Below, piece after piece: positions 1 through 64,000 of a stretch of 64,000 bases of DNA (positions are counted from its first letter, which is position 1; every line of letters starts with the position of its first letter). The notes under the pieces were generated by a model that was not told where the DNA came from, made no database searches, and saw only the letters and a program-made list of their open reading frames with translations. A program made the translations under genes and the position numbers. The DNA is taken from sequence record OM362897.1. One strand, 5' to 3'. The stretch comes from Escherichia phage SKA64.

Positions 1-95
1 ACAAGGAGATCGCCACCTGGTTGATCTATAAGCTCAACATGCAAGCCGGATGATTCGGCGGTTTTAACGGCGGTTAATACTGTTGCAATACTCAT
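1..95 (-). CDS. hypothetical protein (N-terminal part; continues past window start)
   Basis: ATG at 93-95 (minus) preceded by AGGAAGGG RBS; frame open to window edge. Confidence 0.35.
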   Translation of the reverse strand, partial: MSIATVLTAVKTAESSGLHVELIDQPGGDLL

Positions 96-116
96 AATCT
101 TTTCCCTTCCTGATGT

Positions 117-132
117 GGGGCGTTGCCGCCCC
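117..132 (-). promoter_or_regulatory. PeSL-like 5' leader stem-loop
   Basis: GGGGCG-TTGC-CGCCCC hairpin between promoter-like hexamers and RBS of minus-strand gene; no U-tract. Confidence 0.5.
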
Positions 133-140
133 TTTGTTGA

Positions 141-440
141 TTAGATCGCTGTTTCCAGTAGTTCGGCTAACGTCTTACCGCCTGATAGTTGGTCTAACGT
201 TTGCTCTTCTGGCAAGAAATTAGCGGATATTAAACCGACCTGGTTCCCTTTGTGCCAGTTAGCCTGACGGGTGATTCCATCCTTCAAGGATTTTACCGCC
301 ATTGTGCAACCATCGCCAAATGATTCATTTTTATGGTCCATCACTTCATAAGCGCCCAGCTTGCTGCTGTTAGGCACCATTAACGCAAATACATCACCAA
401 CAACCAGTTTTTCTACGGTAACAATAGCGATAGTTTCCAT
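141..440 (-). CDS. hypothetical protein (99 aa)
   Basis: ORF track; GAGGAAA RBS before ATG; own promoter and leader hairpin upstream. Confidence 0.6.
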   Translation of the reverse strand: METIAIVTVEKLVVGDVFALMVPNSSKLGAYEVMDHKNESFGDGCTMAVKSLKDGITRQANWHKGNQVGLISANFLPEEQTLDQLSGGKTLAELLETAI

Positions 441-458
441 TTTGTTTTCCTCATTATC

Positions 459-476
459 GGCGGCACCATTGCCGCC
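459..476 (-). promoter_or_regulatory. PeSL-like 5' leader stem-loop
   Basis: GGCGGC-ACCATT-GCCGCC hairpin 20 nt upstream of ATG at 440. Confidence 0.55.
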
Positions 477-487
477 CTACGCATTAA

Positions 488-516
488 ATATAAATTATCT
501 AAGAGATTAGATCAAG
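488..516 (-). promoter_or_regulatory. sigma70-like promoter (minus strand)
   Basis: minus-strand TTGATC-N17-TATATT directly upstream of leader hairpin. Confidence 0.5.
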
Positions 517-518
517 GA

Positions 519-710
519 TTATTTTGTAAAGATTACAGCTTCATCAAAATTTTCAACATAGTAAGCAAGTTTTTCATTTGCTGCAACCAGTTGTAAAAGT
601 TGGTCGTAAGATAATCCATTGATCCCCTCTTCGTTGTTTAAAGCCTCGATGATTTCATCAACGGGCGCAAAAAACATGTTATTCGATTCCAGGTAGGTGA
701 TAGTTTTCAT
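519..710 (-). CDS. hypothetical protein (63 aa)
   Basis: ORF track; AAAGG RBS; own promoter-hairpin cassette. Confidence 0.55.
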   Translation of the reverse strand: MKTITYLESNNMFFAPVDEIIEALNNEEGINGLSYDQLLQLVAANEKLAYYVENFDEAVIFTK

Positions 711-732
711 AATGTTTTACCTTTTTCGGGGA

Positions 733-748
733 GCGGCACCATTGCCGC
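733..748 (-). promoter_or_regulatory. PeSL-like 5' leader stem-loop
   Basis: GCGGC-ACCATT-GCCGC hairpin upstream of ATG at 710. Confidence 0.55.
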
Positions 749-760
749 CCTACGTGGTAA

Positions 761-788
761 ATATTAGCACACTGGCGATCTGTGTCAA
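761..788 (-). promoter_or_regulatory. sigma70-like promoter (minus strand)
   Basis: minus-strand TTGACA-N16-TAATAT. Confidence 0.55.
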
Positions 789-794
789 TACTTT

Positions 795-1181
795 TTATTC
801 AATATAAATCAAATTATCTTCACCAATGTAAGCCGACACGTTCGGCATAAACTTAGCTGCATTGGTTAGGCGGTTCGCCGTGTTAGTGGTGTATATTTCA
901 GGGCGATCCCAAAAGCCTACGCCGTGACCGTTACGGGTAAAATGTAAATCATTCCCGATCTGGTTGGCTGTTGCGCCGTCGCTCATTGCCTCAGAGATAG
1001 CGGCAAGATTAGCATTAATAAAGGCTGTTACATCCTGGGCGATCCGTTCGTCCGCGCTAGGAGAAAAATCATAATCGTCTAAGTTATCAATAAAATTACC
1101 TTCATGATCCCTTGCTGATTCAGCAAAAATAAAGGCTTCTTTATAGCCGTTGATGATTTCAATAATGATTTCTGTTTTCAT
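795..1181 (-). CDS. hypothetical protein (128 aa)
   Basis: ORF track; AAAGAGAGA RBS-like sequence before ATG. Confidence 0.6.
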   Translation of the reverse strand: MKTEIIIEIINGYKEAFIFAESARDHEGNFIDNLDDYDFSPSADERIAQDVTAFINANLAAISEAMSDGATANQIGNDLHFTRNGHGVGFWDRPEIYTTNTANRLTNAAKFMPNVSAYIGEDNLIYIE

Positions 1182-1195
1182 GTTGTGTCTCTCTT

Positions 1196-1300
1196 TTAGC
1201 CGATACCGTGGGAAGATAGGATCATGTTAGCCATAGTTGCAACCACTCCAACCGATAACGCCAGGCCCACTACTACGACCGTGAAAATTTTCTCTAACAT
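1196..1300 (-). CDS. small hydrophobic peptide (34 aa, MLEKIFTVVVVGLALSVGVV...)
   Basis: hand-translated; GAGGG RBS 8 nt before ATG; below ORF-track size cutoff. Confidence 0.35.
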   Translation of the reverse strand: MLEKIFTVVVVGLALSVGVVATMANMILSSHGIG

Positions 1301-1318
1301 GATTCTACCCTCATTAAT

Positions 1319-1342
1319 GGGCGTTGCCTTATTGCCCCGCCC
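1319..1342 (-). promoter_or_regulatory. PeSL-like 5' leader stem-loop (variant)
   Basis: GGGCG...CGCCC inverted repeat preceded on minus strand by TTGACA-N16-TAGAAT. Confidence 0.4.
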
Positions 1343-1381
1343 TACGAAATACATTCTACCCGATTTATAATTGTTGTCAAA

Positions 1382-1651
1382 TTATTTTTTCAAGCTTGAC
1401 CACTCAAAACACGGGGCGATCTCGTTAAAACTTGTGCCCTGTAAAGCACATAATTTTTTAGCAATAGCCGCCGTGACCTGGCGCTGTACGCGCGGATCTG
1501 CTACTGATTGGAGAAAGTAGGCGGCTTTATATGTGATCATGCTTTCACCTGTTTCCTTGTTAACATGATGCACTATTTTAGCCTTATCATCTTTTACCAG
1601 GATGTAACCGGATTCGATGGCCTTGATTGCAACGTCTAATGATATTTTCAT
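1382..1651 (-). CDS. hypothetical protein (89 aa)
   Basis: ORF track; AAGAGG RBS. Confidence 0.6.
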   Translation of the reverse strand: MKISLDVAIKAIESGYILVKDDKAKIVHHVNKETGESMITYKAAYFLQSVADPRVQRQVTAAIAKKLCALQGTSFNEIAPCFEWSSLKK

Positions 1652-1670
1652 GATTTACCTCTTTATTGAC

Positions 1671-1691
1671 GGCGGGGAATACTCCCCCGCC
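1671..1691 (-). promoter_or_regulatory. PeSL-like 5' leader stem-loop
   Basis: GGCGGGG-AATACT-CCCCGCC hairpin upstream of ATG at 1651. Confidence 0.5.
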
Positions 1692-1698
1692 TCATTAA

Positions 1699-1869
1699 TT
1701 ATTCTTCATCGTCGCCGTTATAGTATTCAATGCCATTTTCATCGGTTACGGTGATGTTAACGCCACCGATAGCAACACGATCACGGGCAAACGTCATAGC
1801 TTCATTTAAATCTTCAGACCAAAAAATATTGTGACCTTTGCGCGATACATAAAACATAGTCGGGATCAT
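1699..1869 (-). CDS. hypothetical protein (56 aa)
   Basis: track ORF 1699..1953 trimmed to internal ATG (1867-1869) because the 5' extension translates the leader hairpin; AGAAGAGAAA RBS-like. Confidence 0.5.
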   Translation of the reverse strand: MIPTMFYVSRKGHNIFWSEDLNEAMTFARDRVAIGGVNITVTDENGIEYYNGDDEE

Positions 1870-1890
1870 GATTTGTTTCTCTTCTGTTGT

Positions 1891-1914
1891 GAGCGGTGGA
1901 CCATTCCGCCGCTC
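1891..1914 (-). promoter_or_regulatory. PeSL-like 5' leader stem-loop
   Basis: GAGCGGTGG-ACCATT-CCGCCGCTC hairpin. Confidence 0.5.
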
Positions 1915-1954
1915 TATGTAATAAACTTTACTACGTTGTTTGCCTACTGTCAAA

Positions 1955-2239
1955 TTATTTTTTAATGTTTTGCCCTACAAAATTGATCACTTCCTTAAGC
2001 TGTCTCTCTGTCATGATCGTACCTGGTAACTCTTCTTTAATTTCTTCTGGTAAATAGATATTACCGCGCCAGGTTAACAAACAACCGTTTTGATCTTCGC
2101 AGATAGAATAAGAAAACATCCACTCGCAATCATTCTCAAGCTCCCAAAAACACAAAAAGTCTTCTTTCCCTAAGTTTTCAACGGTTAAGCATAATCCGCG
2201 ACGTGCTGCATAATTAGTTAGGCTTTTTGTAATTTTCAT
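1955..2239 (-). CDS. hypothetical protein (94 aa)
   Basis: track ORF trimmed to ATG at 2237-2239 (upstream extension translates hairpin). Confidence 0.5.
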   Translation of the reverse strand: MKITKSLTNYAARRGLCLTVENLGKEDFLCFWELENDCEWMFSYSICEDQNGCLLTWRGNIYLPEEIKEELPGTIMTERQLKEVINFVGQNIKK

Positions 2240-2260
2240 GATTTTTCTCTCTTCTTGTGA

Positions 2261-2276
2261 GCGGCACCATTGCCGC
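2261..2276 (-). promoter_or_regulatory. PeSL-like 5' leader stem-loop
   Basis: GCGGC-ACCATT-GCCGC hairpin. Confidence 0.55.
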
Positions 2277-2288
2277 CCTACAAGATAC

Positions 2289-2316
2289 ATATTATCAGAC
2301 TACGCGGACTTGTCAA
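2289..2316 (-). promoter_or_regulatory. sigma70-like promoter (minus strand)
   Basis: minus-strand TTGACA-N16-TAATAT. Confidence 0.55.
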
Positions 2317-2317
2317 A

Positions 2318-2428
2318 CTATTTTTTCTTTTTCTTTGCTTCCAACCGTCTAAGGTTACGGCTTGACTTATTGCGCAAGGCGCTTAGATCGTCGTACCCTT
2401 TCCATGCTTGCATATCTTTCGGATTCAT
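2318..2428 (-). CDS. small lysine-rich basic peptide (36 aa, ends KKKKK)
   Basis: AAGGGGG RBS 5 nt before ATG; C-terminal part of track ORF 2318..2590. Confidence 0.35.
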   Translation of the reverse strand: MNPKDMQAWKGYDDLSALRNKSSRNLRRLEAKKKKK

Positions 2429-2438
2429 GTTATCCCCC

Positions 2439-2717
2439 TTAACGATTATAAACATTATGGATGGCTTCAAAGGCAAGATGACCATAAGCCGCCAAATCGG
2501 GATTGATCCAAGCGTTATCCAACATCGTTTCAAGGACTGTGGAATCATCGTATAAAGCATCATAGAAATCTGCACGGATGATCGTTTCAATGTCGTCCGG
2601 TGTTAGTTTGTCGTTCAACTTGCACACTGTTTCAACGTCAACACCAATTTTCCAATTTTGTAAATTAGTGGTTAACATTGTTTTCATTTCTTCGGTTGTT
2701 AATTTAACGATGGTCAT
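2439..2717 (-). CDS. hypothetical protein (92 aa)
   Basis: ORF track; AAGAGAGAAA RBS-like; own promoter-hairpin cassette. Confidence 0.6.
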   Translation of the reverse strand: MTIVKLTTEEMKTMLTTNLQNWKIGVDVETVCKLNDKLTPDDIETIIRADFYDALYDDSTVLETMLDNAWINPDLAAYGHLAFEAIHNVYNR

Positions 2718-2738
2718 GATTTTTTCTCTCTTCTGTTA

Positions 2739-2760
2739 GGCGGGGCGCTTGTCGCCCCTA
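2739..2760 (-). promoter_or_regulatory. PeSL-like 5' leader stem-loop
   Basis: GGGGCG-CTTGT-CGCCCC hairpin. Confidence 0.55.
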
Positions 2761-2768
2761 TGTGATAC

Positions 2769-2796
2769 ATCTTATCAGGTTGATTCAGCTTGTCAA
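2769..2796 (-). promoter_or_regulatory. sigma70-like promoter (minus strand)
   Basis: minus-strand TTGACA-N16-TAAGAT. Confidence 0.55.
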
Positions 2797-2797
2797 A

Positions 2798-2959
2798 CTA
2801 TTTGTTAGCCGGATTATATGCCAGGACCGCGCCGCTTGCTTTCACACTTTCCGCTTCATAGTTGCGCAGATCGTTTTCTGTAAGATTGAGCGCGATCACT
2901 TCCTCGACTTCAACGCCAGCGACAAGGGCGATCTCTTTGATAATGTCTGTTATTTTCAT
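2798..2959 (-). CDS. hypothetical protein (53 aa)
   Basis: track ORF trimmed to ATG at 2957-2959 with AAGGTG RBS. Confidence 0.5.
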   Translation of the reverse strand: MKITDIIKEIALVAGVEVEEVIALNLTENDLRNYEAESVKASGAVLAYNPANK

Positions 2960-2969
2960 GGTGTGCACC

Positions 2970-3089
2970 TTATAAGATGATTGATAAGATAGTGACAACG
3001 AAAGCGATTATACTGATGGCAAATGTCATCTTTTTACCTTCGGATACTGCCGGATTCTCTACCGTGTATTCTACTGTGTACTTGCTCAT
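2970..3089 (-). CDS. small membrane peptide (39 aa, ...FAISIIAFVVTILSIIL)
   Basis: hand-translated; GAGAGGA RBS; stop overlaps RBS of next gene; paralogous to 7448..7552. Confidence 0.45.
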   Translation of the reverse strand: MSKYTVEYTVENPAVSEGKKMTFAISIIAFVVTILSIIL

Positions 3090-3112
3090 CGTGTAATCCT
3101 CTCGTTTGCTTT

Positions 3113-3125
3113 GGGAACTATTCCC
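3113..3125 (-). promoter_or_regulatory. PeSL-like 5' leader stem-loop
   Basis: GGGAA-CTA-TTCCC hairpin; minus-strand TTGCAA-N16-TATATT upstream. Confidence 0.45.
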
Positions 3126-3186
3126 GCCGCCCTATGAATTAAATATACACTATCTCAAAATGATTGCAAGCCTTTTTCTAAATTAT

Positions 3187-3471
3187 TTATGCAGTAAACA
3201 AACCATCATTTACAACGGCGGCGATGATCTCCCGTGCCATTGATTCAGGGAAAGGGGCGCTATAGTCCTGGCTTGTCTCATCGGTATCAGTGATCCAATG
3301 ATAAGCTAACGAGTAAAAGCCTTTACTAACTGTTTTCAGTGAGATGATGATCACTCGGTCAAGCTTATTGGTGAATGTTGCCGTTAATGTGTTACCATCC
3401 TGCGTCATGTTGGACAAGTAAGCGGGATCATTAATCAGGGAAAACATTAGCACGGTGTTAGCTTTACTCAT
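3187..3471 (-). CDS. hypothetical protein (94 aa)
   Basis: track ORF 3187..3501 trimmed to ATG at 3469-3471 (GAGGA RBS); extension overlaps hairpin. Confidence 0.5.
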   Translation of the reverse strand: MSKANTVLMFSLINDPAYLSNMTQDGNTLTATFTNKLDRVIIISLKTVSKGFYSLAYHWITDTDETSQDYSAPFPESMAREIIAAVVNDGLFTA

Positions 3472-3490
3472 GATTGCATCCTCAAAGGGG

Positions 3491-3508
3491 CGCGGCACCA
3501 TTGCCGCC
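3491..3508 (-). promoter_or_regulatory. PeSL-like 5' leader stem-loop
   Basis: GCGGC-ACCATT-GCCGC hairpin. Confidence 0.55.
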
Positions 3509-3518
3509 CTACACGATA

Positions 3519-3546
3519 ACTATAACACAATATAAAACAGGATCAA
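3519..3546 (-). promoter_or_regulatory. sigma70-like promoter (minus strand)
   Basis: minus-strand TTGATC-N16-TATAGT. Confidence 0.5.
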
Positions 3547-3749
3547 CCTTTATTTTTCCACGGTGTCAGCTTGTTAATCATTGGTGATAAATAGCGTTTA
3601 CCAACGTAAAACAGCACGCCAACTGATGCAACGGCGGCGATCTCATGCATAGCCGACGGGAAACGGGTATCATAATAAGATCCAATAATAGCAATAGCGG
3701 CAACGGCTGCAACGTCGATAATGATTTTTTCTTGTTTTGCGGTGATCAT
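3543..3749 (-). CDS. small membrane protein (68 aa)
   Basis: track ORF trimmed to ATG at 3747-3749; hydrophobic stretches AAVAAIAIIG and AAVASVGVLFYVG. Confidence 0.5.
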   Translation of the reverse strand: MITAKQEKIIIDVAAVAAIAIIGSYYDTRFPSAMHEIAAVASVGVLFYVGKRYLSPMINKLTPWKNKG

Positions 3750-3771
3750 AATATTTACCTTTTTGTATGGT

Positions 3772-3788
3772 GGGGGAACTATTCCCCG
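3772..3788 (-). promoter_or_regulatory. PeSL-like 5' leader stem-loop
   Basis: GGGGAA-CTA-TTCCCC hairpin. Confidence 0.5.
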
Positions 3789-3835
3789 CCTGATGTAATA
3801 CAGTTTAACAGGTCCGGTTATGGTGTCAACCACTT

Positions 3836-4021
3836 TTAAAGATATTTTATACTGATAACGTTTTCCGGTTTAACCTTGTTGTGATGTGCATCAACATAGA
3901 TCAAACCATCGTCAGAAAAGCCCAGGATCACGCCCTGCGCGATAAAACCGTATTCGTCACGGTAACGCACGGCTATTTTTAATGTTGCGTTGTAGGCTGT
4001 TTTAAGCTCGTTTAAAGTCAT
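3836..4021 (-). CDS. hypothetical protein (61 aa)
   Basis: ORF track; GAGGA RBS. Confidence 0.55.
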   Translation of the reverse strand: MTLNELKTAYNATLKIAVRYRDEYGFIAQGVILGFSDDGLIYVDAHHNKVKPENVISIKYL

Positions 4022-4040
4022 TTTTGTTTATCCTCTACAT

Positions 4041-4069
4041 GTAAAAAGAAAGGGCGCTTGGTGCGCCCT
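4041..4069 (-). terminator. rho-independent terminator candidate (minus strand)
   Basis: AGGGCGC-TTGGT-GCGCCCT hairpin followed on minus strand by TTCTTTTTAC. Confidence 0.45.
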
Positions 4070-4076
4070 TGTTATG

Positions 4077-4223
4077 TTAATTCTCTAAATCCATCCAATT
4101 ATATTTGTCACTCTTCCCGCGCTTTGTTTTATTGCGCTTGTCGCCTTTGCGGATCACTTCCTCATTCCAGGCCTTGCGGATCTTGGAAGATTGAATTTTT
4201 TCTGCACGATTAGATGTATTCAT
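4077..4223 (-). CDS. small basic protein (48 aa, Lys/Arg-rich)
   Basis: hand-translated; AAAGAGGAAA RBS; followed by terminator-like hairpin. Confidence 0.4.
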   Translation of the reverse strand: MNTSNRAEKIQSSKIRKAWNEEVIRKGDKRNKTKRGKSDKYNWMDLEN

Positions 4224-4242
4224 TTTGTTTCCTCTTTATATG

Positions 4243-4260
4243 AGCGGCACCATTGCCGCT
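4243..4260 (-). promoter_or_regulatory. PeSL-like 5' leader stem-loop
   Basis: AGCGGC-ACCATT-GCCGCT hairpin; minus-strand TTGACA upstream at 4291-4296. Confidence 0.5.
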
Positions 4261-4302
4261 ATATTATTAATTTAAACTGTTTTGTAAAATTGTCAAGGTT
4301 TA

Positions 4303-4656
4303 TCATTCATAAGAGCAAGCAAGGATCACGCCTGCAATATAAAGCCAATAATTTTCCCTTTCTCGTTGGATTTTATCATCGCTGCTATTCTCTTTAATGT
4401 ATCCCCAGGATGTTAACAAGCGATCAATTTCCCAATATTCGAAAGCGATATTAATATCTGATGGCAAACCTTGTAACCATGATGCTATTGCTCTGATAAT
4501 GTTATGATCGTAACGTTTTTGGTTATCGGTATACCAATACTCGGATTTAAAACAGCGCATCAATTCCGCGATCTTCTCTTTATCTTCTGTGATGCCATAC
4601 TTGCTATAATCAATTGAGGCCAGAATATAAAGTTTAATTGCATTTTGTGCTTTCAT
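4303..4656 (-). CDS. hypothetical protein (117 aa)
   Basis: ORF track; AGAAGAGAGA RBS-like. Confidence 0.6.
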   Translation of the reverse strand: MKAQNAIKLYILASIDYSKYGITEDKEKIAELMRCFKSEYWYTDNQKRYDHNIIRAIASWLQGLPSDINIAFEYWEIDRLLTSWGYIKENSSDDKIQRERENYWLYIAGVILACSYE

Positions 4657-4677
4657 GGTGTCTCTCTTCTGTTGTTG

Positions 4678-4694
4678 GCGGCACCATTGCCGCC
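4678..4694 (-). promoter_or_regulatory. PeSL-like 5' leader stem-loop
   Basis: GGCGGC-ACCATT-GCCGCC hairpin. Confidence 0.55.
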
Positions 4695-4733
4695 CTACTT
4701 GTTACATCTTACTGGATTTTTAAAACTTGTCAA

Positions 4734-4955
4734 TCATTTTTCTACTATCATTTGATACCCTGTTTCAACGTTAGAAAACACTGTTATCCCGTCCTGGCGT
4801 TCACTCATTAACATACAAGGCGCTAACATCCTTTCTACTGCCTTGCACTCGTTGTAAACGGCGGTTATATCTCCTGCTGCCTTGTCTTCTGTAGTAAATG
4901 TCTCATTTACGTAAACTTGACCAGCGACAACGGCGACAATAGCGAAAGTGATCAT
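4734..4955 (-). CDS. hypothetical protein (73 aa, N-terminus MITFA)
   Basis: ORF track; AAGGAAA RBS; first 18 nt identical to start of 5029..5196. Confidence 0.55.
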   Translation of the reverse strand: MITFAIVAVVAGQVYVNETFTTEDKAAGDITAVYNECKAVERMLAPCMLMSERQDGITVFSNVETGYQMIVEK

Positions 4956-4989
4956 GATGTTTCCTTGTTAGTAGTGGTTTCTCTTCTCT

Positions 4990-5012
4990 ATAGCGCCCAT
5001 TATAGGCGCTAT
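4990..5012 (-). promoter_or_regulatory. leader stem-loop (variant)
   Basis: AGCGCC-CATTAT-AGGCGCT hairpin upstream of 4955. Confidence 0.4.
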
Positions 5013-5028
5013 AACGAAAAGTCAACTA

Positions 5029-5196
5029 TTATTTTTTAAGGCTTAAAGTGCCTAGCTTATCAGCGTGACGCAGACCAGGGAAGATCCATTTTCCTGATTC
5101 ATCTTTCACCGGGGCTTTAAAAGTAGCGCCCAGGTTGGCGGCGTTAACTTTACGTGCAACGTTGCGAGCGGCTTCACGGGTAGCGAAAGTGATCAT
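5029..5196 (-). CDS. hypothetical protein (55 aa, N-terminus MITFATREAA)
   Basis: hand-translated; GAGGAAAA RBS; below ORF-track cutoff. Confidence 0.45.
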   Translation of the reverse strand: MITFATREAARNVARKVNAANLGATFKAPVKDESGKWIFPGLRHADKLGTLSLKK

Positions 5197-5220
5197 GATA
5201 TTTTCCTCTTCTCTTTGTTA

Positions 5221-5242
5221 GGCGGTGGACCATTCCGCCGCC
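5221..5242 (-). promoter_or_regulatory. PeSL-like 5' leader stem-loop
   Basis: GGCGGTGG-ACCATT-CCGCCGCC hairpin. Confidence 0.5.
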
Positions 5243-5288
5243 TTGATGTAATACAGTTTACTTTATTTTTGCAGTATTGCAAGCGGTT

Positions 5289-5504
5289 TTATGAAATAAA
5301 TGTCAAAGTAAAATCATAATCTTTTGACAGTTTATATTGCACCTTGTTACCGTATATGTCACCTTTACGTAAAGATCCACGGATACCGATAACATCCTTC
5401 ACGTCTTTTAAATTTTTCACGCCTGTAATGTCTTTGTTGAAATACTCGTCATCTGAAAATAAAACTTGCTTTGCATTTTTTAACAAGGTGCGGATATTAG
5501 CCAT
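5289..5504 (-). CDS. hypothetical protein (71 aa)
   Basis: track ORF trimmed to ATG at 5502-5504. Confidence 0.5.
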   Translation of the reverse strand: MANIRTLLKNAKQVLFSDDEYFNKDITGVKNLKDVKDVIGIRGSLRKGDIYGNKVQYKLSKDYDFTLTFIS

Positions 5505-5525
5505 TTTGATAATCTCTCTTACTAG

Positions 5526-5545
5526 GGGCGGCAATAGTGCCGCCC
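5526..5545 (-). promoter_or_regulatory. PeSL-like 5' leader stem-loop
   Basis: GGGCGGC-AATAGT-GCCGCCC hairpin. Confidence 0.5.
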
Positions 5546-5591
5546 TATGAATTACATTTTACTAATTTTAGTTGTCTTGTCAATATTATTT

Positions 5592-5819
5592 TTAGTTTAA
5601 TTGATCCAGGCATAACAGACGATCAACGTTGAGATCGGTCAGGCTAATCGTTGGCACCTGGTAGGATTCGATGTACTCAACGCTCGACCATTGCCCAAAG
5701 TTAGCGACCGCCCAGCTATTCAATGAGGAGTGAAGATCATCCCCTTTCTTCTCGGTGATAACTGCTACTACCTGGGAGATTCCAACCGTGCCGGATACGC
5801 GAACAATAACGATAGCCAT
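5592..5819 (-). CDS. hypothetical protein (75 aa)
   Basis: ORF track; AAAGG RBS. Confidence 0.55.
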   Translation of the reverse strand: MAIVIVRVSGTVGISQVVAVITEKKGDDLHSSLNSWAVANFGQWSSVEYIESYQVPTISLTDLNVDRLLCLDQLN

Positions 5820-5841
5820 AATGATAACCTTTCTTTGATTT

Positions 5842-5862
5842 GGCGGGAAACCATTTCCCGCC
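5842..5862 (-). promoter_or_regulatory. PeSL-like 5' leader stem-loop
   Basis: GGCGGGAAA-CCA-TTTCCCGCC hairpin. Confidence 0.5.
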
Positions 5863-5910
5863 CTATGCGATAAACTACACCAGATTAAAAAACGTTGTCA
5901 ACTGCTTTTA

Positions 5911-6150
5911 TTACATTCCTACCATAGCGGCACGGATTGCAGTTTTACTATACTTGAAACCATCAGGTGTATGAGTGATTCCATCCTGTTTTAATCTGTA
6001 GCACATCAGATCCGCCGCTTTATCTTTATTGCCGCACTCATTTATTAAACCTACAGCGTATAAGTATAACGATTCATCATTATTAATCCAAAGGCTTACA
6101 TTCCAATGAGTTTTATTTTTGTGACCGTTGTACATTTTAGATTTAGCCAT
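5911..6150 (-). CDS. hypothetical protein (79 aa)
   Basis: ORF track. Confidence 0.55.
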   Translation of the reverse strand: MAKSKMYNGHKNKTHWNVSLWINNDESLYLYAVGLINECGNKDKAADLMCYRLKQDGITHTPDGFKYSKTAIRAAMVGM

Positions 6151-6171
6151 GATGTTAATCTCTTTTTCAGT

Positions 6172-6193
6172 GAGGCGGGAACTATTCCCGCTC
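6172..6193 (-). promoter_or_regulatory. PeSL-like 5' leader stem-loop
   Basis: GCGGGAA-CTA-TTCCCGC hairpin. Confidence 0.5.
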
Positions 6194-6238
6194 TCGATAT
6201 AAGTATTATATGCTTTTTATTCGTGCTGTCAATGCTTT

Positions 6239-6604
6239 TTATAAATCTTTTTTACGTTTTACATCGCTTGCATGACTGTATACAGCGATCCCATTATCAC
6301 GGCAAAAGCGGGAAAGGTAGGCATAATTTGAAAACTCTTTACCTTCCAGGTTGATAACCTTGCTAAACTCTTCTAGGGCGACGGTATCAAAATGATCACC
6401 ATAGCCATATTGAAACGGAACGTTAACCACCTCGATCAGTTTACCGCCGATCTCAACGTCAACCATTAAAGAAAAATATGTATTACCGTAGGACCGTTGA
6501 AACCAGCGACGGGCGCTAATATGCACCGCCTCAATGCTGGATAATTCAATTTTAGCCGTGTTAGCCAGGGTAGCATAAGCGGAAACATTAATATTAATAG
6601 CCAT
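6239..6604 (-). CDS. hypothetical protein (121 aa)
   Basis: track ORF; start moved to ATG at 6602-6604 which has AAAGG RBS. Confidence 0.5.
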   Translation of the reverse strand: MAININVSAYATLANTAKIELSSIEAVHISARRWFQRSYGNTYFSLMVDVEIGGKLIEVVNVPFQYGYGDHFDTVALEEFSKVINLEGKEFSNYAYLSRFCRDNGIAVYSHASDVKRKKDL

Positions 6605-6626
6605 GATGATAACCTTTTTCATTGTT

Positions 6627-6647
6627 GGCGGGAAACCACTTCCCGCC
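6627..6647 (-). promoter_or_regulatory. PeSL-like 5' leader stem-loop
   Basis: GGCGGGAA-ACCAC-TTCCCGCC hairpin. Confidence 0.5.
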
Positions 6648-6692
6648 CTATGTGGTAAACTATACTAGAATTTTAAACAATGTCAACCGTTT

Positions 6693-7055
6693 TTATTCGT
6701 AAATTTTACCGCTTTCAGCCCATACCATAACGCGGCGCATACTATCCCAAGTGTTTTGATCCAGGTTTAAGCCGTGCAACTCTTCGGTACTTTCCAGACC
6801 AGGTACCGCCTTGTTGTAAGTCGCATATAAGCGCCCTTGATACTCATACGCCAGAGTAAGATCCGTTTGAATCATCTTTTTAAGCATAGCATTAAGCATC
6901 ATATTAGCGGCATGTTGATCACGTTTTAGCGGTAACATATCAATAAAGGCGCGATAAGCTGAAACATGAATATCAACCGTTTCACGTGGTAAATTTTTCA
7001 TGTCATCGCGGAAAGATACCAGATTAAACATGATAGTATTGATTTGCTTGCTCAT
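6693..7055 (-). CDS. hypothetical protein (120 aa)
   Basis: track ORF trimmed to ATG at 7053-7055 with AAAGGG RBS. Confidence 0.5.
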   Translation of the reverse strand: MSKQINTIMFNLVSFRDDMKNLPRETVDIHVSAYRAFIDMLPLKRDQHAANMMLNAMLKKMIQTDLTLAYEYQGRLYATYNKAVPGLESTEELHGLNLDQNTWDSMRRVMVWAESGKIYE

Positions 7056-7076
7056 TGTGTTACCCTTTTTTGTTTT

Positions 7077-7098
7077 GGCGGGGAAGTATTCCACCGCC
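7077..7098 (-). promoter_or_regulatory. PeSL-like 5' leader stem-loop
   Basis: GGCGGGGAA-GTA-TTCCACCGCC hairpin. Confidence 0.5.
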
Positions 7099-7155
7099 CT
7101 ATGTGTTACATCTTATCAGATTAAAAAACGTTGTCAAGAATATTTTTAGATAATT

Positions 7156-7437
7156 TTAACTGTATGATCCACATCGTTCGCAGTAGTGATCATCGTCGTC
7201 ATCAGCTACCTGGCTGATAAAGTGATCTACTTTTGCTTTTAGGTTATTATAATTATTTTCTACTTCCTTTAATCGCTCCTGATAGTATCCCAGGGCTTCA
7301 ATATACGCCGCCTCTTCTGTTTTTTCACGCATGGCTAAATTCATGCCGCGCGTATCATCATACAGCCAAAAACCATCGGTGCACTCACTCATTGAAAGGG
7401 TAGGGCTTAACTCTTTATGATTAATTACCTTGCTCAT
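7156..7437 (-). CDS. hypothetical protein (93 aa, C-terminal CERCGSYS)
   Basis: track ORF trimmed to ATG at 7435-7437 with AAGG RBS. Confidence 0.5.
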   Translation of the reverse strand: MSKVINHKELSPTLSMSECTDGFWLYDDTRGMNLAMREKTEEAAYIEALGYYQERLKEVENNYNNLKAKVDHFISQVADDDDDHYCERCGSYS

Positions 7438-7447
7438 AGTGTGCGCC

Positions 7448-7552
7448 TTATAGAATGATTGAAACAACAATTGCTACAGTGATCCACACTGGAACGGCTA
7501 ACAAAATAGCGTTAATCGTTCCAACCGTCAAACTATTTTCTTTATTAATCAT
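7448..7552 (-). CDS. small membrane peptide (34 aa, ...VWITVAIVVSIIL)
   Basis: hand-translated; AGAGG RBS; paralog of 2970..3089 with the same downstream junction. Confidence 0.45.
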   Translation of the reverse strand: MINKENSLTVGTINAILLAVPVWITVAIVVSIIL

Positions 7553-7579
7553 TGTAAGCCTCTTGCATAATTTCACTAT

Positions 7580-7599
7580 GAGCGGCACCATTGCCGCCC
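7580..7599 (-). promoter_or_regulatory. PeSL-like 5' leader stem-loop
   Basis: GCGGC-ACCATT-GCCGC hairpin. Confidence 0.55.
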
Positions 7600-7634
7600 T
7601 ACGTGGTAAATATTATGCCAGTGGCGGCGATATG

Positions 7635-8192
7635 TCAAAGACTATTTTCAAAGTTTTCTAGTGCGATCCTTTTTTCTTCCTCTGTTGGCTGATAATCAGG
7701 AAAAGCATCAACACACAACAACGGCGGGATCTCTTCGTACTCTTCCTCTTCCGTTGTCTCCTCGTCTTCCTCCTGGGCTATGGCTGCAATTTTGGCTAAT
7801 TTTCTTTCAGCTTGAATCAATTTACCATCAAGTACGTTTTTTGCCATATTGTAAGCGGTCCAGGTTATGCGCTTACTTTCTAATGCTTCCTCAAGCGCCG
7901 CTATCTTGCTGGGGTATTCATCCAGGACACGAAAAGCCGGATCAACTTTGTACAAAGGATTATCTTTCGCGCCGTCGCTCGCATCTTCCGCACTGGATAA
8001 ATCAGCGTTACCATTTGCCAGCCAGCCAGGGCGCACATAACGCGCTTTTACGTTGCCGTTACTACGTGCTAATCTGTTACCTATTTGCTCACCGCTATAT
8101 CCCGTGGATTCATCGATAAGATGATCGGTAATGATGCGCGGATCATCTGCTTCATGTTTTACCCAAGACTGGATCACATATTCGCGGCCCAT
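7635..8192 (-). CDS. hypothetical acidic protein (185 aa)
   Basis: ORF track; start set to ATG at 8190-8192 (AAGGTGG RBS 5 nt upstream); Glu/Asp-rich C-terminal region. Confidence 0.55.
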   Translation of the reverse strand: MGREYVIQSWVKHEADDPRIITDHLIDESTGYSGEQIGNRLARSNGNVKARYVRPGWLANGNADLSSAEDASDGAKDNPLYKVDPAFRVLDEYPSKIAALEEALESKRITWTAYNMAKNVLDGKLIQAERKLAKIAAIAQEEDEETTEEEEYEEIPPLLCVDAFPDYQPTEEEKRIALENFENSL

Positions 8193-8193
8193 A

Positions 8194-8451
8194 TTAACCA
8201 CCTTTTTTCAACAATTGGCATACTTTAAAAAGACTTGCTGAATCCTTGCAAGGGTAGAAAGATGTACGATAGTCACGTACGCCAACCTTGCGGATCTCGA
8301 TGTTCTCGCATGTTGTTTGATCAAAGATATTTATTTCATCATGCCCCCTTATATAAACATAGTGGGGATGTATTAACGCATATTTTGCTAATCTGTAAAA
8401 AGCGTTATCTTTGAACGCGATCACGTGACCTTTTAATTTGATGTAAAACAT
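8194..8451 (-). CDS. hypothetical protein (85 aa)
   Basis: ORF track; AAGGTGG RBS. Confidence 0.6.
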   Translation of the reverse strand: MFYIKLKGHVIAFKDNAFYRLAKYALIHPHYVYIRGHDEINIFDQTTCENIEIRKVGVRDYRTSFYPCKDSASLFKVCQLLKKGG

Positions 8452-8468
8452 TCTACCACCTTACAAAT

Positions 8469-8487
8469 AGCGGGAACTATTCCCGCT
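8469..8487 (-). promoter_or_regulatory. PeSL-like 5' leader stem-loop
   Basis: AGCGGGAA-CTA-TTCCCGCT hairpin. Confidence 0.5.
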
Positions 8488-8527
8488 TTATGTAACATAT
8501 TAACAAATTATTCGTTAATGTCAAGCC

Positions 8528-8800
8528 TTAAAGCAAAAACGCTACATCTTGCGCTTTTAGTGTAGTATCAACCATTTTCGGGCTTTTATAATCAACAAAG
8601 CGCGCGGTTTTTTCAATAGCGAAACCGAGATAATCTTGTTTATTGAATTTACATTCTTTCTTAAATGTTTCCCGCGCCACGGTGATCGCTGCGTCCAGGG
8701 ATAAACGCCCGTCAATGTTGATATTTGCGAAAGATCCGCCACCGCTCATAGGTTTACCAGTGGTGCCAGTTACGATCATTGTTGCGCTATATGATGCCAT
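8528..8800 (-). CDS. hypothetical protein (90 aa)
   Basis: ORF track; AAGAGAGAAA RBS-like. Confidence 0.55.
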   Translation of the reverse strand: MASYSATMIVTGTTGKPMSGGGSFANINIDGRLSLDAAITVARETFKKECKFNKQDYLGFAIEKTARFVDYKSPKMVDTTLKAQDVAFLL

Positions 8801-8821
8801 GATGATTTCTCTCTTCTGTTA

Positions 8822-8842
8822 GGCGGGGCGCTTGTCGCCCCT
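8822..8842 (-). promoter_or_regulatory. PeSL-like 5' leader stem-loop
   Basis: GGGGCG-CTTGT-CGCCCC hairpin, near-identical to copy at 2739-2760. Confidence 0.55.
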
Positions 8843-8884
8843 ATGTGATACATCTTATCAGGTTGTGGCTTGTTGTCAAGACTT

Positions 8885-9082
8885 TTATTCTATTCCTGCA
8901 ATCTGCTTAACGCGCTTGCATTTTGCAGTATGCTGATCTTCTGTAATTACTCCCATTTCTAACAGTGAATCAATGAAAGATAAAACCGTTTCATGATCAT
9001 CTTGGGGATGACTGAACTCAGTAAAACCGTTTACTATTACGTTGATTTGTCCAGCTTTCGCCACAATGTGCAATGTTGCCAT
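8885..9082 (-). CDS. hypothetical protein (65 aa)
   Basis: track ORF trimmed to ATG at 9080-9082 with GGAG RBS. Confidence 0.5.
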   Translation of the reverse strand: MATLHIVAKAGQINVIVNGFTEFSHPQDDHETVLSFIDSLLEMGVITEDQHTAKCKRVKQIAGIE

Positions 9083-9101
9083 GATCTTAACTCCAAATAG
9101 T

Positions 9102-9121
9102 GAGCGGCACCATTGCCGCCC
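9102..9121 (-). promoter_or_regulatory. PeSL-like 5' leader stem-loop
   Basis: GCGGC-ACCATT-GCCGC hairpin; minus-strand TTGACG-N17-TAATAT upstream. Confidence 0.55.
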
Positions 9122-9268
9122 TACGTGGTAAATATTATGCCGCCACCTGGCGAACGTCAACCACTTTTTCAATCTTTTTATTTTCTTTTTGCTTGCTATA
9201 TATAAAGGAAAGGGCTATCATCTTTCTACCGCGCCAACCAGGGCGCACAACAAAGAAAGGGCGACACC

Positions 9269-9535
9269 ATGACAAATACTACATTACACCTTATGCACTC
9301 ATTGGGCTGGCAAGGCGGCACGGTGCACCAGGTAGCAAGCGCAACGGGCTTAAAGGTTGAAACCGTTCTCAACCTATCAGATTATAAGGTCGAGGATAGT
9401 TATCAATTACAAAGTTACACGGGCGGTTTTACCTGGGCGCGTGAAGGTGGGAAAGAAAGCAATATACCACATTGGGGAAAAGGTGATATTCATTTTTGGC
9501 TAGGTGTCCTGACCTGGCAAGAAAACAAAAAATAA
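9269..9535 (+). CDS. hypothetical protein (88 aa)
   Basis: ORF track; AAAGGG 8 nt before ATG; isolated plus-strand gene. Confidence 0.45.
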   Translation: MTNTTLHLMHSLGWQGGTVHQVASATGLKVETVLNLSDYKVEDSYQLQSYTGGFTWAREGGKESNIPHWGKGDIHFWLGVLTWQENKK

Positions 9536-9537
9536 TC

Positions 9538-9566
9538 TTGACAAGCCCAGGGATCGGGCTTATACT
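9538..9566 (+). promoter_or_regulatory. consensus sigma70 promoter
   Basis: TTGACA-N17-TATACT; spacer is a GATC-centred palindrome AGCCCAGGGATCGGGCT. Confidence 0.65.
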
Positions 9567-9573
9567 GTTTTAC

Positions 9574-9790
9574 ATACAGAAGAGGAAGCGCCACCCCACG
9601 GCGTAAAGGCGGGGCTAACATACCAGGGGCACTGGTTGGAAGGTTGATCGCCGGTAGGCTGGGCGCTATATATTTGTAAAGAAATGTAAAGATAAAATAA
9701 TCGCTTGCTTTCCTGGGTGGATCTGTTATTCTTATTACATGGCGAGGGGACACGGGAGCGCGAGACAAACACCGCCCCTGCGCGTCATTC
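9574..9790 (+). ncRNA. candidate structured non-coding transcript (GC-rich leader)
   Basis: starts at consensus promoter; GC-rich islands with local hairpins (ACCAG-GGGCA-CTGGT at 9621-9635) in an AT-rich genome; no RBS-led ORF. Confidence 0.3.
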
Positions 9791-9797
9791 TCTAAAT

Positions 9798-9816
9798 GAG
9801 AATGATTATCATTTAC
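9798..9816. promoter_or_regulatory. Fur-box-like palindrome
   Basis: GAGAATGATTATCATTTAC matches 15 of 19 positions of GATAATGATAATCATTATC. Confidence 0.35.
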
Positions 9817-9855
9817 CTTATCAAATAAGAATCAATCTCATTTATAAACCTAAAT

Positions 9856-9874
9856 GCGAATCATTATCATTTGC
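9856..9874. promoter_or_regulatory. Fur-box-like palindrome (second copy)
   Basis: GCGAATCATTATCATTTGC; AAATGC...GCATTT inverted repeat. Confidence 0.3.
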
Positions 9875-9919
9875 ATTTCCATATGAGAACTCTTCTCATT
9901 CCCATCTGCATAAATTTTT

Positions 9920-9980
9920 GTAAACTTTAAATTTTGCTTTTGTACTTTCATTTTTGTAAAAGCAAAAAAACTTTAAATAC
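9920..9980. repeat. AT-rich direct repeat, copy 1
   Basis: about 58 bp, roughly 80% identical to 10058-10118. Confidence 0.55.
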
Positions 9981-10012
9981 TGTGGGCGCGCAAAATTTTT
10001 AAAATTTTCCTT

Positions 10013-10160
10013 GATTTTTGAGTTTTGTTTTGTATCTGACATTTTAAGATAATTTTCCTAAACTTTAAATTTTGGTTTTCAACTTTCACTTTTGTAAATT
10101 CTTAAAAAGTTTAAATAATTTGAGGGATTTTTGAGATAATAGGTAATGGGAATTTGAGAT
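10013..10160. repeat. iteron-like short repeats (GATTTTTGAG x3)
   Basis: GATTTTTGAG at 10013-10022 and 10126-10135, ATTTGAGAT at 10152-10160. Confidence 0.4.
10058..10118. repeat. AT-rich direct repeat, copy 2
   Basis: second copy of AAACTTTAAATTTTG...TTTTGTAAA...TTTAAATA block. Confidence 0.55.
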
Positions 10161-10246
10161 AACCTTTAATCTTATTGGCAGACCTTCAGGAACCCACTCA
10201 GATCGAATCCTAGTGATGCAAACTGAAAAAGACAAGGGTTTGTATA

Positions 10247-10296
10247 GGACAAAATAATAGGCTCTCTACGGTGCTGTAGGAGCCTTATTTCTGTGC
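10247..10296. terminator. bidirectional rho-independent terminator candidate
   Basis: AGGCTCTCTAC...GTAGGAGCCT hairpin (10259-10285) flanked by A-tract and T-tract; sits after minus-strand gene ending at 10341. Confidence 0.5.
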
Positions 10297-10340
10297 TACA
10301 AAGTGACGCCTTTGTTCTAAAAATGAAAAAAGTTAAAATA

Positions 10341-10883
10341 TCACAAATATCGTCTTTGCGGTATTTTGTCTGGGAAAAGTATTTCGATCAGTTTGTTATG
10401 ATATTTACCTAAAAGATTTTGCCCTTTCCAGTTGACCGGATTTAGCACCCCTGGTTCATACATTCCCATTCCAATACCGTAAACCTTATCGTAAGGACTT
10501 GCTTCAACAAACGTTTTGTATTGGTAAAGGTGTAAGTCTGCATACAAATCTGGATTCTGTACATATTTCAAGCATAAACCTCGCATAACAATACGCTCAC
10601 GGTTCTCTTCCCATACATTGTTATCAAAATCCGACACTGCCCTACCCATACGTTTGTAATAAGCCTGGATCTTCTCATCTTTCCGTATCAAACTATGAGT
10701 CAGAATAGCCTGTGCAGTGTTGTGATCATTAAAAAGCAAAGCTTTACGCCACATCATGTATTGTTCGACACAATTAAATGTCTGATTGTAACCTGGTTCG
10801 GTTTCTGTAAAGGGTGCAATATACCAATTACTAAAAACATCTTTATGTGAAAAGAAGAATACATAATCATCAGTTATTCGCAT
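10341..10883 (-). CDS. NADAR-domain protein (YbiA-like, putative ADP-ribose N-glycosidase)
   Basis: motifs FFFSHKDVFSNWY, EQYMMWRKALLF, YDKVYGIGMG resemble NADAR/YbiA family. Confidence 0.65.
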   Translation of the reverse strand: MRITDDYVFFFSHKDVFSNWYIAPFTETEPGYNQTFNCVEQYMMWRKALLFNDHNTAQAILTHSLIRKDEKIQAYYKRMGRAVSDFDNNVWEENRERIVMRGLCLKYVQNPDLYADLHLYQYKTFVEASPYDKVYGIGMGMYEPGVLNPVNWKGQNLLGKYHNKLIEILFPDKIPQRRYL

Positions 10884-11058
10884 TTTTCATACTCTCCAAA
10901 ATTTCACGTTGCCCTTGCTGATAGGCTTTCATCAGAACTACTTTAAGGTTTGTCTCCAAGAGGTCTTCATTGTAATTATACCGCTCCACAACATATGTCA
11001 ATTCATCATAAAGATCAAGAACGGGGTAGAATACAGGGTTATCTGCTAAACGTGCCAT
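10870..11058 (-). CDS. hypothetical protein (62 aa)
   Basis: track ORF trimmed to ATG with AAAGGAGAAA RBS. Confidence 0.5.
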   Translation of the reverse strand: MARLADNPVFYPVLDLYDELTYVVERYNYNEDLLETNLKVVLMKAYQQGQREILESMKNANN

Positions 11059-11071
11059 AGTTTCTCCTTTG

Positions 11072-11437
11072 TTAATCCATCCACCAGTAGCCATAAACTG
11101 CGTCTGCGTCGATGAGTTTGTGTTTGTTGTTCCGCATGTAGTCTAAGATAAGTAGACGTTTATTGTATCTGGAGAGATTATGACCCTCTTTTCCGCCATA
11201 GTCAAAATATTTTGCAAGATCTTTGCACTCAAACAAAATTAGTTCGGGAGTTTCTTCACACTGGTCTGTCTGGTACACTTGACGAATGATCATGTATACA
11301 TCATCGTCTTCCGCTAAATGCTCTACTGGTCCACATCCAGCAGGAACAAATTCATAGTCCCATCTGATCAGATGTTTCTCTACTGCTTCAAAGAAGTCCA
11401 TTCTTTCGTTGCGCATAATTTGAACGTCAACTAACAT
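11072..11437 (-). CDS. hypothetical protein (121 aa)
   Basis: ORF track; CAGGAGGAAAC RBS; start overlaps upstream stop. Confidence 0.6.
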   Translation of the reverse strand: MLVDVQIMRNERMDFFEAVEKHLIRWDYEFVPAGCGPVEHLAEDDDVYMIIRQVYQTDQCEETPELILFECKDLAKYFDYGGKEGHNLSRYNKRLLILDYMRNNKHKLIDADAVYGYWWMD

Positions 11438-12411
11438 GTTTCCTCCTGTAATATTCCACCATAAAGTTTATAAATGTTTTGTATTGATGCCATGCAAGAT
11501 AACTCTACTGTTTCTGTGTAGCCATCTGGCATAGCATATTTGCTCACTGCTTCCGTATCAAGAATACGCTTACAACGACTCTCTGCATCTTTGCACTGCT
11601 TAACAGTAGGGAAGTGCCACACTTGGTGTTGTTTCATAGTTAACACATTATGGCTATTTTGTTCTTTAATACGCCTATCGCTATCTTTAGTAATGCCAAA
11701 TTTCAAGGCACAGAGAACACCTTGTTCATCATAGACATAGTTAATGTAACATTGCTGTTGATTTTTGTTAGCACAATGCGGACAACCTTGACCCAGGTTT
11801 AATAAGCTATTAGCACTCCCTATATGCTCCCCGTGATCCTTACACCCATATTTAAACTTCCCTATTGATGAGGGTTTACTGATCCACTCTATCCAGATAT
11901 ATCCTTTACTTTCTAAACCTTTTCTCACTTTGTAGGTGATTTGTTCGTCTGTATAATGATAATTTTTAGAACAACGGCAAGGGAGACTCCCTCTTTTAAG
12001 GTTATTCCCTTGTGCATAAAACCTGCCATCACAGACGTGAGCTTGCACATATTCATCATGGGAACATTTAGGACATTCAACCATCCAGATAATACTCTTC
12101 CCTTTACGTTTGCCTGTATTGGTGAAGATAGTTCCAGGCTTAAACTTCCCTGTACTTATGAAATTTTGTATGTGCTGATTGTCTGGAATAGCTTTTGCTT
12201 TACTTATTTTATCATACACACAGGTAGGGCAACCAGTACCCCGTTTAAAGTTATAAAAACAGCATGTATTCCATTCATGACCATGACTACAACGTAGGAT
12301 CATCTTCGTATGCGCACCTTTAAACGGCTCTACGATACCTATAATGGTAATCCCCTTAGTTTCCGCTATTGGTTTACATTCTTCCATGTACTGTTCTAAC
12401 GTCTTTGCCAT
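11431..12411 (-). CDS. Zn-ribbon repeat protein with C-terminal GIY-YIG/T5orf172-like domain
   Basis: three CxxC/CxxH pairs; C-terminal YINYVYDEQG...KFGITKDSDRRIKE resembles GIY-YIG-like nuclease folds. Confidence 0.4.
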   Translation of the reverse strand: MAKTLEQYMEECKPIAETKGITIIGIVEPFKGAHTKMILRCSHGHEWNTCCFYNFKRGTGCPTCVYDKISKAKAIPDNQHIQNFISTGKFKPGTIFTNTGKRKGKSIIWMVECPKCSHDEYVQAHVCDGRFYAQGNNLKRGSLPCRCSKNYHYTDEQITYKVRKGLESKGYIWIEWISKPSSIGKFKYGCKDHGEHIGSANSLLNLGQGCPHCANKNQQQCYINYVYDEQGVLCALKFGITKDSDRRIKEQNSHNVLTMKQHQVWHFPTVKQCKDAESRCKRILDTEAVSKYAMPDGYTETVELSCMASIQNIYKLYGGILQEETC

Positions 12412-12440
12412 CTCTAACGATCCTCTCTCTCTATTAAACT

Positions 12441-12475
12441 AAAATCAATATAACAAAACCCGCCGAAGCGGGTTT
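12441..12475 (-). terminator. rho-independent terminator candidate (minus strand)
   Basis: AAACCCGC-CGAA-GCGGGTTT hairpin followed on minus strand by TGTTATATTGATTTT. Confidence 0.55.
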
Positions 12476-12491
12476 AATAAATCTCAACTTA

Positions 12492-13631
12492 TTAGAACAC
12501 GCTACCTAATGTGGTGGAACGTTGTGTTACAGGCTCCAGCACCACTCGCAGAGTGTTTCCTGGTGTAGTGCTCATCACCAGAATCTTACCACCTTCAATC
12601 AGATCACAAGTTAGACCATCAGCAGTTGCACATAGATCAATATGTGGATCACCATCTTCATCCAGGATAACATAACTGTTGGTTTCCATTGCTTCCACTT
12701 CATCATCTTTCAAACTTTGTAGATAGATGTTCAGGGAACAAGCACCCGACAAAAACTTAGTAGGGGTGAAGTCGTGCCAGTTATTGATCCAATTCACCTT
12801 CAAGGTTTTGCCATTAGCTACGATAGAAGCCACATTCCATTTAGCATCGTTCCCTAAAGAAATACCCATCATTTCAAGACATTCTTTAAAAGTCATTTTT
12901 GGATAGAAATTCAATTCTTCTACAATGCCTTGAATAACATCGAAAGACAACTCTGTGCTAACATCCCATAAACGTTGGAAGTTATCTACGTGCTTTTTAT
13001 TTACCAAGTTCTTATCCAAGTAATCTAACATAGTTTCACTAGACAGTTTATCGTAATTGAAACTGTAGTAGATACGACTAGGACGGTTTACAAAATATTC
13101 CGAGATATAGCCACTATTTTTAGTGAGGATGTAAAGTTTATTTCCACTTCCTGTTCCATCCAACAAGGTCAACAGTGCTTCCTGATCTTCTTTCTTAGCG
13201 TACACTTTATCAAACTCGTCAAATAAAACAACAGCACGATCTGTAATTTTACTCATAAATTCTAAGAATCCAGCGTCTGTGTAAGGCTGTGTCACCAAAA
13301 TGGTTGGAATACCTAAACCTTCTGTGGACATTAGGGACATGCTAATCAGTTTAGCTAACATCGTCTTACCACTGCCCTTTGTCCCTGTCAGTAACACCCC
13401 AGTATTTTTACCTTCTTTACTACGACGAGCAAATGTTTTAATAACATGTGCGGCGCGGTCTTTAGTTTCCCCATAAAGAGTGTTCGGAAGAGAGAAACTT
13501 TCGCCACGCACTAAAGAGTAGTTACCGTGCGGATCGCAGTTGACAACCCAAACTCCAGCAGGAAGTTTATTAGCTTCAACACCATATTCCTTATTTACAA
13601 CAGCCACATCTCCAAAAATAGTGTATTTCAT
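12492..13631 (-). CDS. AAA+ family ATPase
   Basis: Walker A GTKGSGKT, Walker B VVLFDEFDK; 379 aa. Confidence 0.65.
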   Translation of the reverse strand: MKYTIFGDVAVVNKEYGVEANKLPAGVWVVNCDPHGNYSLVRGESFSLPNTLYGETKDRAAHVIKTFARRSKEGKNTGVLLTGTKGSGKTMLAKLISMSLMSTEGLGIPTILVTQPYTDAGFLEFMSKITDRAVVLFDEFDKVYAKKEDQEALLTLLDGTGSGNKLYILTKNSGYISEYFVNRPSRIYYSFNYDKLSSETMLDYLDKNLVNKKHVDNFQRLWDVSTELSFDVIQGIVEELNFYPKMTFKECLEMMGISLGNDAKWNVASIVANGKTLKVNWINNWHDFTPTKFLSGACSLNIYLQSLKDDEVEAMETNSYVILDEDGDPHIDLCATADGLTCDLIEGGKILVMSTTPGNTLRVVLEPVTQRSTTLGSVF

Positions 13632-13987
13632 TAGAACGTTTCTCCTTTTAAAATAATTACTGTAAACTTTGCAGTTTTTTCACTCTTAATATTCTTGATT
13701 AATAAGTACTCTCCTCCAGGTGCATCTTTGTATTGTTTAATAGCTACTATTTCATTTTTGCAAGTAGCTATAATCGAATAAAAAGGACGTTCCGTGTTAT
13801 CTTCTTTTCCTGTATATGCCTCAACATCTTTGCACTCTTCTAGAACACCATTCCCAGGTGTATAGTAAAACTTGTTGCCTGTGATCACAACATCTTTACC
13901 AATATCCGTTTTAACTGCTACAAATTTTTGAGCATAAGTGGTGAAGCTTACGGTAGCCAGCAATGTGGCTAAGATTAATTTTTTCAT
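13631..13987 (-). CDS. secreted/periplasmic protein (118 aa)
   Basis: start set to ATG at 13985-13987 (AGGAGGGAAG RBS); signal peptide MKKLILATLLATVSFTTYAQ. Confidence 0.55.
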   Translation of the reverse strand: MKKLILATLLATVSFTTYAQKFVAVKTDIGKDVVITGNKFYYTPGNGVLEECKDVEAYTGKEDNTERPFYSIIATCKNEIVAIKQYKDAPGGEYLLIKNIKSEKTAKFTVIILKGETF

Positions 13988-13998
13988 AAACTTCCCTC

Positions 13999-14163
13999 CT
14001 ATTCCCACAACATACAAATCGCAGCGACAAACATATTAGCAATAGCCGCACCAAGAACTATAAACATCGCCAGTTCAGAACAATATTCACCAACCAGAGG
14101 GGATACTATTGCACAGAGTAATCCCAATGTCAAACACAAGTTGATGATGAAGTTTAAAATCAT
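13999..14163 (-). CDS. small membrane protein (54 aa)
   Basis: hand-translated; TAAGGAGAGAAT RBS; two hydrophobic segments. Confidence 0.45.
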   Translation of the reverse strand: MILNFIINLCLTLGLLCAIVSPLVGEYCSELAMFIVLGAAIANMFVAAICMLWE

Positions 14164-14172
14164 ATTCTCTCC

Positions 14173-14337
14173 TTACAACCAACCTTTTGCCTGATAGCCT
14201 TTAGAAAATCCATCTTCCCATTCTTCGAATTCCTTTTTGTGTGTCATTGGACAATATGGATTTACTTTATTAAACATACCAAACTTGAACCCTGCGGTAT
14301 ACCCCTTCTTAAAAGCTATTGATTCTAAAGAGATCAT
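14173..14337 (-). CDS. hypothetical protein (54 aa)
   Basis: track ORF trimmed to ATG with AAGAGGAGAAAG RBS. Confidence 0.5.
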   Translation of the reverse strand: MISLESIAFKKGYTAGFKFGMFNKVNPYCPMTHKKEFEEWEDGFSKGYQAKGWL

Positions 14338-14350
14338 ATTCTTTCTCCTC

Positions 14351-14602
14351 TTAGAACTCGACAATGATTTTGTCTAAGTGTTCTGCTTCAACTTGGGATA
14401 ATGTTAACACCTGCACCAAACCTCTGTCAATACCAATTTTAATGACTTGCAAATAATTACCAAAAAGATCTGATAAAGAAATAGCATGTTCCGTAACTAC
14501 AATAACTTCATTACCTTTAGTGTATTCTTTCCACACCCGACCACATTTATAAATGTAATCTTTTTGATCTTCAGTAATCATTTTAGGTTTGATACTTAAC
14601 AT
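14351..14602 (-). CDS. hypothetical protein (83 aa)
   Basis: ORF track; start overlaps upstream stop (TAATG). Confidence 0.55.
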   Translation of the reverse strand: MLSIKPKMITEDQKDYIYKCGRVWKEYTKGNEVIVVTEHAISLSDLFGNYLQVIKIGIDRGLVQVLTLSQVEAEHLDKIIVEF

Positions 14603-14940
14603 TACATACTCCCGTATTCTGGTTCAATATTATGTTTACGACAAATGGTATCCCAACGTTCATTACCAAAACTTCTTCCATGTAGAGCGTTAAATGCGAA
14701 ATGCTCTGCCAACCACAATACTACATCATCAGGATCTGTGTCAAGAGGAATTCTAAACTCTCGATCATAACGCATACGCAGAATAAAATCCTTATCATCT
14801 TCAAGGAGATACATGTGACTTTTAGCCCGTGATGCCAAATCAAAGAAAGGAGGCTCATCTTTCCAAATGTGACGCTCAACTTCAACACCATGATCAACTA
14901 CCAGAGTAGCGATCACCTCTCTCATTTCTTTACTAAACAT
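14602..14940 (-). CDS. hypothetical protein (112 aa)
   Basis: track ORF trimmed to ATG with GGAGG RBS. Confidence 0.55.
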   Translation of the reverse strand: MFSKEMREVIATLVVDHGVEVERHIWKDEPPFFDLASRAKSHMYLLEDDKDFILRMRYDREFRIPLDTDPDDVVLWLAEHFAFNALHGRSFGNERWDTICRKHNIEPEYGSM

Positions 14941-14950
14941 ATTACCTCCA

Positions 14951-15127
14951 TTAACCAATTAGTTCAACCGATTTGCAAATGTAAATCCAAACTGGAGTGA
15001 GCATAAGAGCTATACCGAATACACAATTCCACTTAATTCCCATTTCCTCTATTAGAGACATGATTAAGCCAACAGCACTAATAATCAGATAGATCCCTAA
15101 GAAAGCCATTGTGAAGAATTCAGACAT
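14951..15127 (-). CDS. small membrane protein (58 aa)
   Basis: track ORF trimmed to ATG with GGAG RBS; hydrophobic helices. Confidence 0.5.
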   Translation of the reverse strand: MSEFFTMAFLGIYLIISAVGLIMSLIEEMGIKWNCVFGIALMLTPVWIYICKSVELIG

Positions 15128-15129
15128 AT

Positions 15130-15486
15130 TTAGCTCCAAAGATTATCAAAATAACTAGCGAATAAAAGACGGCCCTCTAATCGTGCCTTCCTTTGATCTT
15201 CAGCATACACGATTTCTGGATTACCACTATCAATAAAAGCATTCTCCATCTTTTCTAAAATATTTAACCACTCTCTTCTACCTGTCTCCTCTTCTTCATC
15301 TGTATACGGCGCACTTCTATTTGGATACAAAACACGCATCAGTTTAGTGGGGATCATGACAAACGTGCTATTGTTTGCCTTCTCACGGAAGGCTTTAATT
15401 CCTGCATAGATTACCTTCCCCAAAGCTGCATCCAAATCCATCAGGTCACTTTCTTCTATTTGAATTTCATCGTGTACAATTTTCAT
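15130..15486 (-). CDS. hypothetical protein (118 aa)
   Basis: ORF track; GGAGAAGG RBS. Confidence 0.6.
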   Translation of the reverse strand: MKIVHDEIQIEESDLMDLDAALGKVIYAGIKAFREKANNSTFVMIPTKLMRVLYPNRSAPYTDEEEETGRREWLNILEKMENAFIDSGNPEIVYAEDQRKARLEGRLLFASYFDNLWS

Positions 15487-15770
15487 CGTGCCTTCTCCCG
15501 ATCTGCATCTAATTTCAACAAGAAAGCTGTATACTCTTCCGAACCTTGGTGTAAAAACATGCGATAAGAGCTTACCAGTTTCTTGGTCGTTGTATAACGT
15601 TCCATTTCCCCAACAACACCTCCACCTAGTGTGTAGAGCACAATACCTTCAACTCCAACATGGGTTACTACTTCAACCAAGTCTGTGTTATCCCAATGAT
15701 AGTTAGGTGACACAATAAGATCGCCAACTGCCAGTTTAATGTTTGCTACTTCATTTTGTGAATAATACAT
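15483..15770 (-). CDS. hypothetical protein (95 aa)
   Basis: track ORF trimmed to ATG with AGAGGAGGA RBS. Confidence 0.5.
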   Translation of the reverse strand: MYYSQNEVANIKLAVGDLIVSPNYHWDNTDLVEVVTHVGVEGIVLYTLGGGVVGEMERYTTTKKLVSSYRMFLHQGSEEYTAFLLKLDADREKAR

Positions 15771-15807
15771 TTGGTCCTCCTCTCTTAATTGATGGAAGTA
15801 GTATACC

Positions 15808-16299
15808 TTACCACATAATCTCGCGCAACTCTTTTTCTTCTTTAAAATTACGTAAGTTTTCCAGTGCACGATTTAGGTCTTCTTCCGTCTCTGCTTTCTG
15901 GACTTTTTCCATCATTTTCGCAACAATATTTTTCTTAACTTGCAAATCTGGAACAGGTATACGTTTTTCCATTTCATAAGCTTCTCGTTTATGACGTTCC
16001 TCCATCTCTGCTTTTTCTTTCACCCAATCCGCCTCGTCCATTGCACCTTTGCAGACACAAGTGTAACCTTTAATAGTATAATCACCATGTTCAATACCAG
16101 GTTGAAGAGCTAAGGCTTCATTACCACAATACGCGCACAACGGACGACCTGGCATTTTCAAAGTTTTGGTAGCCTTAGCGCCACATTGACTATCCCAGCT
16201 TGTTTTATAACTGGAACCGTTGTCTCCGTGAGAACGACCAACCAAGAAGTTACGGAAGAAACCCATAGCACGTTCGTCAATGTAATCAGGGTAAGCCAT
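15808..16299 (-). CDS. Zn-finger protein (163 aa)
   Basis: ORF track; CAYCGN...CVCKG cysteine pairs; AAAGGAGAA RBS. Confidence 0.6.
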   Translation of the reverse strand: MAYPDYIDERAMGFFRNFLVGRSHGDNGSSYKTSWDSQCGAKATKTLKMPGRPLCAYCGNEALALQPGIEHGDYTIKGYTCVCKGAMDEADWVKEKAEMEERHKREAYEMEKRIPVPDLQVKKNIVAKMMEKVQKAETEEDLNRALENLRNFKEEKELREIMW

Positions 16300-16311
16300 T
16301 ATATTCTCCTT

Positions 16312-16605
16312 TCACATTAAGACACGTTTTGTGTCGATGGGTGCATTATCAAACATGTTAAGAACATTGTCAAGCAGTTTTACTAATTCATTTGTAATTT
16401 GTTCTTTTGAACGGGAGGAAGTGAGCACTTTGCTTTCACCAACGATATGCATAACTTTTATAGGAGCGTCTAAAATGATGTTGTGTTGACGATCCTCTTC
16501 AAAAGAAGCCAACCATTTCTCATTGTTACCGTGCAAGGCTACAATCACACCAAAACCGTTAATTGTTTCAGAAATATTCTTAGTTGCTAAAGTAATGTTC
16601 ATCAT
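16312..16605 (-). CDS. hypothetical protein (97 aa), first gene of minus-strand operon
   Basis: ORF track; AGAGAGG RBS; divergent promoter region upstream. Confidence 0.6.
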   Translation of the reverse strand: MMNITLATKNISETINGFGVIVALHGNNEKWLASFEEDRQHNIILDAPIKVMHIVGESKVLTSSRSKEQITNELVKLLDNVLNMFDNAPIDTKRVLM

Positions 16606-16629
16606 CTACCTCTCTTGTTAATGTTCATA

Positions 16630-16657
16630 CATGATACCTGAAAATAATTTCAGATCA
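16630..16657 (-). promoter_or_regulatory. sigma70-like promoter (minus strand, divergent pair)
   Basis: minus-strand TTGATC-N16-TATCAT. Confidence 0.45.
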
Positions 16658-16660
16658 AGT

Positions 16661-16688
16661 GTTGACATGCTTTTTAGTCCTGTTAAGA
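16661..16688 (+). promoter_or_regulatory. sigma70-like promoter (plus strand, divergent pair)
   Basis: TTGACA-N16-TAAGAT, 31 nt before ATG at 16720. Confidence 0.6.
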
Positions 16689-16719
16689 TCAACTCATACA
16701 AAACGAGAGGAGAAAACAA

Positions 16720-17148
16720 ATGCAAAACATGACTTGGACCGAAGCTAAAGAAGCGATGCAGAATGGCAAACGTGTGAAGCACGAATACTTCTGTAGTGAT
16801 GAGTGGTTTGAGATGCAATACGGTGTTATTCTGGATGAGCATGGCTACAATATGTCAAACTGGTTCCGAGGGGAAGCTTGGCAAGAACAGGGTTGGTTTG
16901 TAATTGAAAAAGAAGACAGTAAGGAAGAAGGCGTGTTGTCTAATGTAGAACGCGAGATGAGGGAAACAAAGATACCTGCTTTGGATTTTGTATACCTGGA
17001 AGAACTTGTGGCAGCATCTTTTGTAGCAGGAAACCTTTGGAATACACCTGTTAGCCGACTGGAGAACCAAAATAACCCGTCTGCTCGTAATCACAAGCTT
17101 TATAAGGGTAAAGGTCACAACAAATTAAAGAAAGGAAAGAAGAAATGA
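16720..17148 (+). CDS. DUF2829-like protein (Tad2-like candidate) with basic C-terminal tail
   Basis: N-terminus MTWTEAKEAMQNGKRVKHEYF and GEAWQEQGWFVIEK resemble DUF2829 pattern; ends KLKKGKKK. Confidence 0.4.
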   Translation: MQNMTWTEAKEAMQNGKRVKHEYFCSDEWFEMQYGVILDEHGYNMSNWFRGEAWQEQGWFVIEKEDSKEEGVLSNVEREMRETKIPALDFVYLEELVAASFVAGNLWNTPVSRLENQNNPSARNHKLYKGKGHNKLKKGKKK

Positions 17149-17294
17149 TCTACAAAAACAAGTTCACTGGTTGTCTCCGTAAATTTATCGATAAGAAAGG
17201 GTTTGTTTCTCTTGACAAGGGTGTTACGTGGGTGCAAAATGGCACTTCAGAACAACTGATCAAGGCTTTACCTTACTATGAGGAGGTTTTATGA
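17145..17294 (+). CDS. hypothetical protein (49 aa)
   Basis: hand-translated; AAAGGAAAGAAGAA RBS; ATGA overlaps at both ends. Confidence 0.4.
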   Translation: MIYKNKFTGCLRKFIDKKGFVSLDKGVTWVQNGTSEQLIKALPYYEEVL

Positions 17295-17551
17295 CACTTT
17301 ATCACGTAACTACAGAAGGCGACTGTGAAGGCCGCACTACAAAAGATTTGGGGTATGTTGAAGCAGATTCACCTGAACATGCTATCAAATACCTGCATTC
17401 CATCGGGAAGTATGCGGGTTATGAGTATACTATCTACGAGGTTGAAATTATTAACCTTATACAAGTGGCAACTCCTATGGCAGAGTTGAAACATCTTAAG
17501 GCAAAAGTAAGACCTGGTGTAGTGTCCGATTACAAAGGGGAAGTAAAGTGA
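17291..17551 (+). CDS. hypothetical protein (86 aa)
   Basis: ORF track; GAGGAGG RBS. Confidence 0.6.
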   Translation: MTLYHVTTEGDCEGRTTKDLGYVEADSPEHAIKYLHSIGKYAGYEYTIYEVEIINLIQVATPMAELKHLKAKVRPGVVSDYKGEVK

Positions 17552-17760
17552 GTGGATGGATTAAAGTATCTGGTACCGAGAATGTTCCTATCGGAGAGTG
17601 GCTTGTAATCATGGCAAACGGCAAGAAGGGATTCTGTGAAGTTAACAAAACACGCAATGGCACGATAGCTGTTATCAATGGTCATTTTTATTTTGACTTG
17701 GCACCTGTGATCGCATACCATGCACTACCAACATATGAAGAGGAGATTAACAATGGCTAA
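17548..17760 (+). CDS. hypothetical protein (70 aa)
   Basis: ORF track; start overlaps upstream stop. Confidence 0.55.
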   Translation: MSGWIKVSGTENVPIGEWLVIMANGKKGFCEVNKTRNGTIAVINGHFYFDLAPVIAYHALPTYEEEINNG

Positions 17761-18076
17761 CAAAGAACCACACGTATATACTGCACTGGTAAAGCACTTG
17801 AACAAAGAACGTAACAGGATCATTGCAGATTATCGTAAATTTAAACGTAGTAGTCTAAATCGTAAATACATGCCACATGCAGCTTTTGACGCTACACGTG
17901 CAGTATTTCGTGCAAAGATTGCGGAAATGGATAATCTGCTTAAGCTTGCACGATTATCTATTCAGGCATCCAAAGTAACAGGGGTCACTCACTTCTTTGA
18001 CTTCGATACTAAAGCACTATATGCACCAGAAGCAGGTGAACAATTGATTTATCTACTTACCAAAAATAAGTGTTGA
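17753..18076 (+). CDS. hypothetical protein (107 aa)
   Basis: track ORF trimmed to ATG at 17753 with GAGGAG RBS. Confidence 0.55.
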   Translation: MANKEPHVYTALVKHLNKERNRIIADYRKFKRSSLNRKYMPHAAFDATRAVFRAKIAEMDNLLKLARLSIQASKVTGVTHFFDFDTKALYAPEAGEQLIYLLTKNKC

Positions 18077-18148
18077 CTTTTTTCAAAAAATATGCTACCC
18101 TAACCCCGAAGGGTCGAGCGATAGCGAGTATAGATTATGTAATAGATT

Positions 18149-18228
18149 AATCTCTATCGTTAGATGTTCGAAGAATAGAGATTTAAGTACTTGTTCTTAT
18201 CGGTAGATGATCGTAAGATCAAGAACAA
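18149..18228 (+). promoter_or_regulatory. tandem pair of stem-loops with conserved loop core TAGATG
   Basis: AATCTCTAT-N17-ATAGAGATT (18149-18183) and TTGTTCTT-N22-AAGAACAA (18191-18228). Confidence 0.4.
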
Positions 18229-18245
18229 TAATAGGAGAGTATGTT

Positions 18246-18443
18246 ATGTTAGTCAGTGAAATACTACCTGACTCTAATGGTAATCAGATCACTGTTGATT
18301 GGTTTCCTGGTACTGGTACACTAGATCTAACTGCTGAATGGTCTGGTGATATTTATGGAGAAGGTGTATTATCATTGTCTACAGAACAAATGATCATCCT
18401 TCGTGACTTCTTAATTAGTTTAGATCTAGGAGAAAACAAATGA
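18246..18443 (+). CDS. hypothetical protein (65 aa)
   Basis: track ORF trimmed to ATG at 18246 with AGGAGAG RBS. Confidence 0.5.
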   Translation: MLVSEILPDSNGNQITVDWFPGTGTLDLTAEWSGDIYGEGVLSLSTEQMIILRDFLISLDLGENK

Positions 18444-18709
18444 GTAAAACTTCTGTTGAGTTTATCGAGAAATCCCCTGTTCCAAAGTTATACCGTTTAT
18501 CTGAAATTGAACCTATGTCTGTTTTCTACTACTACGATTCAGAAGTAAGTGAACAAGAACGGGACTACTACTTAGCTACAGATACAGGTGCAGTGTGCTT
18601 AACAGGTTCTCGTGCAGGAGAATACATTGTGACTAGTCGTTTTAATGAAGCAGATTACTGTTGGGCTAAGGTTGAAACTAAGATTGTCATCAACATCACT
18701 AATCATTAA
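18440..18709 (+). CDS. hypothetical protein (89 aa)
   Basis: ORF track; GGAGAAAACAA RBS. Confidence 0.6.
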   Translation: MSKTSVEFIEKSPVPKLYRLSEIEPMSVFYYYDSEVSEQERDYYLATDTGAVCLTGSRAGEYIVTSRFNEADYCWAKVETKIVINITNH

Positions 18710-18731
18710 GACTAATCTGACAAAGAGTTAC

Positions 18732-18761
18732 TTGACATGTGCAAAGCTCTTTGTGTAGAAT
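18732..18761 (+). promoter_or_regulatory. sigma70-like promoter embedded in inverted repeat
   Basis: TTGACA-N18-TAGAAT; ACAAAGAG...CTCTTTGT inverted repeat spans the -35. Confidence 0.55.
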
Positions 18762-18791
18762 AAAGATTCACTTACTAAGGAGATTTTATAA

Positions 18792-18989
18792 ATGGCTACA
18801 AAGAAACAGAAAATGAAATGTCTTACTCTCACTGAACTGGGTCAAGCTTCCAACTGCGTTACTGTTGGTAAGATTTATTCTACAGTTCTTGATAAAGACA
18901 ACAACAGTTTTACTTTCAAAGATGATAACGGAAACCCTCAAGTTGGAATCTACCCTTCCTGTGCTTTTGGTACTTGGGAAAAAGTGTAA
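18792..18989 (+). CDS. hypothetical protein (65 aa)
   Basis: ORF track; TAAGGAG RBS. Confidence 0.6.
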   Translation: MATKKQKMKCLTLTELGQASNCVTVGKIYSTVLDKDNNSFTFKDDNGNPQVGIYPSCAFGTWEKV

Positions 18990-19032
18990 CTAATTAGAGG
19001 GTATACTTGTAAACAAGATTAAGGAGGCATTT

Positions 19033-19206
19033 ATGGGAGATAAACAAAGTAACATCCGTTACGCGCTTTATGGAAGAATGGGTGCAGATTGTGAATGGAT
19101 GCTTCTGTCGCAACGTATACCCTCTTACAAAGAGGCTCTTGAAAAAAGAGACTATTATAAACAAACATGGCGTTTTGTCATTTGTAAACACTATTTGGAG
19201 GCGTGA
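19033..19206 (+). CDS. hypothetical protein (57 aa)
   Basis: hand-translated; TAAGGAGG RBS; preferred over track ORF 19070..19294. Confidence 0.45.
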   Translation: MGDKQSNIRYALYGRMGADCEWMLLSQRIPSYKEALEKRDYYKQTWRFVICKHYLEA

Positions 19207-19514
19207 TGAGTACATTATCATTAGCAGTTACGGTGCACCAGTATTACGAAGAAGCTGTAAAAGATTCAGAAAACCCATCTACATTAGTATTTGAAGATCG
19301 GACTGGTCTTAAATGGGTAGAATATGGGGATGAACTCTACTTTTGGTATCCACAAGGTTGCACAAGTAATTCTAATTTGTATAGTTATGAACTGGAGTAT
19401 CGTGCGCCTGTAGACGAAGATGACAATTACATCATGTATTATGTTAATAATGGTTGCGGTGAAACGTTTAATGTAGTATTCTCTAAAGCCTTGAAGTCCG
19501 ACGAGGAGATGTAA
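19206..19514 (+). CDS. hypothetical protein, paralog A (102 aa)
   Basis: ORF track (ATG at 19206); tandem paralog of next gene (TLSLAV...YEL(E)YRAP..DD.(Y/F)IM). Confidence 0.6.
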   Translation: MSTLSLAVTVHQYYEEAVKDSENPSTLVFEDRTGLKWVEYGDELYFWYPQGCTSNSNLYSYELEYRAPVDEDDNYIMYYVNNGCGETFNVVFSKALKSDEEM

Positions 19515-19819
19515 TGCAGCACAATACGACTTTAAGTTTGGCAGTTGCAGCCCACATGCTGTACAATGATTCTGTGAAGGATGAGTTGTCGCCTGTGAGT
19601 TTAGCTTTCTATCTGATAGACAGGGATTGGATGTTCTCTGGTGAGGATGAAATCTACTACGTAAATTCACGCGGTTTTATTGAAAGTTTTGAACTTGAAC
19701 ATCGTGCACCAACAGCAGAAGATGATCGTTTTATTATGTTTTGTGTAAAAGATGGTTACGGAGAGGTATATGACGTAGTATTCTTCAAAAACCGACAGAA
19801 GACTGAAGAGGAATTCTAA
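19514..19819 (+). CDS. hypothetical protein, paralog B (101 aa)
   Basis: ORF track; AGGAG RBS. Confidence 0.6.
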   Translation: MQHNTTLSLAVAAHMLYNDSVKDELSPVSLAFYLIDRDWMFSGEDEIYYVNSRGFIESFELEHRAPTAEDDRFIMFCVKDGYGEVYDVVFFKNRQKTEEEF

Positions 19820-20182
19820 ATGAAAAGGCTACTTTGTGTCCTGATGTTGATGATTGCCACCAATGCTACAGCCGCCCGTGATGGTTTCAAGATTGGGGTG
19901 GAAGGTAGCCAATTCTTCACTTGGTATGGTGGTGAAGCTGTCTACCAAGTGGATGATAAAAAGTATAACTGCAAGTTTGATCGTATAGATCGTGGAGTGG
20001 ATAATTGGGGTGACGCTTACAAAGCCACAGGTTTCTATTGCACAAAAGATTTATATATTACAGTCAAAGAACCACAAGACAATAGAAAGGTGTTGTTCAT
20101 TGTGGTAAACCCTGCTAAATTTGAAGAACGTAAAGCTTACTATGCAGATATGTTCATTGAATACAAAAAGGAGGAAAAATGA
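19820..20182 (+). CDS. secreted protein (120 aa)
   Basis: ORF track; signal peptide MKRLLCVLMLMIATNATAA. Confidence 0.6.
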   Translation: MKRLLCVLMLMIATNATAARDGFKIGVEGSQFFTWYGGEAVYQVDDKKYNCKFDRIDRGVDNWGDAYKATGFYCTKDLYITVKEPQDNRKVLFIVVNPAKFEERKAYYADMFIEYKKEEK

Positions 20183-20541
20183 GAGAAACAATCGTAGATG
20201 TTGTTATTAATGGTCAACGTTATGTGCCTGTTGTAGAGAAAGCTGAACCAGATGCTTTAGATGTTGTTTTTGAAGACGATGATCTTGGCACTGTTACTGT
20301 ACGTGAATATTTCAGACGACTGCTCTCTACGCTTTGGGAAGAAGAAGATAGTTTCAGTGGAAAACGCCCTTTCGGTAACTCTTGCTGGCAGTTCGATTTG
20401 ATTATTGGTTTGATCGATGCTGGGTACCTGGAAGGTAAAGTTTATCGTGACGAAGATGGTGGTATAGAAGATACCGACTATGATCGTGAAGAAGCAGATA
20501 AGCTCATCCAGGGTCTGATCGCACGTATGTGTTTAGGTTAA
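20179..20541 (+). CDS. hypothetical acidic protein (120 aa)
   Basis: ORF track; AAGGAGGAAAA RBS. Confidence 0.6.
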   Translation: MRETIVDVVINGQRYVPVVEKAEPDALDVVFEDDDLGTVTVREYFRRLLSTLWEEEDSFSGKRPFGNSCWQFDLIIGLIDAGYLEGKVYRDEDGGIEDTDYDREEADKLIQGLIARMCLG

Positions 20542-20542
20542 T

Positions 20543-20911
20543 ATGAAGGTATTAAACTTTTACCATTTAGGCAAAACAATCCCAGAAGGTGCTGTTTATA
20601 TTGGTAGAGCAATGCCACACATGGGGCTAAAAGCCTCCAAGTTTGCAAACCCTTTTAAGTTAAAAGATGATGAACCACGAGGATCAACTATACAAAGGTA
20701 TAAAGAGTGGTTGTGGGAGCAAATTCGTTGTGGTAAGATCACTCTTGAAGATTTATTAGAGTTAGAAGGGAAAGATTTAGTTTGCTTCTGCTCACCTCAA
20801 CCTTGTCATGGAGATGTATTGGTAGCAGCCGTAGCTTGGGCTAGAAAAGAGTGGGACAAAAGGCATCCTACTTATGTAGACAATTATTGGATTTGGGAGG
20901 AGAATTTTTGA
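20543..20911 (+). CDS. DUF4326-like protein (122 aa)
   Basis: ORF track; CFCSPQPCHGDVL motif typical of a conserved phage family of unknown function. Confidence 0.45.
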   Translation: MKVLNFYHLGKTIPEGAVYIGRAMPHMGLKASKFANPFKLKDDEPRGSTIQRYKEWLWEQIRCGKITLEDLLELEGKDLVCFCSPQPCHGDVLVAAVAWARKEWDKRHPTYVDNYWIWEENF

Positions 20912-21261
20912 AAAATATTATTGATGTGGATGTGTTTGGTATCACAACACTACAAGACAAACAAGCAACATTGTATTATCATAAAAAAGAGGACCAAGCT
21001 TACATCTACATCGGGGCAGAAAAGTTTGGTGTCGGAGATATGGTTTTAAATGTTGAAGGAGATCTTCCTTTAGAACAAAAGTTGAAAGTTTTTCGTTTCA
21101 CAGGAGATGTTAAACTAGACGGCGTTATCGCAATCCTACAAGAAGACCATTATTATATGGTAACTTTCGTTACTCCTGCTTTCTCTGGCCTTAATGGAGA
21201 AGAAGCTCTTAATGATGTTATTATCTTAAAGATTGGTAATGCTTTAAACGATGTAAACTAA
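20908..21261 (+). CDS. hypothetical protein (117 aa)
   Basis: start set to TTG at 20908 after GGGAGGAGAA. Confidence 0.5.
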   Translation: MKNIIDVDVFGITTLQDKQATLYYHKKEDQAYIYIGAEKFGVGDMVLNVEGDLPLEQKLKVFRFTGDVKLDGVIAILQEDHYYMVTFVTPAFSGLNGEEALNDVIILKIGNALNDVN

Positions 21262-21275
21262 AGGAGGGAGTGAGT

Positions 21276-21785
21276 ATGTTCTTTGATGCAAATTCTCTTT
21301 TTGTATCTACAGCAGGGCAGTCTGCTGTTAATGCAGAATTTGAGGAAAGAGAAGAATGGATTGATAATCACAACTACGATCCAAGTAATTTAAACTGGTG
21401 CAGTTTGGATGTTGGTAATCTTAGTAGAGATAATGCACTTAGAGCATACTACTCTGTATATACTGTTGACAATCTTTATCAATACTACGTGTTTCGTAGT
21501 CTTATTGTTAATCTTAATTTAGCTGGACGTTTAAAGAACAATAAGGCATTCACATTGGGACATTATATTCCCTTCCGTAAAGGTGGTGTGCATTTCCCAT
21601 GTAATTGGATTATTCAAACACGAAAAGAAAACAGTTTAGCAGGAGACACCATGCCAAGATTTAAAGATAAGTGGACATGGGAAAAACAAATGGGGTACAT
21701 TAATGCACATTTGCCACCTAATCTAAAAGAACCTTACGCCAGCAGAGCTAAGGAAATGATGAGGATTGTCAAGAGTTTTTATTAA
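21276..21785 (+). CDS. HNH-like endonuclease domain protein
   Basis: AAGGAGGGAG RBS; C-terminal GHYIPFRKGGVHFPCNWIIQTRKEN resembles HNH motif. Confidence 0.4.
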   Translation: MFFDANSLFVSTAGQSAVNAEFEEREEWIDNHNYDPSNLNWCSLDVGNLSRDNALRAYYSVYTVDNLYQYYVFRSLIVNLNLAGRLKNNKAFTLGHYIPFRKGGVHFPCNWIIQTRKENSLAGDTMPRFKDKWTWEKQMGYINAHLPPNLKEPYASRAKEMMRIVKSFY

Positions 21786-21799
21786 GAGAGGAGAAATAC

Positions 21800-23392
21800 G
21801 TGTCTACACAATTGAGTTTTACACCTACTGATGAACAATACGCTATTGAAAGCGGGTATAAAGAAAATCGTTTCGTTACAATTCAAGCTAAATCTGGATC
21901 AGGTAAAACGTCAACACTGTATATGTTGGCTAATGGCACAAATGATAGTATTCTATATTTGGCATTTAACAAAAGTATGGCAGAGGAAGCTCGACGTAAA
22001 ATGCCACCCAATGTTATGTGCCGAACGCTACATTCTATCTGTTACCAACGTCTTCCACAAAACCTTCGACACAAATTGTCTCGTCCAGAAGGTCAATATG
22101 TTAACGTAGCTGGAACTGGTAGCGAGATTGCCAAAAAATTCAAGATTCAGAACTTGATTGATAAGAATGGTAAAGTGCTACTGACTCGTGCAATGATCGG
22201 GTTAATGGTAAAACAAACTTTAGCTAAATATGAGTTTTCTGACGATGAACATATTGGACATAAACATTTTCCTAAAGTGCATATGTCAGATCTTAAACGT
22301 AAGAACATCAACGAACAAAAACTTATTAACGAAGTTGTTAAATATGCGAAGCAACTTTGGCGTGAGCGTATCGATCCTAAATCAGAAACCATTATGACTC
22401 ATGACACCTATGTGAAACTCTTTGAATTGAGCAAAGAAGACTTAGGATACGATATTATTTTTGGAGATGAATTCCAAGATGTTAACCCTGCATTCCTGTC
22501 TATCCTTCGCAATGCTAAATCGGCTAAACGTATTGTTGTTGTGGGTGATGAATTTCAGAGTATTTATCAGTTCCGTGGAAGCCAGAACATGATGAAGCAA
22601 ACGGCTACATATGGGGTTGAGTTGCCTCTGACAGCTTGTTTTCGCTTTGGTCCTAAAGTTGCGGACATTGCTAATGCGATCCTTTCTGATCGTTCACCTC
22701 TGAAGCATCCGCTGGTAGGCAAAGGTTATGATACTGTCACTGGAAGTTTTCATTCTGATGTGGTAGATTATAGTAAACCTTACACCATTATTTTCCGTAA
22801 GAATTTGACTCTGTTGCTCGAAGCTATGGACCGAATCGCTAACGGAGAAGAGATTATTATTAACGTAGATACCAAAGATTTCATTTCTATGGTTGATAGT
22901 GTTAATGCTTTACGTAGAGGCGATTTGGACAAAGTTAAGCATGAGACAGTTCTCCCTTACACTTCTTGGGAAGAATTTGTAGAGTGTGCAGAATCAGATC
23001 CTGATGCAAAAAGACTTTTAAACATTGTTGTTTCTGGTAAAGCTAATAATATTGCATACACTTTACGTATGCACCGTAACTCTCCAACAGCTAAAGTTAC
23101 TTTAACTACAGCCCACAAATCAAAAGGTTTGGAGTGGGATCAGGTTATTGTTGCAAATGACTTCCCTTCCAATTATGATAAGAAGGGTGAGTGGGTAGGT
23201 CTTGAAGAATCAGAACGAAATCTTCTGTATGTTGCACATACACGTTGTATTAAATGTCTGCAATGGAACCGGACTGTTCAAGAGATTTTAGACATGCATC
23301 GTTTAGGTAAGAGCACGGCTCCTGTATCCGAAGAAGATAAGCTTATAGCTGCCCTTGCTCGTAAGATTAATCAAATCAGAGAGGATCGTTAA
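21800..23392 (+). CDS. UvrD/Rep-type SF1 DNA helicase
   Basis: GTG start after GAGAGGAG; Walker A AKSGSGKTS, motif II GDEFQD, motif III VVGDEFQSIYQFRG, motif VI TTAHKSKGLEWD. Confidence 0.8.
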   Translation: MSTQLSFTPTDEQYAIESGYKENRFVTIQAKSGSGKTSTLYMLANGTNDSILYLAFNKSMAEEARRKMPPNVMCRTLHSICYQRLPQNLRHKLSRPEGQYVNVAGTGSEIAKKFKIQNLIDKNGKVLLTRAMIGLMVKQTLAKYEFSDDEHIGHKHFPKVHMSDLKRKNINEQKLINEVVKYAKQLWRERIDPKSETIMTHDTYVKLFELSKEDLGYDIIFGDEFQDVNPAFLSILRNAKSAKRIVVVGDEFQSIYQFRGSQNMMKQTATYGVELPLTACFRFGPKVADIANAILSDRSPLKHPLVGKGYDTVTGSFHSDVVDYSKPYTIIFRKNLTLLLEAMDRIANGEEIIINVDTKDFISMVDSVNALRRGDLDKVKHETVLPYTSWEEFVECAESDPDAKRLLNIVVSGKANNIAYTLRMHRNSPTAKVTLTTAHKSKGLEWDQVIVANDFPSNYDKKGEWVGLEESERNLLYVAHTRCIKCLQWNRTVQEILDMHRLGKSTAPVSEEDKLIAALARKINQIREDR

Positions 23393-23644
23393 ATGGCGGG
23401 GTATCACATAACAGACATTAAGAAACAACCTTATGGCAGCATAGAAAAGATTAAAGAGGAAGTAGAAGAACTTTTTGATGCTGTTGAGCAGGATTGCAAA
23501 ATAATGCAACTTGTTGAATTGTCAGATATTATAGGTGCTGTCGAGGGAGTTTTAGAACAACAGTTCCCAGATATGACTTTACAAGATTTAATCATTATGT
23601 CCAACATTACTAAACGTGCGTTTCGCACAGGAGGAAGGTCATGA
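23393..23644 (+). CDS. small acidic protein, MazG-like candidate
   Basis: ORF track; EEVEELFDAVEQD resembles MazG-type EExxE motif; weak. Confidence 0.3.
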   Translation: MAGYHITDIKKQPYGSIEKIKEEVEELFDAVEQDCKIMQLVELSDIIGAVEGVLEQQFPDMTLQDLIIMSNITKRAFRTGGRS

Positions 23645-24198
23645 ATACAGGTGTGATTGCCGAAGCCATCCAGAGTTATGGACGCTTTGCTGAAATGTTA
23701 GATGTTCCTTATTTAGTGGATGCAGATATTTTGGCATTCACACTGCCACCTGGCAAAGAAGATGCTCCTTTGGGGCATCCTAATGGGAAGTTTTATGTTG
23801 CCAGTGCCGAGCAATCATTCTTGCAAATGGAAAAGGATGGCTACGAGTTTATCGCTGGTCATCCCTACATGGCCCTGACACCATGTTACCGCACAGAGGA
23901 AGTGTTGGATGATTTTCACTTCAACATCTTCTTGAAGCTGGAGTTGATTGAGTTCTATCCCAGCTTTGGTGAAGTGAAAGAGTATGCCGAAGAAATGCGA
24001 TACTTCTTCTGGACCTACTACAAAGTCCAAACAAGAATTGTAGAAACAGAAATAGGGCTTGACGTGGAAGACATGAATGGTTTAGAATTAGGGTCATTCG
24101 GAACAAGATTGTCCCCACAAGGTCATCCATATATTTATGCAACAGCCATAGCCGAACCTCGTGCATCTATGGCAATTAACAGGAGGAATCATGATTAA
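23641..24198 (+). CDS. hypothetical protein (185 aa)
   Basis: ORF track; GGAGGAAGG RBS. Confidence 0.6.
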   Translation: MNTGVIAEAIQSYGRFAEMLDVPYLVDADILAFTLPPGKEDAPLGHPNGKFYVASAEQSFLQMEKDGYEFIAGHPYMALTPCYRTEEVLDDFHFNIFLKLELIEFYPSFGEVKEYAEEMRYFFWTYYKVQTRIVETEIGLDVEDMNGLELGSFGTRLSPQGHPYIYATAIAEPRASMAINRRNHD

Positions 24199-25579
24199 TA
24201 AATTTGCCCGTAAACAGGAAGTTGCTGAAGCAGCACGTCGCGCTGGTGTGTATGACAAATTGTGTGAAGGTATTGTGAAGGTGTATGGCTGGGAGGGAGA
24301 AGATGATCCAACCTGTTCAGGTGATTTTGCAATGAACGATATGACCTTCCCATATATTTCCTACAATGCCTCCACTGGTGAAATAAACGGTGTAACCAGC
24401 ACCAGTGTTGATCGTTATCCAGACGCAGAACAAACCACAGGAGGTTACATGTTAGATCTGATTCTTAAGAAATCAGGGTTATTGGGAATCGAAGACGTTT
24501 TCGTAGATGCAGATAGTTTATCATTAGGAGATGTTGTTAAACTACTGGTAGACTTTAGATTTGCAACAGGTAAAAGCTTCTGGAAGCCAGAAGATGCTGA
24601 ACGTTTGAAGACAATCGATCCAAGTATGTATGAACTGCCACAATATAAAGATAAACAATTCCGCAAGGTTATCTTCTTTGATCGTCAAGCAGGCTTAGAT
24701 GCAATGCATATTGAAGTTGGGGATTTACCACGCCCACACTCTGCTGCTACTGGTGATCGCGGCCTTGTAGAAGTCACGGCTCAAGAATTTAAAAATATGT
24801 TTGCTGCGAAATACGATGAAGCTGCGCCTGTGCCAAGTATTGAGGAGCAAGAGGAAGAACAGTTTGTAGCGGAAGATACTGCATTTGAATATCTGCCGAA
24901 CACAGGTGTTATGCCTTCAGAAGATTTCGTGCAGGTTCGCTTCAACAATGGTCAAACAGATGTTGCTAAGGGAACAGTATTCACTTGGAATATCGACAAT
25001 CTGGAAGAGTGGGCGATTAAAGAATACTTCATTCTCCCGCGCACGGCAAAATACAACTATAATAATGGTGGACACCGCCCTTGTGGTGGTCACGTAGAAG
25101 TTCTCTTTCGTGACGGAACTACGGATAGTGGATCGGCTACGCATTTCACTTGGGGTCATGTTGGATATGATCGGGATATTGTTGGTTGGCTTCCAACTAA
25201 CAACCCTAAACCACGTTACCGTAAGCCTCGTAAGAAGCCTCCGGTAGGTAAGAAGAGTGTCGTTCGTGTCCTCTACACTACACAACAGACATACACATTT
25301 AAAAATGTGGTTGATGTGCAAGTAACCGAGGAGCGGGTTTATATTCAATATGATCGTGAAGTTACAGAGGGTATCAAAGAATCGGTTACTACCGAAATTG
25401 AAAATAAGCTTGTTATGGCTATCATTGTGGAAGAAAGTAAAGTAGAGAACGGTAAAGCCTATACTGTTCGTGATAGCTTCTTGCGTAATATCGATGGAAC
25501 TTGGGATTATAATGGACACGATGGGACCGCTGTAAAGAACGGTAAGATCATGGGAAGACAATTCCTCTCCAAACGATAA
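24191..25579 (+). CDS. hypothetical protein (462 aa)
   Basis: start set to ATG at 24191 after AGGAGGAATC. Confidence 0.6.
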   Translation: MINKFARKQEVAEAARRAGVYDKLCEGIVKVYGWEGEDDPTCSGDFAMNDMTFPYISYNASTGEINGVTSTSVDRYPDAEQTTGGYMLDLILKKSGLLGIEDVFVDADSLSLGDVVKLLVDFRFATGKSFWKPEDAERLKTIDPSMYELPQYKDKQFRKVIFFDRQAGLDAMHIEVGDLPRPHSAATGDRGLVEVTAQEFKNMFAAKYDEAAPVPSIEEQEEEQFVAEDTAFEYLPNTGVMPSEDFVQVRFNNGQTDVAKGTVFTWNIDNLEEWAIKEYFILPRTAKYNYNNGGHRPCGGHVEVLFRDGTTDSGSATHFTWGHVGYDRDIVGWLPTNNPKPRYRKPRKKPPVGKKSVVRVLYTTQQTYTFKNVVDVQVTEERVYIQYDREVTEGIKESVTTEIENKLVMAIIVEESKVENGKAYTVRDSFLRNIDGTWDYNGHDGTAVKNGKIMGRQFLSKR

Positions 25580-25585
25580 AACTTA

Positions 25586-25610
25586 AAGGCGCACTTTGCG
25601 CCTTTTTTGA
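25586..25610 (+). terminator. rho-independent terminator
   Basis: AAAGGCGCA-CTT-TGCGCCTTTTTTGA. Confidence 0.7.
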
Positions 25611-25679
25611 TTTTCCTCAAAGCTTTTTTCGGTTGGAAGAGGTAGAATAATAGTTCTACTCACAAAATAAGGATTAATA

Positions 25680-27494
25680 ATGAAAGATTTGTACCAAGAT
25701 GTTTTTTCTTTTTTAGATCGCACTTCAGAAACATACACTAGAGAGAATGCAAACAAACCTTCCCACCTCGTTAACACACATAGGGATCTCTTGGCGGGGA
25801 TTTTAAGCAAACATATGGCAATGACACAGATACTGCCAAAAAACTTGTCAGAATGGCATACAGAAGGTTTTGGACATATTCACGACTTGGATTATCTGCT
25901 CTCTCCTCTTACAAACTGTTGTCTTGTTAATTATCAAGATATGTTAGAAAATGGTTTTAAGATCGGTGCCGCACAAATAGAAAAACCAAAATCTATTGGA
26001 GTAGCTACCACAGTGCTAACTCAAATCATCCAAGCTGTTGCCTCCAGTCAGTATGGAGGTCAGACGTGTGCGCACATTGATAAAGGTCTTAGTCCTTATG
26101 TTGAAGCTAGTTTCCTTAAAAACATGGAGATAACCAAACGTCGCTACGGTTGTTATGCAAGGAAAGAAGCCCTAGAAATGACCGAACAAGATGTATACGA
26201 TGCTATGCAAACTCTCTTGTATCAGGTTAATACTTTAATGAGTGTTAATGGACAATCTCCTTTTATTACAATCAGTATGGGTCTGGATACCTCTGTTTTT
26301 GGCAGAATGATCACAGCTAACTATCTTAAAGTGCATAGTAATGGTCTAGGCAAAGATCATGTAACGCCTGTATTCCCTAAAGTTATTTTCTTTTTACAAG
26401 AAGGTGTTAACATGAAACCTAGTGATCCTAACTATGACCTTAAGCAACAAGCTTTGGCATGTTGTGCTGATCGTATTTATCCAGATTTTATTTCTGTTCC
26501 TTTGAACAAAGAAGTTACGGGATCAGCAGATGGCACTGTTACGAGTATGGGTTGTCGTTCCTTTTTGTCGTACTATGCCACCGAACAAGGAGAAAAATAC
26601 GATGGACGATTCAACCTTGGAGTAGTTTCTATCAACTTACCTCTGATCGCTGCGGAAGCGAGAAGTAAAGGAGAATCTTTCACCGATCTTCTTAATAAAC
26701 ATATGGAGATAGCCTACGATGCTCACATGCTACGTGTAAACCGTATCAGACATACCAAAGCATCTGAAAACCCTATTCTTTTCATGGAAGGGGCTTTAGC
26801 TCGTTTAAATGCCAACGATGAAATTGGTGTTTTGTTTGAAGGTGGTTATGCTTCTATTAGTATTGGTTATGTAGGTCTTGCCGAAGCTTTGGAAATCCTT
26901 TATCCAGAAGAAAAAGATAAAAAGGAACTTGGTAAAAACATTCTGCAACATATGAAAGATGTGTGTGCTGTGTTTAAAGAACGATCTAATTTGGCGTTTA
27001 GTCTCTATGGAACTCCAGCAGAATCTTTGTGCTATAAGTTTGCAACAGCTTTAAATGAAAAATACCCAGGTTTGGTAGAAAGAGACTATCTTACTAACTC
27101 TTTTCATCAACCTGTGTGGTTGGTAACAAACCCTTTTGAAAAATGGGATTATGAAGCAGGTTTTGCACAGATTAGTAATGGTGGTAACATAAGTTATGTC
27201 GAAACACCAAACTTAAAGAATAACTTAGAAGCTTTGGAGACTTTAGTAGACTACGCTTATGAACATATTCACTATTTTGGTATTAATCAGCCCGTGGATC
27301 AATGCTTTAAGTGTGGTTTTCATGGGGAATTTAAGGCAACGGCTAAAGGGTTTGAGTGTCCTGATTGTGGCAACCATGAAGAAGAAACTATTTCTGTAGT
27401 TAGACGTGTGTCAGGGTATCTTTCTGCCCCTAACTCACGCCCTTACAACAAAGGTAAAATGCAGGAAGTTTTGCAAAGGGAGAAACATCTTTGA
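25680..27494 (+). CDS. nrdD: anaerobic (class III) ribonucleoside-triphosphate reductase
   Basis: 604 aa; C-terminal Cys4 ribbon CFKCG...CPDCG and glycyl-radical motif RRVSGYL. Confidence 0.85.
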   Translation: MKDLYQDVFSFLDRTSETYTRENANKPSHLVNTHRDLLAGILSKHMAMTQILPKNLSEWHTEGFGHIHDLDYLLSPLTNCCLVNYQDMLENGFKIGAAQIEKPKSIGVATTVLTQIIQAVASSQYGGQTCAHIDKGLSPYVEASFLKNMEITKRRYGCYARKEALEMTEQDVYDAMQTLLYQVNTLMSVNGQSPFITISMGLDTSVFGRMITANYLKVHSNGLGKDHVTPVFPKVIFFLQEGVNMKPSDPNYDLKQQALACCADRIYPDFISVPLNKEVTGSADGTVTSMGCRSFLSYYATEQGEKYDGRFNLGVVSINLPLIAAEARSKGESFTDLLNKHMEIAYDAHMLRVNRIRHTKASENPILFMEGALARLNANDEIGVLFEGGYASISIGYVGLAEALEILYPEEKDKKELGKNILQHMKDVCAVFKERSNLAFSLYGTPAESLCYKFATALNEKYPGLVERDYLTNSFHQPVWLVTNPFEKWDYEAGFAQISNGGNISYVETPNLKNNLEALETLVDYAYEHIHYFGINQPVDQCFKCGFHGEFKATAKGFECPDCGNHEEETISVVRRVSGYLSAPNSRPYNKGKMQEVLQREKHL

Positions 27495-27961
27495 ATTTTG
27501 CAGGATATGAACCTGTAGATCTTATTAATGGCGAGGGAGTTAGGTGCTCCCTCTGGGTTAGTGGTTGTAGCCACGGTTGTCGTGGCTGTTTTAACCAAAA
27601 AGCCTGGTCTTATTCTTATGGGAAACCGTTCACTCACGAAAATGTAGAGCAAGTTTTAAAAGATTTGTCAAGACCGTTTGTAAAAGGTTTAACAATTTTA
27701 GGAGGAGAGCCATTAGATCCACAGAATATTTACAATGTTAAAAACCTTATAGAAAAGGTTAGAGACGTTTATGGGTCAAGCAAAGATATAATGGTGTATA
27801 CAGGGTATACTTTTGAGGAAGTGCCTTTGTATATTAAAAATCTTGTTGACATTATTGTAGACGGAAAGTATGAAATAAACAATCCAACTACAAAACCTTT
27901 CAGAGGGTCAGATAATCAAAGATTATGGACCAAAACGGCAAGTGGTTGGCAATCAGATTAA
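27491..27961 (+). CDS. nrdG: anaerobic ribonucleotide reductase activating protein (radical SAM)
   Basis: CSHGCRGCFN cluster near N-terminus; TTG start overlapping nrdD stop. Confidence 0.8.
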   Translation: MNFAGYEPVDLINGEGVRCSLWVSGCSHGCRGCFNQKAWSYSYGKPFTHENVEQVLKDLSRPFVKGLTILGGEPLDPQNIYNVKNLIEKVRDVYGSSKDIMVYTGYTFEEVPLYIKNLVDIIVDGKYEINNPTTKPFRGSDNQRLWTKTASGWQSD

Positions 27962-27974
27962 CTTAGGAGGTTTC

Positions 27975-28166
27975 ATGGTTACATATTTTGCTGTAGGAGA
28001 TAGAGTAGGGACGGCAGGAGAACTTTTGAAGAACAGTGATCGGGACGTTAAGGACATTCTTGCAACCCTTGTGGATATTTTACAAAGAAAAGAGTTGCTT
28101 TCTGATCGAGATGTTGCTAAATTACTTGATATCGGAGGAGATGAACTTCAAAGACTTCCATTTTAA
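27975..28166 (+). CDS. hypothetical protein (63 aa)
   Basis: track ORF trimmed to ATG at 27975 after TTAGGAGG. Confidence 0.5.
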   Translation: MVTYFAVGDRVGTAGELLKNSDRDVKDILATLVDILQRKELLSDRDVAKLLDIGGDELQRLPF

Positions 28167-28181
28167 GTGAGGAGATAAGTA

Positions 28182-28787
28182 ATGCAACATAGTGTAGTAG
28201 TCAACATGCCGAATAGTGGGGATAAATCTTTTGGTGTCCCTGCTAAAAAAGTGTGGAAAGCCCATTTTCATCTTACTTTATCTAACGTTAGTTCTGAAGA
28301 GTTGATGAAAGCAGCTAAGATTATTGGTGCCAAATGCACAACAATTGATTTACATCGGGATACAAAGTCTCAACGTGATCGTATGTTAACAAAGTATCAA
28401 AGCGATCTCGACACTACTTTAATGTTGCAGTGTGTAGAAAAACTTGAGAATGCAGGTTTCAATGTTGTTCGTTACAAACTGGAACGAATGTTTAAACATG
28501 TTGCCTGTGTTCTTTTCATGGATCTAAGTAAAGAAAATTACGGAGAAGTTCACATTAAGACTTCAGCAAGTGATCCCGAAGTAGAAACAAACTTCTTCCG
28601 TATTTCTTCTAATGCTGAAGAAATTGATTACCGATTTTATAATGCTCGCTTATATTCCGCAGAAGATAAGTTGCGTTTCAATGAAGCGTATGATATGCTC
28701 TTGAACAGTGGGATACAGATAAAAGGCTACCACATAGAACAAGTGGTAGTGGACAGTAATCTTAACTTAGACGCATGGTGGGCTTAA
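28182..28787 (+). CDS. hypothetical protein (201 aa)
   Basis: ORF track; GAGGAGA RBS; single HLTL motif, no confident family. Confidence 0.55.
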   Translation: MQHSVVVNMPNSGDKSFGVPAKKVWKAHFHLTLSNVSSEELMKAAKIIGAKCTTIDLHRDTKSQRDRMLTKYQSDLDTTLMLQCVEKLENAGFNVVRYKLERMFKHVACVLFMDLSKENYGEVHIKTSASDPEVETNFFRISSNAEEIDYRFYNARLYSAEDKLRFNEAYDMLLNSGIQIKGYHIEQVVVDSNLNLDAWWA

Positions 28788-28788
28788 T

Positions 28789-29445
28789 ATGACTATTAAA
28801 CATATCTCTTTTGATGTATGGAACACACTGATCACAGCAAACTCCAATTACGCAGACATGCGAGCCTGGACTATCGCAAAATATGGAGATATTACGGAAG
28901 TTGAAGCAAGAGCAGCTTATAAAAAGATCAAAAAGGAACTGGATAATGCAGCACTTCAAGGCAAAGCCGAGTGTGCAGCATACGCCTGGGAAAGACTTGG
29001 TTCTGAACTTGGGATAACGCCTTGGAAGTCTGCAAAGCTTCGTTTCGAGTGTGAACAGTGGTTCCTTAAGTTTCCACCACACGTAGCCGTAGATCTGCCG
29101 ATGTACTTGCTGTATCTTTCTGGGCGTTATGATTTGAGTATTAAGAGCAATACCAACTTCATATCAGGGGATATTCTGCGTCGTGCTTGTAAGTTTGATA
29201 GTTGGAATTGTTTTGAGTTCACCCATTTCTCGGATGAAGCTTTACTTTGTAAACCAGATCCGCGATTCTTTGCTCGCACGCTCACGTATTCTCCGATCCC
29301 TCTGTTAGGGCACGAAGTGTTGCACGTAGGCGATAGTGAAGAATATGATGGAAAATGTGTTGACTTAGGGTTTAACTTCTGTCATATTAAGAACCCTAAC
29401 GACTTACTAGAGAAACTTAAAAGAGGAGAAATTGTAAATGCGTAA
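28789..29445 (+). CDS. HAD-superfamily hydrolase-like protein
   Basis: motif I FDVWNTL (dehalogenase-type DxYGT-like), motif IV VGDSEEYDG. Confidence 0.55.
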   Translation: MTIKHISFDVWNTLITANSNYADMRAWTIAKYGDITEVEARAAYKKIKKELDNAALQGKAECAAYAWERLGSELGITPWKSAKLRFECEQWFLKFPPHVAVDLPMYLLYLSGRYDLSIKSNTNFISGDILRRACKFDSWNCFEFTHFSDEALLCKPDPRFFARTLTYSPIPLLGHEVLHVGDSEEYDGKCVDLGFNFCHIKNPNDLLEKLKRGEIVNA

Positions 29446-30265
29446 TCAAACTCAAATTTTTGCAAATAAATTTGATGACCTGGAAACTGCTACTTTTGAT
29501 ATCCAAGATTATTCAAAATTGAAATTTGGTAGTAACCAAGCTGCGCGTCGTATGGGTAAAGAATTGGCACTTCAGTTTTTTGCTCAAGTGGCAATGAAAC
29601 ATATTGGGGAACAATTTGTTATCATTCCTTCTCCTTACAACCATGTGCATAATGCTGCAACAATGATGACAGATCATTTTATTAATTACTTCAATATGTT
29701 GCAAGCACAATATGATCAAGGTCGTTCAGCAGAACTGGACATTATTCATCGTAAAGTTAGCTATATCAACGATTATGGTTTCTTGGATAAAGCTAGTCGT
29801 AAGAAACTTATTGATGGGGATACATTCTACTGTAACAAAGAATTCTGGGGTGATAAGAAGCTTGTGTTTATTGATGATGTAAATATCACTGGAACTCATG
29901 AAGACAAACTGATTGAGATCCTTGATGAAAATCAAGTTAAAAATGATGTTTACTTCTTGTATTTTGCAAAATACGAAGGTAATCAAGCAGATACCGAAGC
30001 TAAACTGAATTTTAATTATATTAATACACCAGAAGCGTTTGTTAAAATGATTAATGAAGAACGTGATGCACAGTGTCTTGTTCGTCCTATTAAGTATCTT
30101 ATGGGCCAAAATCACGAAGACTTCAAAATCATTCTTAGCCAATTACCACACTACTATGTAGAGCAACTTTTCTTCGGATGTTTGGGAGAAGGTTACAACC
30201 GAATTTCAAAGTATGCCGAAAACTTTGAATTCTTGGATCGTTACACAAAACAACACATTCTGTAA
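29438..30265 (+). CDS. phosphoribosyltransferase (type I PRTase fold)
   Basis: PRPP-binding motif KKLVFIDDVNITGT. Confidence 0.6.
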   Translation: MRNQTQIFANKFDDLETATFDIQDYSKLKFGSNQAARRMGKELALQFFAQVAMKHIGEQFVIIPSPYNHVHNAATMMTDHFINYFNMLQAQYDQGRSAELDIIHRKVSYINDYGFLDKASRKKLIDGDTFYCNKEFWGDKKLVFIDDVNITGTHEDKLIEILDENQVKNDVYFLYFAKYEGNQADTEAKLNFNYINTPEAFVKMINEERDAQCLVRPIKYLMGQNHEDFKIILSQLPHYYVEQLFFGCLGEGYNRISKYAENFEFLDRYTKQHIL

Positions 30266-30278
30266 TAAGGAGCTAAAA

Positions 30279-30752
30279 ATGCTTAAAATGAAAACAGGTA
30301 ATCTTATTGATGCCGCTAAAGCAGGTGAAGTAACTGTTATTGCTCATTGTTGCAATTGTATGTGTAATATGGGGGCAGGTATTGCCCCACAAATCAAACG
30401 AGCATTTCCTTACGCATATGCAGCAGACTTAGACACAATGGCTGGTGATCAAAGTAAACTAGGTTGTTTTAGTTTAGGGGTGCCAGACGAACAATCAGAT
30501 CCTTTGGTATATAATCTATACGGGCAGTATCGTTATGGATACAATGCTAAAGGTCGTCAGTTGGACTATGATGCACTTTACGATGCACTAATAGCTATGG
30601 CTAACGATTTGCTTCTCCGTGACCAAAAATGTAAGATCGGCTTACCTATGATTGGCGCTGGATATGCTGGAGGTAATTGGGCTATCATCCAAGTGATGAT
30701 TGAAGAAACTTTAGTAAAAACAGGTCACGATGTGACTATTTATAAACTTTAA
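30279..30752 (+). CDS. macro-domain protein (ADP-ribose binding/processing)
   Basis: start at ATG 30279 after TAAGGAG; N-terminal segment NLIDAAKAGEVTVIAHCCNCMCNMGAGIAPQI and C-terminal LPMIGAGYAGGNW resemble macro-domain signatures. Confidence 0.5.
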   Translation: MLKMKTGNLIDAAKAGEVTVIAHCCNCMCNMGAGIAPQIKRAFPYAYAADLDTMAGDQSKLGCFSLGVPDEQSDPLVYNLYGQYRYGYNAKGRQLDYDALYDALIAMANDLLLRDQKCKIGLPMIGAGYAGGNWAIIQVMIEETLVKTGHDVTIYKL

Positions 30753-30764
30753 GAGGAGATTAGT

Positions 30765-30986
30765 ATGGGTGTTTTTGCAGGTATTGTTGCAGTGGTAAGC
30801 TTTTTTGTTATTGCTTTTATGCTTAGTTTGATTCCAGCTTGGTTACTGTTGCTGGCTTACAACTATGTTGCTGAAGTTATGGGTCATGCAGATATCACTG
30901 TCCCAGTAACCTTCTGGACCGTGGTTTGTGTTTCGTTTATTCTGGCTGTATTACGAGGAATCTTTTCCTCTCATTCAACAAAATAA
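30765..30986 (+). CDS. small membrane protein (73 aa)
   Basis: ORF track; GAGGAGA RBS; two hydrophobic helices. Confidence 0.6.
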   Translation: MGVFAGIVAVVSFFVIAFMLSLIPAWLLLLAYNYVAEVMGHADITVPVTFWTVVCVSFILAVLRGIFSSHSTK

Positions 30987-30989
30987 GTG

Positions 30990-31017
30990 TTGACATAGTT
31001 CTTAAAAAGAGTAAGAT
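30990..31017 (+). promoter_or_regulatory. sigma70-like promoter
   Basis: TTGACA-N16-TAAGAT. Confidence 0.6.
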
Positions 31018-31029
31018 ATATCACATGAA

Positions 31030-31048
31030 GCGGGGAATAGTTCCCCGC
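31030..31048 (+). promoter_or_regulatory. PeSL-like 5' leader stem-loop (only plus-strand copy)
   Basis: GCGGGGAA-TAG-TTCCCCGC between promoter and AGAGGAGAAAAG RBS. Confidence 0.55.
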
Positions 31049-31065
31049 AAAGAGAGGAGAAAAGA

Positions 31066-32040
31066 ATGCAACTTGGTTTCCCCATTATTGATGTAGTTGT
31101 TTTAGTTGGTATTTTAGCATTGTCTATTGGTATCGATTTCTTTGGTCACAAAGAAAATAAAGAAATTTCATTCAAATCCGCAGTTGATTGGTCGATCTTT
31201 TGGATTGGTGTATCATTAGCTTATTATGGTTTTGTATACTTCCAACATGGTGCCGATTTTGCTAACTTGTTTTTAAGTGGATATGTGTTGGAAAAATCTT
31301 TGTCGGTAGATAACTTAGTAGTATTTGTAGCAGTATTCGCAAGTTTTGGTATTAAAAGCACACACTTGCAGCACAAGATTCTACTTTGGGGTATTGCAGG
31401 TGCGATTGTCTTCCGAGGTGTGTTTGTAGCAGTAGGCACTTACTTGTTAAGTTTGGGCTGGTATGTTAATATCTTCTTCGGTGCGGTCATCCTTTTCTGT
31501 GCAGCTAAAATGGTATTTGCTGGAGATAATGACGCAGAAGTTGATTACTCTAAACACTGGGCTACCCGTATTGTTCGTAAACTGTTCCCTGTATCTAATA
31601 AAATGGATGGGGAGAAGTTCTTCACAATCGAAAATGGTGTTCGTGTAGCAACTCCAGCTTTGGTTTGCGTATTCGTGATGGAAATGGTGGATGTAATCTT
31701 TGCAGTAGATTCGGTTCCAGCGGTGATCGCAGTGACACAAGAACCCCTACTTGTATTCTCTTCGATGTTATGTGCAATCTTAGGTCTACGTGCTCTGTTC
31801 TTTGTTCTTAGTGTCGCACTGAAGTATCTGGTTCACTTGGAGAAAGCAGTTATTGTGGTTCTGGTGTTTGTAGGCGTTAAACTGATGTATCACCCGTTTG
31901 CAGAAACATTGCATGAGAAAATGAGTTTCCTGCCAGCACATATTGATCCAACTATTAGTATGTATATCGTGCTTGGTACTTTGGCCCTTGGTGTTATTGC
32001 AAGCTTTATCTTCCCTGAAAAAGAAGAAGCTACTATTTAA
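31066..32040 (+). CDS. TerC/Alx-family integral membrane protein
   Basis: multi-pass membrane protein; LSGYVLEKSLSVDNLVVFVAVF and FGAVILFCAAKMVFAGD blocks resemble TerC/Alx family. Confidence 0.8.
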   Translation: MQLGFPIIDVVVLVGILALSIGIDFFGHKENKEISFKSAVDWSIFWIGVSLAYYGFVYFQHGADFANLFLSGYVLEKSLSVDNLVVFVAVFASFGIKSTHLQHKILLWGIAGAIVFRGVFVAVGTYLLSLGWYVNIFFGAVILFCAAKMVFAGDNDAEVDYSKHWATRIVRKLFPVSNKMDGEKFFTIENGVRVATPALVCVFVMEMVDVIFAVDSVPAVIAVTQEPLLVFSSMLCAILGLRALFFVLSVALKYLVHLEKAVIVVLVFVGVKLMYHPFAETLHEKMSFLPAHIDPTISMYIVLGTLALGVIASFIFPEKEEATI

Positions 32041-32045
32041 TAAAT

Positions 32046-32070
32046 GAGCCTCCTTCGGGAGGCTATTTTA
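32046..32070 (+). terminator. rho-independent terminator
   Basis: AGCCTCC-TTCG-GGAGGCT followed by ATTTTAT. Confidence 0.65.
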
Positions 32071-32082
32071 TAGGAGAGACTT

Positions 32083-32433
32083 ATGAGTAATTTTGATGAA
32101 ATTCAAGAACTTGTTTGGGATTTATCTGGTGATGTGGATTACATTTCAGATTATCTTTCAAAAGTTTACCCTGGGGTAAGCGTTATGATTGTGACCAAAG
32201 ATCCAATTAGTTTGCCTCCCAATGTTGTAGCTTGTTGTGGAAGTGGTTCAGGAGAAGTAGAGCCTGTATCTCGTTGGGAATTAACTAAAGCTGTTTCAAA
32301 ACGAAACGGTGAAGTTTTGAATATTGATATTGAGCAAATATGGACTTCTCCAGCAGCCAAATGGAATGATCCAAATGGTTGGGATTTGTTCTTCTGGGAT
32401 AATGAGACTGATGATGAGGTGTTTTTAAAATGA
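32083..32433 (+). CDS. hypothetical protein (116 aa)
   Basis: ORF track; AGGAGAGA RBS. Confidence 0.6.
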   Translation: MSNFDEIQELVWDLSGDVDYISDYLSKVYPGVSVMIVTKDPISLPPNVVACCGSGSGEVEPVSRWELTKAVSKRNGEVLNIDIEQIWTSPAAKWNDPNGWDLFFWDNETDDEVFLK

Positions 32434-32675
32434 AATACTTGTTGGTTGTGTTTGAAAATATCTGTTTTGCAATAGGGTTGTTTGTTGTAATTTTTGTATT
32501 GACAAGCGTAATCAACGGCAGTAAAGTGAGTTTATACCGAGATGGAGAGCAACTTTATTGCTTCTCTGGAGATTTCAAACACAGATGTATTAATAGCCAA
32601 AACGAGGAAAGCAAATATGAAAAAACTAGCCCTGATTTTAATTGGTTGTATCTTTTTAACAGCTTGCGAGGATGA
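32430..32675 (+). CDS. small membrane protein (81 aa), overlaps next gene
   Basis: ORF track; ATGA start overlap; hydrophobic N-terminus; 3' end overlaps lipoprotein gene by 59 nt. Confidence 0.35.
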   Translation: MKYLLVVFENICFAIGLFVVIFVLTSVINGSKVSLYRDGEQLYCFSGDFKHRCINSQNEESKYEKTSPDFNWLYLFNSLRG

Positions 32676-33054
32676 AACAAATCCTGCACAATACCAACAA
32701 CCTCCTCAACAATACGCTCAACAAGGATCTGACGGAGATACAACTATTATCAACAATGGTGGCGGTTCTAGTAGTAGCGGTGTTGGTGAGTTTGCTACAG
32801 GTATGTTGTTAGGGCATATGATGAGTGGCGGTAGTAATCGTAGCAGTGGGGATTATAACGATAACAGAACGATTATTAATAAGCATTATAATACACCTAA
32901 ACCGAAAACTAATTTTTATGGTAAGCCTAAACAAGAGATAAAAACTTATGAAAAGCCGAGACAAACTTTTAAAACAAATAGTAGCTATACAACTCGTAAA
33001 TCTTACAATAGCCCTTTAAGTAAAAAGAGTTCATCTCGTAGCAAGCGACGTTAA
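32617..33054 (+). CDS. lipoprotein with Gly/Ser-rich linker
   Basis: start ATG 32617 after GAGGAAAG; signal peptide plus lipobox LTAC; GGGSSSSG low-complexity segment. Confidence 0.6.
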   Translation: MKKLALILIGCIFLTACEDETNPAQYQQPPQQYAQQGSDGDTTIINNGGGSSSSGVGEFATGMLLGHMMSGGSNRSSGDYNDNRTIINKHYNTPKPKTNFYGKPKQEIKTYEKPRQTFKTNSSYTTRKSYNSPLSKKSSSRSKRR

Positions 33055-33068
33055 TAAGGAGAAAAACA

Positions 33069-33662
33069 ATGACAATTTCTATTCGTACTTCCATTACAGG
33101 TGTTAAAAGTTTGCCTAATGCTTTGCAAATCACACGTGCTTTGAGGGATACGTTCTCTGCTGTGGATGAGCATAAGATGCTCGATAATCTCTCAAATTGG
33201 CCCTATTTTCATTATTTTAAAAATGAAGACGACGAGTTTATAGACGCTGTTTCTTACGGTTATGATTTCGGTAAGGAGGTTTCCCCTGAAGAATTTGTAG
33301 CTACGGTGTTCCCAAACGGTTTGCCTACTCGCAGTAAACGTAAAAAAGGACCAAAAAACAAGAAACGTGCTACTAATAAAGCTACCATTTTCTTTACTGA
33401 TGGCACACAATATACGATTAAAGACTTTGAAGAGGTATCTTATACAGCAGGTGGGAGTCTTTCTTTCTACACCATCAAAAAACAAAACTATACGTTCAGC
33501 CATGTTTCTAACATGATTGAAATGTTAGTAGAAGATATTGAAAGCGTGGCTGTGTTAGGTATGCATAAAAGCTTTTTAATTACAAATATTTCAGATTTCA
33601 GTGCAAGTTTATCTGGCCCTGATTTTGAAGCCACGACCACGCATTTCGCTTTTAAGGTGTAA
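33069..33662 (+). CDS. hypothetical protein (197 aa)
   Basis: ORF track; TAAGGAGAAAA RBS. Confidence 0.6.
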   Translation: MTISIRTSITGVKSLPNALQITRALRDTFSAVDEHKMLDNLSNWPYFHYFKNEDDEFIDAVSYGYDFGKEVSPEEFVATVFPNGLPTRSKRKKGPKNKKRATNKATIFFTDGTQYTIKDFEEVSYTAGGSLSFYTIKKQNYTFSHVSNMIEMLVEDIESVAVLGMHKSFLITNISDFSASLSGPDFEATTTHFAFKV

Positions 33663-33665
33663 GTT

Positions 33666-34256
33666 ATGCATACCGAGAGAGACTTGCAACTCTTGTGGTG
33701 GGAAGTGATGCAGGAAATAAAAGAAGATTTTCCTGTTTACTACAACATGTTACGTGAAGCAGGATATAAAGCTTGTGTTAGAAACAAAGTGAATAACTCT
33801 TTCGGTTGGTGCAACTACCGAGATAAAATTGTTGTTGTAAATTGGCACTTGCATAAGAACTCCACAAGAGATATGATCGTGGATACAATGAAGCACGAAA
33901 TTGCTCATGCTATTGATGGTTGTATGGGTAAGTTTAGTAGGCACGGTGCTCATTGGCAAAAACTGGCAGCAGAATTAGGGGCTAATCCTAAAGCCACTTC
34001 CAAAGAGCCGTTGAACCACGAATATAAATATGTTCTTGTTCTGGTAGATAGGTTTGCGACAAGATGTGTTAGAGGTTATAATCGTAAACCTAATCGCATG
34101 TACCCAGGTAAGCAACCTAATATGTGGTTGAAATCAGATAAAGAAGGGACCGAAGGAAAATTATGGTTGTATAAATGGGACGATTGGGTTAAAGTAGCTA
34201 AAGAGTACGGTGTTTCACCATATATAAGAGATGCAGAAGAGGAGAATGAAGAATGA
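33666..34256 (+). CDS. SprT-like zinc metalloprotease domain protein
   Basis: HExxH motif in MKHEIAHAIDG followed by HGAHW. Confidence 0.5.
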   Translation: MHTERDLQLLWWEVMQEIKEDFPVYYNMLREAGYKACVRNKVNNSFGWCNYRDKIVVVNWHLHKNSTRDMIVDTMKHEIAHAIDGCMGKFSRHGAHWQKLAAELGANPKATSKEPLNHEYKYVLVLVDRFATRCVRGYNRKPNRMYPGKQPNMWLKSDKEGTEGKLWLYKWDDWVKVAKEYGVSPYIRDAEEENEE

Positions 34257-35365
34257 CAAGTCCATTTTTAAAAGCAGCTACTGGTGGTCAGAAGAAGCCT
34301 GAAATGAGCGTATTTGCTGCAACAACAGATGCAAGTAAATCTGTATTCGCTCCAAGCGTGTTAGATGCCAGTCCTGTTTATGCACCAGCGGCACCGCAAG
34401 AAGTTCCAGTTTTGCCTTCTATGACCCGACAAGAGATTGAAGAGATTGGGGCAGAGGCAGGAACAACCTTGCGTTCCTTGAATGCCGAGGTGTTAAAACA
34501 TCAACGTAGTAATCAAGGCGATCAGATGAGTGAACGACTCACAGCTTTGATTAAACAGGCAAAACAACTTGATCCAAACTCTATTAAACAAAGCAAGGGT
34601 ATTACTAAACTCATTAAAAAAGTTATGGGTATGAAAGAAGACCTGTTCGGGGAGTTTGATAATGTTAATAACCGTATTGAAGAGTTGGTAAAGAACCTTC
34701 AAATGGATATTCGCAAAGAAGAAGATTCCTTGGTATATCTTGAAAAGCTACATCAAGCTATTGGACAATATGCTGCAAGTTTGAACCGAGATATGCAGCT
34801 TCTAACAGCAACCTATGAAAAAGAAGAACAAGCTTTGGCTGCTCTTCCAGAAGATGCAGTAGAACAGCGACAAGTGATCCGAGATACTTTGGATCTTCTG
34901 GAGATTCGTATTGCAGATTTAAAAGCATTGCGCCTACTGTGTGTCCAAATGGGACCGCGTGTACAAGGTATGCAAAAAGTTTCTGCAAGCTTAATGCGAT
35001 CTGCGCGTAACATAGTAAATAATGTTATTCCTGCTTACTCTGCTAACTTCTCAATGTATATCGAGAGCTTACGTCAAATGAAAGCAGCAGAGACGCAGAA
35101 TAACGTTCTTGATGAATTTAACCTGGCAATTAAACTGGGTAGCGATCTTGCCACACAGAATCAGATCGAAGCAGCAGCACTGGCTAACCGTCAAGTGTTG
35201 GATATTGAAACTCTGCGTCACGATCAGGAAAACTTGGTTAAGATGCTGGAAGAAACTAACCGCATCAATACGGAAGCCCGTGCTGCTCGTGTTGATTATA
35301 TTAATGAAGTTCAATCTCTGGAAGACGGGATGGTAGCTGCTGTGAAACGAGGGCTTGGTAAATGA
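34253..35365 (+). CDS. coiled-coil protein, TelA-like candidate
   Basis: 370 aa, largely helical with heptad-like repeats; assignment is contextual (sits in Ter-type cluster). Confidence 0.3.
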   Translation: MTSPFLKAATGGQKKPEMSVFAATTDASKSVFAPSVLDASPVYAPAAPQEVPVLPSMTRQEIEEIGAEAGTTLRSLNAEVLKHQRSNQGDQMSERLTALIKQAKQLDPNSIKQSKGITKLIKKVMGMKEDLFGEFDNVNNRIEELVKNLQMDIRKEEDSLVYLEKLHQAIGQYAASLNRDMQLLTATYEKEEQALAALPEDAVEQRQVIRDTLDLLEIRIADLKALRLLCVQMGPRVQGMQKVSASLMRSARNIVNNVIPAYSANFSMYIESLRQMKAAETQNNVLDEFNLAIKLGSDLATQNQIEAAALANRQVLDIETLRHDQENLVKMLEETNRINTEARAARVDYINEVQSLEDGMVAAVKRGLGK

Positions 35366-35559
35366 GAATCCGTATCTATATAATTGATGAAGACATTGGT
35401 GTCCGTTATGATGACGAAAAACGATTCGCACCGATGGGAGGCATATATCCCCCAAGTGTTCTAGCAGTTTGTCGTGATTGTTATATTTATGAAGGTTGTC
35501 GTAACTTCCGTAAATTCGAACTCCTTGCAGATATTGACTTCAATGAGGAGGAGGAGTAA
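35362..35559 (+). CDS. hypothetical protein (65 aa)
   Basis: ORF track; overlapping start/stop. Confidence 0.5.
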   Translation: MRIRIYIIDEDIGVRYDDEKRFAPMGGIYPPSVLAVCRDCYIYEGCRNFRKFELLADIDFNEEEE

Positions 35560-35732
35560 TGAAAATATTACGAGTGAATATTGAAACTGCTTGGTGTGGA
35601 TGCAATGAGGTTGTGGATATCGAAATTGAAGATGATATGTCTCAAGAGGATATAGAAGATCTTGCACACGAAACCTTTCAGGATTATTGTAATTACGGGT
35701 TCCATATTTTAGAGGAGGAAGAAGATGTATAA
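35559..35732 (+). CDS. hypothetical protein (57 aa)
   Basis: hand-translated; GGAGGAGGAG RBS; start overlaps upstream stop, and stop overlaps the next start. Confidence 0.4.
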   Translation: MKILRVNIETAWCGCNEVVDIEIEDDMSQEDIEDLAHETFQDYCNYGFHILEEEEDV

Positions 35733-36123
35733 TCCAACAGGTATTCTTTTAAAACTTACAGTAACAGACCCTACTCTTTTCATCAAGTTAGCAAGTGGTG
35801 AAGTTTATGAAGTAATGAAAGATGATGACGGTTGGTGTTATCTTTGTGGCTACTTCCTCTGTGATGCAGAAGAGTTAGAATCCATTGTAACTAAAGGTTT
35901 TTATGAAGAACCAGGGTTCCGTGTGGAAACTACGCAGAAACCTGATACCATTACGTTGACTCGACAGGAACTGATCACAATCATTGAAGATGCTTTTATT
36001 GATGGCTGGAATACACAAGATAATGACTGGGGTGGACCCGAAGCTTTTCTGGAACATCATAAAGCTTATGGAGAATTTTGTGAAACCACTGTAGCTCTTG
36101 ATAATCTGAAGGAGGGTTTGTAA
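35725..36123 (+). CDS. hypothetical protein (132 aa)
   Basis: ORF track; GAGGAGGAAGAAG RBS. Confidence 0.6.
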   Translation: MYNPTGILLKLTVTDPTLFIKLASGEVYEVMKDDDGWCYLCGYFLCDAEELESIVTKGFYEEPGFRVETTQKPDTITLTRQELITIIEDAFIDGWNTQDNDWGGPEAFLEHHKAYGEFCETTVALDNLKEGL

Positions 36124-36686
36124 TGGGTTGTTTTAGCTTTTTGTGCAAAGAATCGGGCAAAGCTGCCCTTTCTACTTCTTTCGACGGATCACCTTGCTAC
36201 CTCTTTCTTTTGAAGGACGGTGTTGTTATTGAAGAGATGTATGGCAACTATGATAGTTATGGTTGTGTTTTCTCTGGAAAGGAGGATGAAAATGGTGTTC
36301 GTGAACGATTTGAATGGGCTATGGATTGGAGTAAGGTTTGTGATTTGATGCATTCCTCAAATCCAAGAGACGGTATCGCTATGGTGCTGGAAGAGTACTT
36401 TACAGGTGAAATCCCTACAGAACAATCTGACGGAGATCCTAACCAAGGTTGGGGTGATGGTGAAGAAGATCCAGATTGTTTTTTCAGCACAGAAAAGAAT
36501 AAGTTTAAACGTGTTGACAACCCTTATCACAAAGTGCATAATACTCTCATTGAAACAGAAGATGACAAGATGGAAATTGAAGAAGATGATCCTCTTGTAA
36601 CACTTCCTATAAGTGAGTTACAAAAGATCACTAAGGAAGCTTACGATTTGGGCTTCAAAATTGGTAGAGGAGGTATGCGTGTTTAG
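36123..36686 (+). CDS. hypothetical acidic protein (187 aa)
   Basis: ORF track; GGAGGG RBS. Confidence 0.6.
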   Translation: MGCFSFLCKESGKAALSTSFDGSPCYLFLLKDGVVIEEMYGNYDSYGCVFSGKEDENGVRERFEWAMDWSKVCDLMHSSNPRDGIAMVLEEYFTGEIPTEQSDGDPNQGWGDGEEDPDCFFSTEKNKFKRVDNPYHKVHNTLIETEDDKMEIEEDDPLVTLPISELQKITKEAYDLGFKIGRGGMRV

Positions 36687-36957
36687 ATTCAATATTCAAG
36701 AAGAAAAAAGTCAAGATTTACCTATTGCTTTCGAAGATCTTGACGTAGGGGCAACATTCATGTATTATGATGCCTATGAAGACGCAGGGTTGGATACGTA
36801 CCGTAACTTGGTGTTCATTAAAAATTCCACAAACAGTGCGATTTGTATTAATGGATCACTAGCACAACGAGGCTATACTCATTGCATCCCACCAGATACA
36901 AATATGGTGGAAGTAGATTTAGAAGTTACCAATATTACACTTAAGAAGGAGAAATAA
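36679..36957 (+). CDS. small protein, paralog 1 (92 aa)
   Basis: GTG start after AGAGGAGG; paralog of 37979..38248 (DLDVG.TF.Y...). Confidence 0.5.
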   Translation: MFRFNIQEEKSQDLPIAFEDLDVGATFMYYDAYEDAGLDTYRNLVFIKNSTNSAICINGSLAQRGYTHCIPPDTNMVEVDLEVTNITLKKEK

Positions 36958-36958
36958 T

Positions 36959-37753
36959 ATGTCCGAGAAAATCAGCCTGAAAAAACGTCAAGAAAACCTT
37001 GCTTTCTCTCTGAAAAAGAATAAGAACCTGAATGAAGGTAAGATTGTTCTTCGTGTAGCATGTGCTCTAGATATTTCTGGTAGTATGCATGGTCTATATT
37101 CTAGTGGGGTAGTGAGTGATTTTGTAGGTAAACTGCTTCCTTTTGGTATGTTGTTCGACGATAATCAACAAATTGATATGTGGGCCTTCAATACGAGTTC
37201 CCAAGAGCTTACTCCAGCAACAGCAGACGTTTACGACGACTATGTTGGTAAATGTATGCGTAATGTTCGTATCGGAGGTGGAACAAATTACGCCCCTGTA
37301 ATGGCAGATATCTACGATGAGTATTTTGGCACTGTTACCAAATATATTACCACTAAACAAGTGGTACAAGAGGAGGCTCCAAAGAAAGGCTTCTTTAATC
37401 GTCTGCTTGGTAAAACTGAAACAGTGTCTGTAGAGCGTGAAAAAGTTGTAGCTGTATCAGAACCAGGTGCTGACGTTACCCCTGGTGTTGTATTCTTCCA
37501 GACGGATGGTGAGAATGGTGATCCTAGTGCTGTTCGTCGTCTTATCGAAGAGAATAAGAATAAACCTATTTATTGGTTCATGGTTGGCGTTGGTAATGAG
37601 AAGTTTGGCTTCCTGAAAGAACTGGCAAATGCTTATGATAATGTTGGTTTTATTGGCATTAAAGATTTAGACTTGACAGATTCAGAGCTTTATGACAAAC
37701 TCTTATCTGAAGAGTTCGGAGAGTGGGTTGTTAAAGTAGGTGCTAAAAAATGA
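36959..37753 (+). CDS. von Willebrand factor A domain protein (TerY-like)
   Basis: MIDAS motif DISGSM; N-terminal ISLKK/FSLKK repeat shared with TerD gene. Confidence 0.7.
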   Translation: MSEKISLKKRQENLAFSLKKNKNLNEGKIVLRVACALDISGSMHGLYSSGVVSDFVGKLLPFGMLFDDNQQIDMWAFNTSSQELTPATADVYDDYVGKCMRNVRIGGGTNYAPVMADIYDEYFGTVTKYITTKQVVQEEAPKKGFFNRLLGKTETVSVEREKVVAVSEPGADVTPGVVFFQTDGENGDPSAVRRLIEENKNKPIYWFMVGVGNEKFGFLKELANAYDNVGFIGIKDLDLTDSELYDKLLSEEFGEWVVKVGAKK

Positions 37754-37998
37754 TCGACGAGCTTGCCTCTCAAGTCATAGAAAATTATTGGCGCGAGAGA
37801 GAAGCTTTCATTATGCGCAGTCTCAAAGAGTATTTCATTGGGACTGTGCGAATGGAAGATATTGTAAGTAGAGTGGAGATTCATGTATGGCCCGATTATG
37901 AAGAATGGGTTGACAAAGAAAATGAAAATGCTATAATTCTTCGTATATACAAACCGGAGATAACATTAGGAGGAAGAAGTGTTAAACTTCGAAATTGA
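37750..37998 (+). CDS. hypothetical protein (82 aa)
   Basis: ORF track. Confidence 0.55.
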   Translation: MIDELASQVIENYWREREAFIMRSLKEYFIGTVRMEDIVSRVEIHVWPDYEEWVDKENENAIILRIYKPEITLGGRSVKLRN

Positions 37999-38248
37999 TG
38001 AGCAAAAAGTAAATAAACGATGCCTTACCATTAAAGATTTGGATGTAGGAGATACTTTCGTCTATGAAAATGCATTTGACGAAAATGGTTTAGACCTTAG
38101 TGAAATCATTGTTTATTTAAAAGTAGATGATGGGGAAAATGATTATTCTGCTGTAGAACTAAACCATCATGCACAATTAGTATCAATCCAAAGCACATCT
38201 AAGCTTTTGGAAGTAGAATTGACTGTAACTGGTATTACACTTAAATAA
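37979..38248 (+). CDS. small protein, paralog 2 (89 aa)
   Basis: GTG start after GGAGGAAGAA. Confidence 0.5.
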   Translation: MLNFEIDEQKVNKRCLTIKDLDVGDTFVYENAFDENGLDLSEIIVYLKVDDGENDYSAVELNHHAQLVSIQSTSKLLEVELTVTGITLK

Positions 38249-38263
38249 TAGAGGAGACAAAAG

Positions 38264-38866
38264 ATGACTGATAAAATTTCCCTGAAAAAAGGCTCTAGCG
38301 AAAAAATTTCCCTGAAGAAGGTTGCTCCGGCTCTGAAAGAACTGCGCCTGGAATTCTCTTGGAAGTCTGATTCTAAACTGGATCTGGATGTAAGTGCACT
38401 GGTTTGTCGTCACAATGCCGCTGGCAATCCTGAAATGCTGTCTGCACGTCATCTTGTTTGCTATGCTAACAAGTTTGATCCTGAACGTTCTACCTTCGCT
38501 GGTGACGATGTTCGTGATGGCACTGGCAGCATGGAGCAGATCGATATTACTCTGGCTAAAATCTCTCCTGATGCACAAGAGATTGCCTTTGTTCTGACCA
38601 TTGATGATGATACAGGTCTGAAACGTTTTGGTCATGCTTCTGAAGGTATGCTTAAAATCTTCGACTCCGAGCGCAATGTGGAAATTCTGGATTTTGACTT
38701 CCTGGCTCCTGAAGTAGCTGGCAACACAATCTGCCACGTGGCTTCCTTGGTTCGTGAAGATGGGGAATGGAAGCTGAAAGCATATGGTGTAGGCAAAGCT
38801 GGTCTGGATATTTGTGATGTGGTGATGGCCTTCGGTGGTAAAAAAGAATGGTATGAATGTCCATAA
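38264..38866 (+). CDS. TerD-domain protein
   Basis: ISLKKGSSEKISLKK...LDLDVSALVC N-terminus and GEWKLKAYGVGKAGL C-terminus resemble TerD family. Confidence 0.8.
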   Translation: MTDKISLKKGSSEKISLKKVAPALKELRLEFSWKSDSKLDLDVSALVCRHNAAGNPEMLSARHLVCYANKFDPERSTFAGDDVRDGTGSMEQIDITLAKISPDAQEIAFVLTIDDDTGLKRFGHASEGMLKIFDSERNVEILDFDFLAPEVAGNTICHVASLVREDGEWKLKAYGVGKAGLDICDVVMAFGGKKEWYECP

Positions 38867-38885
38867 TAATTAACAAATGATTTTG

Positions 38886-38912
38886 AGGGGGAGAAATCCC
38901 CCTCTTGCAATA
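38886..38912 (+). terminator. rho-independent terminator candidate
   Basis: GAGGGGG-AGAAAT-CCCCCTC then TTGCAAT. Confidence 0.5.
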
Positions 38913-38933
38913 AAGCCTCTATCGTGTTATACT
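38905..38933 (+). promoter_or_regulatory. sigma70-like promoter
   Basis: TTGCAA-N17-TATACT ahead of lysin gene. Confidence 0.55.
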
Positions 38934-38965
38934 AGAAATTCGTTAACTTAAAAAGGAGGCAAAAT

Positions 38966-39487
38966 TTGCTGATAAAAAACTTTGTAACAGTTGCGTTACT
39001 ATCCTTAACTGCTTTTACATTTACACCTGTTGTGGCGAAAGCCGAAGCTGCAAACGTAAAAACCGCTAAAGTAGTTCACAAATGTACAAAGCAATATAAT
39101 GATAAAATTCTATTAGCTTGTGCAATTTACGCAGAAGGTCGCGGTCTGGGTAAAAAAGGAATGAATGCCGTTGGGAATGTGGTAATCAACAGAAGAAATG
39201 ATACCTACTTCCCTAACACAGTCAGAGGGGTCTTGTTCCAGAAAGGGCAATTCTCATATGCGAAAACTTTTAACGTAACAGAGAAAGATAAGTGGCAGGA
39301 AGCAAAAGCAATAGCGGAGCGTTTACTTTATTTAGAGAAACATTTTCCTGAATTGCGGTCTGTTTTAGATGTTACTAAAGGTGCTCTATACTTCAAGAAA
39401 CGGAATATAAGGACACACTGGGAACGTGATATGCGTCTTGTTTATCGAGATAAAGTGCATGGTTTCTATCTACCAAAGGGGAGTTAA
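38966..39487 (+). CDS. SleB-like cell-wall hydrolase with N-terminal signal/anchor (endolysin candidate)
   Basis: TTG start after AAAGGAGG; hydrophobic N-terminus; AIYAEGRGLGKKGMNAVGNVVINR and VLFQKGQFS resemble SleB-type hydrolase. Confidence 0.65.
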   Translation: MLIKNFVTVALLSLTAFTFTPVVAKAEAANVKTAKVVHKCTKQYNDKILLACAIYAEGRGLGKKGMNAVGNVVINRRNDTYFPNTVRGVLFQKGQFSYAKTFNVTEKDKWQEAKAIAERLLYLEKHFPELRSVLDVTKGALYFKKRNIRTHWERDMRLVYRDKVHGFYLPKGS

Positions 39488-39488
39488 A

Positions 39489-39773
39489 ATGCAAGAAGAT
39501 AATACTGTTGTTGTAGCAAGTTACCTGGTTGTCGGTCTTACTGAAGAGGATGTATACTACACCCGTAAGCATTTAGAAGCATACGCTACTTTGTTTATGG
39601 AAGATGAAAAGGATGTAGATAAATATAGCATTGACATGATCAACGACAGTATTTATCCTTGTATGGTTCTTAAAGTAGATGCTGTGTTGTGGGAGCGTTT
39701 TGCAAGGACTCATGATGCTGTAGAATGCTCCGCAGTAATGTCTCAAAACAACATTTTAGGGGAGATTCATTGA
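39489..39773 (+). CDS. hypothetical protein (94 aa)
   Basis: ATG at 39489 after GGGGAG; C-terminal part of track ORF 39426..39773. Confidence 0.5.
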   Translation: MQEDNTVVVASYLVVGLTEEDVYYTRKHLEAYATLFMEDEKDVDKYSIDMINDSIYPCMVLKVDAVLWERFARTHDAVECSAVMSQNNILGEIH

Positions 39774-40003
39774 TGGGAGAAGTCATTGAAGTCAATTTTC
39801 GCACTAAACAGAAAGTGCAAAAATATGTCGTTATTAAAAACATTTGCGTTGTCTGCTTCAATACAGTAATATACGACTCACGACGCGGAGAAAACGAAAA
39901 TGAACCTTACATTGAAATTTCTAAGAACAAAGGTCAATGTATTTGTAAGAACTGTGCAGTAGCTATTAAGGAGGTTGTAAATGAAAACGCTTGGGACCAA
40001 TGA
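39773..40003 (+). CDS. Zn-ribbon protein (76 aa)
   Basis: ATG at 39773 (TGATG overlap); CVVCF...CKNC. Confidence 0.5.
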   Translation: MGEVIEVNFRTKQKVQKYVVIKNICVVCFNTVIYDSRRGENENEPYIEISKNKGQCICKNCAVAIKEVVNENAWDQ

Positions 40004-40172
40004 AACTGGCGAGATCTCTCTTCAAGAAGTGACAAACGACAAACTGATTAAACTACGGGACGTAGCCCGTGACCATCTCCAAGAATCTTTTAAAGAATAT
40101 ATGGAAGCACGAGATCGTGTGATTCAGATCCAACAAGAAATGATTAAACGTGGGATTGTAGCTGACAGTTAA
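39981..40172 (+). CDS. hypothetical protein (63 aa)
   Basis: ORF track; TAAGGAGG RBS. Confidence 0.55.
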   Translation: MKTLGTNETGEISLQEVTNDKLIKLRDVARDHLQESFKEYMEARDRVIQIQQEMIKRGIVADS

Positions 40173-40188
40173 TATAACGGAGGGGAGA

Positions 40189-40752
40189 ATGATTTATTAT
40201 ATTACTCCCTATCTGACAGGAAATATCGGCAAGGCTATCAATGAAGCCATTGCCGTTCTTCCAGATGATAGTTGGGTGTGTTTAAGAGATACCGATACAA
40301 TGTTCCTCCTACCTGATCAACCATCTATGCTTGAAGAGCTTGTTATGTCAAACCCGCCTTTTGATGTAATAGGTGCAACTTGTAACAGGTTAGGTAGTGG
40401 TTATCAGCTTTTCTCTAACCAAATTAACGATGATCCCGATATTCTAAACCATATAGAATATGCTAAGATTGCAAGAGAATATCATAAAGTGAGTGTTGAA
40501 GAAGTTCCTTTCGGAACACCTCTGGCAGGTTTCTTTTTGCTTTTTAGAAAATCATTGTGGAATGAAATTCCTTTCGAAGAAAAATCTATCCAATTCGACT
40601 TAATTTTCTCTCGCACTTTACATGAAAAAGGAAAGAGGTTAGGATTGATGCGGGGAATGTATCTGTTTCACATTTACAGATTAGGTCAAACAAATCCTCA
40701 ACGGTCTATACATCATTTATTACACTGTCATGATCACAGTAAAACTATTTAG
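40189..40752 (+). CDS. putative glycosyltransferase-like protein
   Basis: ORF track; GGAGGGGAGA RBS; LRDTDTMF possible DxD-like motif; weak. Confidence 0.35.
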   Translation: MIYYITPYLTGNIGKAINEAIAVLPDDSWVCLRDTDTMFLLPDQPSMLEELVMSNPPFDVIGATCNRLGSGYQLFSNQINDDPDILNHIEYAKIAREYHKVSVEEVPFGTPLAGFFLLFRKSLWNEIPFEEKSIQFDLIFSRTLHEKGKRLGLMRGMYLFHIYRLGQTNPQRSIHHLLHCHDHSKTI

Positions 40753-40760
40753 GAGAGAAA

Positions 40761-41444
40761 ATGGAAAATATTAAAATCGGAGTGGGTGTTATCACTGTAG
40801 GTGTCCGTCCACTTAAAGACTACCTTGTAACAGATCCACGTGCAGATTTTCGAGTATTCAACGATCCAGATCGTAAAGGTGTAGCTTATGCCAGGAATGA
40901 ACTTATGCACCAGTTTTATGAAGAAGGTTATGATTATTGGTTTATTTTTGACGATGATTGCTACCCAGTCATGGAGGGATGGGAAACATACTTTGTAGAT
41001 CAAGCTGTCTCTGGAGGATGGGATTTCTTTGGTATGCCGGAGTATTTCAAAGATAAAGTTGTTGGAAGCAAAGGAGAAGTTATTCTCTGGGAACTTGCAA
41101 TGTGTCAATTTGCAATGTATTCTCGTGCCGTTGTTGAGAAGATGGGTTATTTCCGTCCTTACACTCACGGTTATGGTTTTGAAGATGCTGAATGGGGACA
41201 CCGTTTGCAAGCTGCTGGTTTGAATCATGGTATTCAGGCAACACCTTGTCCACTTCGTATCATGGCTTATATCCACCCAGACGATGTTTTTGGAAACAAT
41301 CCTATGCCTTTTGCTAACCTGACAAAAGAAGAGAAAGAGGCTGCTATTGGGATTAACTGGGAAGAATATAAAGCATCTTTAGAGGATATTAAAAATGGGA
41401 AAATCCGAATTTCCTATGAGGAGGCACTAGCACATGTCAAATAA
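40761..41444 (+). CDS. family-2-like glycosyltransferase (GT-A fold)
   Basis: GVAYARNELMHQF, DxD-type FIFDDDCYP, GYGFEDAEWGHRL. Confidence 0.55.
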   Translation: MENIKIGVGVITVGVRPLKDYLVTDPRADFRVFNDPDRKGVAYARNELMHQFYEEGYDYWFIFDDDCYPVMEGWETYFVDQAVSGGWDFFGMPEYFKDKVVGSKGEVILWELAMCQFAMYSRAVVEKMGYFRPYTHGYGFEDAEWGHRLQAAGLNHGIQATPCPLRIMAYIHPDDVFGNNPMPFANLTKEEKEAAIGINWEEYKASLEDIKNGKIRISYEEALAHVK

Positions 41445-42381
41445 AAAATGGTCTAAACTAAAAATTGATGCAAAACCTCACAGCGGTTGTGACTATCATC
41501 GTATTGTTATACCATTTAACAACAATAATATTCAACCTAAGAAAGATGTTGTTGTGTTTAACCGTATCCACTCTAAAGGTGCAGAATACGTTTTATCTTT
41601 GAAACGTCAAGGTGTTAAGGTTGTTGTAGACTTAGATGATTTTTACCAACTTAATCCAGAACATTATTTAGCAAGTCTATACGAGTCAAACACTCATGCT
41701 ATTGTAGCTATGGTTAAGCTTGCTGATGTGGTTATTGTGACTACGGAATATTTGGCATATAAGATCCGTCACTTAAATAGGAATGTTGTTGTGATCCGAA
41801 ATGCACTTCCTTTTGATAGCGGACAATTCACTTTGTCAAATGATCGTTCATCCGGTACCCCTGTTGTATGGGCTGGCGGTGCTAGTCACGAACCAGACTT
41901 ACGACTAGTCTCTAATACTTTCGATGATGAACTTCTTACTATTGCGGGATATGAAGCATCACAAAGCATCACGGGACAAGAGTGGATTAAGATTCGCAGA
42001 AATTTACCAAATGCCAAATATAAAGCCGCTGTAAAAGATTTAGATAATTACATGAGTGTTTACGAAAGTCATGCTATTGCTATAGCTCCTTTGGTAGATA
42101 ATGATTTTAATAATTGTAAAAGTAATCTCAAAATCCTGGAAGCTGGAGCAAAAGGTATTCCAATTGTTTGTTCTAAGGTATTACCTTATTTTAACCCTGT
42201 AGATGCTCGCGCTGTTGCTTACGCAGAGAATAAAGCAGAATGGCATTACGAAATTGTTAAGCTTCTTCGCAATCCAAACTATCGGGAAGATCGTGGCTTG
42301 TTCTTGGCTGAACATGTTCGAACACATTATAATCTGGCAGATGCAAACGAGTTGCGACGCCAGGTTATTGAAAGTTTGTAG
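41434..42381 (+). CDS. putative glycosyltransferase, paralog 1
   Basis: ORF track; shares CD(Y/F)HR(I/V)V(I/L)P, LDD, VWAG, APL(V/I)DN.FNN.KSNLKILEAGAKG with next gene. Confidence 0.4.
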   Translation: MSNKKWSKLKIDAKPHSGCDYHRIVIPFNNNNIQPKKDVVVFNRIHSKGAEYVLSLKRQGVKVVVDLDDFYQLNPEHYLASLYESNTHAIVAMVKLADVVIVTTEYLAYKIRHLNRNVVVIRNALPFDSGQFTLSNDRSSGTPVVWAGGASHEPDLRLVSNTFDDELLTIAGYEASQSITGQEWIKIRRNLPNAKYKAAVKDLDNYMSVYESHAIAIAPLVDNDFNNCKSNLKILEAGAKGIPIVCSKVLPYFNPVDARAVAYAENKAEWHYEIVKLLRNPNYREDRGLFLAEHVRTHYNLADANELRRQVIESL

Positions 42382-42388
42382 GTGAAGT

Positions 42389-43333
42389 ATGGGACAAATA
42401 ATTCTTGACAATCGTAACGGAATCAATTATAGTGTCTGCGATTTCCATAGGGTAGTGCTGCCTTACTCAAGGCAGTTCTCTTCACAACCTAAACACAACG
42501 TTTTCGTTTTTAACGGAGTGCCAACAAAAGGTAAAGAGGGCTTTTTAGCCCTTAAAAACCTAGGCTTTAAAATGGTTATGGATTTGGATGACTCTTTAGT
42601 TATTCCAAAAGGACACATGTTAGAAGGTATTTTTGAATCAGGTATTCGTGAACATTTAAAATGGTTTTTAGAGCACAGCGATCTTGTTACAACTACGACA
42701 CCTGCTTTGCAAGTTGAACTTTCACAATACAATGATAATGTGCACATAATCCCTAATGGTCTTCCTTACGATGAAGGTCAATTTGTGTTGACCCGTGATC
42801 GCTACTCCAAAACTCCATTAGTCTGGGCGGGAAGTGAAACACATAAACAAGATTTGGCTATCTTGCCCGATTTTGGTAAAGATCTTACGATATGTGGTTT
42901 TCGTAGGGATTCTGAAGTTTTAAGTAGTCGTGAATGGTCTGTGATCAGAGAAAATGTAGCACCAACTTGTGTTTATGAAGGTGTAAGACCATATGCCAAC
43001 TACATGGAATCTTACGATGGTCATCAAATCAGTCTTGCGCCATTGATTGATAACGTGTTTAATAATGCAAAAAGCAATCTTAAAATTCTTGAGGCAGGTG
43101 CTAAGGGTTTACCTTTGATCTGTTCTCCTCGTGAGAATTATCATACACAAGAGTTTAAAGATTTGTTATTCTTTGCTGAAACGCCTTCCGAGTGGAAAGA
43201 TATTACGGAATACTTATTAAGTGCTCCCGATGTTTGCATGGAGAAAGGATTAGCATTAGCTAAGTATGTCAGGACTCATTATCACATTGATGTGTTGAAT
43301 GAGCGTCGTAGACTTTTATTTGAGGAGCTATAA
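42389..43333 (+). CDS. putative glycosyltransferase, paralog 2
   Basis: ORF track; tandem paralog of 41434..42381. Confidence 0.4.
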   Translation: MGQIILDNRNGINYSVCDFHRVVLPYSRQFSSQPKHNVFVFNGVPTKGKEGFLALKNLGFKMVMDLDDSLVIPKGHMLEGIFESGIREHLKWFLEHSDLVTTTTPALQVELSQYNDNVHIIPNGLPYDEGQFVLTRDRYSKTPLVWAGSETHKQDLAILPDFGKDLTICGFRRDSEVLSSREWSVIRENVAPTCVYEGVRPYANYMESYDGHQISLAPLIDNVFNNAKSNLKILEAGAKGLPLICSPRENYHTQEFKDLLFFAETPSEWKDITEYLLSAPDVCMEKGLALAKYVRTHYHIDVLNERRRLLFEEL

Positions 43334-43611
43334 TGATTAACACTTTTGATTTTGAATACACCACTCGTAACGGGAAAGCTTTAGTCGTGGAGGTGGATTA
43401 CTATTATGAAGAGCCTAACCCGCTTTCTCGTGAAAGTGATTGGGATTACCACGGAGGGCTTTTAATTGACGGTATTCGTTTTTATGAAGGCTCTACAGAA
43501 GTTTTTGAAAAAGATTTAAATGTGACTGTAGCAGAAATTGCTTTCCAATTTAGAAAGCATATGGAAGAACTAGAAGCAGAATATATGATGGAGACTAACG
43601 AACCATTTTAA
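43333..43611 (+). CDS. hypothetical protein (92 aa)
   Basis: ORF track; GAGGAG RBS. Confidence 0.6.
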   Translation: MINTFDFEYTTRNGKALVVEVDYYYEEPNPLSRESDWDYHGGLLIDGIRFYEGSTEVFEKDLNVTVAEIAFQFRKHMEELEAEYMMETNEPF

Positions 43612-43623
43612 CAGGAGAACAAA

Positions 43624-45402
43624 GTGTCGCACATTATAACTAAATATGGATTTGATGTTGATCTTAGCAAGGAAGGGCATACAGGTTGTCCGCGCTGCAT
43701 GAAAAATGGCAAGGATCGCTCTCGTAATAACCTGATGGTTTATGGATTAGATTCTAATGGAGAGCATAAAGGTGCTAAGTGCTTTGCGTGTGAATACACT
43801 ATTCCTAGCGTAGAATGGTTACGAGAAAATGGTGAAGTTTTAGAAGAAGAGGAGGAGATTGTGGGTTCGGAATTTAATAAACAGATTCATCGTAAAATTG
43901 TTCAAGAAACATCAACCAACCCACGTGGTTATCGAGGCATTAAAGAAAAAGTTTCATCTTTCTATGGTGTTCGTTATGAATACCGTCAGGAAGGGGATCA
44001 GATGGTAGTAGAAAGTTGTTTATATCCAACTACTATCGGTAAAGAGTTGGTTGGTTTTAAGCGTCGTATTCATCCTAAAGATTTCAGTAAACCTATTGGT
44101 CAAGTAGGTAAAGATGTAGATCTTTTTGGACAAATTCGTTTTGCAGACCGTTCTCATACTGTGGTAATTACAGGTGGTGAACACGATGCTCTGGCAGCTT
44201 ATCAAATGCTGTCTGAAAACTTGGACAACAAATATGAACTTCCAGCAGTAGTTAGTGGCACAACTGGTGAAACCAGTATGTATAAACAAGTTCAGGCACA
44301 ATATCCTTTCTTTGAAAAATTTAAGAAGATTATTGTTTGCATGGATAATGACAAAGCAGGTAATGAGGCATTTGAAAATATTGTTAAGGTGCTGCCTCGT
44401 AACAAAGTCTACCGTATGCAGATGGATCTTAAGGATGCCAATCAGTATCTGGAAGAAGGTCGTGCAAAAGATTTCGTAAAAGCTTTTTGGAGTGCTCGTC
44501 TATACACCCCAGCAGGTGTTTATGCTTCTAATGTCTTGTATGAAGCTGCATTAGAATGCTTGGAATCCAAGATGATTACCTTGCCTCCTTTTATGCGTGT
44601 TGCTGCAAATATGCTGGGTGGTGGTTTAGTAGAGGAAGAGATTACAGTCATCCTGGCAAAGACCAGTATCGGTAAAACTTTGATGGTGAATGAGATCACC
44701 AAACATATTATTGTTGCACACCCAGAACATACCCTAGGTATTCTGTCCTTGGAAGCAACTTATAAGAAATATTCTCGTAACCTGTTGTCCTCGTTCCTGC
44801 ATATTCCTCTACACAGGAAAACACCGGAAGAGAAATTTCAAATCTTGGAAGAGAATAAAGAAAAAATCTTAGATTTTTACGAAAGAGAAGATGGATCGCC
44901 ACGTTTTTATGTGTGTGATGATCGTGGAGCAGATGTGGAGTCTATCAAAGAAAAAGTTTTGGAGATGATCATCTATTTTGGAGTAACAATTCTTGTTATC
45001 GACCCTTATTCTGATTTGCTTTCTGGTATGGATGTTCAAGCCCAGGAAGAGTTAGCAACATGGTTGAAGCGCATCATGAAAGAGTATGCTATAACTATTA
45101 TCGTCATCTCACACGTTAAGAAATCGGCTAATGGTGGCAATGAACACTTAACAGAGGACGATGCAATGGGTAGTAGTTTCTTGGCTAAAGGTGCTGGTAT
45201 TACCTTGGCTTTGGAACGAGATAAAGCCGCTGAAGATCCTGTAGAACGTAATACGACTCATTGCTTTATCCTAAAAAACCGTGAGTTCTCGGAAACTGGT
45301 CCGGCAGGGCAGTTTTACTATGACATTAGAACTGCAACTCTGCATGACAAAGAGCAGTATTTCAACAATCCTGCTAATTTGCCTACGGATAGCAACTATT
45401 AA
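43624..45402 (+). CDS. T7 gp4-type bifunctional DNA primase-helicase
   Basis: GTG start; N-terminal Cys4 Zn-ribbon (CPRC...CFAC), TOPRIM acidic motifs (ITGGEHD, CMDNDKAG), helicase P-loop AKTSIGKT. Confidence 0.85.
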   Translation: MSHIITKYGFDVDLSKEGHTGCPRCMKNGKDRSRNNLMVYGLDSNGEHKGAKCFACEYTIPSVEWLRENGEVLEEEEEIVGSEFNKQIHRKIVQETSTNPRGYRGIKEKVSSFYGVRYEYRQEGDQMVVESCLYPTTIGKELVGFKRRIHPKDFSKPIGQVGKDVDLFGQIRFADRSHTVVITGGEHDALAAYQMLSENLDNKYELPAVVSGTTGETSMYKQVQAQYPFFEKFKKIIVCMDNDKAGNEAFENIVKVLPRNKVYRMQMDLKDANQYLEEGRAKDFVKAFWSARLYTPAGVYASNVLYEAALECLESKMITLPPFMRVAANMLGGGLVEEEITVILAKTSIGKTLMVNEITKHIIVAHPEHTLGILSLEATYKKYSRNLLSSFLHIPLHRKTPEEKFQILEENKEKILDFYEREDGSPRFYVCDDRGADVESIKEKVLEMIIYFGVTILVIDPYSDLLSGMDVQAQEELATWLKRIMKEYAITIIVISHVKKSANGGNEHLTEDDAMGSSFLAKGAGITLALERDKAAEDPVERNTTHCFILKNREFSETGPAGQFYYDIRTATLHDKEQYFNNPANLPTDSNY

Positions 45403-45425
45403 GGGCTTCGGCCCTTTTATTAAAA
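45401..45425 (+). terminator. rho-independent terminator
   Basis: AAGGGC-TTCG-GCCCTT then TTATT. Confidence 0.65.
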
Positions 45426-45432
45426 ATACCTG

Positions 45433-45461
45433 TTGACAACTTTACGGAAGGGACTTATACT
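45433..45461 (+). promoter_or_regulatory. consensus sigma70 promoter
   Basis: TTGACA-N17-TATACT. Confidence 0.65.
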
Positions 45462-45494
45462 TGTCTCATCAACCAAACAAGAGGAGAAGTAAAA

Positions 45495-45926
45495 ATGCGT
45501 ATGACAATCGATCTGAATGCAAAAGTTAAAGCTGCTGGTGCTCTGGGTGCTGGTGTTATTAAACACAAACAAGCGTTGGCATTTGCCATCCCACATATGA
45601 TTGTTGAGGATCATCCTGAAGAGTTTGCTGTAAAAGTTGTTGAGAACAATGTCTCTGTTATTGAACATCTTCCAACTGGACGTTCTTACCGTGTTGTTTC
45701 TTCTAAAGGTTTCCGTTTCGATGTAAGCCCTTCTTTCACAAAAGGTGCTGGTCGTAGTAAAGTGGGTATTCTTTCTTACAAATATTATATCGATAAAGTT
45801 GCAGATGGTGTCGCATTCTGTCGTGTAAGTGAAGGTAAAGTAGATATCATCTTTAAAAATACCAAAAACATGGTTATTTCTGACGATGGTAAAGTTGACC
45901 TCACTATTGAGTTCGCTAACAACTAA
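45495..45926 (+). CDS. hypothetical protein (143 aa), likely abundant
   Basis: ORF track; strong promoter and GAGGAGAAG RBS. Confidence 0.6.
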   Translation: MRMTIDLNAKVKAAGALGAGVIKHKQALAFAIPHMIVEDHPEEFAVKVVENNVSVIEHLPTGRSYRVVSSKGFRFDVSPSFTKGAGRSKVGILSYKYYIDKVADGVAFCRVSEGKVDIIFKNTKNMVISDDGKVDLTIEFANN

Positions 45927-45935
45927 GGAGGACTA

Positions 45936-46730
45936 TTGAGCAAGTTGAATACACTTGATCAATATTACACTAACCCCGCTTATGCGGGGTTCTTATGTGA
46001 TAAGATCAAAGAAATTTTTGGAGAGGAAGCTAACTACGTAGAACCATCTGCGGGAGAAGGAGCTTTCTCTTCTTGTTTTAAAAACATAACTTCTTTTGAT
46101 ATTGACCCTAAGTTTGAAGATTGTATTGAGGCAGATTTTTTAGCTCAATCTGTTGAGTCTGTTGGCAGTGTAACTGCTTTTGTCGGTAATCCTCCGTTTG
46201 GAAAAAATGCCAGTCTTGCCATTAAGTTCTTTAACCATTGTGCTGAAATGTTGGATAACGAAGGTGGTATTTGTTTTATCTTGCCTCGCACATTTCAAAA
46301 AATCTTTTTTGCACACAAACTAAATCCCCACATGCATCTTCTTTACGAAGAAGAATGTCCAAAAGGATCTTTTATTCTTCATGGAGAACCTTGGGATGTT
46401 CCTTGTGTATTCCAGATATGGATTAAACGCAACGAGAAGCGTTCTCCCGTTGTTTTAGGAGAGAATCGACTGTTCGTATTAGGTAACAGTAAAGACTACG
46501 ATATAGCCGTTAGGAGAGCGGGAGCAAGTGCAGGTAAAGTGTTATCAGAAGAGGATTCTTTATCTGAAGCATCTACCTATTTTTTAAAAACCTTGACTTC
46601 TGATCTTAAAACGCGTATCATTGAGGCTTACCCGTTACTTAAAGCTGAAGCTAGTAAAACTGCGGGAGTAAGAAGTTTAAGTTTAAAAGAACTTCAGTGG
46701 GTTCTGGAGAACATTAGAAAGGAGGAATAG
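45936..46730 (+). CDS. DNA N6-adenine methyltransferase (orphan)
   Basis: TTG start after AAGGAGG; motif I EPSAGEGAF and motif IV VGNPPFGK. Confidence 0.65.
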   Translation: MSKLNTLDQYYTNPAYAGFLCDKIKEIFGEEANYVEPSAGEGAFSSCFKNITSFDIDPKFEDCIEADFLAQSVESVGSVTAFVGNPPFGKNASLAIKFFNHCAEMLDNEGGICFILPRTFQKIFFAHKLNPHMHLLYEEECPKGSFILHGEPWDVPCVFQIWIKRNEKRSPVVLGENRLFVLGNSKDYDIAVRRAGASAGKVLSEEDSLSEASTYFLKTLTSDLKTRIIEAYPLLKAEASKTAGVRSLSLKELQWVLENIRKEE

Positions 46731-49327
46731 TGAGTAAGTTTACATGGGATATTGAAGCAAACGGATTGTTGAATAATGACACTATTGATTATTTAGCTAG
46801 TCCTTATCGTCTCAAAGACACATTTCAAATGCACTGTATTGTCTTAGAGAACCATGAAACAGGAGAAATAGTAGCTTTCCACGATGGCCCTAAATACATC
46901 TTTGATGGGCGTCCTTATGAAGAGTCAGATGGTAAATACACATATGTTCTTAAAGAGTATGTGGCGCAAGATTACACACATTTTCAACTAAAAGATTTCC
47001 CAGATTTTATTAATCATGAAGGTTATTTTAAAGACAAGCCTGAATATCTGGTTGAAATGGCTGTGGCTCACAACGGTATCAACTACGACTGGTTGGCTAC
47101 AAAACTGTTTTATGGATTAGATTACAGTGTTAAATATAATACGTGGGGCAAAAATAAGGTAAAACTTATTGACTCCTTGATTTTGAGTAAAGTGTTAAAC
47201 CCAGATCGAAAGATTGAGGGCAAATCAGGACATAGCTTGGCAGCACTTTCTCGAAAAGCAGGTGGTGATGTAAAAATAGATTTCCGTAAAGAGATCCCAG
47301 AAGAAGATCGATTTAAGACTTTTGCTGCGGATATGCTTTATTACTGTATCTATGACAACAAAGCCAATACGAGCGTATATAATTACCTTATGGAAGAATG
47401 GGGTGATTATGATAAATGGGAAGGTCCATTTGAACTTGAACAACGGGTAGCAGACATTATTACACGCCAGGAACACCGTGGGTTTGCTTTTAACATGAAA
47501 CAAGCAGAAGAGAACCTTGCTTTTTTGGATGCAGAAATGGAGCGTCTTCGTTTACTCGTTGAGCCTATTTTGCCACCTAAACCAGCAACAAAAGGTTATC
47601 TTAAGGCTTTTATTCCACCTAAGTTGCAAATTAAAAAGAACTTAGAGCCAACTAACCATATGATCAATTTTGCTAAGAAACATGATGGTCATTTGGAAGA
47701 GAGGGATGGCGATTGGTGGTTAGTTATGTTGGGGAAAGAGTGGAAACTGCCAGTTGCAGCAGATGAGCCTCTATGTGATCCTAACATTCCTGCAACATTG
47801 AACGATACAACCCATATTAAAAACTGGCTTGTAGGATTAGGTTGGGTACCGTCTGAATATAAAGATAAAGACTTGACTCTTAAATCTGGCACCAAGATTA
47901 AAAAGAGCGAGGAAGAACTTCAGAAAGGTATTCGAGCTTACGTTGAGCAAACTCTATCTTCTAATTTTTGTCAGGATCGTTGTGATCATCTGGAGTGCAC
48001 ACCGGAAACCCTGGAAAGGAAGATTCAAGAGCGTATAGCAAAAGGTAAAGGTCGCGGTCTTAAAGTATTGACTAACCCATGTTTTACCAAAGGTCAGGAA
48101 AAAGAAATTTGTCCTAACCTGCAAGCTTTGGGTGAGAAGTTTCCTTATGCTACACAGATTGTAGAATACTTAACGTATAAACATCGTAGGAACTCTATTT
48201 TAGGTGGCGGTGCTGATTGGGAAGAAGATGAAGAAGATCAAGAATACGATAAAGGTTTCTTAGCCGCAGTAAGGGCGGATGGGCGTATTCCTACCCCAGC
48301 CGCTACATGTGATGCTGCAACCTCTCGTATGAAGCATAGATCTGTAGCTAATATTCCTCGTGTCACATCTTTGTTTGGATGGGAGATGCGTAACTTGTTT
48401 GGTGTAGAGGTTCCTAAATACTTCCAGATCGGCTACGACTTCGACTCTTTGGAAGCAAAAATTGAATCACACTACTGTTGGCGGTACGAGCCGGAGCCAC
48501 ACGAATATTGTAACGCTCTGTTGTTAGAGAAACCTAACGATGTTCACACAATGATGGCAAAACGTATCACTGAAACTATTGGACGTAAATTTGAACGTAG
48601 TCCTGCTAAATCTGTTAAGTATGGTATTACCTATGGTGCACAAGCCGACAAGGTTGCTAAAACAATTGGTAGCGATAAGTTTACAGGTCAATTAGTGTTT
48701 GATGCTTTCTGGGAAGCTGCATTCCCATTGGCGCGTCTTAAAGAACGTTTAAACGATTTCTGGGTTAAGACTGGTAAACAATATGTTTTGGGTATTGACG
48801 GTCGTAAGGTTCCTACTCGTTCTGCTCACGCGATTCTTAACTCTCTGTTCCAAAGTGGTGGGGTTATCTGTGCTAAACGTGCAATGGTTATTTATGACGA
48901 CATGATCGAAGAAGAAGGACTAAGTGTTGACTTCTTTAAAGATGACTGGAAGAATAAAGACTTCGTGCAACAAATGATTGCATATCACGATGAAGCCCAG
49001 CTTGAAGTTTCTCGTAACCTCGTAGAATTTAAATGGTTTTCACCTGAATCATTAGGTTGGAAGAAAGTAGACGATCCTGAAGAACAAAAGAAAATTGATA
49101 AAGAATGCCTTGCTAAAGTTGAAGAATGGAAGCATAATAAGGAAAAAGAGACGGGACAAATTTGGGCTAACATTCATGAATCTCCCAAAGGTGGATGGTT
49201 TACAGCCTATAGTCGGGCAGGTGAACTTGCTGCCTTAGCTGTTACTAAGGCTGGAGAATTTTACAATCTTAATGTTCAGCTTACTGCCGGATATGATGTG
49301 GGTAATTCCTGGGCATCCTGTCATTGA
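46730..49327 (+). CDS. T7-like family A DNA polymerase
   Basis: 865 aa; 3'-5' exo motif FTWDIEANGLL at N-terminus; GIDGRKVPTRSAHAILNSLFQSGG and C-terminal NSWASCH parallel T7 gp5. Confidence 0.9.
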   Translation: MSKFTWDIEANGLLNNDTIDYLASPYRLKDTFQMHCIVLENHETGEIVAFHDGPKYIFDGRPYEESDGKYTYVLKEYVAQDYTHFQLKDFPDFINHEGYFKDKPEYLVEMAVAHNGINYDWLATKLFYGLDYSVKYNTWGKNKVKLIDSLILSKVLNPDRKIEGKSGHSLAALSRKAGGDVKIDFRKEIPEEDRFKTFAADMLYYCIYDNKANTSVYNYLMEEWGDYDKWEGPFELEQRVADIITRQEHRGFAFNMKQAEENLAFLDAEMERLRLLVEPILPPKPATKGYLKAFIPPKLQIKKNLEPTNHMINFAKKHDGHLEERDGDWWLVMLGKEWKLPVAADEPLCDPNIPATLNDTTHIKNWLVGLGWVPSEYKDKDLTLKSGTKIKKSEEELQKGIRAYVEQTLSSNFCQDRCDHLECTPETLERKIQERIAKGKGRGLKVLTNPCFTKGQEKEICPNLQALGEKFPYATQIVEYLTYKHRRNSILGGGADWEEDEEDQEYDKGFLAAVRADGRIPTPAATCDAATSRMKHRSVANIPRVTSLFGWEMRNLFGVEVPKYFQIGYDFDSLEAKIESHYCWRYEPEPHEYCNALLLEKPNDVHTMMAKRITETIGRKFERSPAKSVKYGITYGAQADKVAKTIGSDKFTGQLVFDAFWEAAFPLARLKERLNDFWVKTGKQYVLGIDGRKVPTRSAHAILNSLFQSGGVICAKRAMVIYDDMIEEEGLSVDFFKDDWKNKDFVQQMIAYHDEAQLEVSRNLVEFKWFSPESLGWKKVDDPEEQKKIDKECLAKVEEWKHNKEKETGQIWANIHESPKGGWFTAYSRAGELAALAVTKAGEFYNLNVQLTAGYDVGNSWASCH

Positions 49328-49345
49328 TCTAACGTATTGTTTTAT

Positions 49346-49368
49346 AAGGGGCTTCTGCCCCTTTATAG
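49346..49368 (+). terminator. rho-independent terminator candidate
   Basis: AAGGGGC-TTCT-GCCCCTT then TATAGG. Confidence 0.5.
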
Positions 49369-49377
49369 GAGAAGATA

Positions 49378-49568
49378 TGAGTTACGATTTAGATTATTTT
49401 GGTATGCCTTACCTACCAGATGAATTTGAAGGTGAAGAAGAACGTGAATGGGACGATGGGGATATCCGTTGTTGGTCTTGTGGTAAAGATATGTCTTATG
49501 AACAACATATGCACAATGATGGTTTCTGTATACATTGTTATAATGAAATTGATCTGGAGGAAGATTAA
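49378..49568 (+). CDS. Zn-ribbon protein (63 aa)
   Basis: ATG after ATAGGAGAAG; CWSCG...CIHC. Confidence 0.5.
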
Positions 49569-49726
49569 TGGGAAATGGTATCATGATTTGCTATAAAATT
49601 GTGCGTATTGTCGGAGACGAAGTTACCACTCGGTATTTTATGATAGAGTCTCAAGCCGATGAGGTTTACAATGACTGGCTTGAAAAGGTGGATACGATTT
49701 TGTATCTAAAGAAACTTTCCGTTTAG
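49568..49726 (+). CDS. hypothetical protein (52 aa)
   Basis: hand-translated; GGAGGAAG RBS; TAATG overlap. Confidence 0.4.
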   Translation: MGNGIMICYKIVRIVGDEVTTRYFMIESQADEVYNDWLEKVDTILYLKKLSV

Positions 49727-49744
49727 AAGTATAAGGAGAAAACA

Positions 49745-49963
49745 ATGCGTAAATTAGTGAGCTTTAATGTTTCAATTCTTGTTGATGAACAAAATGAAGA
49801 TGTTATTAAAGGTCTTGCAAATAAGATTGCAGGTGGAATGACGGAAGCTGAAGTGTGGGAAGAATGCGCTCGACTTTATGAGGAAGGTGTTATTGAGGTC
49901 TTGGGGGATGAGATTAATATGGACGATGTTGTAAAAGTAACTGTGGAGCGTATCAATGACTAA
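49745..49963 (+). CDS. hypothetical protein (72 aa)
   Basis: ORF track; TAAGGAGAAAA RBS. Confidence 0.6.
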   Translation: MRKLVSFNVSILVDEQNEDVIKGLANKIAGGMTEAEVWEECARLYEEGVIEVLGDEINMDDVVKVTVERIND

Positions 49964-50549
49964 ATCAAAACAAATCAATATTGCCAAAGAAATTCTTACC
50001 ATACTAAAGATCGCTGATCCTAATTCTGTCTTGGCTGGCGGTGCTGTTCGTGATTGGCGTATTCTTGATATTGCTGGACGTGATCTGGATTTCTATACAT
50101 CCCTTCCTGCACATCGGACTGAAGAACAAATACAAGGATTAATTGCATCTGCTTTAATGGGAACCAATATTCGTAAACTAGGAAACAAAGAGGCTTCTGA
50201 CAATTATGAAGGTGTTACTGGTCTTAAACACGTTTTTGAGTTTGAACGTGATGGTCAGCTTTGCAACCTTATGATTATGGAACCAAGCGTAATGACAACC
50301 TTTCTAAATGAGTTCGATCTGTCCATCTGCCAGGCTGCATTTGATGGGAAGGACTGTTATTATTCTAAAGATTTTGAAACAACCTTGGAAACAGGGATCT
50401 GCTTCTTGCACAAAGATGTTAGAGAAGATGCCAAACATGTTATTAAAATTGCTACACGTTTCCCATATCTTCGTTTTGTGAAAGAGGTTAAGGTTCCACG
50501 TCCACCTCAAGTAGATACCAGATTGGAAGAAGATGATATTCCTTGGTAA
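49956..50549 (+). CDS. minimal nucleotidyltransferase of the CCA-adding/poly(A) polymerase head-domain type
   Basis: LAGGAVRDWRILDIAGRDLDF matches GGxVRD...DxD signature of tRNA nucleotidyltransferases; only 197 aa. Confidence 0.55.
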   Translation: MTKSKQINIAKEILTILKIADPNSVLAGGAVRDWRILDIAGRDLDFYTSLPAHRTEEQIQGLIASALMGTNIRKLGNKEASDNYEGVTGLKHVFEFERDGQLCNLMIMEPSVMTTFLNEFDLSICQAAFDGKDCYYSKDFETTLETGICFLHKDVREDAKHVIKIATRFPYLRFVKEVKVPRPPQVDTRLEEDDIPW

Positions 50550-50556
50550 TTAAAGC

Positions 50557-50586
50557 TTGACAATATTAAACATTTTATGATAGGAT
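50557..50586 (+). promoter_or_regulatory. sigma70-like promoter candidate (near-leaderless)
   Basis: TTGACA-N18-TAGGAT ending 8 nt before ATG at 50595. Confidence 0.35.
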
Positions 50587-50594
50587 AGCATTCA

Positions 50595-50987
50595 ATGACT
50601 GAACGTTCTAAGATAGCTGTTGAAACTGTTTATGGAAACTATACCAGTTTGACACTAGTTGAGAAAAATGTTGTAGGTCTTGACAACTCTTTTTATTTTC
50701 AAATTTTGGTTATTCAAGGTGGAAACAAGAAGCTAACTGCTCGTGTCGAAACATCTGAAATAATTGAAACCACTGTTACAAACAAAGAATTCATTTCACT
50801 GCAAGATACAATCCGAAACGTTATAGACGAAGAAGGCAAAGCTGCCACAATTAAACTCGGAGGTTTCCCAGTGCAAATAGTTCATTTTCCTAATGGTGAA
50901 ATTGGAGTTGGAATAGGTAAAGGTAAATACCTGTTAGAGCAAGATGATATGGAAAGACTCCGCTCTTTCTGTGCAAAATTAATGTAA
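50595..50987 (+). CDS. hypothetical protein (130 aa)
   Basis: ORF track; weak RBS. Confidence 0.5.
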   Translation: MTERSKIAVETVYGNYTSLTLVEKNVVGLDNSFYFQILVIQGGNKKLTARVETSEIIETTVTNKEFISLQDTIRNVIDEEGKAATIKLGGFPVQIVHFPNGEIGVGIGKGKYLLEQDDMERLRSFCAKLM

Positions 50988-51003
50988 TGTAGAGGAGATA
51001 ATA

Positions 51004-51891
51004 ATGTCCGTAATTAATACTGAAACTGATCGTAAAGGCAAAACCGTAACTTATGCAACTGGTATCGTAGACTACGTTAAACTGGATAAATTCGCTGAAC
51101 CTAAAACCTTCCATTGGGAAGGAAAAACGATTGTTTCAACTCACCGAGCTTCTCTTGTTCTGAAAGAGAAAGGTGCTAAACCAGATGAGAAAGGTGTTTG
51201 GATTTCTCTTGGTGACATTGAACTGAAAGAAGGTTATGAAAACCTGCAAGTCAAAGAAGGTGATAATTGGATCACTATTGAAAAAGGTGTAGAAGTAAGT
51301 ATTGATATTGATCGCGTTGATAATAAAGGCGGTAAAACTTACTACAATACTAAAAAATCTCGTATTACAGTATTGTCTACCGATGGTGTTCAGAAGTCTA
51401 ACAAATCTTCTGGCAATAAAGGTTCCAACGATGCTGCTCCTAAGCAGTCCTATAAAAAACGTGATACCGTAGGTCTGGAAACTGGTCACGCAGTAAATGG
51501 TGCACTGGAACTGATTCGTAATGGTGTTAAAGGCGATGCTTTCGATATCGCTGGGGTTGTTCAATCTGCAACTGTCACGCTGAAATCTGAAATTGCTGAA
51601 TCTCGTGGCGTTGATATTAATGATTATGATCTTGGGGCATCTGTTGGTCACGCTATTCTCAATGCTTGTAAAGACCATACCATTAAGACTGTCTCTGTAG
51701 AAGATCTGATTGATTCTGCTCGTAAAGTTCTGGCTCTGTCTGATAAAGTTGCTGCTGCCATTCGTGGTTCCGCAGAACAACCTAAGAAAGAAGAGAAGAA
51801 AGAAGTTAAGAAACCTGAACCACAACCAGAACCAACTCCAAGCAATCAAGAAGAACCTCCAATGGACTTCGACGATGATATTCCGTTCTGA
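51004..51891 (+). CDS. single-stranded DNA-binding protein candidate
   Basis: C-terminus MDFDDDIPF identical to the acidic tip of bacterial SSB; Pro/Glu-rich linker before it. Confidence 0.55.
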   Translation: MSVINTETDRKGKTVTYATGIVDYVKLDKFAEPKTFHWEGKTIVSTHRASLVLKEKGAKPDEKGVWISLGDIELKEGYENLQVKEGDNWITIEKGVEVSIDIDRVDNKGGKTYYNTKKSRITVLSTDGVQKSNKSSGNKGSNDAAPKQSYKKRDTVGLETGHAVNGALELIRNGVKGDAFDIAGVVQSATVTLKSEIAESRGVDINDYDLGASVGHAILNACKDHTIKTVSVEDLIDSARKVLALSDKVAAAIRGSAEQPKKEEKKEVKKPEPQPEPTPSNQEEPPMDFDDDIPF

Positions 51892-51924
51892 TCTTATTGA
51901 TTTATAAAGAGTTTTTATAAAAGA

Positions 51925-51956
51925 AAAGGGAACCTTTGCTGGTTCCCTTTTTTATT
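51925..51956. terminator. bidirectional rho-independent terminator
   Basis: AAAAGGGAACC-TTTGCT-GGTTCCCTTTTTTATT between convergent genes. Confidence 0.7.
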
Positions 51957-54630
51957 AGTCGTAATATTTCAAACCTGTAATGAACTTCGATCCCCAATCC
52001 GCACTTGCGGCGGTGAACGTCAACATCCAAGTTGTAGCTGTACCAGTGAAGACCTCTCGTTGCACAGTACCATCAGTGTGGTAAATGTCCACGCCAGTAT
52101 GTCCATTCTTAGGAATAGTGAAGGTAACAGCACTGGTAGTGTCTCGTGCATAAGAACAAACAAATGGTGTCCCCGCCCAAACTGGATTTGTCATATCGCC
52201 CATCTCAAGCTGTGGAACCCAAGCAATAAGACCTGCCGTACCATCTCCTGCGAAAGTGTCTGATCCACTTGCATTCAAAGCTATAATCTCATAGGTTATA
52301 GATGCTTGTTTGGCAACTGTCACTTTGTGTAGAATTACACGATACCAACCATTCCCCATATCGATTATGTTTGCATCTGCACCTGTAAATGTTCCAGCTA
52401 CAAGATCATAAGTCCCTTCGTTAATCTCATCTCCTGAAGTCAATTTGAGTTTCACTTTAGTGATCCCATCTGGCTTCAAGAATACGGATGCCGCCCAGTG
52501 CTTACCTGCTGTAATATCAGAAGCTGTATTCACTGCTGATAAAATATGTTGTCCTGAAGTTGTAGAAGGTGTTAACTTGTAAGTGTTAGCTGTAGTTCCA
52601 ACCGGAGAGTTGATTGTTGATGCTGTGACTGTCAAGTTCGTCTTCAACCACGGGGAAGCTGTTGTCAAGTTATTGTTGATAAAGATATGTGTACGGTTGG
52701 CTGCTACAACACGTCTACCTTGTGGAGTTGTACCAACATATTCTAAAGGTGCTACGGGAGCAGAACTCTCTGTAGGTACAAGGATATCTCCAGAAGCCCT
52801 GGCATAACGGTTACTCCTGTTGACCTTTACATCCGCCGGAATAGTTTCTTGCGTCAAATCATAGTCCATCACAATCACCACAGCATTCACTGTGAGATAA
52901 GAACTATCTTCGGCAGTTACCACACCTTGATAAGTTGCTCTACAACCGATACGACAACCTCCATCAGCAACCGCTGTAATAACGCCTGTAACGGGGTCAA
53001 CTGTTGCTACCGTAGGGTCATTAGAGAAATACTCAACAACCATACCAGGTAAGCTTGCTGCTCCTGTTGGCGTTATTTCTGCTACCATTGTTTGTGTTGT
53101 TCCTACATCCATCGCAGATAAGCTAGGAGTGTAAACGCTCAATGTTGAAGCATATCCTCCAGAGGTATCTGATAAAGTTGTTCCTTCGGCGTTTAAGGCT
53201 GTCATACCTGCATCAAAACCACCTTCTGCATGGAAAGTCATTAAACCAGTAGATGATATTGTCATGTTTGCAGGGGCAGAAGAAGTGTATTTAATATTGA
53301 AAAGTTTACCTCCTTCTGGGCTAACAGAATGTGTCAACTGTTTAGTTCCACCTACAATACAAATTCCTAAAGAATCTGTAGTTAAGCCAGTTGCCAGAAT
53401 ATCACCCGTAATCACGGAGCTTGCTATTGGTGTGAATTTATTATAGTTTAGACCGCTATTGAACAGATACGAGGCTTTCCCATCTTTCCAAATACCGGAA
53501 TAATACATATCTCCATTATAAACGAAAAAGGTTCCTTGATAACCTAATTGGTTAGTAACATCCATATTCAGCGTATGAACGCTTGTGAGCTTGTTTATAT
53601 CCCAAGAACCCACTCCTTCAGGTTTAACTGGTTTTCCCACTTGGAGTGGATCTCCGCTCGCAGAATCATACCCCAAACCTAAGTTTGCAGTGTAGTTCTT
53701 ACCAATAGCCCACAAGGAATTATTGATCCCAACGAAAAAAGAGTGGCGGCTTGGTGGAAACTTCCATGTTGAGAAACCTGCTGCAAAGGTATCCAGTTTA
53801 GTGTAGGTTGTTTCTGTATTAGACCTAACATATAAGTAGTTTACTGTACCCGTGCCACCGGAGGTATCTCCTACAACTATTGTCTGGGAAACTGTATTGA
53901 TGTAATCTTTGACATACACTGTTTCAGTAGCGGATATCTTAGCATTGACAAAAGCTGTTGTTGTGTTATTATTACCTGCTAAACCTTTACTAGCTCCACA
54001 AACACGCAAGGTTCCCACATTGTTGACATAAGAGCATTGGTTGTAACCTGCATCAAAAGCAACTGCTGCACTTGTTATCTGACGAGGAGTAGAAACTTCG
54101 TTAGTAGTACTTGCACCTAAACTACCTACTGTGTTTTGACCAGATCCGTAAAGAACACCACTATTCATTAACCAGAGAGTGTTGTTATATCCTCCCTTAA
54201 CCTCTTTAAGATTGGCTAAAGAGATAGTCCCTGTTATTACAGATGGAAAGCTGGTCCAAGTAGTTACACATGCGTCCGTACCACCTGCTGCTATAGATCC
54301 TACCAATCCTGCTGTCAATCCTGAATATTGCCATCCCCCACTGTTAGTTTTAATAACAAAACAACGATCTGCGGTAAACACATCCGCTACTACAGTAGAA
54401 GCTAAGTGGAAATTATTGAATCGTGCACTACGAGTTCCATCTGCAATTTCACCAAAAAGGTTTGCGCCTTGAGTAAACAATCTACCATCATTAAGCAAAA
54501 TTGCTAAACTGCTATTAGAATTACCAGCATTATCTGGGTAATCTAAAGTGATTACTTTTTTAACAATACCCGCTGGCAGAGGAACGACACCAGTGCTGGT
54601 CATAATAGTAAATATTGGAATTGGAAACAT
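51955..54630 (-). CDS. tail fibre / receptor-binding protein (891 aa)
   Basis: ORF track; TATGGAGGG RBS; Gly/Thr/Ser-rich, follows fibre genes. Confidence 0.5.
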   Translation of the reverse strand: MFPIPIFTIMTSTGVVPLPAGIVKKVITLDYPDNAGNSNSSLAILLNDGRLFTQGANLFGEIADGTRSARFNNFHLASTVVADVFTADRCFVIKTNSGGWQYSGLTAGLVGSIAAGGTDACVTTWTSFPSVITGTISLANLKEVKGGYNNTLWLMNSGVLYGSGQNTVGSLGASTTNEVSTPRQITSAAVAFDAGYNQCSYVNNVGTLRVCGASKGLAGNNNTTTAFVNAKISATETVYVKDYINTVSQTIVVGDTSGGTGTVNYLYVRSNTETTYTKLDTFAAGFSTWKFPPSRHSFFVGINNSLWAIGKNYTANLGLGYDSASGDPLQVGKPVKPEGVGSWDINKLTSVHTLNMDVTNQLGYQGTFFVYNGDMYYSGIWKDGKASYLFNSGLNYNKFTPIASSVITGDILATGLTTDSLGICIVGGTKQLTHSVSPEGGKLFNIKYTSSAPANMTISSTGLMTFHAEGGFDAGMTALNAEGTTLSDTSGGYASTLSVYTPSLSAMDVGTTQTMVAEITPTGAASLPGMVVEYFSNDPTVATVDPVTGVITAVADGGCRIGCRATYQGVVTAEDSSYLTVNAVVIVMDYDLTQETIPADVKVNRSNRYARASGDILVPTESSAPVAPLEYVGTTPQGRRVVAANRTHIFINNNLTTASPWLKTNLTVTASTINSPVGTTANTYKLTPSTTSGQHILSAVNTASDITAGKHWAASVFLKPDGITKVKLKLTSGDEINEGTYDLVAGTFTGADANIIDMGNGWYRVILHKVTVAKQASITYEIIALNASGSDTFAGDGTAGLIAWVPQLEMGDMTNPVWAGTPFVCSYARDTTSAVTFTIPKNGHTGVDIYHTDGTVQREVFTGTATTWMLTFTAASADWGSKFITGLKYYD

Positions 54631-54640
54631 TTAAACCCTC

Positions 54641-54669
54641 CATAAAAAGAAAGCCCCTTTCGGGGCTTC
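54641..54669 (-). terminator. rho-independent terminator candidate (minus strand)
   Basis: GAAAGCCCC-TTTC-GGGGCTTC followed on minus strand by TTTTTATG. Confidence 0.45.
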
Positions 54670-54671
54670 TG

Positions 54672-56321
54672 TTATCGTGTTACAACAACCATGTCCACGA
54701 TATCACCCACACCAGGATACGTTAATTGCAAAATTGTTACTGCGTTAGCAGTAGTTGCTATTTCTGTATCATTTAGTGCTCCATAAGACGCATCTAGTGT
54801 AACCGTGTGTCCCGTTGTATCTTGAATCAAATAAATCATTGCTGAAAACGCTTTAGGTTTTGTAGAGCCAGTGACACCAGGCCATGCTCCAACTGTCAGA
54901 GCGTCAGTTACTGTAACAACATACATATTGGAAGTTCCAGAAGGAGTCCAAGATGCTCCAGAGTTGGCAGTAGTTGTTTCAAGTTCCATGAAACCTGCTG
55001 TAACTCTAGTTGGTGTTATAGCTTCCGTAGGATCTGATCCTGATATTTCGATCCAGTTTCCATCAGAACGACCATACGTCAAGCCGTCTTGAGGGGCTTC
55101 TGGTATACTAGGAAGAGTTCCTATAAGTGTCCACGTAGAAGAATCTGTTTTCTTAAACACTGCTCCAGTGGTAGTATTGAAGGCGTAATCATTGATAACA
55201 CCGTCTCCTGCGACTGGATTAGTTGTTGCTACAAACCACTGTGCGCCGTCCTTACCGTTGGTCCCATCAGTACCGTTGGTTCCGTTTGTTCCAGGATCAC
55301 CCTTATCTCCTTTATCCCCTTTTTCACCTTTGTCGCCTTTAATACTTCCCATGTCAACAAAAGATGCGGAATTGGTGTCTTGATCGTAGGTATAGATGTA
55401 AAGATTACTAGTGTCTTCAGTTAAGTAAGCATCACCATAGTTATTGTAAACAGGGAGAGCTTCACTGTTCGGAACATGACCTTTAGCTGTAATTGATGTT
55501 CCTCCGAGACTGCCAACATTCATCCATTCCGTAGCATCTTGGACCCAAACATACAAATCATTATTAATTTTATATGCATCACCTACTTCTCCCGTCGGAG
55601 GAAGTTCAGCTTCGCTGTTCAGAACCCCGATAATCTCTAAGCCTGATCCTGTTGCGCCTACTGGTCCTTGTGGACCTAATTCGCCTTGTGGACCTCGCTC
55701 TCCTTGATCACCCTTGTCTCCTTTTGGACCTTTAAGCGAGGCAATAAAATCTACTTCTGTCCCTTCATTACCAGCATCCAGCCAACTTTGATATGCAGAT
55801 TTCCCTTCATCTCCATCTGTTCCATCTAGACCGTCTTTACCTGCCTCACCTTGTGGACCTTGAGGACCAACAATATTACCCATGTTGACCCAAGCTGTCC
55901 CATTAGAGACATAAAGATTACCACTGATAGAATAAGCTTGGCTTACGTTTTCAGAGTTAGGTTGTGGTAAGTTACTTGTAGAAGGCAAATCTCCACGATA
56001 ATCAAAACCGTTGGCGTTAACACCAGGTGCTCCCTGTGGCCCTGTAGGACCAACATCGCCTTTATCACCTTTTATAGAGGTAAGAAAATCATAAACAGAT
56101 CCTGTATTACCATCTGCCAACCATACCTCGTAAGCTGATTTACCTTCTGGTCCAAGAGAAGAAATAAGTTTCCAAACAGAACCATCCCAAGCGTAGATTA
56201 CATCGCCTACGATATAACCATCCCCTGCAACGTTACCTGTAGATGGTAGTTCACTAGTGCTTGCTAATGATCCTTTAATATTGAGTTGAGCACCAGTATC
56301 CCTTTCAAAGAGGCAAGCCAT
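54672..56321 (-). CDS. collagen-like tail fibre protein (C-terminal portion; frame broken at 5' end)
   Basis: Gly-X-Y runs (GDKGDVGPTGPQGAPG, GPQGPQGEAGKDGLDGTDG, GDKGEKGDKGDKGDPGTNG); ATG lies inside a 77-bp tandem repeat. Confidence 0.55.
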   Translation of the reverse strand: MACLFERDTGAQLNIKGSLASTSELPSTGNVAGDGYIVGDVIYAWDGSVWKLISSLGPEGKSAYEVWLADGNTGSVYDFLTSIKGDKGDVGPTGPQGAPGVNANGFDYRGDLPSTSNLPQPNSENVSQAYSISGNLYVSNGTAWVNMGNIVGPQGPQGEAGKDGLDGTDGDEGKSAYQSWLDAGNEGTEVDFIASLKGPKGDKGDQGERGPQGELGPQGPVGATGSGLEIIGVLNSEAELPPTGEVGDAYKINNDLYVWVQDATEWMNVGSLGGTSITAKGHVPNSEALPVYNNYGDAYLTEDTSNLYIYTYDQDTNSASFVDMGSIKGDKGEKGDKGDKGDPGTNGTNGTDGTNGKDGAQWFVATTNPVAGDGVINDYAFNTTTGAVFKKTDSSTWTLIGTLPSIPEAPQDGLTYGRSDGNWIEISGSDPTEAITPTRVTAGFMELETTTANSGASWTPSGTSNMYVVTVTDALTVGAWPGVTGSTKPKAFSAMIYLIQDTTGHTVTLDASYGALNDTEIATTANAVTILQLTYPGVGDIVDMVVVTR

Positions 56322-56454
56322 TGTGCTTCTGTTCCAACAAAACCATTATCAAGTGCGATCTGATAAGCCGATTTACCCCTTTCAAAGAGGCAAGCCATTG
56401 TGCTTCTGTTCCAACAAAACCATTATCAAGTGCGATCTGATAAGCCGATTTACC
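56301..56454. repeat. perfect 77-bp tandem duplication (2 copies)
   Basis: 56301-56377 identical to 56378-56454; 77 is not a multiple of 3. Confidence 0.9.
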
Positions 56455-56772
56455 AGCTTCAGGTATTGTTTCCGACAGATCATCAATTTGTTGCTGCATT
56501 GCCGTAAACTTGGCATTGATAATTGCTATGTCATCAGCGGTCCCAACACTTTGCCATGCAAGGGAAGAAATACCACCTGTGGTGGCTGGCGTAGAGTTTG
56601 CTGGAACTACTTTAGGAAAAGTTCCTTTCCATTGGTAATAATTCCCTTCTGCTGCTAACAGCAAAACTTCACGGGAATTACGTAATGTAAAACCTGCCTC
56701 AAAGCTGCGACGTTTTCGATAAGTAGCTTCTACCAGATCGGCTATCGCACTATTAGGTCTTGTTAAATTCAT
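56305..56772 (-). CDS. tail fibre N-terminal fragment (155 aa), reads into the 77-bp repeat
   Basis: AGGAGAGATAA RBS; ends in GKSAYQIALDNGFVGTEAQWLASLKG motif that recurs in downstream collagen-like ORF, then out-of-frame tail. Confidence 0.45.
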   Translation of the reverse strand: MNLTRPNSAIADLVEATYRKRRSFEAGFTLRNSREVLLLAAEGNYYQWKGTFPKVVPANSTPATTGGISSLAWQSVGTADDIAIINAKFTAMQQQIDDLSETIPEAGKSAYQIALDNGFVGTEAQWLASLKGVNRLIRSHLIMVLLEQKHNGLPL

Positions 56773-56808
56773 TTATCTCTCCTATCATTAGACCATTCTA
56801 TTGGAAGA

Positions 56809-56827
56809 AGAGGGGAGATTCCCCTCT
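56809..56827 (-). terminator. hairpin, weak terminator candidate
   Basis: AGAGGGGA-GATT-CCCCTCT between tailspike and fibre genes; poor U-tract. Confidence 0.25.
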
Positions 56828-56833
56828 ATTCCA

Positions 56834-59800
56834 TTAGGTTGTTGGCACATCTACTACTGGCGTTGGGCGAATAACCGCAGTATTACCTACAGAAACATTA
56901 CTGGAATCATTAGGTATGGTTTTAATTCTAACTCCAGCACTTGTAGGCGTTACAATTGGATCTGCAATGTCTATTTTAACTGGGTTAGTCCACGTATCAT
57001 TATCTTGATAAGGTGCACGAGTAATAACTGTGTCCAAATCTGCTCCACCTACGCCAGCACCAGGAATACGAATACGTGTCCCTGCTGACAGAGGGTAATG
57101 ATACAACCAAGAAGCATTTGTTGCTGTCCCGTTAGGAGTCAAGTTCTGTGTCAGGAAGGTATCTCCTGCCTGTGTAGCTCGAATACCGAAAGCTGGGATA
57201 TCTGGAATATATGCCCCACTTGTTGTTACAAGGAAGAACGTATTATCCGCCTTGACTATCATATCACCTTTGTCAAACTCTTTCCCTGTTGGGAAATGCA
57301 TTCCATCAATGTTTCGACTAGGATTAGGCTCTAAGTAATAAACTTTGCCCGTTGTCCCTACAATAGCTCCAATACCACCTGCGATATTGGTATACATATT
57401 AGCTTCAACATTACAGTTGACACGATGAATATCCGAGTAACGGCAACGGCTCCACTGTGGACGACCAGTAACCATCGTCTTGCCATCTGGGTAACAGTTT
57501 ACGTTAACCATTTCAAGAACAGATTTTTCTCTACGGAAGAATCCATCATAAAATGTCCCTGGACCAGATTCAGGTTGACCAACACAATCGAAGATATTAC
57601 AGGTGATGTTAGACATTGAAAGCCAAGAAGCTATACCGAACAACTGCAATGCAGCGCAACGAATATTTTCAAAGCTAACTCTGTTTTCATAACCTGGCCC
57701 AGCGGAAACTCCCGCAAAAACACGCCCAGTTTTGGTGTGAATGTTACGAACAGAATAGTTAAAGCATGGGTTTGAAGGTCTACCCTGTGCCGGAACTACC
57801 GGATTACCCTCTTCGTCCAGAACTGCGTTAGTTCCCCACTCCAAATAAATCATACGGATATTACTTGCAAGTGTGCTACCGTCTGTTTTAGGCTCTCCGT
57901 AAACACCGTCAATCGTAAAATCTTTACTTCCATACATTACAACTGCGCCAGTTGCCAAACCTGTCCCAACAGATACGGTCTGGTCTGGATCGCCATGAAT
58001 GTTTTCGATAGAGATATTACGACCAACTTCTACGTGGACAATCTGACGACAACGTTTTGCAAAAACGTTACGAATTGTAATATTCTTACAATATTGATCA
58101 TCAGGGATTCCGTAACCATATGGTCCTTTACCAGCTACACCGATACCGATACCCCAGTTGGACAGAGGAATAGGAGCGTTAGTCCCATCGATATTAGACA
58201 GGTAAATATTCTCAATCACACAACCATCGTCATAATGTTTATTGATGACGTTCAGTTCTATTGCATCACCTTGCATGTCCATGAAGGTAAGGTTACGGAA
58301 GACACCACGTGTTACTGGTTCCCCTGTTCCTTGTTGAAGGATGCCATACAACCCGTTTTTAAAAGTACAGTTATCAATTTCAAAAGTACCTGATATTGGG
58401 TTGCCTTGGAATACCAAGCTACCAACTTGACCTGCGCGAGGAGCACCGTCCCACAAACAATCGAACATGCGCACAGCACCACCCCAATACATAACACGAG
58501 AGTTACGGAAAGTTGTGCCTTCTACTGTAGCATTTTGCACACGATAGTCGCGTTGACCACGGAACACACCCCCACGCAAAGTGATACCTTGAATATCAAA
58601 AGAGCTTGTCGTGAAAGTCATATCGCAACCGTAAGCATCGAGAATCTTGCTTTTCGAAGCTTTTGCTGCTAACAGTGCCGCCTGGAAAGCTGCTTCTGGT
58701 GTGGTATAGGTAGTTGTATTGTTAGCAAATTCTGACAAGTAGACAACATCGAATAAATCGTTGTATGTTCCACCACGAGGGGTTAACAGTCCTTCCGTAT
58801 TAGTTAGAACCCATGCGTTTGGACCTAATCCACCGCTTGTCTCTAATGTGTCAGAGGCCAAAATACTTTTTGGTAAACTTCCAGCCCAACGATAACGACC
58901 AGCACCACGTCCAATCGTCTGATTTTTAGCTGTCAGGGTTACGTTATTACCAAAGCTTGTAGGCAAATGGACAAATTGTCCACGTTCAACAGCCAGTGCG
59001 GAAAGATCTACAGATCCCCCAGAATAAGTCATTACTCCAGAAACAGACAAAGATGTTAAAGTTCCTGTGATGTTAGGAGGTAATGTGTAGGAAGACTGTG
59101 CTACCGGATCATACAGAGCTTTAATCCCTGTTAACGATTGCCCTGCTGTTGCGTAAGCCACCTCATCATCTAACAAACCATATTTACGAGCAATAGTTTG
59201 CAGAGGGACTTTATCCATGCTTTCTGTTAGTTCTTCCGTTTTTGTTTCTAAACTAACAAGACGGTTCTCTAGATTAGGATCTGTATCTGCTGAAGCTACG
59301 ATTTTACCAATATAAGCGAAAAGCTTGTTTGGCAGTCCTGTTGCAGGATCGTGTCCCAAAGGTTCAGATAAGATGATCTTACTATCTTCTATACGGAAAG
59401 CTTCCCCCAGAACCTGAATAACACCATTGATCGTAACAATAGCACTATCAAAGATGTAAGGAGGACTGATTACTGTTTCATAACCAGTTGCACCAGAATA
59501 TACCCAAGGTGTGACTTCTGTTGCCAATTGTTCTGTCTTCAATCCCCACAATACCCAGTTGTTATCTCCTACTGGAGTACCTTGCATAGGGATTGGGTTT
59601 ACCAATGTAGCATTAGGAGCATAATAATAACCGCTCAATACCCCATTCTGAAAATAACGAAGTTGGTTAAAAACTGTTTCGTTTGTGCCTTGCGCCCAAT
59701 CCAATGGGCTTTTAAAGAAAAAGTTGTCAACAAGGGCTTTTCTCAGGGTTGGTATCAACCCTGATTCTGTTTCAATACTCTCTGTAGCACTTCCATTAAT

Positions 59801-59887
59801 AACATCATGGAGTTGGTTAGATGAGAAAATAACCAGGTCTACGCCCTGTTCGAGAGACGTTGCTGGATATGTTGGGAATGTTGCCAT
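56834..59887 (-). CDS. tailspike / tail fibre with beta-helix-like repeats (1017 aa)
   Basis: ORF track; repetitive N/G/T-rich strands (NCTFKNGLYGILQQG, NITIRNVFAKRC) suggestive of parallel beta-helix. Confidence 0.5.
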   Translation of the reverse strand: MATFPTYPATSLEQGVDLVIFSSNQLHDVINGSATESIETESGLIPTLRKALVDNFFFKSPLDWAQGTNETVFNQLRYFQNGVLSGYYYAPNATLVNPIPMQGTPVGDNNWVLWGLKTEQLATEVTPWVYSGATGYETVISPPYIFDSAIVTINGVIQVLGEAFRIEDSKIILSEPLGHDPATGLPNKLFAYIGKIVASADTDPNLENRLVSLETKTEELTESMDKVPLQTIARKYGLLDDEVAYATAGQSLTGIKALYDPVAQSSYTLPPNITGTLTSLSVSGVMTYSGGSVDLSALAVERGQFVHLPTSFGNNVTLTAKNQTIGRGAGRYRWAGSLPKSILASDTLETSGGLGPNAWVLTNTEGLLTPRGGTYNDLFDVVYLSEFANNTTTYTTPEAAFQAALLAAKASKSKILDAYGCDMTFTTSSFDIQGITLRGGVFRGQRDYRVQNATVEGTTFRNSRVMYWGGAVRMFDCLWDGAPRAGQVGSLVFQGNPISGTFEIDNCTFKNGLYGILQQGTGEPVTRGVFRNLTFMDMQGDAIELNVINKHYDDGCVIENIYLSNIDGTNAPIPLSNWGIGIGVAGKGPYGYGIPDDQYCKNITIRNVFAKRCRQIVHVEVGRNISIENIHGDPDQTVSVGTGLATGAVVMYGSKDFTIDGVYGEPKTDGSTLASNIRMIYLEWGTNAVLDEEGNPVVPAQGRPSNPCFNYSVRNIHTKTGRVFAGVSAGPGYENRVSFENIRCAALQLFGIASWLSMSNITCNIFDCVGQPESGPGTFYDGFFRREKSVLEMVNVNCYPDGKTMVTGRPQWSRCRYSDIHRVNCNVEANMYTNIAGGIGAIVGTTGKVYYLEPNPSRNIDGMHFPTGKEFDKGDMIVKADNTFFLVTTSGAYIPDIPAFGIRATQAGDTFLTQNLTPNGTATNASWLYHYPLSAGTRIRIPGAGVGGADLDTVITRAPYQDNDTWTNPVKIDIADPIVTPTSAGVRIKTIPNDSSNVSVGNTAVIRPTPVVDVPTT

Positions 59888-59890
59888 TAA

Positions 59891-60226
59891 TTACCCCTTA
59901 TTCTGTGTACGTTTAACTATGTCATCTAGCATCATTTGGATAGTCGCATTCTTGAGGTCCATAATCTTTTCAATTTTTTGCTCAAGGGTGTTGTTATTTG
60001 CCATTAATGTAGAGTTAATTTGATTTAGCATCTGGGTAAGTTCGGCTTTAGTTGCGTAAGTTGATTCAACAAAGACCAACTTCTTCTCTAGCTCTCGACT
60101 TTTCTCCTCCATTTCCTCAAGATCAGAGCCGAATTTATCCATTTTTTGTTTGAAAAAGAACCAGATGACTCCGATTAAAGGGATTATTGCATCCTTTGCA
60201 AGTCCCCATGCTTCTTGAAATTCCAT
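59891..60226 (-). CDS. membrane-anchored coiled-coil protein (111 aa)
   Basis: ORF track; hydrophobic IIPLIGVIWFFF then helical region. Confidence 0.5.
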   Translation of the reverse strand: MEFQEAWGLAKDAIIPLIGVIWFFFKQKMDKFGSDLEEMEEKSRELEKKLVFVESTYATKAELTQMLNQINSTLMANNNTLEQKIEKIMDLKNATIQMMLDDIVKRTQNKG

Positions 60227-60235
60227 AGTGATCCC

Positions 60236-60781
60236 TTATTCCGTCGGTAATGTAGGCCAATCTATAGTGTAAGGATAATCTTTTTGAAGCGGAACACGAT
60301 TTAGTTTAACCACATAAACTTGAAGATTTTTAAGATAAGCTAATTCTTCTTCAGTAGCCATTTCTAAATCTTTAGCATACTGTAAAGGTGTTATAAGTGC
60401 TACCGCTGTTTCTTGTAAAGAGCGAATTTTTGCACTAGCTTGTGTCATCAACTCTTCACGGGAATACTCTTTATCCTTAAGAGTCAAAGTTTCTAAATCC
60501 AGAACCTTGTTTCTAATATCCTCAAAAGTGTCTATATTAAAGTCCACTTGTGCTATAGAAAGATCTTCAGGGCAAAGTAATGTAGGATCAGTGTTCCAAA
60601 ACACAATACGATTTTGATCGTCAAAAACGACTTTCATTTTATCGTTATTGAATTCTGTGCTACGTAAATCATACCAATCGTAACCTTGATCGCAACGAAG
60701 AAAAAGAATGTTCTCTACTTCTACCAATTCTTTTAGTTCGGGATCTTCGGGAATATATCTTTTAAAATTTGTAAATATCAT
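60236..60781 (-). CDS. tail fibre assembly protein (Tfa family)
   Basis: C-terminus ITPLQYAKDLEMATEEELAYLKNLQVYVVKLNRV...DWPTLP resembles Tfa chaperones. Confidence 0.75.
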   Translation of the reverse strand: MIFTNFKRYIPEDPELKELVEVENILFLRCDQGYDWYDLRSTEFNNDKMKVVFDDQNRIVFWNTDPTLLCPEDLSIAQVDFNIDTFEDIRNKVLDLETLTLKDKEYSREELMTQASAKIRSLQETAVALITPLQYAKDLEMATEEELAYLKNLQVYVVKLNRVPLQKDYPYTIDWPTLPTE

Positions 60782-61843
60782 TTAGCCTCCGATATCGTAC
60801 CAGTTTCCGTTAACGTTGCGCTGGAGGCGTTTGAAATAAACCCCACCGATGTTATCCGCAGAACTACGCCCTGTTTCCTGGACAATAATACCAGAAAGAA
60901 CATAACCAGAAGAACAGATATAAGTCCAAGAAACTTCGTTCCCTGGTGGATAATACACACCTTGGCTAGTGTAACGAATATCTCTTACAAAGGTTCCGTT
61001 AGCATAATTGTAGTTGTTTGTAATCTGACTTTGATGATTACTTTCTACATTGTTTATACGGGAAGAGAGGTTGCTGTTAACACTATTCAGGTTGTTTTGA
61101 ACAGTGTTAATATTCGTCTGCAATGTGTTCTGAAGAGAAGTCAAACGAGAATTCAGATAATCTAAGCGAACTAAAGCATTTCCGTTAGAAGTATCTTGTC
61201 CACTGTTTGATCTTGGACTGTCTATTAGAACATAACCTGCATCATATAAACGAACACCTGCTGATACACTACCTGTGCTAGGATTTCTACGATAAATATA
61301 AAGCTGACCTCCACTTTGGTATTCGGCAGAAATCTCACCATTAGTTTGTCCTGCAAAGTTTTTGAAAAACAGTGTCGCAGGATCTGTTGTGGAAGTACCG
61401 TTAACATAAACATCACCACCATAAATAGCACCACCCGCATCACGTTTTACCAACACGTTTGGTGTTACTGTTGAACTAGTGGCATCTGTAATGTTTGCCG
61501 ACAAGTGATTATGACTGTTATCTTGAACTTGGATAGATAAAGTAACTTCTTTATTACCATTCCAAGTAGCCTCACCAGTAGCATCACCTGCCATTGTAAT
61601 CTTAGTTCCAACTAAAGGCAAGTAAGTATCAGGTAAAGTTGGAAGAAAGTCATCCACCAAATAGCGAATCCATAAACCGATATTATTAAGAATCCAGTTC
61701 ATTTCTTCGCAAGTCATGATTTGACCATAATCCATACCAACTGTGCGGATGGTTTCTTTAGGTCTAATTTTGTTTGTGTTTAAAGTTCCTGGGAGCGTTA
61801 CAGTTTGTGTAGCCCAGTCAGGATAATATATTGGCTTCGCCAT
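60782..61843 (-). CDS. tail fibre protein (353 aa)
   Basis: ORF track; immediately upstream of Tfa gene; N/S/T-rich repeats. Confidence 0.6.
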   Translation of the reverse strand: MAKPIYYPDWATQTVTLPGTLNTNKIRPKETIRTVGMDYGQIMTCEEMNWILNNIGLWIRYLVDDFLPTLPDTYLPLVGTKITMAGDATGEATWNGNKEVTLSIQVQDNSHNHLSANITDATSSTVTPNVLVKRDAGGAIYGGDVYVNGTSTTDPATLFFKNFAGQTNGEISAEYQSGGQLYIYRRNPSTGSVSAGVRLYDAGYVLIDSPRSNSGQDTSNGNALVRLDYLNSRLTSLQNTLQTNINTVQNNLNSVNSNLSSRINNVESNHQSQITNNYNYANGTFVRDIRYTSQGVYYPPGNEVSWTYICSSGYVLSGIIVQETGRSSADNIGGVYFKRLQRNVNGNWYDIGG

Positions 61844-61852
61844 TTAAACTCC

Positions 61853-62482
61853 TTAATCTATTTGCTTGAGAAGCGTACACATGCGTCCTGTTTCATCCCC
61901 AGTAGATTCCATGTACAGGGAACCTAAACCACCAATACCATGAGGCGGTTTGGTAGCATAATAAGAACTAAAACCAAAAGCTGATCCTGCTTTTGCTCCA
62001 AGACGGTAGCTACTAATAATAGGGAAAACACTTAGCAACTGCTCTAAAGCTTGATCAGATTGAAGACACAGGTTGTAGAAAAACACATCAAAGGTTTTAT
62101 TCAAACCTACGTAAGTATTAAGCGTTTCACGCTCTGTTCCTGTGAAACGGGCGAAGATATCAATTATGTCACCACGAGTCCCCGATGAGGCTACGCGGTA
62201 AGCCCTGATTTTTAATATTGTTCTATACTCTTCATCATCAGAGCCATTACGTTCGATCCCCATTTCTTCTCCTAAGATATCTAGGTATTTGCCTGTGGCT
62301 GTGGAGATCAAGCGGTGTTTAGCAAGATAGATCATTGCCTGATCTATCTTTTGCTTTTCACTGGATACGATGTAGAGGAGCTTGACAATGTTAGGAGAAG
62401 ATTTAAAATCTTCAATCAGAAGGTTTTTAACATCTTCATTGATACTGGCCCAAGTTGTTACATGGTCAACACTCACTGCCAT
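61853..62482 (-). CDS. baseplate protein (P2 gpI-like position)
   Basis: ORF track; between J-like and fibre genes as in P2-type J-I-H-G order. Confidence 0.45.
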   Translation of the reverse strand: MAVSVDHVTTWASINEDVKNLLIEDFKSSPNIVKLLYIVSSEKQKIDQAMIYLAKHRLISTATGKYLDILGEEMGIERNGSDDEEYRTILKIRAYRVASSGTRGDIIDIFARFTGTERETLNTYVGLNKTFDVFFYNLCLQSDQALEQLLSVFPIISSYRLGAKAGSAFGFSSYYATKPPHGIGGLGSLYMESTGDETGRMCTLLKQID

Positions 62483-62484
62483 TT

Positions 62485-63972
62485 TTACACTCCATACTCG
62501 TAAGAAATGTTATCAAGGTCAAAAGAAGGGACAACATTATAAGCAGGAACTATATTATTCTCTGTATATTTACTGTCATCCTCAGTATTAAGTTTAACAT
62601 AAACACGAAGAGAAGTCAAGCGTCCAAAAGCAAGTGCTGCATAAATAACACCTTTGATTTGATCGTTCGTTACTGAAGAACCTAACTCAAAGTAAGCTTG
62701 CAGGTTTTGTAAAGCTTCTACGATGTTTTGTTTTTCTGTTCCACTTAAAGTTGTTCCGTTGACAGTTTGATAAACAAGTTTTACGGAATACGTAGCAGAA
62801 GCACCAGGAGAAAAACGAATAATTTCTTGTCCTCCGTCTTCTGTTGTAACAGTTATGTTGGTTGTTCCATGTGTCAAACTGTTGATTGGTTTAGTTTTGT
62901 AAATAACTTCAGCAACTTCTTCAGCACTCCCTCCATAAACTATAGTCTGGAAAGTCATAGCTGGAGCATGTTCTTGATCATGTAACGTAGGGTTATCATA
63001 AATCTTCACCTTAGTAACACCATCTGTAAGTAGCAGAGCTTTCACAATAGCTGCTCGTGTCCCTGCGTTAGCTTCATCAACGTTGTCATTGAAACGAGAG
63101 CGGAATTCTGCGTCTGTCTCAACATCTCGACCAGGAGAAAATGAATAGAAGTTACCACTGTCAAGATAACCTGTAAAGGTAGAAGATATCCCTGTAATAG
63201 ACTCCACACCAACAGGATTGTATCCTTTCTCTGCTGCAACTACCGGAATCTCACTCCACTTGGTTCCAACCGGAACACTAGCATAAAATTTAATGGGAGT
63301 TACCAGTCCCACTGGCGTATCACTGGTTAAAGAAGTAAAACCAACTGATAAGTTACCCGAATCAGAAAATACAAGACTACGATCAGCTTCTGTTAAATTC
63401 GCCTTGATAAAAGTTTCAAGATCTGTTATAAATGTAGAAGAACCAGGTGCAAGTGTTTTACTGTTTAGTCCTCCGTCTACCGCACTTTGTGCATAAAAAG
63501 TAATATTTGGAACACCTGTAGCAGTTGCATTAGCACGAGAGATTTGATAAGCTGCAATCTTAGCATTCAACATAGTTGGTGTGCTAACATAGTAGTTCAT
63601 ATCACTATCAGAGTTGAAGTAAATATCCGTGCCTAACTCATAAGTCCAAGCTGCTTTGTTATTACTCTTAACATAGGCATAACCTGTACTTGCTGCTGCC
63701 CCTGCTCGATAGAAACCGCGTTTAGAAAAGATTTCGTCAAGATAAATACCTTCTGCACCATCCAGTGTTTGAGTATTATAAACCCCTTGCATACCTTCCC
63801 ACAATGTGTAATCTGTGTATGCAATTATTCTAAACAGTTGTCCGATCACAGTATCTTCCGAAGTGGCTGCATCTGCACCAAATGTGTTTTTTACTGCTGT
63901 CATGTAGTTGTTTAAAACATCGTCAAAAGTCGGGATTACAAATCCCGCATCTGTCAAACCATATTCGTCCAT
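62485..63972 (-). CDS. baseplate J-like protein
   Basis: 495 aa; position and size; internal RDVETDAEFRSRF block as expected for baseplate J-like proteins. Confidence 0.55.
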   Translation of the reverse strand: MDEYGLTDAGFVIPTFDDVLNNYMTAVKNTFGADAATSEDTVIGQLFRIIAYTDYTLWEGMQGVYNTQTLDGAEGIYLDEIFSKRGFYRAGAAASTGYAYVKSNNKAAWTYELGTDIYFNSDSDMNYYVSTPTMLNAKIAAYQISRANATATGVPNITFYAQSAVDGGLNSKTLAPGSSTFITDLETFIKANLTEADRSLVFSDSGNLSVGFTSLTSDTPVGLVTPIKFYASVPVGTKWSEIPVVAAEKGYNPVGVESITGISSTFTGYLDSGNFYSFSPGRDVETDAEFRSRFNDNVDEANAGTRAAIVKALLLTDGVTKVKIYDNPTLHDQEHAPAMTFQTIVYGGSAEEVAEVIYKTKPINSLTHGTTNITVTTEDGGQEIIRFSPGASATYSVKLVYQTVNGTTLSGTEKQNIVEALQNLQAYFELGSSVTNDQIKGVIYAALAFGRLTSLRVYVKLNTEDDSKYTENNIVPAYNVVPSFDLDNISYEYGV

Positions 63973-64000
63973 TAGTCATCCTCTTTGGTAGATTGTGATC

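Follow-up and report, generated by a model that had tools for sequence, protein, structure and literature searches.

Introduction

A family of homing-endonuclease-type phage proteins with repeated CapR modules, typically encoded beside essential genes, has been described (PMC10448857, PMC8096241); its ICP1 members carry the CapR modules, often repeated, at the N-terminus and a T5orf172 domain at the C-terminus. For the T5orf172 domain, nuclease activity has been demonstrated with Odn (gp88) of ICP1, which cuts the PLE origin (PMC8263062). Odn serves in defence against satellites and binds DNA through a RepA_N domain, a copy taken from the satellite that it targets. The CapR zinc-finger domain, with its CxxC...CxC motif, is also found in PLE CapR, the capsid repressor of a Vibrio cholerae satellite, which stands alone without a nuclease domain. 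The T4 Seg proteins, known for 'intronless homing' (PMC2988022), are encoded between conserved genes and combine a modular binding part with a GIY-YIG-fold part that, as in I-TevI, is N-terminal.

We have analysed a locus in a 64-kb stretch of DNA, here called the window, that comprises an AAA+ ATPase gene and, beyond a terminator-like hairpin, a gene whose predicted product has three CapR modules and a C-terminal nuclease domain (the nuclease gene). The phage carrying the locus is a phAPEC8-like (Phapecoctavirus) coliphage. With the enzymes of ICP1 and other phages (PMC8096241, PMC10448857) the nuclease gene shares the arrangement of domains, a conserved-gene neighbour, a number of modules that varies between alleles and a position at an exchange boundary, but its hosts are Stephanstirmvirinae coliphages, and its occurrence is not sporadic but close to fixation in two genera. 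The locus goes without mention in the text and supplements of PMC10448857. Like the T4 Seg genes it is intergenic and intronless, shows presence/absence polymorphism among relatives and has an exchanged flanking patch; unlike Seg, it encodes a divergent T5orf172 branch with DNA binding predicted for a CapR zinc-finger array, and unlike both Seg and I-TevI its nuclease domain is C-terminal. The protein follows Odn in the order of the T5orf172 motifs (Y-I/V-N, K-x-G, R, E, E-T-F), and PLE CapR in its zinc-finger domain, of which it has three copies joined to a conserved nuclease domain.

Results

Layout of the locus

The two open reading frames proposed in an earlier note on this DNA are real, and both lie on the minus strand. 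The locus is made up of the following features.

12492 to 13631, minus strand: AAA+ ATPase gene, 379 aa, equivalent to phAPEC8 gp014 and phi92 gp221 (PF00004, phrog_2376)
12446 to 12475, minus strand: intrinsic-terminator-like hairpin (8-bp stem, UUCG loop) and T-rich tail, immediately 3′ of the ATPase stop codon
11447 to 12445, minus strand: putative inserted cassette (nuclease ORF preceded by spacer and ribosome-binding site), limits approximate, placed by comparison with the 989-nt indel that separates L022 from phiWec188 and with the empty sites
11431 to 12411, minus strand: predicted homing-endonuclease-type gene with three CapR modules and a T5orf172 domain, 326 aa, equivalent to phAPEC8 gp013 and phi92 gp222 (PF21817, phrog_681)
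11072 to 11437, minus strand: downstream 121-aa gene, homolog of phAPEC8 gp012 (phrog_24465), right flank of the insertion site

Neither the ATPase nor the nuclease gene has a paralog within the window. The hairpin, which the earlier note had described as terminator-like, reads AAACCCGC-TTCG-GCGGGTTT followed by TGTTATATTG (positions 12475 to 12456, minus strand). An identical stem is found in phAPEC8, EF1-1, Mt1B1_P17 and the phi92 group. ECO340P2, ASO2A, Schickermooser and the empty-site phage phiWec188 have an alternative hairpin; the same or an equivalent hairpin is kept in all relatives examined. We group the hairpin with the ATPase gene rather than with the insert, and judge it to predate the insertion. 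From the terminator to the ATG of the nuclease gene there is no convincing sigma-70 promoter. Rfam searches around the nuclease gene found neither a group I intron nor any other RNA family (sub-threshold matches fell on the hairpin only), and the gene is therefore free-standing. At the far end, the ATG of the gp012 homolog overlaps the nuclease stop codon (ACATGTTAG); this stop/start overlap is found in all alleles.

Filled and empty insertion sites

The putative cassette begins just past the terminator tail and stops short of GGAGGAAA, the ribosome-binding site of the next gene; the nuclease gene is flanked by the ATPase terminator on one side and by the gp012 ribosome-binding site on the other. 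Comparison of L022 (filled) with phiWec188 (empty), whose flanks are 94.5% and 92.6% identical, gives a clean 989-nt indel, and the insert in L022 is a 331-aa CapR/T5orf172 gene. The empty site of phiWec188 consists of the ATPase stop codon, the hairpin, CATATAC, GGAGGAAAATT and ATG, the gp012 homolog being present without the nuclease gene. Empty sites of equivalent arrangement occur in Klebsiella phage phi1_175008 and in L026. The presence/absence comparison across related phages that the earlier note had suggested has thus found both filled and empty sites, and its proposal of a homing-endonuclease-like insertion is backed by this polymorphism, by allele divergence between near-identical flanks and by membership of the CapR + T5orf172 family.

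The nuclease gene is nevertheless near-fixed: the flanks are contiguous in one of 70 phAPEC8-type records (EP57) and in none of 56 Justusliebigvirus records. EP57 was considered as an ancestral empty site and rejected. Here the ATPase and gp012 genes are fused in frame into a 501-aa CDS (junction GGTAG|AGGAGG) and the 130.7-kb genome has many fragmented ORFs, for which reasons we ascribe the contiguous flanks to a deletion or a faulty assembly.

Divergent alleles between near-identical flanks

In eight Phapecoctavirus genomes the ATPase and gp012 proteins are 99–100% identical; the nuclease is 37–75% identical, with lengths of 326 to 486 aa, its relatives carrying 3–5 CapR stretches. Nucleotide identity to relatives falls from 96–100% to 45–85% exactly at the ATPase stop codon (∼ 12500) and recovers at ∼ 11535. 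Synonymous divergence (dS) is 0.6–2.5 in the nuclease gene versus 0.03–0.16 in the flanking genes. The nuclease dN/dS is about 0.25, with 0.23–0.35 in all modules and 0.15–0.31 in the T5orf172 domain. Over 24 kb the closest genome, that of tuntematon, shows 99.1% identity, which drops to 79.8% in the nuclease gene. ASO2A differs by seven synonymous changes in the ATPase gene, yet its nuclease is 37% identical; for Mt1B1_P17 the figures are 29 synonymous differences and 71%. With these two phages the nuclease allele tree conflicts with the tree of the flanks. We regard the alleles as old, functional and swapped by recombination. All those inspected are intact except in ECGD1 and KKP 3954, where the nuclease ORF is split; we rejected decay of alleles as an explanation, and since the ATPase gene of KKP 3954 is split too, the frameshifts in that record may be sequencing errors.

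The position of exchange is marked in phiWec188, which has 72.7% nucleotide identity to the window in the ATPase gene, 95.1% in gp012 and ∼ 73% in the rest of the genome. There is a sharp exchange boundary, the 95.1%-identical gp012 beginning right at the insertion point, and the gp012 patch is an indirect indication of co-conversion of flanks. Greater conservation of the flanks was tried as a signal of co-conversion, but at 96–100% against a 24-kb background of 95.5–99.1% the flanks are not above the genome average, and so they give no co-conversion signal of their own in the phAPEC8 group. An apparent domain swap in MRostami-2023b (L005), with a 99%-identical C-terminal 110 aa and a seemingly unrelated N-terminus, was rejected because the 5′ 900 nt of the gene are a run of N in a record labelled UNVERIFIED.

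The nuclease protein

The predicted protein (AF2 model, pLDDT 91.4) has the following parts, all on the minus strand.

12214 to 12402, minus strand: zinc-finger module 1, aa 4–66 (helix, beta hairpin, C41, H43/H45, C61xxC64)
11968 to 12183, minus strand: zinc-finger module 2, aa 77–148 (canonical CapR CxxC...CxC: C113, C116, C145, C147)
11767 to 11952, minus strand: zinc-finger module 3, aa 154–215 (C190, H193/H196, C210xxC213)
11452 to 11763, minus strand: T5orf172/GIY-YIG-fold nuclease domain, aa 217–320 (invariant Y222, K237-F-G-I240, R247, E277, D296-G-x-T-E300-T)
11671 to 11673, minus strand: R247, invariant, nuclease domain
11581 to 11583, minus strand: E277, invariant, nuclease domain
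11512 to 11514, minus strand: E300 (TETF motif), invariant, nuclease domain

What had been read as three zinc-ribbon repeats are three CapR-type modules: Pfam CapR (PF21817) matches in three stretches (E 6.7e-27, 93.9 bits, cutoff 24.2), the best of which, aa 84–148, is module 2, whose motif is that of PMC8096241. The predicted metal ligands C41, C61, C64, C113, C116, C145 and C147 are invariant in 27 homologs, and C190, C210 and C213 are kept in every homolog that has module 3. The array contains no nucleotide-level repeats. Over its whole length the protein matches phrog_681 'endonuclease' (E 2.6e-66), and it is homologous to gp165 of ICP1, a 'putative homing endonuclease' (E 1e-18).

The GIY-YIG-like C-terminus of the earlier note stands as regards the fold and the phrog_681 match, with Pfam scores falling just under the cutoffs (T5orf172, PF10544, 17.2 versus 20; MUG113, PF13455, 18.8 versus 22.3). 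The same-locus alleles of phi92, VivaForever and PaulScherrer score 20.2–20.7 for T5orf172 against the cutoff of 20. Y222, the KFGI motif, R247, E277 and E300 are invariant across the 27 homologs. BLASTP found no significant alignment between the nuclease and Odn. In hhalign E277 aligns with E180 of Odn, in a low-probability alignment that is consistent with the motifs; E300 was considered as the Odn E180 equivalent and rejected, the profile alignment placing E277 there. By these matches we class the gene with the phage homing endonucleases of the CapR + T5orf172 (GIY-YIG superfamily) type, a family already described.

The ATPase gene and its product

The 379-aa ATPase with Walker A and B motifs is confirmed by matches to Pfam AAA (PF00004; 29.9 bits, cutoff 21.2) and to phrog_2376 'ATPase' (E 4e-111). 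Walker A (G83-T-K-G-S-G-K89-T90) and Walker B (D138-E139) are invariant in 41 homologs. The AF2 model (pLDDT 85.6) comprises a beta domain, an AAA core and a separate C-terminal domain, in agreement with the distinct C-terminal domain noted earlier.

13497 to 13631, minus strand: N-terminal small beta domain, aa 1–45 (AF2 secondary structure)
12867 to 13466, minus strand: AAA+ core, aa 56–255 (AF2 model), containing the Walker, sensor-1 and RPxR motifs
13362 to 13385, minus strand: Walker A, inside the AAA+ core
13215 to 13220, minus strand: Walker B, D138/E139, inside the AAA+ core
13116 to 13118, minus strand: sensor-1, N172, inside the AAA+ core
13074 to 13085, minus strand: 'RPxR' motif, R183-P-S-R186, inside the AAA+ core
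12513 to 12857, minus strand: C-terminal beta-rich domain, aa 259–373 (AF2 model)

The protein has the Walker A and B motifs, the sensor-1 and the second region of homology with Arg fingers that characterize classical AAA+ proteins (PF00004), as well as a score above the cutoff, and it belongs to the classical protein-remodelling AAA clade, not to a DNA-acting clade. No pore-loop motif of the aromatic-hydrophobic-Gly kind is evident. The N- and C-terminal domains have no Pfam match and no PDB sequence match; the C-terminal domain is weakly conserved across the family, as judged from the homolog consensus, and the only matches returned by a viral fold library were unnamed phage ATPases. Many Phapecoctavirus genomes encode this protein with 100% identity; across these genomes dS is 0.03–0.13 and dN is 0 or nearly 0 (maximum 0.002). 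The ATPase gene is an independent conserved phage gene that lies outside the mobile cassette and is subject to very strong purifying selection.

Each gene occurs without the other

The two genes are adjacent and in the same orientation across Phapecoctavirus and Justusliebigvirus. In IMG/VR a CapR/T5orf172 ORF lies within 4 kb of the ATPase gene at four of 47 loci, all four from Stephanstirmvirinae, and at none of the 42 loci with a 33–49%-identical ATPase. Four further ATPase contigs (L011–L015) all lack a CapR/T5orf172 gene immediately downstream. One of them, L015, has a CapR gene on the opposite strand ∼ 1.5 kb upstream of the ATPase gene, which is missing at the same place in its relative L011, and the closest nuclease homolog in the phage of L015 is ∼ 30 kb from the ATPase gene. 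The nuclease family is also found at unrelated loci without the ATPase, and co-occurrence of the two genes does not hold across lineages. PADLOC gave no match for the nuclease and only weak P-loop-level matches for the ATPase (best mad8, E 4e-5); NCBIfam gave nothing meaningful for either. From this distribution we conclude that the genes are real but do not appear to form a working pair.

Discussion

We consider it probable (roughly 0.7) that the nuclease gene is a free-standing homing-endonuclease-type CapR + T5orf172 cassette that lies after a conserved ATPase gene. We infer nuclease activity, a target and homing along the following lines. The cassette sits in a spacer of ∼ 45 nt between the ATPase gene with its terminator and the gp012 homolog. 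The three CapR modules would bind a specific DNA sequence like beads on a string, as in I-TevI, and the C-terminal GIY-YIG-fold T5orf172 domain would cut nearby by means of a centre formed by Arg247 and Glu277. In a mixed infection the enzyme would cut the genomes of related phages lacking the allele in or near the ATPase–gp012 region, and recombinational repair from the carrier would introduce a copy of the cassette, alone or along with flanking markers. Over many such rounds, old, divergent alleles with three, four or five modules could spread among near-identical genomes. The nuclease gene would then adjoin the ATPase gene only because homing endonucleases settle beside conserved genes.

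Near-fixation exceeds what would be expected of a purely selfish element and fits a benefit to the phage. This bears on a different reading, in which the nuclease is domesticated and cuts competing related phages (marker exclusion) or a satellite or other parasite, with the finger array tracking its targets. The gene is intact as well as near-fixed in two genera, every module is under purifying selection (dN/dS 0.23–0.35), old alleles of 3–5 modules persist side by side and the nuclease stop codon overlaps the next start codon in all of them; Odn-like RepA_N-T5orf172 genes in Mt1B1_P17, Inny and Muut provide precedents in the same subfamily (PMC10448857). However, phiWec188 and phi1_175008 live without the gene, as does EP57 if its assembly can be trusted, and the DNA-binding part is of the CapR type and no copy of a satellite replication protein. 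We think this reading unlikely, and it overlaps with homing instead of excluding it. A DNA-binding regulator that does not cleave, similar to PLE CapR or to I-TevI as an autorepressor and tuning, for instance, the gp012–NADAR genes, appears highly improbable to us. CapR domains can repress (PMC8096241), and the gene follows closely on a terminator, with translational linkage to the next genes, but the T5orf172 domain that PLE CapR lacks has been retained here with invariant residues in 27 homologs and a dN/dS of 0.15–0.31, and the genes that would be regulated are unchanged in phages without the nuclease gene.

ATPase–nuclease pairs are common in conflict systems, and it had been proposed that the two genes are a nuclease-ATPase DNA-processing unit. 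Such a pair, perhaps defence-like, in which the AAA+ protein would load, activate or partner the nuclease, could account for the adjacency and orientation conserved in both genera. We now find it scarcely credible, its distribution having already largely refuted it: the ATPase occurs without the nuclease in phiWec188, phi1_175008, L026 and the 42 distant IMG/VR loci, no such gene follows it immediately in the four further contigs, and the nuclease family has other loci of its own. The terminator separating the genes is already there at the empty site and would be older than the insertion, the two proteins evolve at opposite rates (ATPase dN 0, nuclease amino-acid divergence 25–63%), the ATPase is of the remodelling clade and not of a DNA-acting one, and no significant match to a defence system was returned by PADLOC. 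A bolder reading is a balanced 'allele warfare', in which a long-lived set of CapR arrays of three, four or five modules, with different DNA specificities, would be used between coliphages of this subfamily in mixed infections; if the warfare were real, a modular recognition code of CapR fingers could be read from the alleles that occur in nature. Separately, the invariant ATPase could serve large virulent phages as a core remodeller that has so far gone unrecognised. We hold these ideas to be doubtful.

The main value of the analysis is in annotation, with the nuclease gene becoming a CapR/T5orf172 homing-endonuclease-type gene and the ATPase gene being listed apart from it, as an AAA+ gene under tight constraint. 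In addition, the locus provides a clear case from nature of an empty and a filled site in ∼ 93–94% identical genomes, and of ancient 3–5-module alleles that move between near-identical genomes with a sharp boundary at the insertion. It offers a convenient E. coli phage system for T5orf172 homing and for the specificity of CapR fingers.

As for the ATPase itself, it is probably a hexameric protein remodeller. The closest known kind are the classical-clade AAA+ proteins p97/Cdc48, NSF-D2, BCS1, Rix7 and Yta7. In contrast to AAA+ proteins of the p97/Cdc48 type, the phage ATPase has a single AAA module flanked by orphan N- and C-terminal beta domains, and it comes from a phage-only family (phrog_2376). 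The ATPase family is widespread in large phages, among them Herelleviridae, crAss-like and jumbo phages.

Architecture of the ATPase–nuclease locus

An earlier note on this DNA had described two ORFs, for a 379-aa ATPase and a second protein, with a terminator-like hairpin between them. All three are present, in the following arrangement:

12492–13631, minus strand: AAA+ ATPase, 379 aa
12475–12456: hairpin AAACCCGC-TTCG-GCGGGTTT with a T-rich tail, between the ATPase and nuclease genes
11431–12411, minus strand: putative CapR/T5orf172 nuclease, 326 aa
11072–11437: gp012 homologue, 121 aa, phrog_24465
10870–11094, minus strand: 74-aa ORF, phrog_22330
10341–10883, minus strand: NADAR-domain protein, 180 aa (PF08719, E 1.8e-35)

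The 3.8-kb region around the ATPase and nuclease genes is 90–94% identical in nucleotide sequence to ∼ 70 phAPEC8-like coliphages (Phapecoctavirus, Stephanstirmvirinae), and a separate 24-kb stretch of the window 95.5–99.1%. The ATPase is the counterpart of phAPEC8 gp014 and phi92 gp221, the nuclease that of phAPEC8 gp013 (annotated 'endonuclease') and phi92 gp222. Records labelled Campylobacter, Acinetobacter, Pseudomonas or pigeon-swab 'Dompiswa phage' (for example MG065650.1 'Campylobacter phage B15' and OP562383.1 'Acinetobacter phage ABPW7') are 92–94% identical to E. coli Phapecoctavirus here, and their host labels look doubtful.

The ATPase scores above the Pfam AAA threshold (29.9 versus 21.2 bits), and its match to phrog_2376 spans the whole protein. 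The Walker A (G83-T90) and Walker B (D138/E139) motifs, already noticed earlier, are invariant in an alignment of 41 homologues, as are the sensor-1 Asn (N172) and the motif R183-P-S-R186, which we take to be the 'RPGR' form of the second region of homology, as in classical AAA proteins. The AF2 model (pLDDT 85.6) consists of a small N-terminal β-domain, an AAA core and a separate β-rich C-terminal domain, the last in agreement with the distinct domain suggested before; a search for sequence matches to the two end domains found none. The fold places the protein with protein remodellers, not with DNA-acting AAA+ clades. The family is widespread (jumbo phages, Herelleviridae, crAss-like phages and ∼ 90-kb Proteus and Aeromonas phages). 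A second paralogue (43–44% identity) is encoded elsewhere in the genomes of two IMG/VR contigs, L033 (Justusliebigvirus-type, 148.7 kb) and L040 (Klebsiella-type, 149.5 kb); none was seen within the 64-kb window. The ATPase is an uncharacterised, strongly constrained phage AAA+ protein, with no hint here of a new kind of system.

The three zinc-ribbon repeats noted in the second protein are CapR domains (PF21817, three matches, E 6.7e-27), and the Cys/His ligands expected of such domains are in place. CapR domains are zinc-finger DNA-binding modules of a phage homing endonuclease family whose nuclease domain, T5orf172, is a branch of the GIY-YIG superfamily; the modules are repeated, their number is altered by recombination, and the genes adjoin essential genes and mark the boundaries of exchanged segments (PMC8096241; PMC10448857). 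We count the GIY-YIG-like C-terminus as real, with borderline Pfam scores for T5orf172 and MUG113. ICP1 gp165, labelled 'putative homing endonuclease', is a homologue of the protein (E 1e-18), and Y222, K237-F-G-I240, R247, E277 and D296-G-x-T-E300-T of its nuclease domain are invariant in 27 homologues. In a weak but motif-consistent profile alignment, E277 lies opposite E180 of ICP1 Odn, a T5orf172 protein with demonstrated DNA cutting that is inactivated by the E180A mutation (PMC8263062). Published work already covers the family, its modular repeats and how it behaves in genomes; it gives no specific description of the ATPase/nuclease locus.

Empty and filled sites

Presence and absence across related phages, proposed earlier as a check, could be read directly. 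In phiWec188, classified as Phapecoctavirus, the ATPase (80% identical) is followed by the terminator and by CATATAC-GGAGGAAAATT-ATG of the gp012 homologue; the nuclease gene is absent. The IMG/VR contig L022 matches phiWec188 at 94.5% identity on one side and 92.6% on the other, and carries 989 additional nt exactly at the ATPase–gp012 point. These encode a 331-aa CapR/T5orf172 protein whose final codons overlap the gp012 start. Two more examples of the empty arrangement are contig L026 and a same-subfamily Klebsiella phage. Judged from these alignments, the nuclease gene is an insertion, as the suggestion of a homing-endonuclease-like element had anticipated. The empty sites keep the hairpin, which is accordingly part of the ATPase gene and older than the insertion; the cassette lies between this hairpin and the ribosome-binding site that serves the following gene.

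A search with the two flanks joined found them contiguous in one of 70 phAPEC8-group records and in none of 56 from Justusliebigvirus. The single case, EP57 (OR544956.1; 2435–3940 of L017), is a doubtful fusion in which ATPase and gp012 are joined in frame as one 501-aa CDS and terminator and nuclease gene are both missing; it may be an assembly artefact, since related genomes are ∼ 20 kb longer and this one contains numerous tiny ORFs. Overall, the nuclease gene is polymorphic in one lineage and missing from another, and in two it is close to fixation.

History of the nuclease alleles

A comparison of eight Phapecoctavirus genomes gives 99–100% identity for the ATPase and gp012 proteins and 37–75% for the nuclease proteins, whose lengths are 326, 332, 335, 394, 402 or 486 aa and which have 3, 4 or 5 CapR modules. 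In the ATPase gene, synonymous differences number up to 30 and non-synonymous ones no more than 3 (zero of the latter in most pairs; dS 0.03–0.13). The ATPase stop codon marks the exact point where nucleotide identity falls from 96–100% to 45–85%; identity recovers at ∼ 11535. For the nuclease gene, dS is 0.6–2.5 and dN/dS 0.23–0.35 in each of the four modules, so that the alleles must be old and subject to purifying selection. Recombination has carried them from genome to genome; they are not evolving fast in place. Allele relationships are at odds with those of the flanks: in ASO2A the ATPase gene is the closest of all, yet the nuclease has five modules and 37% identity. Between phiWec188 and the window, the ATPase gene is 72.7% identical and gp012, whose start lies at the insertion point, 95.1%. 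This contrast is a sharp exchange boundary, of a kind that has been reported for CapR/T5orf172-type nuclease genes (PMC10448857) and that break repair would be expected to leave (PMC2988022).

Proposed mechanism and alternatives

The earlier note had also considered a nuclease–ATPase DNA-processing unit. We find no evidence for the ATPase as a partner, and much against it, and regard such a unit as highly improbable: none of 42 IMG/VR loci (ATPases 33–49% identical) has a CapR/T5orf172 ORF within 4 kb, none of four further contigs has one immediately downstream of the ATPase, and PADLOC returned no defence-system match. One of the four, L015, has an opposite-strand CapR gene ∼ 1.5 kb upstream of the ATPase (2310–3455, 381 aa), flanked by a DUF7325 gene and a gene for a 267-aa protein; L015 is from an unrelated phage lineage with genomes of ∼ 150 kb. 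Its close relative L011 lacks this gene at the same place (3566–3586), so this is another presence/absence case and another mobile copy of the CapR family; in the phage of L015, ∼ 30 kb separate the ATPase from the closest homologue of the window nuclease. Homing endonuclease genes are known to favour positions next to conserved genes, which best accounts for the adjacency.

The domain architecture, fold, conserved catalytic-type residues, insertion polymorphism, allele swapping and independence from the ATPase are established here. In the mechanism that we propose, the zinc-finger array would bind at a specific site, close to which the T5orf172 domain would cut. During mixed infection, genomes without the allele would be cut and then repaired from the carrier, which would spread the cassette and sometimes flanking markers alone, such as gp012. 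No convincing promoter was found in the spacer before the nuclease gene, so expression is probably by read-through of the ATPase terminator. The main rival is that the nuclease benefits the phage, for instance by competitor exclusion or an anti-satellite role; we think this unlikely, with some room left for it by alleles that are near-fixed and intact. A purely regulatory role of the protein is much less probable still.

Neighbouring genes

gp012 is 99–100% identical in protein throughout Phapecoctavirus and absent from the phi92 group; its 95% nucleotide identity in phiWec188, where surrounding genes are at ∼ 65–85%, suggests a recently exchanged patch. The 74-aa ORF forms a second small island of variability, with 64–75% nucleotide identity to most relatives against 98–100% for its neighbours, and 95–99% in EF1-1 and MRostami-2023b. 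The phi92 group lacks it, and there the nuclease gene abuts the NADAR gene.

The NADAR protein also matches TIGR02464 (riboflavin-intermediate N-glycosidase domain, E 2.4e-32) and, weakly and far below cutoff, the NADAR anti-phage model NF053876. Several GenBank records name it 'GTP cyclohydrolase II', which looks like annotation carry-over from fusion proteins. The ∼ 0.8 kb downstream of its gene (∼ 9535–10340) contains no convincing ORF, merely short mixed-frame ORFs, and several promoter-like and hairpin matches; the equivalent stretch is unannotated in phAPEC8 and ASO2A, terminator excepted. At ∼ 16 kb of the window the GC skew changes sign and gene orientation changes from minus to plus. 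Nearby promoter-like sites face in both directions (16373–16345, minus; 16662–16689, plus), and ∼ 16000–16700 is probably a divergent early promoter region.

Follow-up and report, generated by a model that had tools for sequence, protein, structure and literature searches.

The question raised by positions 18149-18228 of the window – by which we mean the whole 64-kb stretch of DNA analysed here – is whether the two small, adjacent hairpins found there are a maintained element and, if so, at which level and to what effect they act. An earlier note on this DNA had described a tandem pair of stem-loops with different stems and a conserved loop, and had proposed that in the mRNA they could be RNase III-type processing sites or a protein-binding translational operator. 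The pair is present as described, with different stems and a shared core, in a gap of 169 nt between two genes; how the core is paired, and which of the proposed roles is plausible, are the subject of what follows.

The phage and the locus

The window comes from a Phapecoctavirus (phAPEC8-like, Stephanstirmvirinae), 99.4% identical to phage tuntematon over positions 17000-19500 – an interval to which 125 phage records can be matched. Many of these relatives carry an extra 324-nt gene, ASO2A_244 (L001 1793-2116), which is missing from the window (at ~17294) and from tuntematon, and it is because of this gene that their BLAST matches come in two pieces.

The intergenic gap extends from the stop codon of the upstream gene (18074-18076) to the ATG (18246-18248, plus strand) of a 65-aa gene (18246..18443). 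The genes flanking the hairpin site are all small ORFs on the plus strand, and all belong to PHROGs of unknown function, while further on the transcription unit runs into a UvrD-type helicase and an anaerobic ribonucleotide reductase. The Shine–Dalgarno (SD) sequence of the 65-aa gene, AGGAGAG (18233-18239, plus strand), begins 4 nt past hairpin 2 and is placed in an 8-nt loop in MFE folds.

A predicted promoter and a conserved leader module

At the upstream end of the gap, a -35 hexamer, TTGACT (18073-18078, plus strand), overlaps the TGA stop of the upstream gene and is followed, after a 17-nt spacer, by the extended -10 element TGcTACCCT (18093-18101, plus strand). Together they make up a predicted sigma-70-like extended -10 promoter, whose activity we infer from the sequence; it escaped a consensus scan because TACCCT matches only three of the six positions of TATAAT. 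Adjoining the putative transcription start is a small hairpin, CCC-GAA-GGG (18105-18113), and then come the leader motif CGAGCGATAGCGAG (18115-18128), which is complementary to the core of hairpin 1, and two direct copies of ATAGATTA (18130-18149), all on the plus strand. The two hairpins lie ~40-120 nt downstream of the predicted promoter.

Promoter and short hairpin, followed by the motif CGAGCGAUAGCGAG, form a module that recurs across the Stephanstirmvirinae. We aligned 10 copies from Phapecoctavirus, Justusliebigvirus and Klebsiella-type phages, representing four lineages, and found TT.AC in the -35 hexamer, ATGnTACCCTA around the -10 element and CGAGCG in the leader motif to be invariant in all of them. 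The consensus reads TTGACT-17-TGnTACCCTA, a short variable hairpin and CGAGCG-(1-3 nt)-(A/U)GCGAG, with short hairpins of different sequence standing at the position of CCC-GAA-GGG in the other copies. The leader motif may itself form a mini-hairpin, GAGC-loop-GCGAG, with GAUA, GGGA, GAA, GCA or GAAU as the loop.

Each Phapecoctavirus genome has three copies of the module, one of them in the window (18073-18128), and the hairpin pair follows this copy only. The second copy, at 141.3 kb (L037 1523-1590), sits in a 360-bp gap and is opposed to its neighbours; it may represent an origin or specify an sRNA or antisense RNA. The third, at 102.7 kb (L038 ~30655-30762, minus strand), lies in a divergent gap before two small ORFs and a tRNA cluster. 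It is followed (L038 ~30430-30730; tuntematon 102.4-102.7 kb, minus strand) by about 10 repeats containing GTAC – a tetranucleotide that is 3.6-fold under-represented genome-wide, with 148 occurrences observed and 534 expected – and by a pure A/T block of ~40 nt flanked by TAGAT and ATCTA. This third intergenic region looks origin-like.

Two Y-shaped hairpins around a shared, paired core

Read on the plus strand, both hairpins fold into Y-shaped three-way junctions. Hairpin 1 (18149-18183) has the stem AATCTCT(AT)/(AT)AGAGATT; its outer stem P1 (18149-55/18177-83) pairs AAUCUCU with AGAGAUU, and enclosed by it stand the mini-hairpins P2 (18156-58/18163-65), AUC-GUUA-GAU with the loop GTTA in DNA, and P3 (18166-69/18173-76), GUUC-GAA-GAAU with the loop GAA. 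Hairpin 2 (18191-18228), with the stem TTGTTCTT/AAGAACAA, follows the same plan: P1 (18191-98/18221-28) pairs UUGUUCUU with AAGAACAA, P2 (18199-201/18206-08) is AUC-GGUA-GAU (loop GGTA in DNA) and P3 (18209-12/18217-20) is GAUC-GUAA-GAUC (loop GTAA in DNA). They are joined by a variable 7-nt linker, TAAGTAC (18184-18190), in which BI-EHEC, KKP3954 and the phiWec lineage have substitutions.

Each element thus has an outer stem of 7-8 bp, a mini-hairpin AUC-GNUA-GAU and a second mini-hairpin of 4 bp, with no unpaired bases at the junction. The P1 stems of the two are wholly different and P3 flips U-A to A-U, with the fold unchanged. Of the conserved loop claimed earlier, the sharing stands – the cores are TCGTTAGATGTTCG at 18157-18170 and TCGGTAGATGATCG at 18200-18213 – but the open loop does not, as the core is paired into AUC-GNUA-GAU and the second mini-hairpin.

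The Y fold is the RNAfold MFE structure for hairpin 2 of the window folded alone, with only the terminal P1 pair open, as it is for hairpin 2 of phiWec and for hairpin 1 of the majority allele (C at 18176); it is also the RNAalifold consensus for hairpin 2. At -6 to -9 kcal/mol, with two G-C pairs in each P1, the hairpins are weak. On its own, hairpin 2 folds with z = -3.05 (2 of 200 shuffles as good) and hairpin 1 with z = -1.65 (13 of 200), and the pair folded together reaches z = -2.67. Nor is the shape rare, since a strict Y-junction descriptor matches seven times in the 150-kb genome and ~11 times in shuffles; hairpins 1 and 2 are, however, the only adjacent and the only motif-sharing matches among these.

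The sequence is more distinctive. As a direct repeat, the two elements share 74% identity over 27 nt and are spaced 43 nt apart, and in the 64-kb window TCGKTAGATGWTCG, with 2 mismatches allowed, matches the two shared cores and nothing else. Searches for further copies of the hairpin motif gave none in the window, one chance match in a coding region of the 150-kb genome, none in the E. coli genomes searched and, in scans of IMG/VR and metagenomes, only the two alleles discussed below, besides chance matches. Four copies of TAGAT (18131, 18143, 18161, 18204) are also found on the plus strand within 78 nt, a run unique on either strand of the 150-kb genome and due in part to two local duplications, those of ATAGATTA and of the hairpin pair. 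A cluster of Dam sites was considered and rejected, as the genome shows no avoidance of GATC and has many closely spaced GATC pairs (36).

Pairing is conserved between alleles

Seventy phage records contain the hairpin pair, always as a single copy per genome: 64 are at least 96% identical and six ~89% (the phiWec179/181/188/190 group and PsgM04F). Three metagenome contigs and one contig from IMG/VR have the same two alleles. That the hairpins are so similar is not in itself evidence of selection, because the block formed by hairpins and downstream gene is better conserved than the gene upstream: between the window and phiWec190, the downstream protein is ~85% identical and the upstream protein 41%. 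A search of IMG/VR with the upstream protein gave no relatives.

More telling is where the alleles differ. In the phiWec lineage, P1 of hairpin 1 has two compensatory pairs (A-U to G-C and C-G to U-A) and the small promoter-proximal hairpin has one (its middle pair, C-G to A-U). At 18176, in P3 of hairpin 1, the window has G.U where the majority allele has G-C, and in P3 of hairpin 2 of KKP3954 a C-G has become U.G. The other differences comprise a U insertion placed exactly at the P2/P3 junction, changes in the P2 loop (G to U in hairpin 2 of the phiWec allele, U to C in hairpin 1 of 536P1) and several changes in the linker. Over eight distinct sequences, 99.2% of stem cells are paired, compared with 35-51% when the partners are slid, and the only loss of pairing concerns the terminal pair of hairpin-2 P1. 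The stem changes in these eight sequences number three double-sided and two wobble; the compensatory ones derive from a single lineage split, and independent events are few.

Judged by this pattern of substitutions, the two hairpins are real and evolutionarily maintained, and the comparative pairing data are stronger evidence for them than the folding statistics. The pattern also bears out the earlier placement of their action in the mRNA, as the strand-specific G-C/G.U changes and the compensatory pairs point to plus-strand leader RNA: read on the minus strand, either wobble change would leave an A.C mismatch.

A competing long-range fold

Hairpin 1 has a competitor within the same leader. 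Two segments of the leader motif (18114-20 and 18122-27) can pair with the hairpin-1 core (18165-71 and 18157-62, respectively), the complementarity amounting to 13 pairs, three of which are G.U. The resulting fold (18114-18171) is an irregular helix whose 19 bp fall into three segments; enclosed within it is a small hairpin (18132-37/18148-53), where AGATTA of the direct repeat (18132-18137) can pair with TAATCT (18148-18153). Taken alone, it has an energy of -18 kcal/mol and z = -2.85. In the RNAfold ensemble of the full leader (18104-18250), the long helix has a probability of ~0.95 and P1 of hairpin 1 of ~0.01, and hairpin 2 is preferred in a shifted register.

In these models, the long helix and hairpin 1 are mutually exclusive. 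The long helix, too, is an RNAalifold consensus; no covariation support for it was found among the alleles, and some of its pairs are lost in phiWec and 536P1. Comparative data thus favour the Y-form hairpins and thermodynamics favours the rival fold, and both may be in use. One could go further and regard the hairpin pair together with the CGAGCG..AGCGAG leader motif as a conformational RNA switch, in which a factor bound to the motif would free the hairpin-1 core and so let the Y fold form; we consider such a switch doubtful, with odds well against it.

Relatives at the same position

In more distant relatives, structured elements of other kinds occupy the same place. The Klebsiella phages phi1_175008 and FKP3 and one IMG/VR contig have a single hairpin there, made up of a 14-bp stem, then a tandem GA/GA internal loop and, at the top, the apex CUAUC-GUUA-GAUAG. 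It folds with 21 stacked pairs at -29.6 kcal/mol and is followed by UUUUCUUUU and then the SD; by position, its apex is the homologue of P2 of hairpin 1. On the Logan contig L050, the hairpin shape is kept through compensatory changes (z = -5.99), with the apex CACUC-GUA-GAGUG, and both the P2 sequence and the U-tract are absent. In Justusliebigvirus muut (L005 1262-1342), an unrelated irregular hairpin of ~31 bp (z = -3.9) pairs GUAUUCUC with GGAGAAUAC and is predicted to sequester the SD; a small hydrophobic protein is the product of the gene that follows. What is conserved among these relatives is a structured element just 5′ of the SD, but neither its sequence nor its shape.

The gene behind the hairpins is also exchangeable. 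In phiWec181, PsgM04F and two environmental contigs (L007 and L041), a 178-aa gene comes directly after hairpin 2, in place of the 65-aa gene; phiWec190 has both. The deletion junction in phiWec181 and PsgM04F (L002 1280-1300, as against L003 1280-1500) falls at the SD (GAGGAG), so that the next gene inherits the leader. As the first gene after hairpin 2 has been swapped in some phages, an operator dedicated to the 65-aa gene – the more specific form of the translational operator put forward in the earlier note – is unlikely, although the hairpins may possibly bind some factor.

Several simpler identities can be set aside. Rfam gave no match at gathering thresholds in the whole window, and only chance-level matches (E > 2) at 18040-18300, which suggests that the hairpin pair belongs to no described RNA family. 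A tRNA, a tmRNA or a tRNA remnant was rejected because ARAGORN finds none in the window, and a rho-independent terminator because G-C pairs are few and neither hairpin is followed by a U-tract; the terminator reading is weakened even for the Klebsiella homologue, as the U-tract is found in only some Klebsiella-type relatives and L050 lacks it. A leader peptide was rejected in that the mini-ORF at 18164 has four codons in the window and ~30 in the majority allele, and its ATG is lost in phiWec, and so was an N-terminal extension of the downstream protein from the in-frame ATG at 18207, which in phiWec is followed by a stop. Sequestration of the SD by the 5′ arm of hairpin 1 can be drawn, but is not predicted in the window-type leader.

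What the hairpins may do

Whichever gene comes first, the hairpins stand between the predicted promoter and the SD. Our preferred reading, to which we would assign a probability of about 0.4, is that they are the structured part of the long 5′ leader of a promoter/stem-loop/SD cassette and affect processing, stability or ribosome access. Host sigma-70 RNA polymerase would initiate near 18108 and produce an unusually long leader of ~138 nt at the head of a delayed-early operon comprising small ORFs, the helicase and the reductase, and read-through RNA from the upstream unit would cover the site as well. The RNA would then fold into two paralogous, cis-acting three-way junctions of Y shape, with 4 nt left between them and the SD; they may keep the untranslated leader compact, leave the SD and AUG exposed and insulated from upstream sequence, and set the processing or degradation of the leader. 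Alternatively, hairpin 1 would pair with the invariant 5′ leader motif, giving two mutually exclusive leader folds. We infer where transcription starts, and likewise any effect on stability, processing or ribosome access. Being weak and internal, the hairpins would make poor classical 5′- or 3′-end stabilisers.

The strict identity of P2 between the two units is a hint that a specific sequence, and not just a generic structure, is recognised, and the pair could be a tandem platform for a trans-acting RNA-binding factor of phage or host origin, with a protein on AUC-GNUA-GAU controlling the operon through translation, decay or antitermination. The tandem spacing of 43 nt, the persistence of P2 within unrelated P1 stems, the variation of its loop at positions 2 and 3 only (GUUA, GGUA, GUCA) and the presence of CUAUCGUUAGAU at the apex of the single hairpin in phi1_175008 and FKP3 are all in keeping with this. 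We nevertheless regard it as unlikely, for L050 retains the shape of the apex and not its sequence, the Justusliebigvirus hairpin is unrelated, no candidate binding protein was found among the flanking genes, all of them in PHROGs of unknown function, and the motif is found in no comparable context elsewhere in the genome. Cleavage by host RNase III, which would part upstream early RNA from the operon and set its stability or translation, has precedents in phage early leaders – T7 R0.3 and the other T7 R sites, and the lambda N leader – where, as here, an early promoter is followed by a long leader, an irregular hairpin and the first gene. The E. coli enzyme normally requires about two helical turns (~20 bp), however, and the earlier suggestion of RNase III sites is not supported for the hairpins as drawn, with helices of only 7-8 bp and 3-4 bp; hairpin 2 is part of no long helix at all. 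In size, the enzyme would suit the 19-bp rival fold, whose z-score of -2.85 speaks in its favour, and the hairpins that relatives have in the same place (21 stacked pairs in the Klebsiella type and ~31 bp in muut), but the 19-bp fold is the one without covariation support that is weakened in phiWec and 536P1, and we rate processing by RNase III as quite unlikely.

A terminator or attenuator of the PeSL type, stopping or damping transcription from the upstream immediate-early unit and from the cassette's own promoter, has in its favour that the ASO2A annotation calls hairpin 2 a rho-independent terminator (a WebGeSTer prediction), that the Klebsiella-type hairpin precedes UUUUCUUUU, and that PeSL stem-loops of T4-type phages terminate efficiently in reporter assays (PMC2839356). 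Here, though, the hairpins are flanked by UAAGUAC and UAAUAGG rather than U-tracts, each P1 has just two G-C pairs, the L050 homologue is without a U-tract, and the consensus scan lists no terminator-like site on the plus strand in 18077-18245, all of which makes termination improbable. Equally improbable, in our estimate, is that the pair has no function of its own and is a local duplication persisting in a block recently exchanged together with the downstream gene. The sharp drop in identity from the downstream to the upstream protein of phiWec190 would fit such an exchange, as would the occurrence of just two alleles in all collections searched, but pairing survives all six stem substitutions, changes are found mainly in linkers and loops, and three diverged lineages retain a structured hairpin here. 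The substitutions bear equally on a DNA-level reading, in which two operator- or iteron-like sites TATC-N4-GAT, 43 bp or ~4 helical turns apart, would be occupied by a DNA-binding protein and serve as a roadblock, in looping or in an origin function. The near-palindromic Klebsiella version CTATC-GTTA-GATAG, the singular run of TAGAT copies on one strand and the repeats and A/T block adjoining another copy of the promoter–leader module would agree with it; a duplex-DNA site, however, would need neither covarying outer stems nor strand-specific wobble changes, and L050 keeps the hairpin shape while losing the half-site sequence, so that we give this reading very little credence.

Comparison with known systems

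For the preferred reading – a structured leader within a promoter/stem-loop/SD cassette – the closest analogues are the PeSL cassettes of T4-type phages, in which strong sigma-70-like promoters are combined with stem-loops that terminate transcription, and which mediate gene shuffling (Arbiol et al. 2010, PMC2839356; Comeau et al. 2014, PMC4122927). The phage has close counterparts of its own: about 18 near-identical cassettes stand before small early ORFs (788-9160 on the minus strand, 30990-31066 on the plus strand), in the order TTGACA-17-TAAGAT, CATAG, GGCGGnAAnnGnnCCGCC, A-rich spacer, SD and ATG, with a G/C-rich hairpin (GGCGGnAA..CCGCC) that is followed by a U-tract in none of them. In the ASO2A annotation, many units run from promoter through 'terminator' to CDS, and hairpin 2 of the present site is included among these. 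By their sequence features, the ~18 cassettes resemble the T4-type PeSL, including the presence of many near-identical copies beside ORFans, which would serve as recombination points.

The hairpin site itself can be likened to a PeSL by the stem-loop located between the predicted promoter and SD/start codon, the small early ORFs, and a gene content beside the cassette that differs between close relatives. It may also correspond in having a sigma-70-like promoter with A/T-rich sequence upstream, the candidate here showing an upstream TG but a -10 hexamer with only three matches out of six. It departs from PeSL in several respects: the phage belongs to another subfamily, the Stephanstirmvirinae; the leader is ~4 times longer; A/U-rich Y-junctions take the place of G/C-rich hairpins; the pair occurs once per genome, unlike the repeated PeSL; terminator features are absent; and the gene-swap junction of phiWec181 falls at the SD and not within the hairpins. 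We read the site, which acts as RNA, as the stem-loop part of an atypical, long-leader PeSL-like cassette, with the same tentative confidence as the leader function proposed above.

Other systems offer partial parallels. The RNase III sites of phage early leaders are likewise irregular hairpins between an early promoter and the first cistron, conserved among relatives, but their ~20-bp helix is missing here, except in the rival fold and in the single hairpins of relatives. The antitermination RNAs HK022 put and lambda nut lie shortly downstream of early promoters, and put consists of two adjacent stem-loops; the cis-acting RNA signal proposed here would similarly lie near an early promoter, and in each genome several transcription units begin with the promoter–leader module. 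Neither in sequence nor in Rfam was a similarity to put or nut found, however, and only one of the three leaders has the hairpin pair. With ompA-type stabilisers, the site shares a structured untranslated leader before the SD, but 5′-UTR stem-loops of that type must occupy the extreme 5′ end, whereas the present hairpins are 40-120 nt inside the leader and thermodynamically weak.

Implications

There is almost no work on regulation in phAPEC8- and phi92-like phages, the large coliphages employed in phage therapy, and in the literature we found no transcriptome, promoter or RNA-end study of this genus. The site is a compact, testable cis-element – ~80 nt, with two alleles and clear stem mutations – at the entry to an operon of DNA-metabolism genes, whose control by the element is proposed here. 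Were both competing folds to prove real, the site would offer a natural and simple case of a leader switch in a virulent phage; otherwise, it would be one more structured leader in a promoter/stem-loop cassette. Should the switch involving the leader motif exist, the module found three times per genome would amount to an undescribed control signal of the Stephanstirmvirinae, one that could act in an antitermination-like, priming or sRNA-like manner. The site also points to a conserved promoter–leader module that marks three special transcription starts in each genome.

Follow-up and report, generated by a model that had tools for sequence, protein, structure and literature searches.

The genes at positions 28182-30752 of the Escherichia phage SKA64 sequence (OM362897.1) raise the question of whether this phage encodes a single pathway for a nucleotide-like or ADP-ribose-derived small molecule, or several functions that lie side by side. 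The window (the whole stretch of DNA analysed, 64,000 nucleotides) is from a Phapecoctavirus and is 99.1% identical to Escherichia phage tuntematon. The initial annotation, made from the letters alone, had reported HAD-like, PRPP-binding and macro-like motifs in three consecutive genes preceded by a 201-aa protein to which no function was assigned, all next to a Ter cluster, and had read them as one module possibly directed against NAD-depleting or signalling-based immunity. All of the motifs are present in the open reading frames named, and the locus is real and comprises mostly a known kind of gene set. The features are as follows.

28182..28787, + strand: 201-aa protein (u201), uncharacterised, virus-rich family
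28789..29445, + strand: HAD-superfamily hydrolase, subfamily IA (HDHD3 / PH 2om6-like), 218 aa; phrog_14393 and family profile
29438..30265, + strand: type I phosphoribosyltransferase (PRTase), PRTase_3 ('ComF-like'), 275 aa; PF15610
30279..30752, + strand: stand-alone macrodomain, ALC1-like/SCO6735/Tk.4 class, 157 aa; Pfam Macro and PDB matches
30765..30986, + strand: 73-aa predicted membrane protein (TM), between the macrodomain gene and terC; phrog_16065
31066..32040, + strand: TerC-family integral membrane protein; PF03741, E 9.9e-39
34253..35365, + strand: TelA-like protein; PF05816, E 3.2e-33
36959..37753, + strand: vWA-TerF-like protein; PF10138, E 1.6e-37
38264..38866, + strand: TerD-domain protein; PF02342, E 3.2e-28

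Profile searches, which had been proposed as a check, named the families PRTase_3, HDHD3/2om6-like HAD and ALC1-like macrodomain, far beyond chance. The proximity to Ter genes was likewise confirmed, with TerC, TelA, vWA-TerF and TerD all downstream of the HAD, PRTase and macrodomain genes and the four Ter families within 9 kb. The family assignments and the link between Ter and PRTase/HAD genes are supported, whereas the single module and the tie to NAD-depleting immunity are not. The locus is probably, in our assessment, a composite of three independent units, namely the HAD-PRTase_3 pair, the macrodomain and the 201-aa protein, within an early/accessory transcription unit. Family membership, conserved active sites, gene order and linkage across lineages are shown; substrates, products and roles are predicted.

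A putative transcription unit, nrdD-nrdG-small ORF-u201-HAD-PRTase-macro-TM-terC, is bracketed by two terminator-like hairpins, one at 25585-25605 (+ strand) upstream of nrdD, with a 9-bp stem, 5 GC pairs and a T-run, and one at 32047-32064 after terC. No comparably strong terminator-like site was found between them, and a promoter-like site lies ahead of terC at 30990-31017. The 73-aa membrane protein is found at the same position in Justusliebigvirus (60% identity).

The PRTase matched PF15610 with an E value of 7.7e-42 (143.9 bits; family cut-off 28.7), the match covering residues 11-266 of 275. The motif VFIDDVNITGT (residues 143-153) lies in a PRPP-binding loop, L142-V-F-I-D146-D147-V-N-I-T151-G152-T153-H154, that aligns to the PRPP loop of HGPRT, the sole similarity found in the PDB (E 0.47). 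Residues invariant over nine homologues of 35-65% identity include K29-F30-G31, S65, N68, R105, D146-D147, T151-G152 and H154, and all 241 homologues carry PF15610. A literature search for PF15610 found no paper.

The HAD protein carries the motifs FDVWNTL (residues 8-14) and GDSEEYDG (residues 181-188) and matched phrog_14393 ('hydrolase') at 3e-117. As a single sequence it scored under the Pfam cut-off (21.2 bits versus 26.4); a profile built from eight homologues matched 40 HAD structures in the PDB, the best being 2om6 at 7.6e-20, with HDHD3 (3k1z) at 3.4e-11. As judged over these eight phage and plasmid homologues (28-50% identity), the invariant residues are D9, V10, W11, N12 and T13 in motif I, S120 in motif II, K155 in motif III and G181, D182 and D187 in motif IV. 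The fold and motifs II (S/T), III (K) and IV (GDxxxD) are thus those of HAD phosphatases. Motif I, D9-V-W11-N-T13, retains the nucleophile Asp and the Thr but departs from the phosphatase signature DxDx(T/V), the Asp+2 that acts as general acid/base being replaced by an invariant Trp in 8/8 homologues and in 2om6, whose motif I, FDVWNTL, is identical. Given this replacement, a dephosphorylation step is an assumption. The HDHD3 / Pyrococcus PH 2om6 / PH0459 group (HAD subfamily IA) shares the fold and motifs II-IV with the phage protein; to our knowledge these relatives have no established substrate, and hence no function is transferred from them. HAD nucleotidases such as YjjG gave a weak match (23 bits; cut-off 160).

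The HAD and PRTase_3 genes form a conserved two-gene cassette, HAD first and with overlapping ends (by 8 nt in SKA64), found on rhizobial megaplasmids as well as in five or more phage lineages. The pair was found in 156 phage records. This layout occurs in Stephanstirmvirinae, Xanthomonas phage XaC1, Rhizobium Kleczkowskaviridae, Brevundimonas jumbo phages and the metagenomic L003, L005, L022 and L023, as well as on Sinorhizobium and Rhizobium megaplasmids, and the catalytic motifs of both proteins are invariant at 28-65% identity. In three unrelated large metagenomic phages (L003, L022 and L023) the order is TelA-vWA_TerF-...-TerC-(140 aa)-HAD-PRTase_3-TerD, which places the pair between TerC and TerD. 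TerD is rare, being found in 148 of 50,697 phage records, and its distribution over phage genomes nearly coincides with that of PRTase_3 (105 TerD versus 104 PRTase_3 records for Escherichia, 7 versus 7 for Brevundimonas, 4 versus 4 for Caulobacter and 5 versus 5 labelled Campylobacter, plus XaC1). The distance varies: TerD is tens to hundreds of kb from the cassette in XaC1 and the Brevundimonas phages, and no Ter genes were detected near it in L005, the Rhizobium phages and the rhizobial plasmids (the exceptions L005, L008, L012 and L013). PRTase and HAD genes are therefore linked with TerC, TerD, TelA and vWA-TerF across unrelated genomes, and the pair likely belongs functionally with the phage Ter-type genes, as far as gene content and order can tell.

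Such a link is documented, as had been stated: Ter systems are associated with PRTase/HAD biosynthetic modules predicted to make nucleoside or nucleotide derivatives (PMC7824862; PMC5512222), and a phage example is that of Acinetobacter phage vB_AbaM_ME3 (Iyer et al. 2021; PMC7824862). A nucleoside-like product of Ter-associated PRTase and HAD enzymes is an already published prediction, for phages since 2021, and the placement of the pair between TerC and TerD agrees with it. As in the module of Anantharaman, Iyer and Aravind (2012) and in ME3, a PRTase and a HAD are linked here to TerC, TerD, TelA and vWA-TerF and are borne by a phage, and the predicted logic is that of ME3, PRPP-dependent ribosylation followed by phosphoester hydrolysis. 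The building blocks differ, however: the ME3/classical module has PRTase_2 (PF15609), StiP/PF11202-PELOTA and a different HAD that the profiles used do not detect, whereas SKA64 has one PRTase_3 and a HAD of the DVWNT type. Equivalence of the two is therefore by analogy. The classical composition, as Anantharaman, Iyer and Aravind reportedly gave it in 2012, is two PRTases (PRTase_2 and PF11202) and a HAD, plus an ATP-grasp protein and a C-C lyase in bacteria. Only one PRTase is found in the window, and no ATP-grasp or C-C lyase was identified near the pair, where several ORFs lack a Pfam match.

From the chemistry of its family, the type I PRTase would use PRPP as donor to attach 5-phosphoribosyl to a base-like acceptor, forming a nucleotide. 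The HAD would process this product, classically by removal of the 5'-phosphate, to yield a nucleoside-like small molecule that may act with, or be sensed by, the membrane-associated Ter proteins. Its use for a lytic phage might be protection of the infected cell, for example superinfection exclusion or the handling of envelope or metal stress.

Plain nucleotide salvage, in which the PRTase would be an auxiliary metabolic enzyme recycling free bases into nucleotides for phage DNA synthesis and the HAD would be a pool-balancing nucleotidase, accounts for the position of the pair downstream of nrdD and nrdG with no strong terminator between, for the name 'putative orotate phosphoribosyltransferase' in some records, and for nucleotide genes near the pair elsewhere (dCD/dUTPase and Pribosyltran in L003, DHFR and PurA in L008). 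It is nevertheless quite unlikely: outside the PRPP loop the PRTase does not resemble OPRT, HGPRT or APRT, and it has no NCBIfam equivalog; hydrolysing what the PRTase has just made would be futile for salvage; and the pair lies between TerC and TerD in L003, L022 and L023 and also exists as an isolated cassette on rhizobial plasmids. The Pfam family name 'ComF-like', together with the non-catalytic or ssDNA-related roles discussed for mobile-element PRTases by Aravind and colleagues (PMC5512222), might instead suggest that PRTase_3 is a non-catalytic, ComFC-like binder of nucleic acid or nucleotide, a regulator with a functionally unrelated HAD partner. We consider this very improbable, as the PRPP-loop residues (DD, TG, T/H) do not vary among homologues of 35-65% identity, nor do several further polar residues, and the strict coupling of its gene to that of an enzyme, seen in every lineage, speaks for a two-step reaction.

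The macrodomain gene starts at the ATG at 30279, with AAGGAG 7 nt upstream, rather than at the mechanical ORF start at 30213, and is annotated with the former start in two reference phages. The protein scored 22.9 bits against Macro (PF01661; cut-off 22). Its best match in the PDB is the ALC1-like SCO6735 of Streptomyces coelicolor (5e3b, 9.4e-13), followed by BT1257, TARG1 (2.4e-6) and DarG (5m31, 2.9e-6), and it also matched DarG models of NCBIfam (1e-8) and PADLOC (4e-10). It is 36% identical to T4 Tk.4 over 124 residues (E 7e-21), and tblastn matches include genes named tk.4 in T4-like phages. Residues H23, N26, Q83 and G128 align to H24, N27, Q85 and G128 of SCO6735, placing the protein in the ALC1-like (TARG1/DarG/SCO6735) class with an active site of the SCO6735 subtype; the catalytic Lys and Asp of TARG1/DarG are absent, and the DNA-positioning Lys34 and Lys89 of SCO6735 are replaced by Ala and Gly.

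SCO6735 strips thymidine-linked ADP-ribose from ssDNA and needs for this a Gln, an Asn and a Gly (PMC9411070); all three are retained in the phage macrodomain. T4 Tk.4 is reported to be AdfM, an anti-DarTG2 factor with a genetic phenotype and a proposed action on DNA (HIDEN-SEQ preprint, bioRxiv 10.1101/2025.11.20.689424). Like the Phapecoctavirus protein, Tk.4/AdfM is a stand-alone phage macrodomain (~155 aa), and the two have 'GQ' and 'IGAG' motifs in common, but its neighbours are tk-vs-regB, a different genomic context, and anti-DarT2 activity of the Phapecoctavirus protein is putative. Homologues of the macrodomain occur in 2,927 phage records, usually with no HAD or PRTase gene nearby; that of Vequintavirinae phage GAP31 (48% identity) has no HAD, PRTase or Ter neighbours. 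A macrodomain gene was observed beside a Ter operon in two unrelated phages. On homology and active-site residues, the SKA64 macrodomain is most likely an AdfM-type ADP-ribosyl (DNA) glycohydrolase. It is more likely a separately mobile anti-defence enzyme than a part of the HAD-PRTase pair, and would most likely take off ADP-ribose put on phage-DNA thymidines by DarT2-like toxins.

The u201 gene has a GAGGAG Shine-Dalgarno sequence 5' of its ATG, and its product gave no match to Pfam or NCBIfam profiles. It belongs to a family of 257 clusters with members in phages and giant viruses, in which the invariant residues are enzyme-like. Its conserved strands, HxHxT and ExHxK, are reminiscent of an active site. 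A 2H phosphoesterase was considered for the H-x-T-like motifs and rejected, the bilobed 2H fold with two H-x-(T/S)-x motifs not being found. In members of the family, NUDIX and HD_4 domains occur as fusion partners, and family neighbours include Acb1, NADAR and NARP2 genes and DHH phosphoesterases. The PADLOC AbiEi models PDLC02277 and PDLC02279 matched 34 of 34 family members (best 2.9e-35), yet there is no Pfam AbiEi match and no wHTH, and no AbiEii gene lies beside u201-family genes at any locus examined; u201 may be an antitoxin mimic, as the label 'AbiEi' hints. The u201 gene was not found in Justusliebigvirus nor at any other HAD-PRTase_3 locus examined, and in phage ME3 a u201 homologue is encoded 80 kb from the Ter operon. 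The gene probably stands apart from the HAD-PRTase pair, with an accessory or counter-defence role, and a phosphorylated nucleotide is the probable ligand or substrate of its product.

The composite reading is to be weighed against the pathway proposed initially, in which u201, HAD, PRTase and macrodomain would make or recycle an ADP-ribose/NAD-derived molecule against NAD-depleting or ADPR-signalling immunity. The genes adjoin one another and probably share a transcript bounded by the two hairpins, and the order HAD-PRTase-macro-TM-terC is kept in Phapecoctavirus and Justusliebigvirus despite protein identities of 49-65%. Ter genes are also found beside NAD/ADPR genes in Privateer, ME3, L017 and L008. 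The ME3 order is NAD synthetase-x-macro-x-x-vWA-TerC-x-TerD-x-PRTase_2-HAD-StiP, with the macrodomain two genes from the Ter operon; in Privateer, genes annotated as Prs-like and NAMPT-like, which we read as Adps- and Namat-like, are interleaved with TerD genes; and L017 has a u201 homologue, NARP2 genes and vWA-TerF/TerC within 6 kb. In one Rhizobium phage the HAD-PRTase_3 cassette adjoins a gene annotated 'NMNAT/Nudix', and the NUDIX fusions of u201 relatives point the same way. This co-location of Ter and NAD/ADPR genes is a weak hint for the initial reading, and given the order conserved in two genera and the ME3 macrodomain, some functional coupling of macrodomain and Ter proteins may exist. 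A single pathway is nonetheless unlikely. Neither the macrodomain nor u201 occurs in any of the seven HAD-PRTase_3 contexts examined outside Stephanstirmvirinae (0/7), and the macrodomain orthologues are overwhelmingly solo, that of T4 having the anti-DarTG2 phenotype. Some 40% of medium-sized phages encode a macrodomain (PMC9503650) and accessory genes cluster, which makes adjacency weak evidence. The known nicotinamide PRTases are of the NAMPT/NadV-like TIM-barrel type, not type I (PMC9503650). The link to NAD-depleting immunity found no direct support: tblastn (E<=0.1) with five NAD-synthesis queries (Adps-like and Namat-like from Privateer, NAMPT and NadM from L017, NAD synthetase from ME3) gave no match in the window or the rest of the tuntematon genome.

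That result bears equally on a proposal in which the macrodomain has a small molecule, not DNA, as its substrate: an Adpp/Poa1p-like ADPR-1''-phosphate phosphatase that would either counter RES-type NAD+ cleavage or clear RNA-repair by-products. PHROG 335 and many records label the family 'phosphatase', there is weak similarity to yeast Poa1p (6lfu, E 0.0019), and a Poa1p-like phage macrodomain, Adpp from Vibrio phage Gary, removes the phosphate from ADPR-1P and overcomes aRES (bioRxiv 10.64898/2026.01.28.702374). In the NARP1-AP operons Adpp has a similar setting beside a PRPP-related enzyme gene (bioRxiv 10.64898/2026.01.28.702374), but it sits between Adps and Namat, whereas the neighbour here is a type I PRTase_3. 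Adpp works in NARP1 operons, where the macrodomain lies within two genes of Adps and Namat, and no Adps- or Namat-like match was found in the window or the rest of tuntematon. The match to SCO6735 is far stronger than that to Poa1p, and the identity to Tk.4/AdfM and the retained Gln, Asn and Gly likewise favour DNA de-ADP-ribosylation, so that a phosphatase of this type is improbable.

Two wider readings, taken jointly, are doubtful: that phage Ter modules are tied to a NAD+/ADP-ribose arms race, the DVWNT-type HAD and PRTase_3 making or recycling a non-canonical ribosylated compound with the macrodomain, and that the u201 family is a new viral enzyme class acting on a phosphorylated nucleotide or immune signal.

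The 28000-32100 region shares 99.1% identity with Escherichia phage tuntematon (reference genome NC_052660) and 91-99% with ~70 other Phapecoctavirus records, phAPEC8 among them, and the gene calls used here agree with the annotations of the reference phages. The genes nrdD, nrdG and a small ORF lie between the first two of the following features, all genes being on the + strand:

25585-25605, strong terminator-like hairpin (consensus match)
28182-28787, + strand, 201-aa protein
28789-29445, + strand, HAD family protein, 218 aa
29438-30265, + strand, PRTase_3 (PF15610) protein, 275 aa
30279-30752, + strand, macrodomain protein, 157 aa
30765-30986, + strand, 73-aa predicted membrane protein
30990-31017, promoter-like site TTGACA-16-TAAGAT directly before terC (consensus match)
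31066-32040, + strand, terC
32047-32064, strong terminator-like hairpin (consensus match)
34253-35365, + strand, telA, preceded by several genes for unknown products and an SprT-like gene
36959-37753, + strand, vWA-TerF-like gene, preceded by further unknowns
38264-38866, + strand, terD

No hairpin of comparable quality was found between the two listed. As consensus matches only, the hairpins and the promoter-like site would fit transcription of these genes as a single long unit, inside which terC has a promoter of its own.

The initial annotation had assigned the HAD, PRTase and macrodomain families from short motifs, and all of these lie where they were placed, FDVWNTL and GDSEEYDG at residues 8-14 and 181-188 of the 218-aa protein, and VFIDDVNITGT at residues 143-153 of the 275-aa protein. 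Profile searches, the check proposed there, bore out the three families. The PRTase matches Pfam PRTase_3 with an E value of 7.7e-42. The single HAD sequence falls under the Pfam threshold (21.2 versus 26.4 bits); a profile built from eight homologues matched 40 HAD structures, the best at 7.6e-20.

Homologues of the PRTase were found in 156 phage records and in 241 protein clusters, all of which carry PF15610. In every context read, the HAD gene lies directly upstream of the PRTase_3 gene and mostly overlaps it. The contexts read were Justusliebigvirus, Xanthomonas jumbo phage XaC1, Rhizobium phages of the Kleczkowskaviridae, Brevundimonas jumbo phages and four metagenomic phage contigs, as well as Sinorhizobium and Rhizobium megaplasmids. 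Across 35-65% identity the PRTase homologues keep K29-F30-G31, S65, N68, R105, D146-D147, T151-G152 and H154, and across 28-50% identity the HAD homologues keep D9, V10, W11, N12, T13, S120, K155, G181-D182 and D187. Conservation of this kind in both proteins is the pattern predicted for two active enzymes that are selected jointly. A relationship to the PRTases of enterobacterial ter plasmids was rejected, as a tblastn search of 72,556 plasmids with the PRTase returned only rhizobial homologues. Identification of the pair as NARP3 was likewise rejected, since NARP3 consists of PnuC and NadR.

In HAD phosphatases and mutases, an Asp two residues past the nucleophile serves as the general acid/base, and this Asp is absent from dehalogenases, phosphonatases and P-type ATPases. 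The HAD protein has D-V-W-N-T as its motif I, which is invariant among the phage and plasmid homologues and is shared by the closest structure, 2om6, placing Trp at the Asp+2 position. To our knowledge, none of its relatives HDHD3, 2om6 and PH0459 has an established substrate. Given the Trp in place of Asp and relatives of this kind, the term phosphatase is therefore an assumption, and the usual label may be wrong for this HAD protein. For the PRTase, comparison with the PDB and a literature search revealed no close relative that has been solved or characterised, and a literature search on PF15610/PRTase_3 found no paper.

The link to Ter genes noticed in the initial annotation was correct. 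In three large metagenomic phage contigs (L003, L022 and L023), which encode PRTases 47-50% identical to that of SKA64, the gene order is TelA, vWA-TerF, a ~425-aa protein, smaller ORFs, TerC, a 140-aa ORF, HAD, PRTase_3 and TerD, and the pair therefore sits within the Ter operon there. In the window, genes of all four of these Ter families likewise lie within 9 kb. TerD is rare among phages (148 of 50,697 records), and its breakdown by organism nearly mirrors that of PRTase_3, with the Rhizobium phages as the main exception. However, the pair has no nearby Ter gene in metagenomic contig L005, in a Rhizobium phage (L008) or on the plasmids, and it is widely separated from the Ter genes of XaC1 and the Brevundimonas phages. 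Hence, the link between the pair and the Ter genes is strong but not obligatory.

Other genes recur in these neighbourhoods. Proteins of ~425 aa (tandem paralogues in L003), ~144 aa and ~300 aa are conserved in the Ter operons of jumbo phages (L003 3989-6561 and 11530-12468; L022; L023); they had no Pfam match, and no tblastn match in the window. RNA ligase genes are recurrent near HAD-PRTase_3 or Ter genes (L003, L022, L005, XaC1 (L007) and L032), with an Rnl2-like gene upstream of TelA in L003 and L022, Rnl1 in L005 and an RNA ligase in XaC1, and RtcB adjoins TerD in Brevundimonas phage Kabachok.

Iyer et al. (2021, PMC7824862) linked Ter systems to PRTases and HAD-fold phosphoesterases predicted to produce nucleoside or nucleotide derivatives, and described a reasonably complete system for ME3 and for "certain other related smaller tailed phages"; the nucleotide prediction was repeated in a 2017 paper on polyvalent proteins (PMC5512222). 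The ME3 module is made up of PRTase_2, PF11202 (now 'StiP') with PELOTA, and a HAD protein invisible to the HAD profile used here. As the families differ, the Phapecoctavirus pair is a smaller and distinct variant of this type of module. By analogy, the locus would work like a Ter-associated biosynthetic module, having the neighbourhood that defines such modules but not their classical gene composition. It is a reduced PRTase_3/HAD variant that the literature has already alluded to, and the idea is not new. The literature searched contained no identification of the nucleoside-like product predicted for Ter systems, whose function has been a question for decades. The Phapecoctavirus version is the simplest seen, and since it consists of two small soluble enzymes in a group of well-studied E. 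coli phages that includes members of the BASEL collection, it is tractable for finding the product and for asking why lytic phages carry Ter genes.

The PF11202 protein of ME3, ME3_286 (L028 9142-10209), belongs to a family that Pfam now names 'Tellurite-like stress resistance cysteine protease StiP' and that we take to be the former 'PRTase_1' of the Ter module; no paper explaining the StiP name was found. Phage Ter genes also repeatedly adjoin NAD/ADPR genes. The order is TerC-TerD-...-MazG-(Prs-like)-(NAMPT-like)-TerD in Proteus phage Privateer (L031), where we read the Prs-like and NAMPT-like genes as Adps- and Namat-like, NAD synthetase-x-macro-...-vWA-TerC-TerD-PRTase_2-HAD-StiP in ME3 (L028), and NadM-NAMPT-...-u201-...-vWA_TerF-TerC in locus L017, where u201 is a homologue of the 201-aa gene. 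In the Rhizobium phage (L008), a gene annotated 'NMNAT/Nudix' adjoins HAD-PRTase_3.

The start of the macrodomain gene is at 30279 rather than 30213, and an AAGGAG Shine-Dalgarno sequence precedes it. Its product narrowly passes the Pfam threshold (22.9 versus 22 bits) and clearly matches solved macrodomains, SCO6735 (9.4e-13) followed by BT1257, TARG1 and DarG. It shares 36% identity with T4 Tk.4 (E 7e-21), a protein named AdfM in a 2025 preprint in which T4 required tk.4 only on DarTG2 hosts (bioRxiv 10.1101/2025.11.20.689424). SCO6735 strips ADP-ribose from thymidine in single-stranded DNA and, unlike TARG1 and DarG with their Lys/Asp pair, depends on Gln85, Asn27 and Gly128 (PMC9411070). 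The phage protein has H23, N26, Q83 and G128 where SCO6735 has His24, Asn27, Gln85 and Gly128; unlike SCO6735, it lacks the two DNA-positioning lysines. By these comparisons, it is a member of the ALC1-like class and an AdfM homologue. Macrodomains occur in ~40% of medium-sized phages (PMC9503650), and homologues of this one were found in 2,927 phage records. Outside the subfamily the closest is that of GAP31 (48% identity), whose neighbourhood contains neither HAD nor PRTase nor Ter genes.

An AdfM-like role is the best supported for the macrodomain because of its similarity to Tk.4 and SCO6735 and because the Adps-like, Namat-like, NAMPT, NadM and NAD-synthetase queries had no match in the window or in the rest of the tuntematon genome. 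An Adpp-like role, as a phosphatase of ADPR-1''-phosphate, remains a rival, this activity having been demonstrated for phage Poa1p-like macrodomains; those proteins, however, lie inside NARP1 operons (bioRxiv 10.64898/2026.01.28.702374), and the same lack of matches led to rejection of a place for the macrodomain within NARP1-AP and leaves the suggested role against NAD-based immunity not supported by the evidence. Nor does the evidence support the proposed three-gene module, as seven other HAD-PRTase_3 contexts include no macrodomain within the flanks read. Functional coupling of the macrodomain to the pair is accordingly unlikely, even though the order HAD-PRTase-macro-TM-terC is common to both genera of the Stephanstirmvirinae (Phapecoctavirus and Justusliebigvirus), in which the proteins are just 49-65% identical, and although a macrodomain of the same broad class in ME3 (BT1257 1e-7, SCO6735 3e-4) lies two genes off the Ter operon, beside an NAD synthetase gene. 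Accessory genes cluster in phage genomes, and a naive chance estimate would therefore inflate the significance of this adjacency. Set apart from the pair, the macrodomain with its putative AdfM-like role predicts resistance to DarTG2-type defence in these therapeutic-candidate phages. A Sir2-like protein, gp208, is encoded outside the window in tuntematon (NC_052660 136756-137571) and might generate ADP-ribosyl or O-acetyl-ADPR products for a macrodomain to process.

Neither Justusliebigvirus nor any of the other HAD-PRTase_3 loci has the 201-aa gene, which is read as an independent accessory gene. An exhaustive profile search placed 257 clusters in its family, and few more members came from a second search, word-indexed and based on a wider alignment. 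Among viruses, predicted structures with this fold are found in both phages and giant viruses. Twelve polar residues are invariant across the family, HxHxT and ExHxK lying on the first strands of the repeats, and fusions to NUDIX, HD_4 or HTH_3 domains occur in some members. At the loci viewed in other phages (L010, L016, L017 and L026, the last holding ME3_124), the neighbouring genes include those for Acb1 and NADAR, and NARP2 genes in L017; the ME3 homologue adjoins DHH and metallophosphoesterase genes, 80 kb from the ME3 Ter operon. The protein probably acts on a phosphorylated nucleotide. All 34 members tested matched two PADLOC models labelled 'AbiEi'; the family had no match to the Pfam AbiEi families, and no AbiEii gene was adjacent at any locus read. 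Nothing above noise came out of a profile search of the PDB, and for bacterial and plasmid members the search returned just the NUDIX part of fusion proteins. A CYTH/triphosphate-tunnel identity, prompted only by alternating charged strands, was rejected, with no structural match in its support. The family carries no annotation and offers a cheap lead to a counter-defence activity, possibly a new one.

The 185-aa 'histidyl tRNA synthetase' (23641-24198) and the 472-aa 'ribonucleotide reductase' (24161-25579) are PHROG/RefSeq names with no Pfam, NCBIfam or PDB support, and both products are effectively unknowns; the former was rejected as a HisZ-like partner of the PRTase for want of Pfam or PDB support. 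The product of 20543-20911, named 'ribonucleotide reductase NrdA-like' in RefSeq, is a DUF4326 protein (Pfam E 1e-21) with a distant homologue in a phage contig bearing the 201-aa homologue paired with Acb1. In these genes, several records labelled as phages of Campylobacter, Acinetobacter or Pseudomonas show 79-100% identity to this group of E. coli phages, and their host labels look doubtful. The terC allele (31066-32040) is 99% identical to those of Mt1B1_P17 and BI-EHEC and 95% identical to Justusliebigvirus TerC, but its identity to the TerC proteins of phAPEC8 and most other Phapecoctavirus is only ~73%, although the flanking genes are ~99% identical within the genus; this pattern suggests that terC alone was recently exchanged for another allele.
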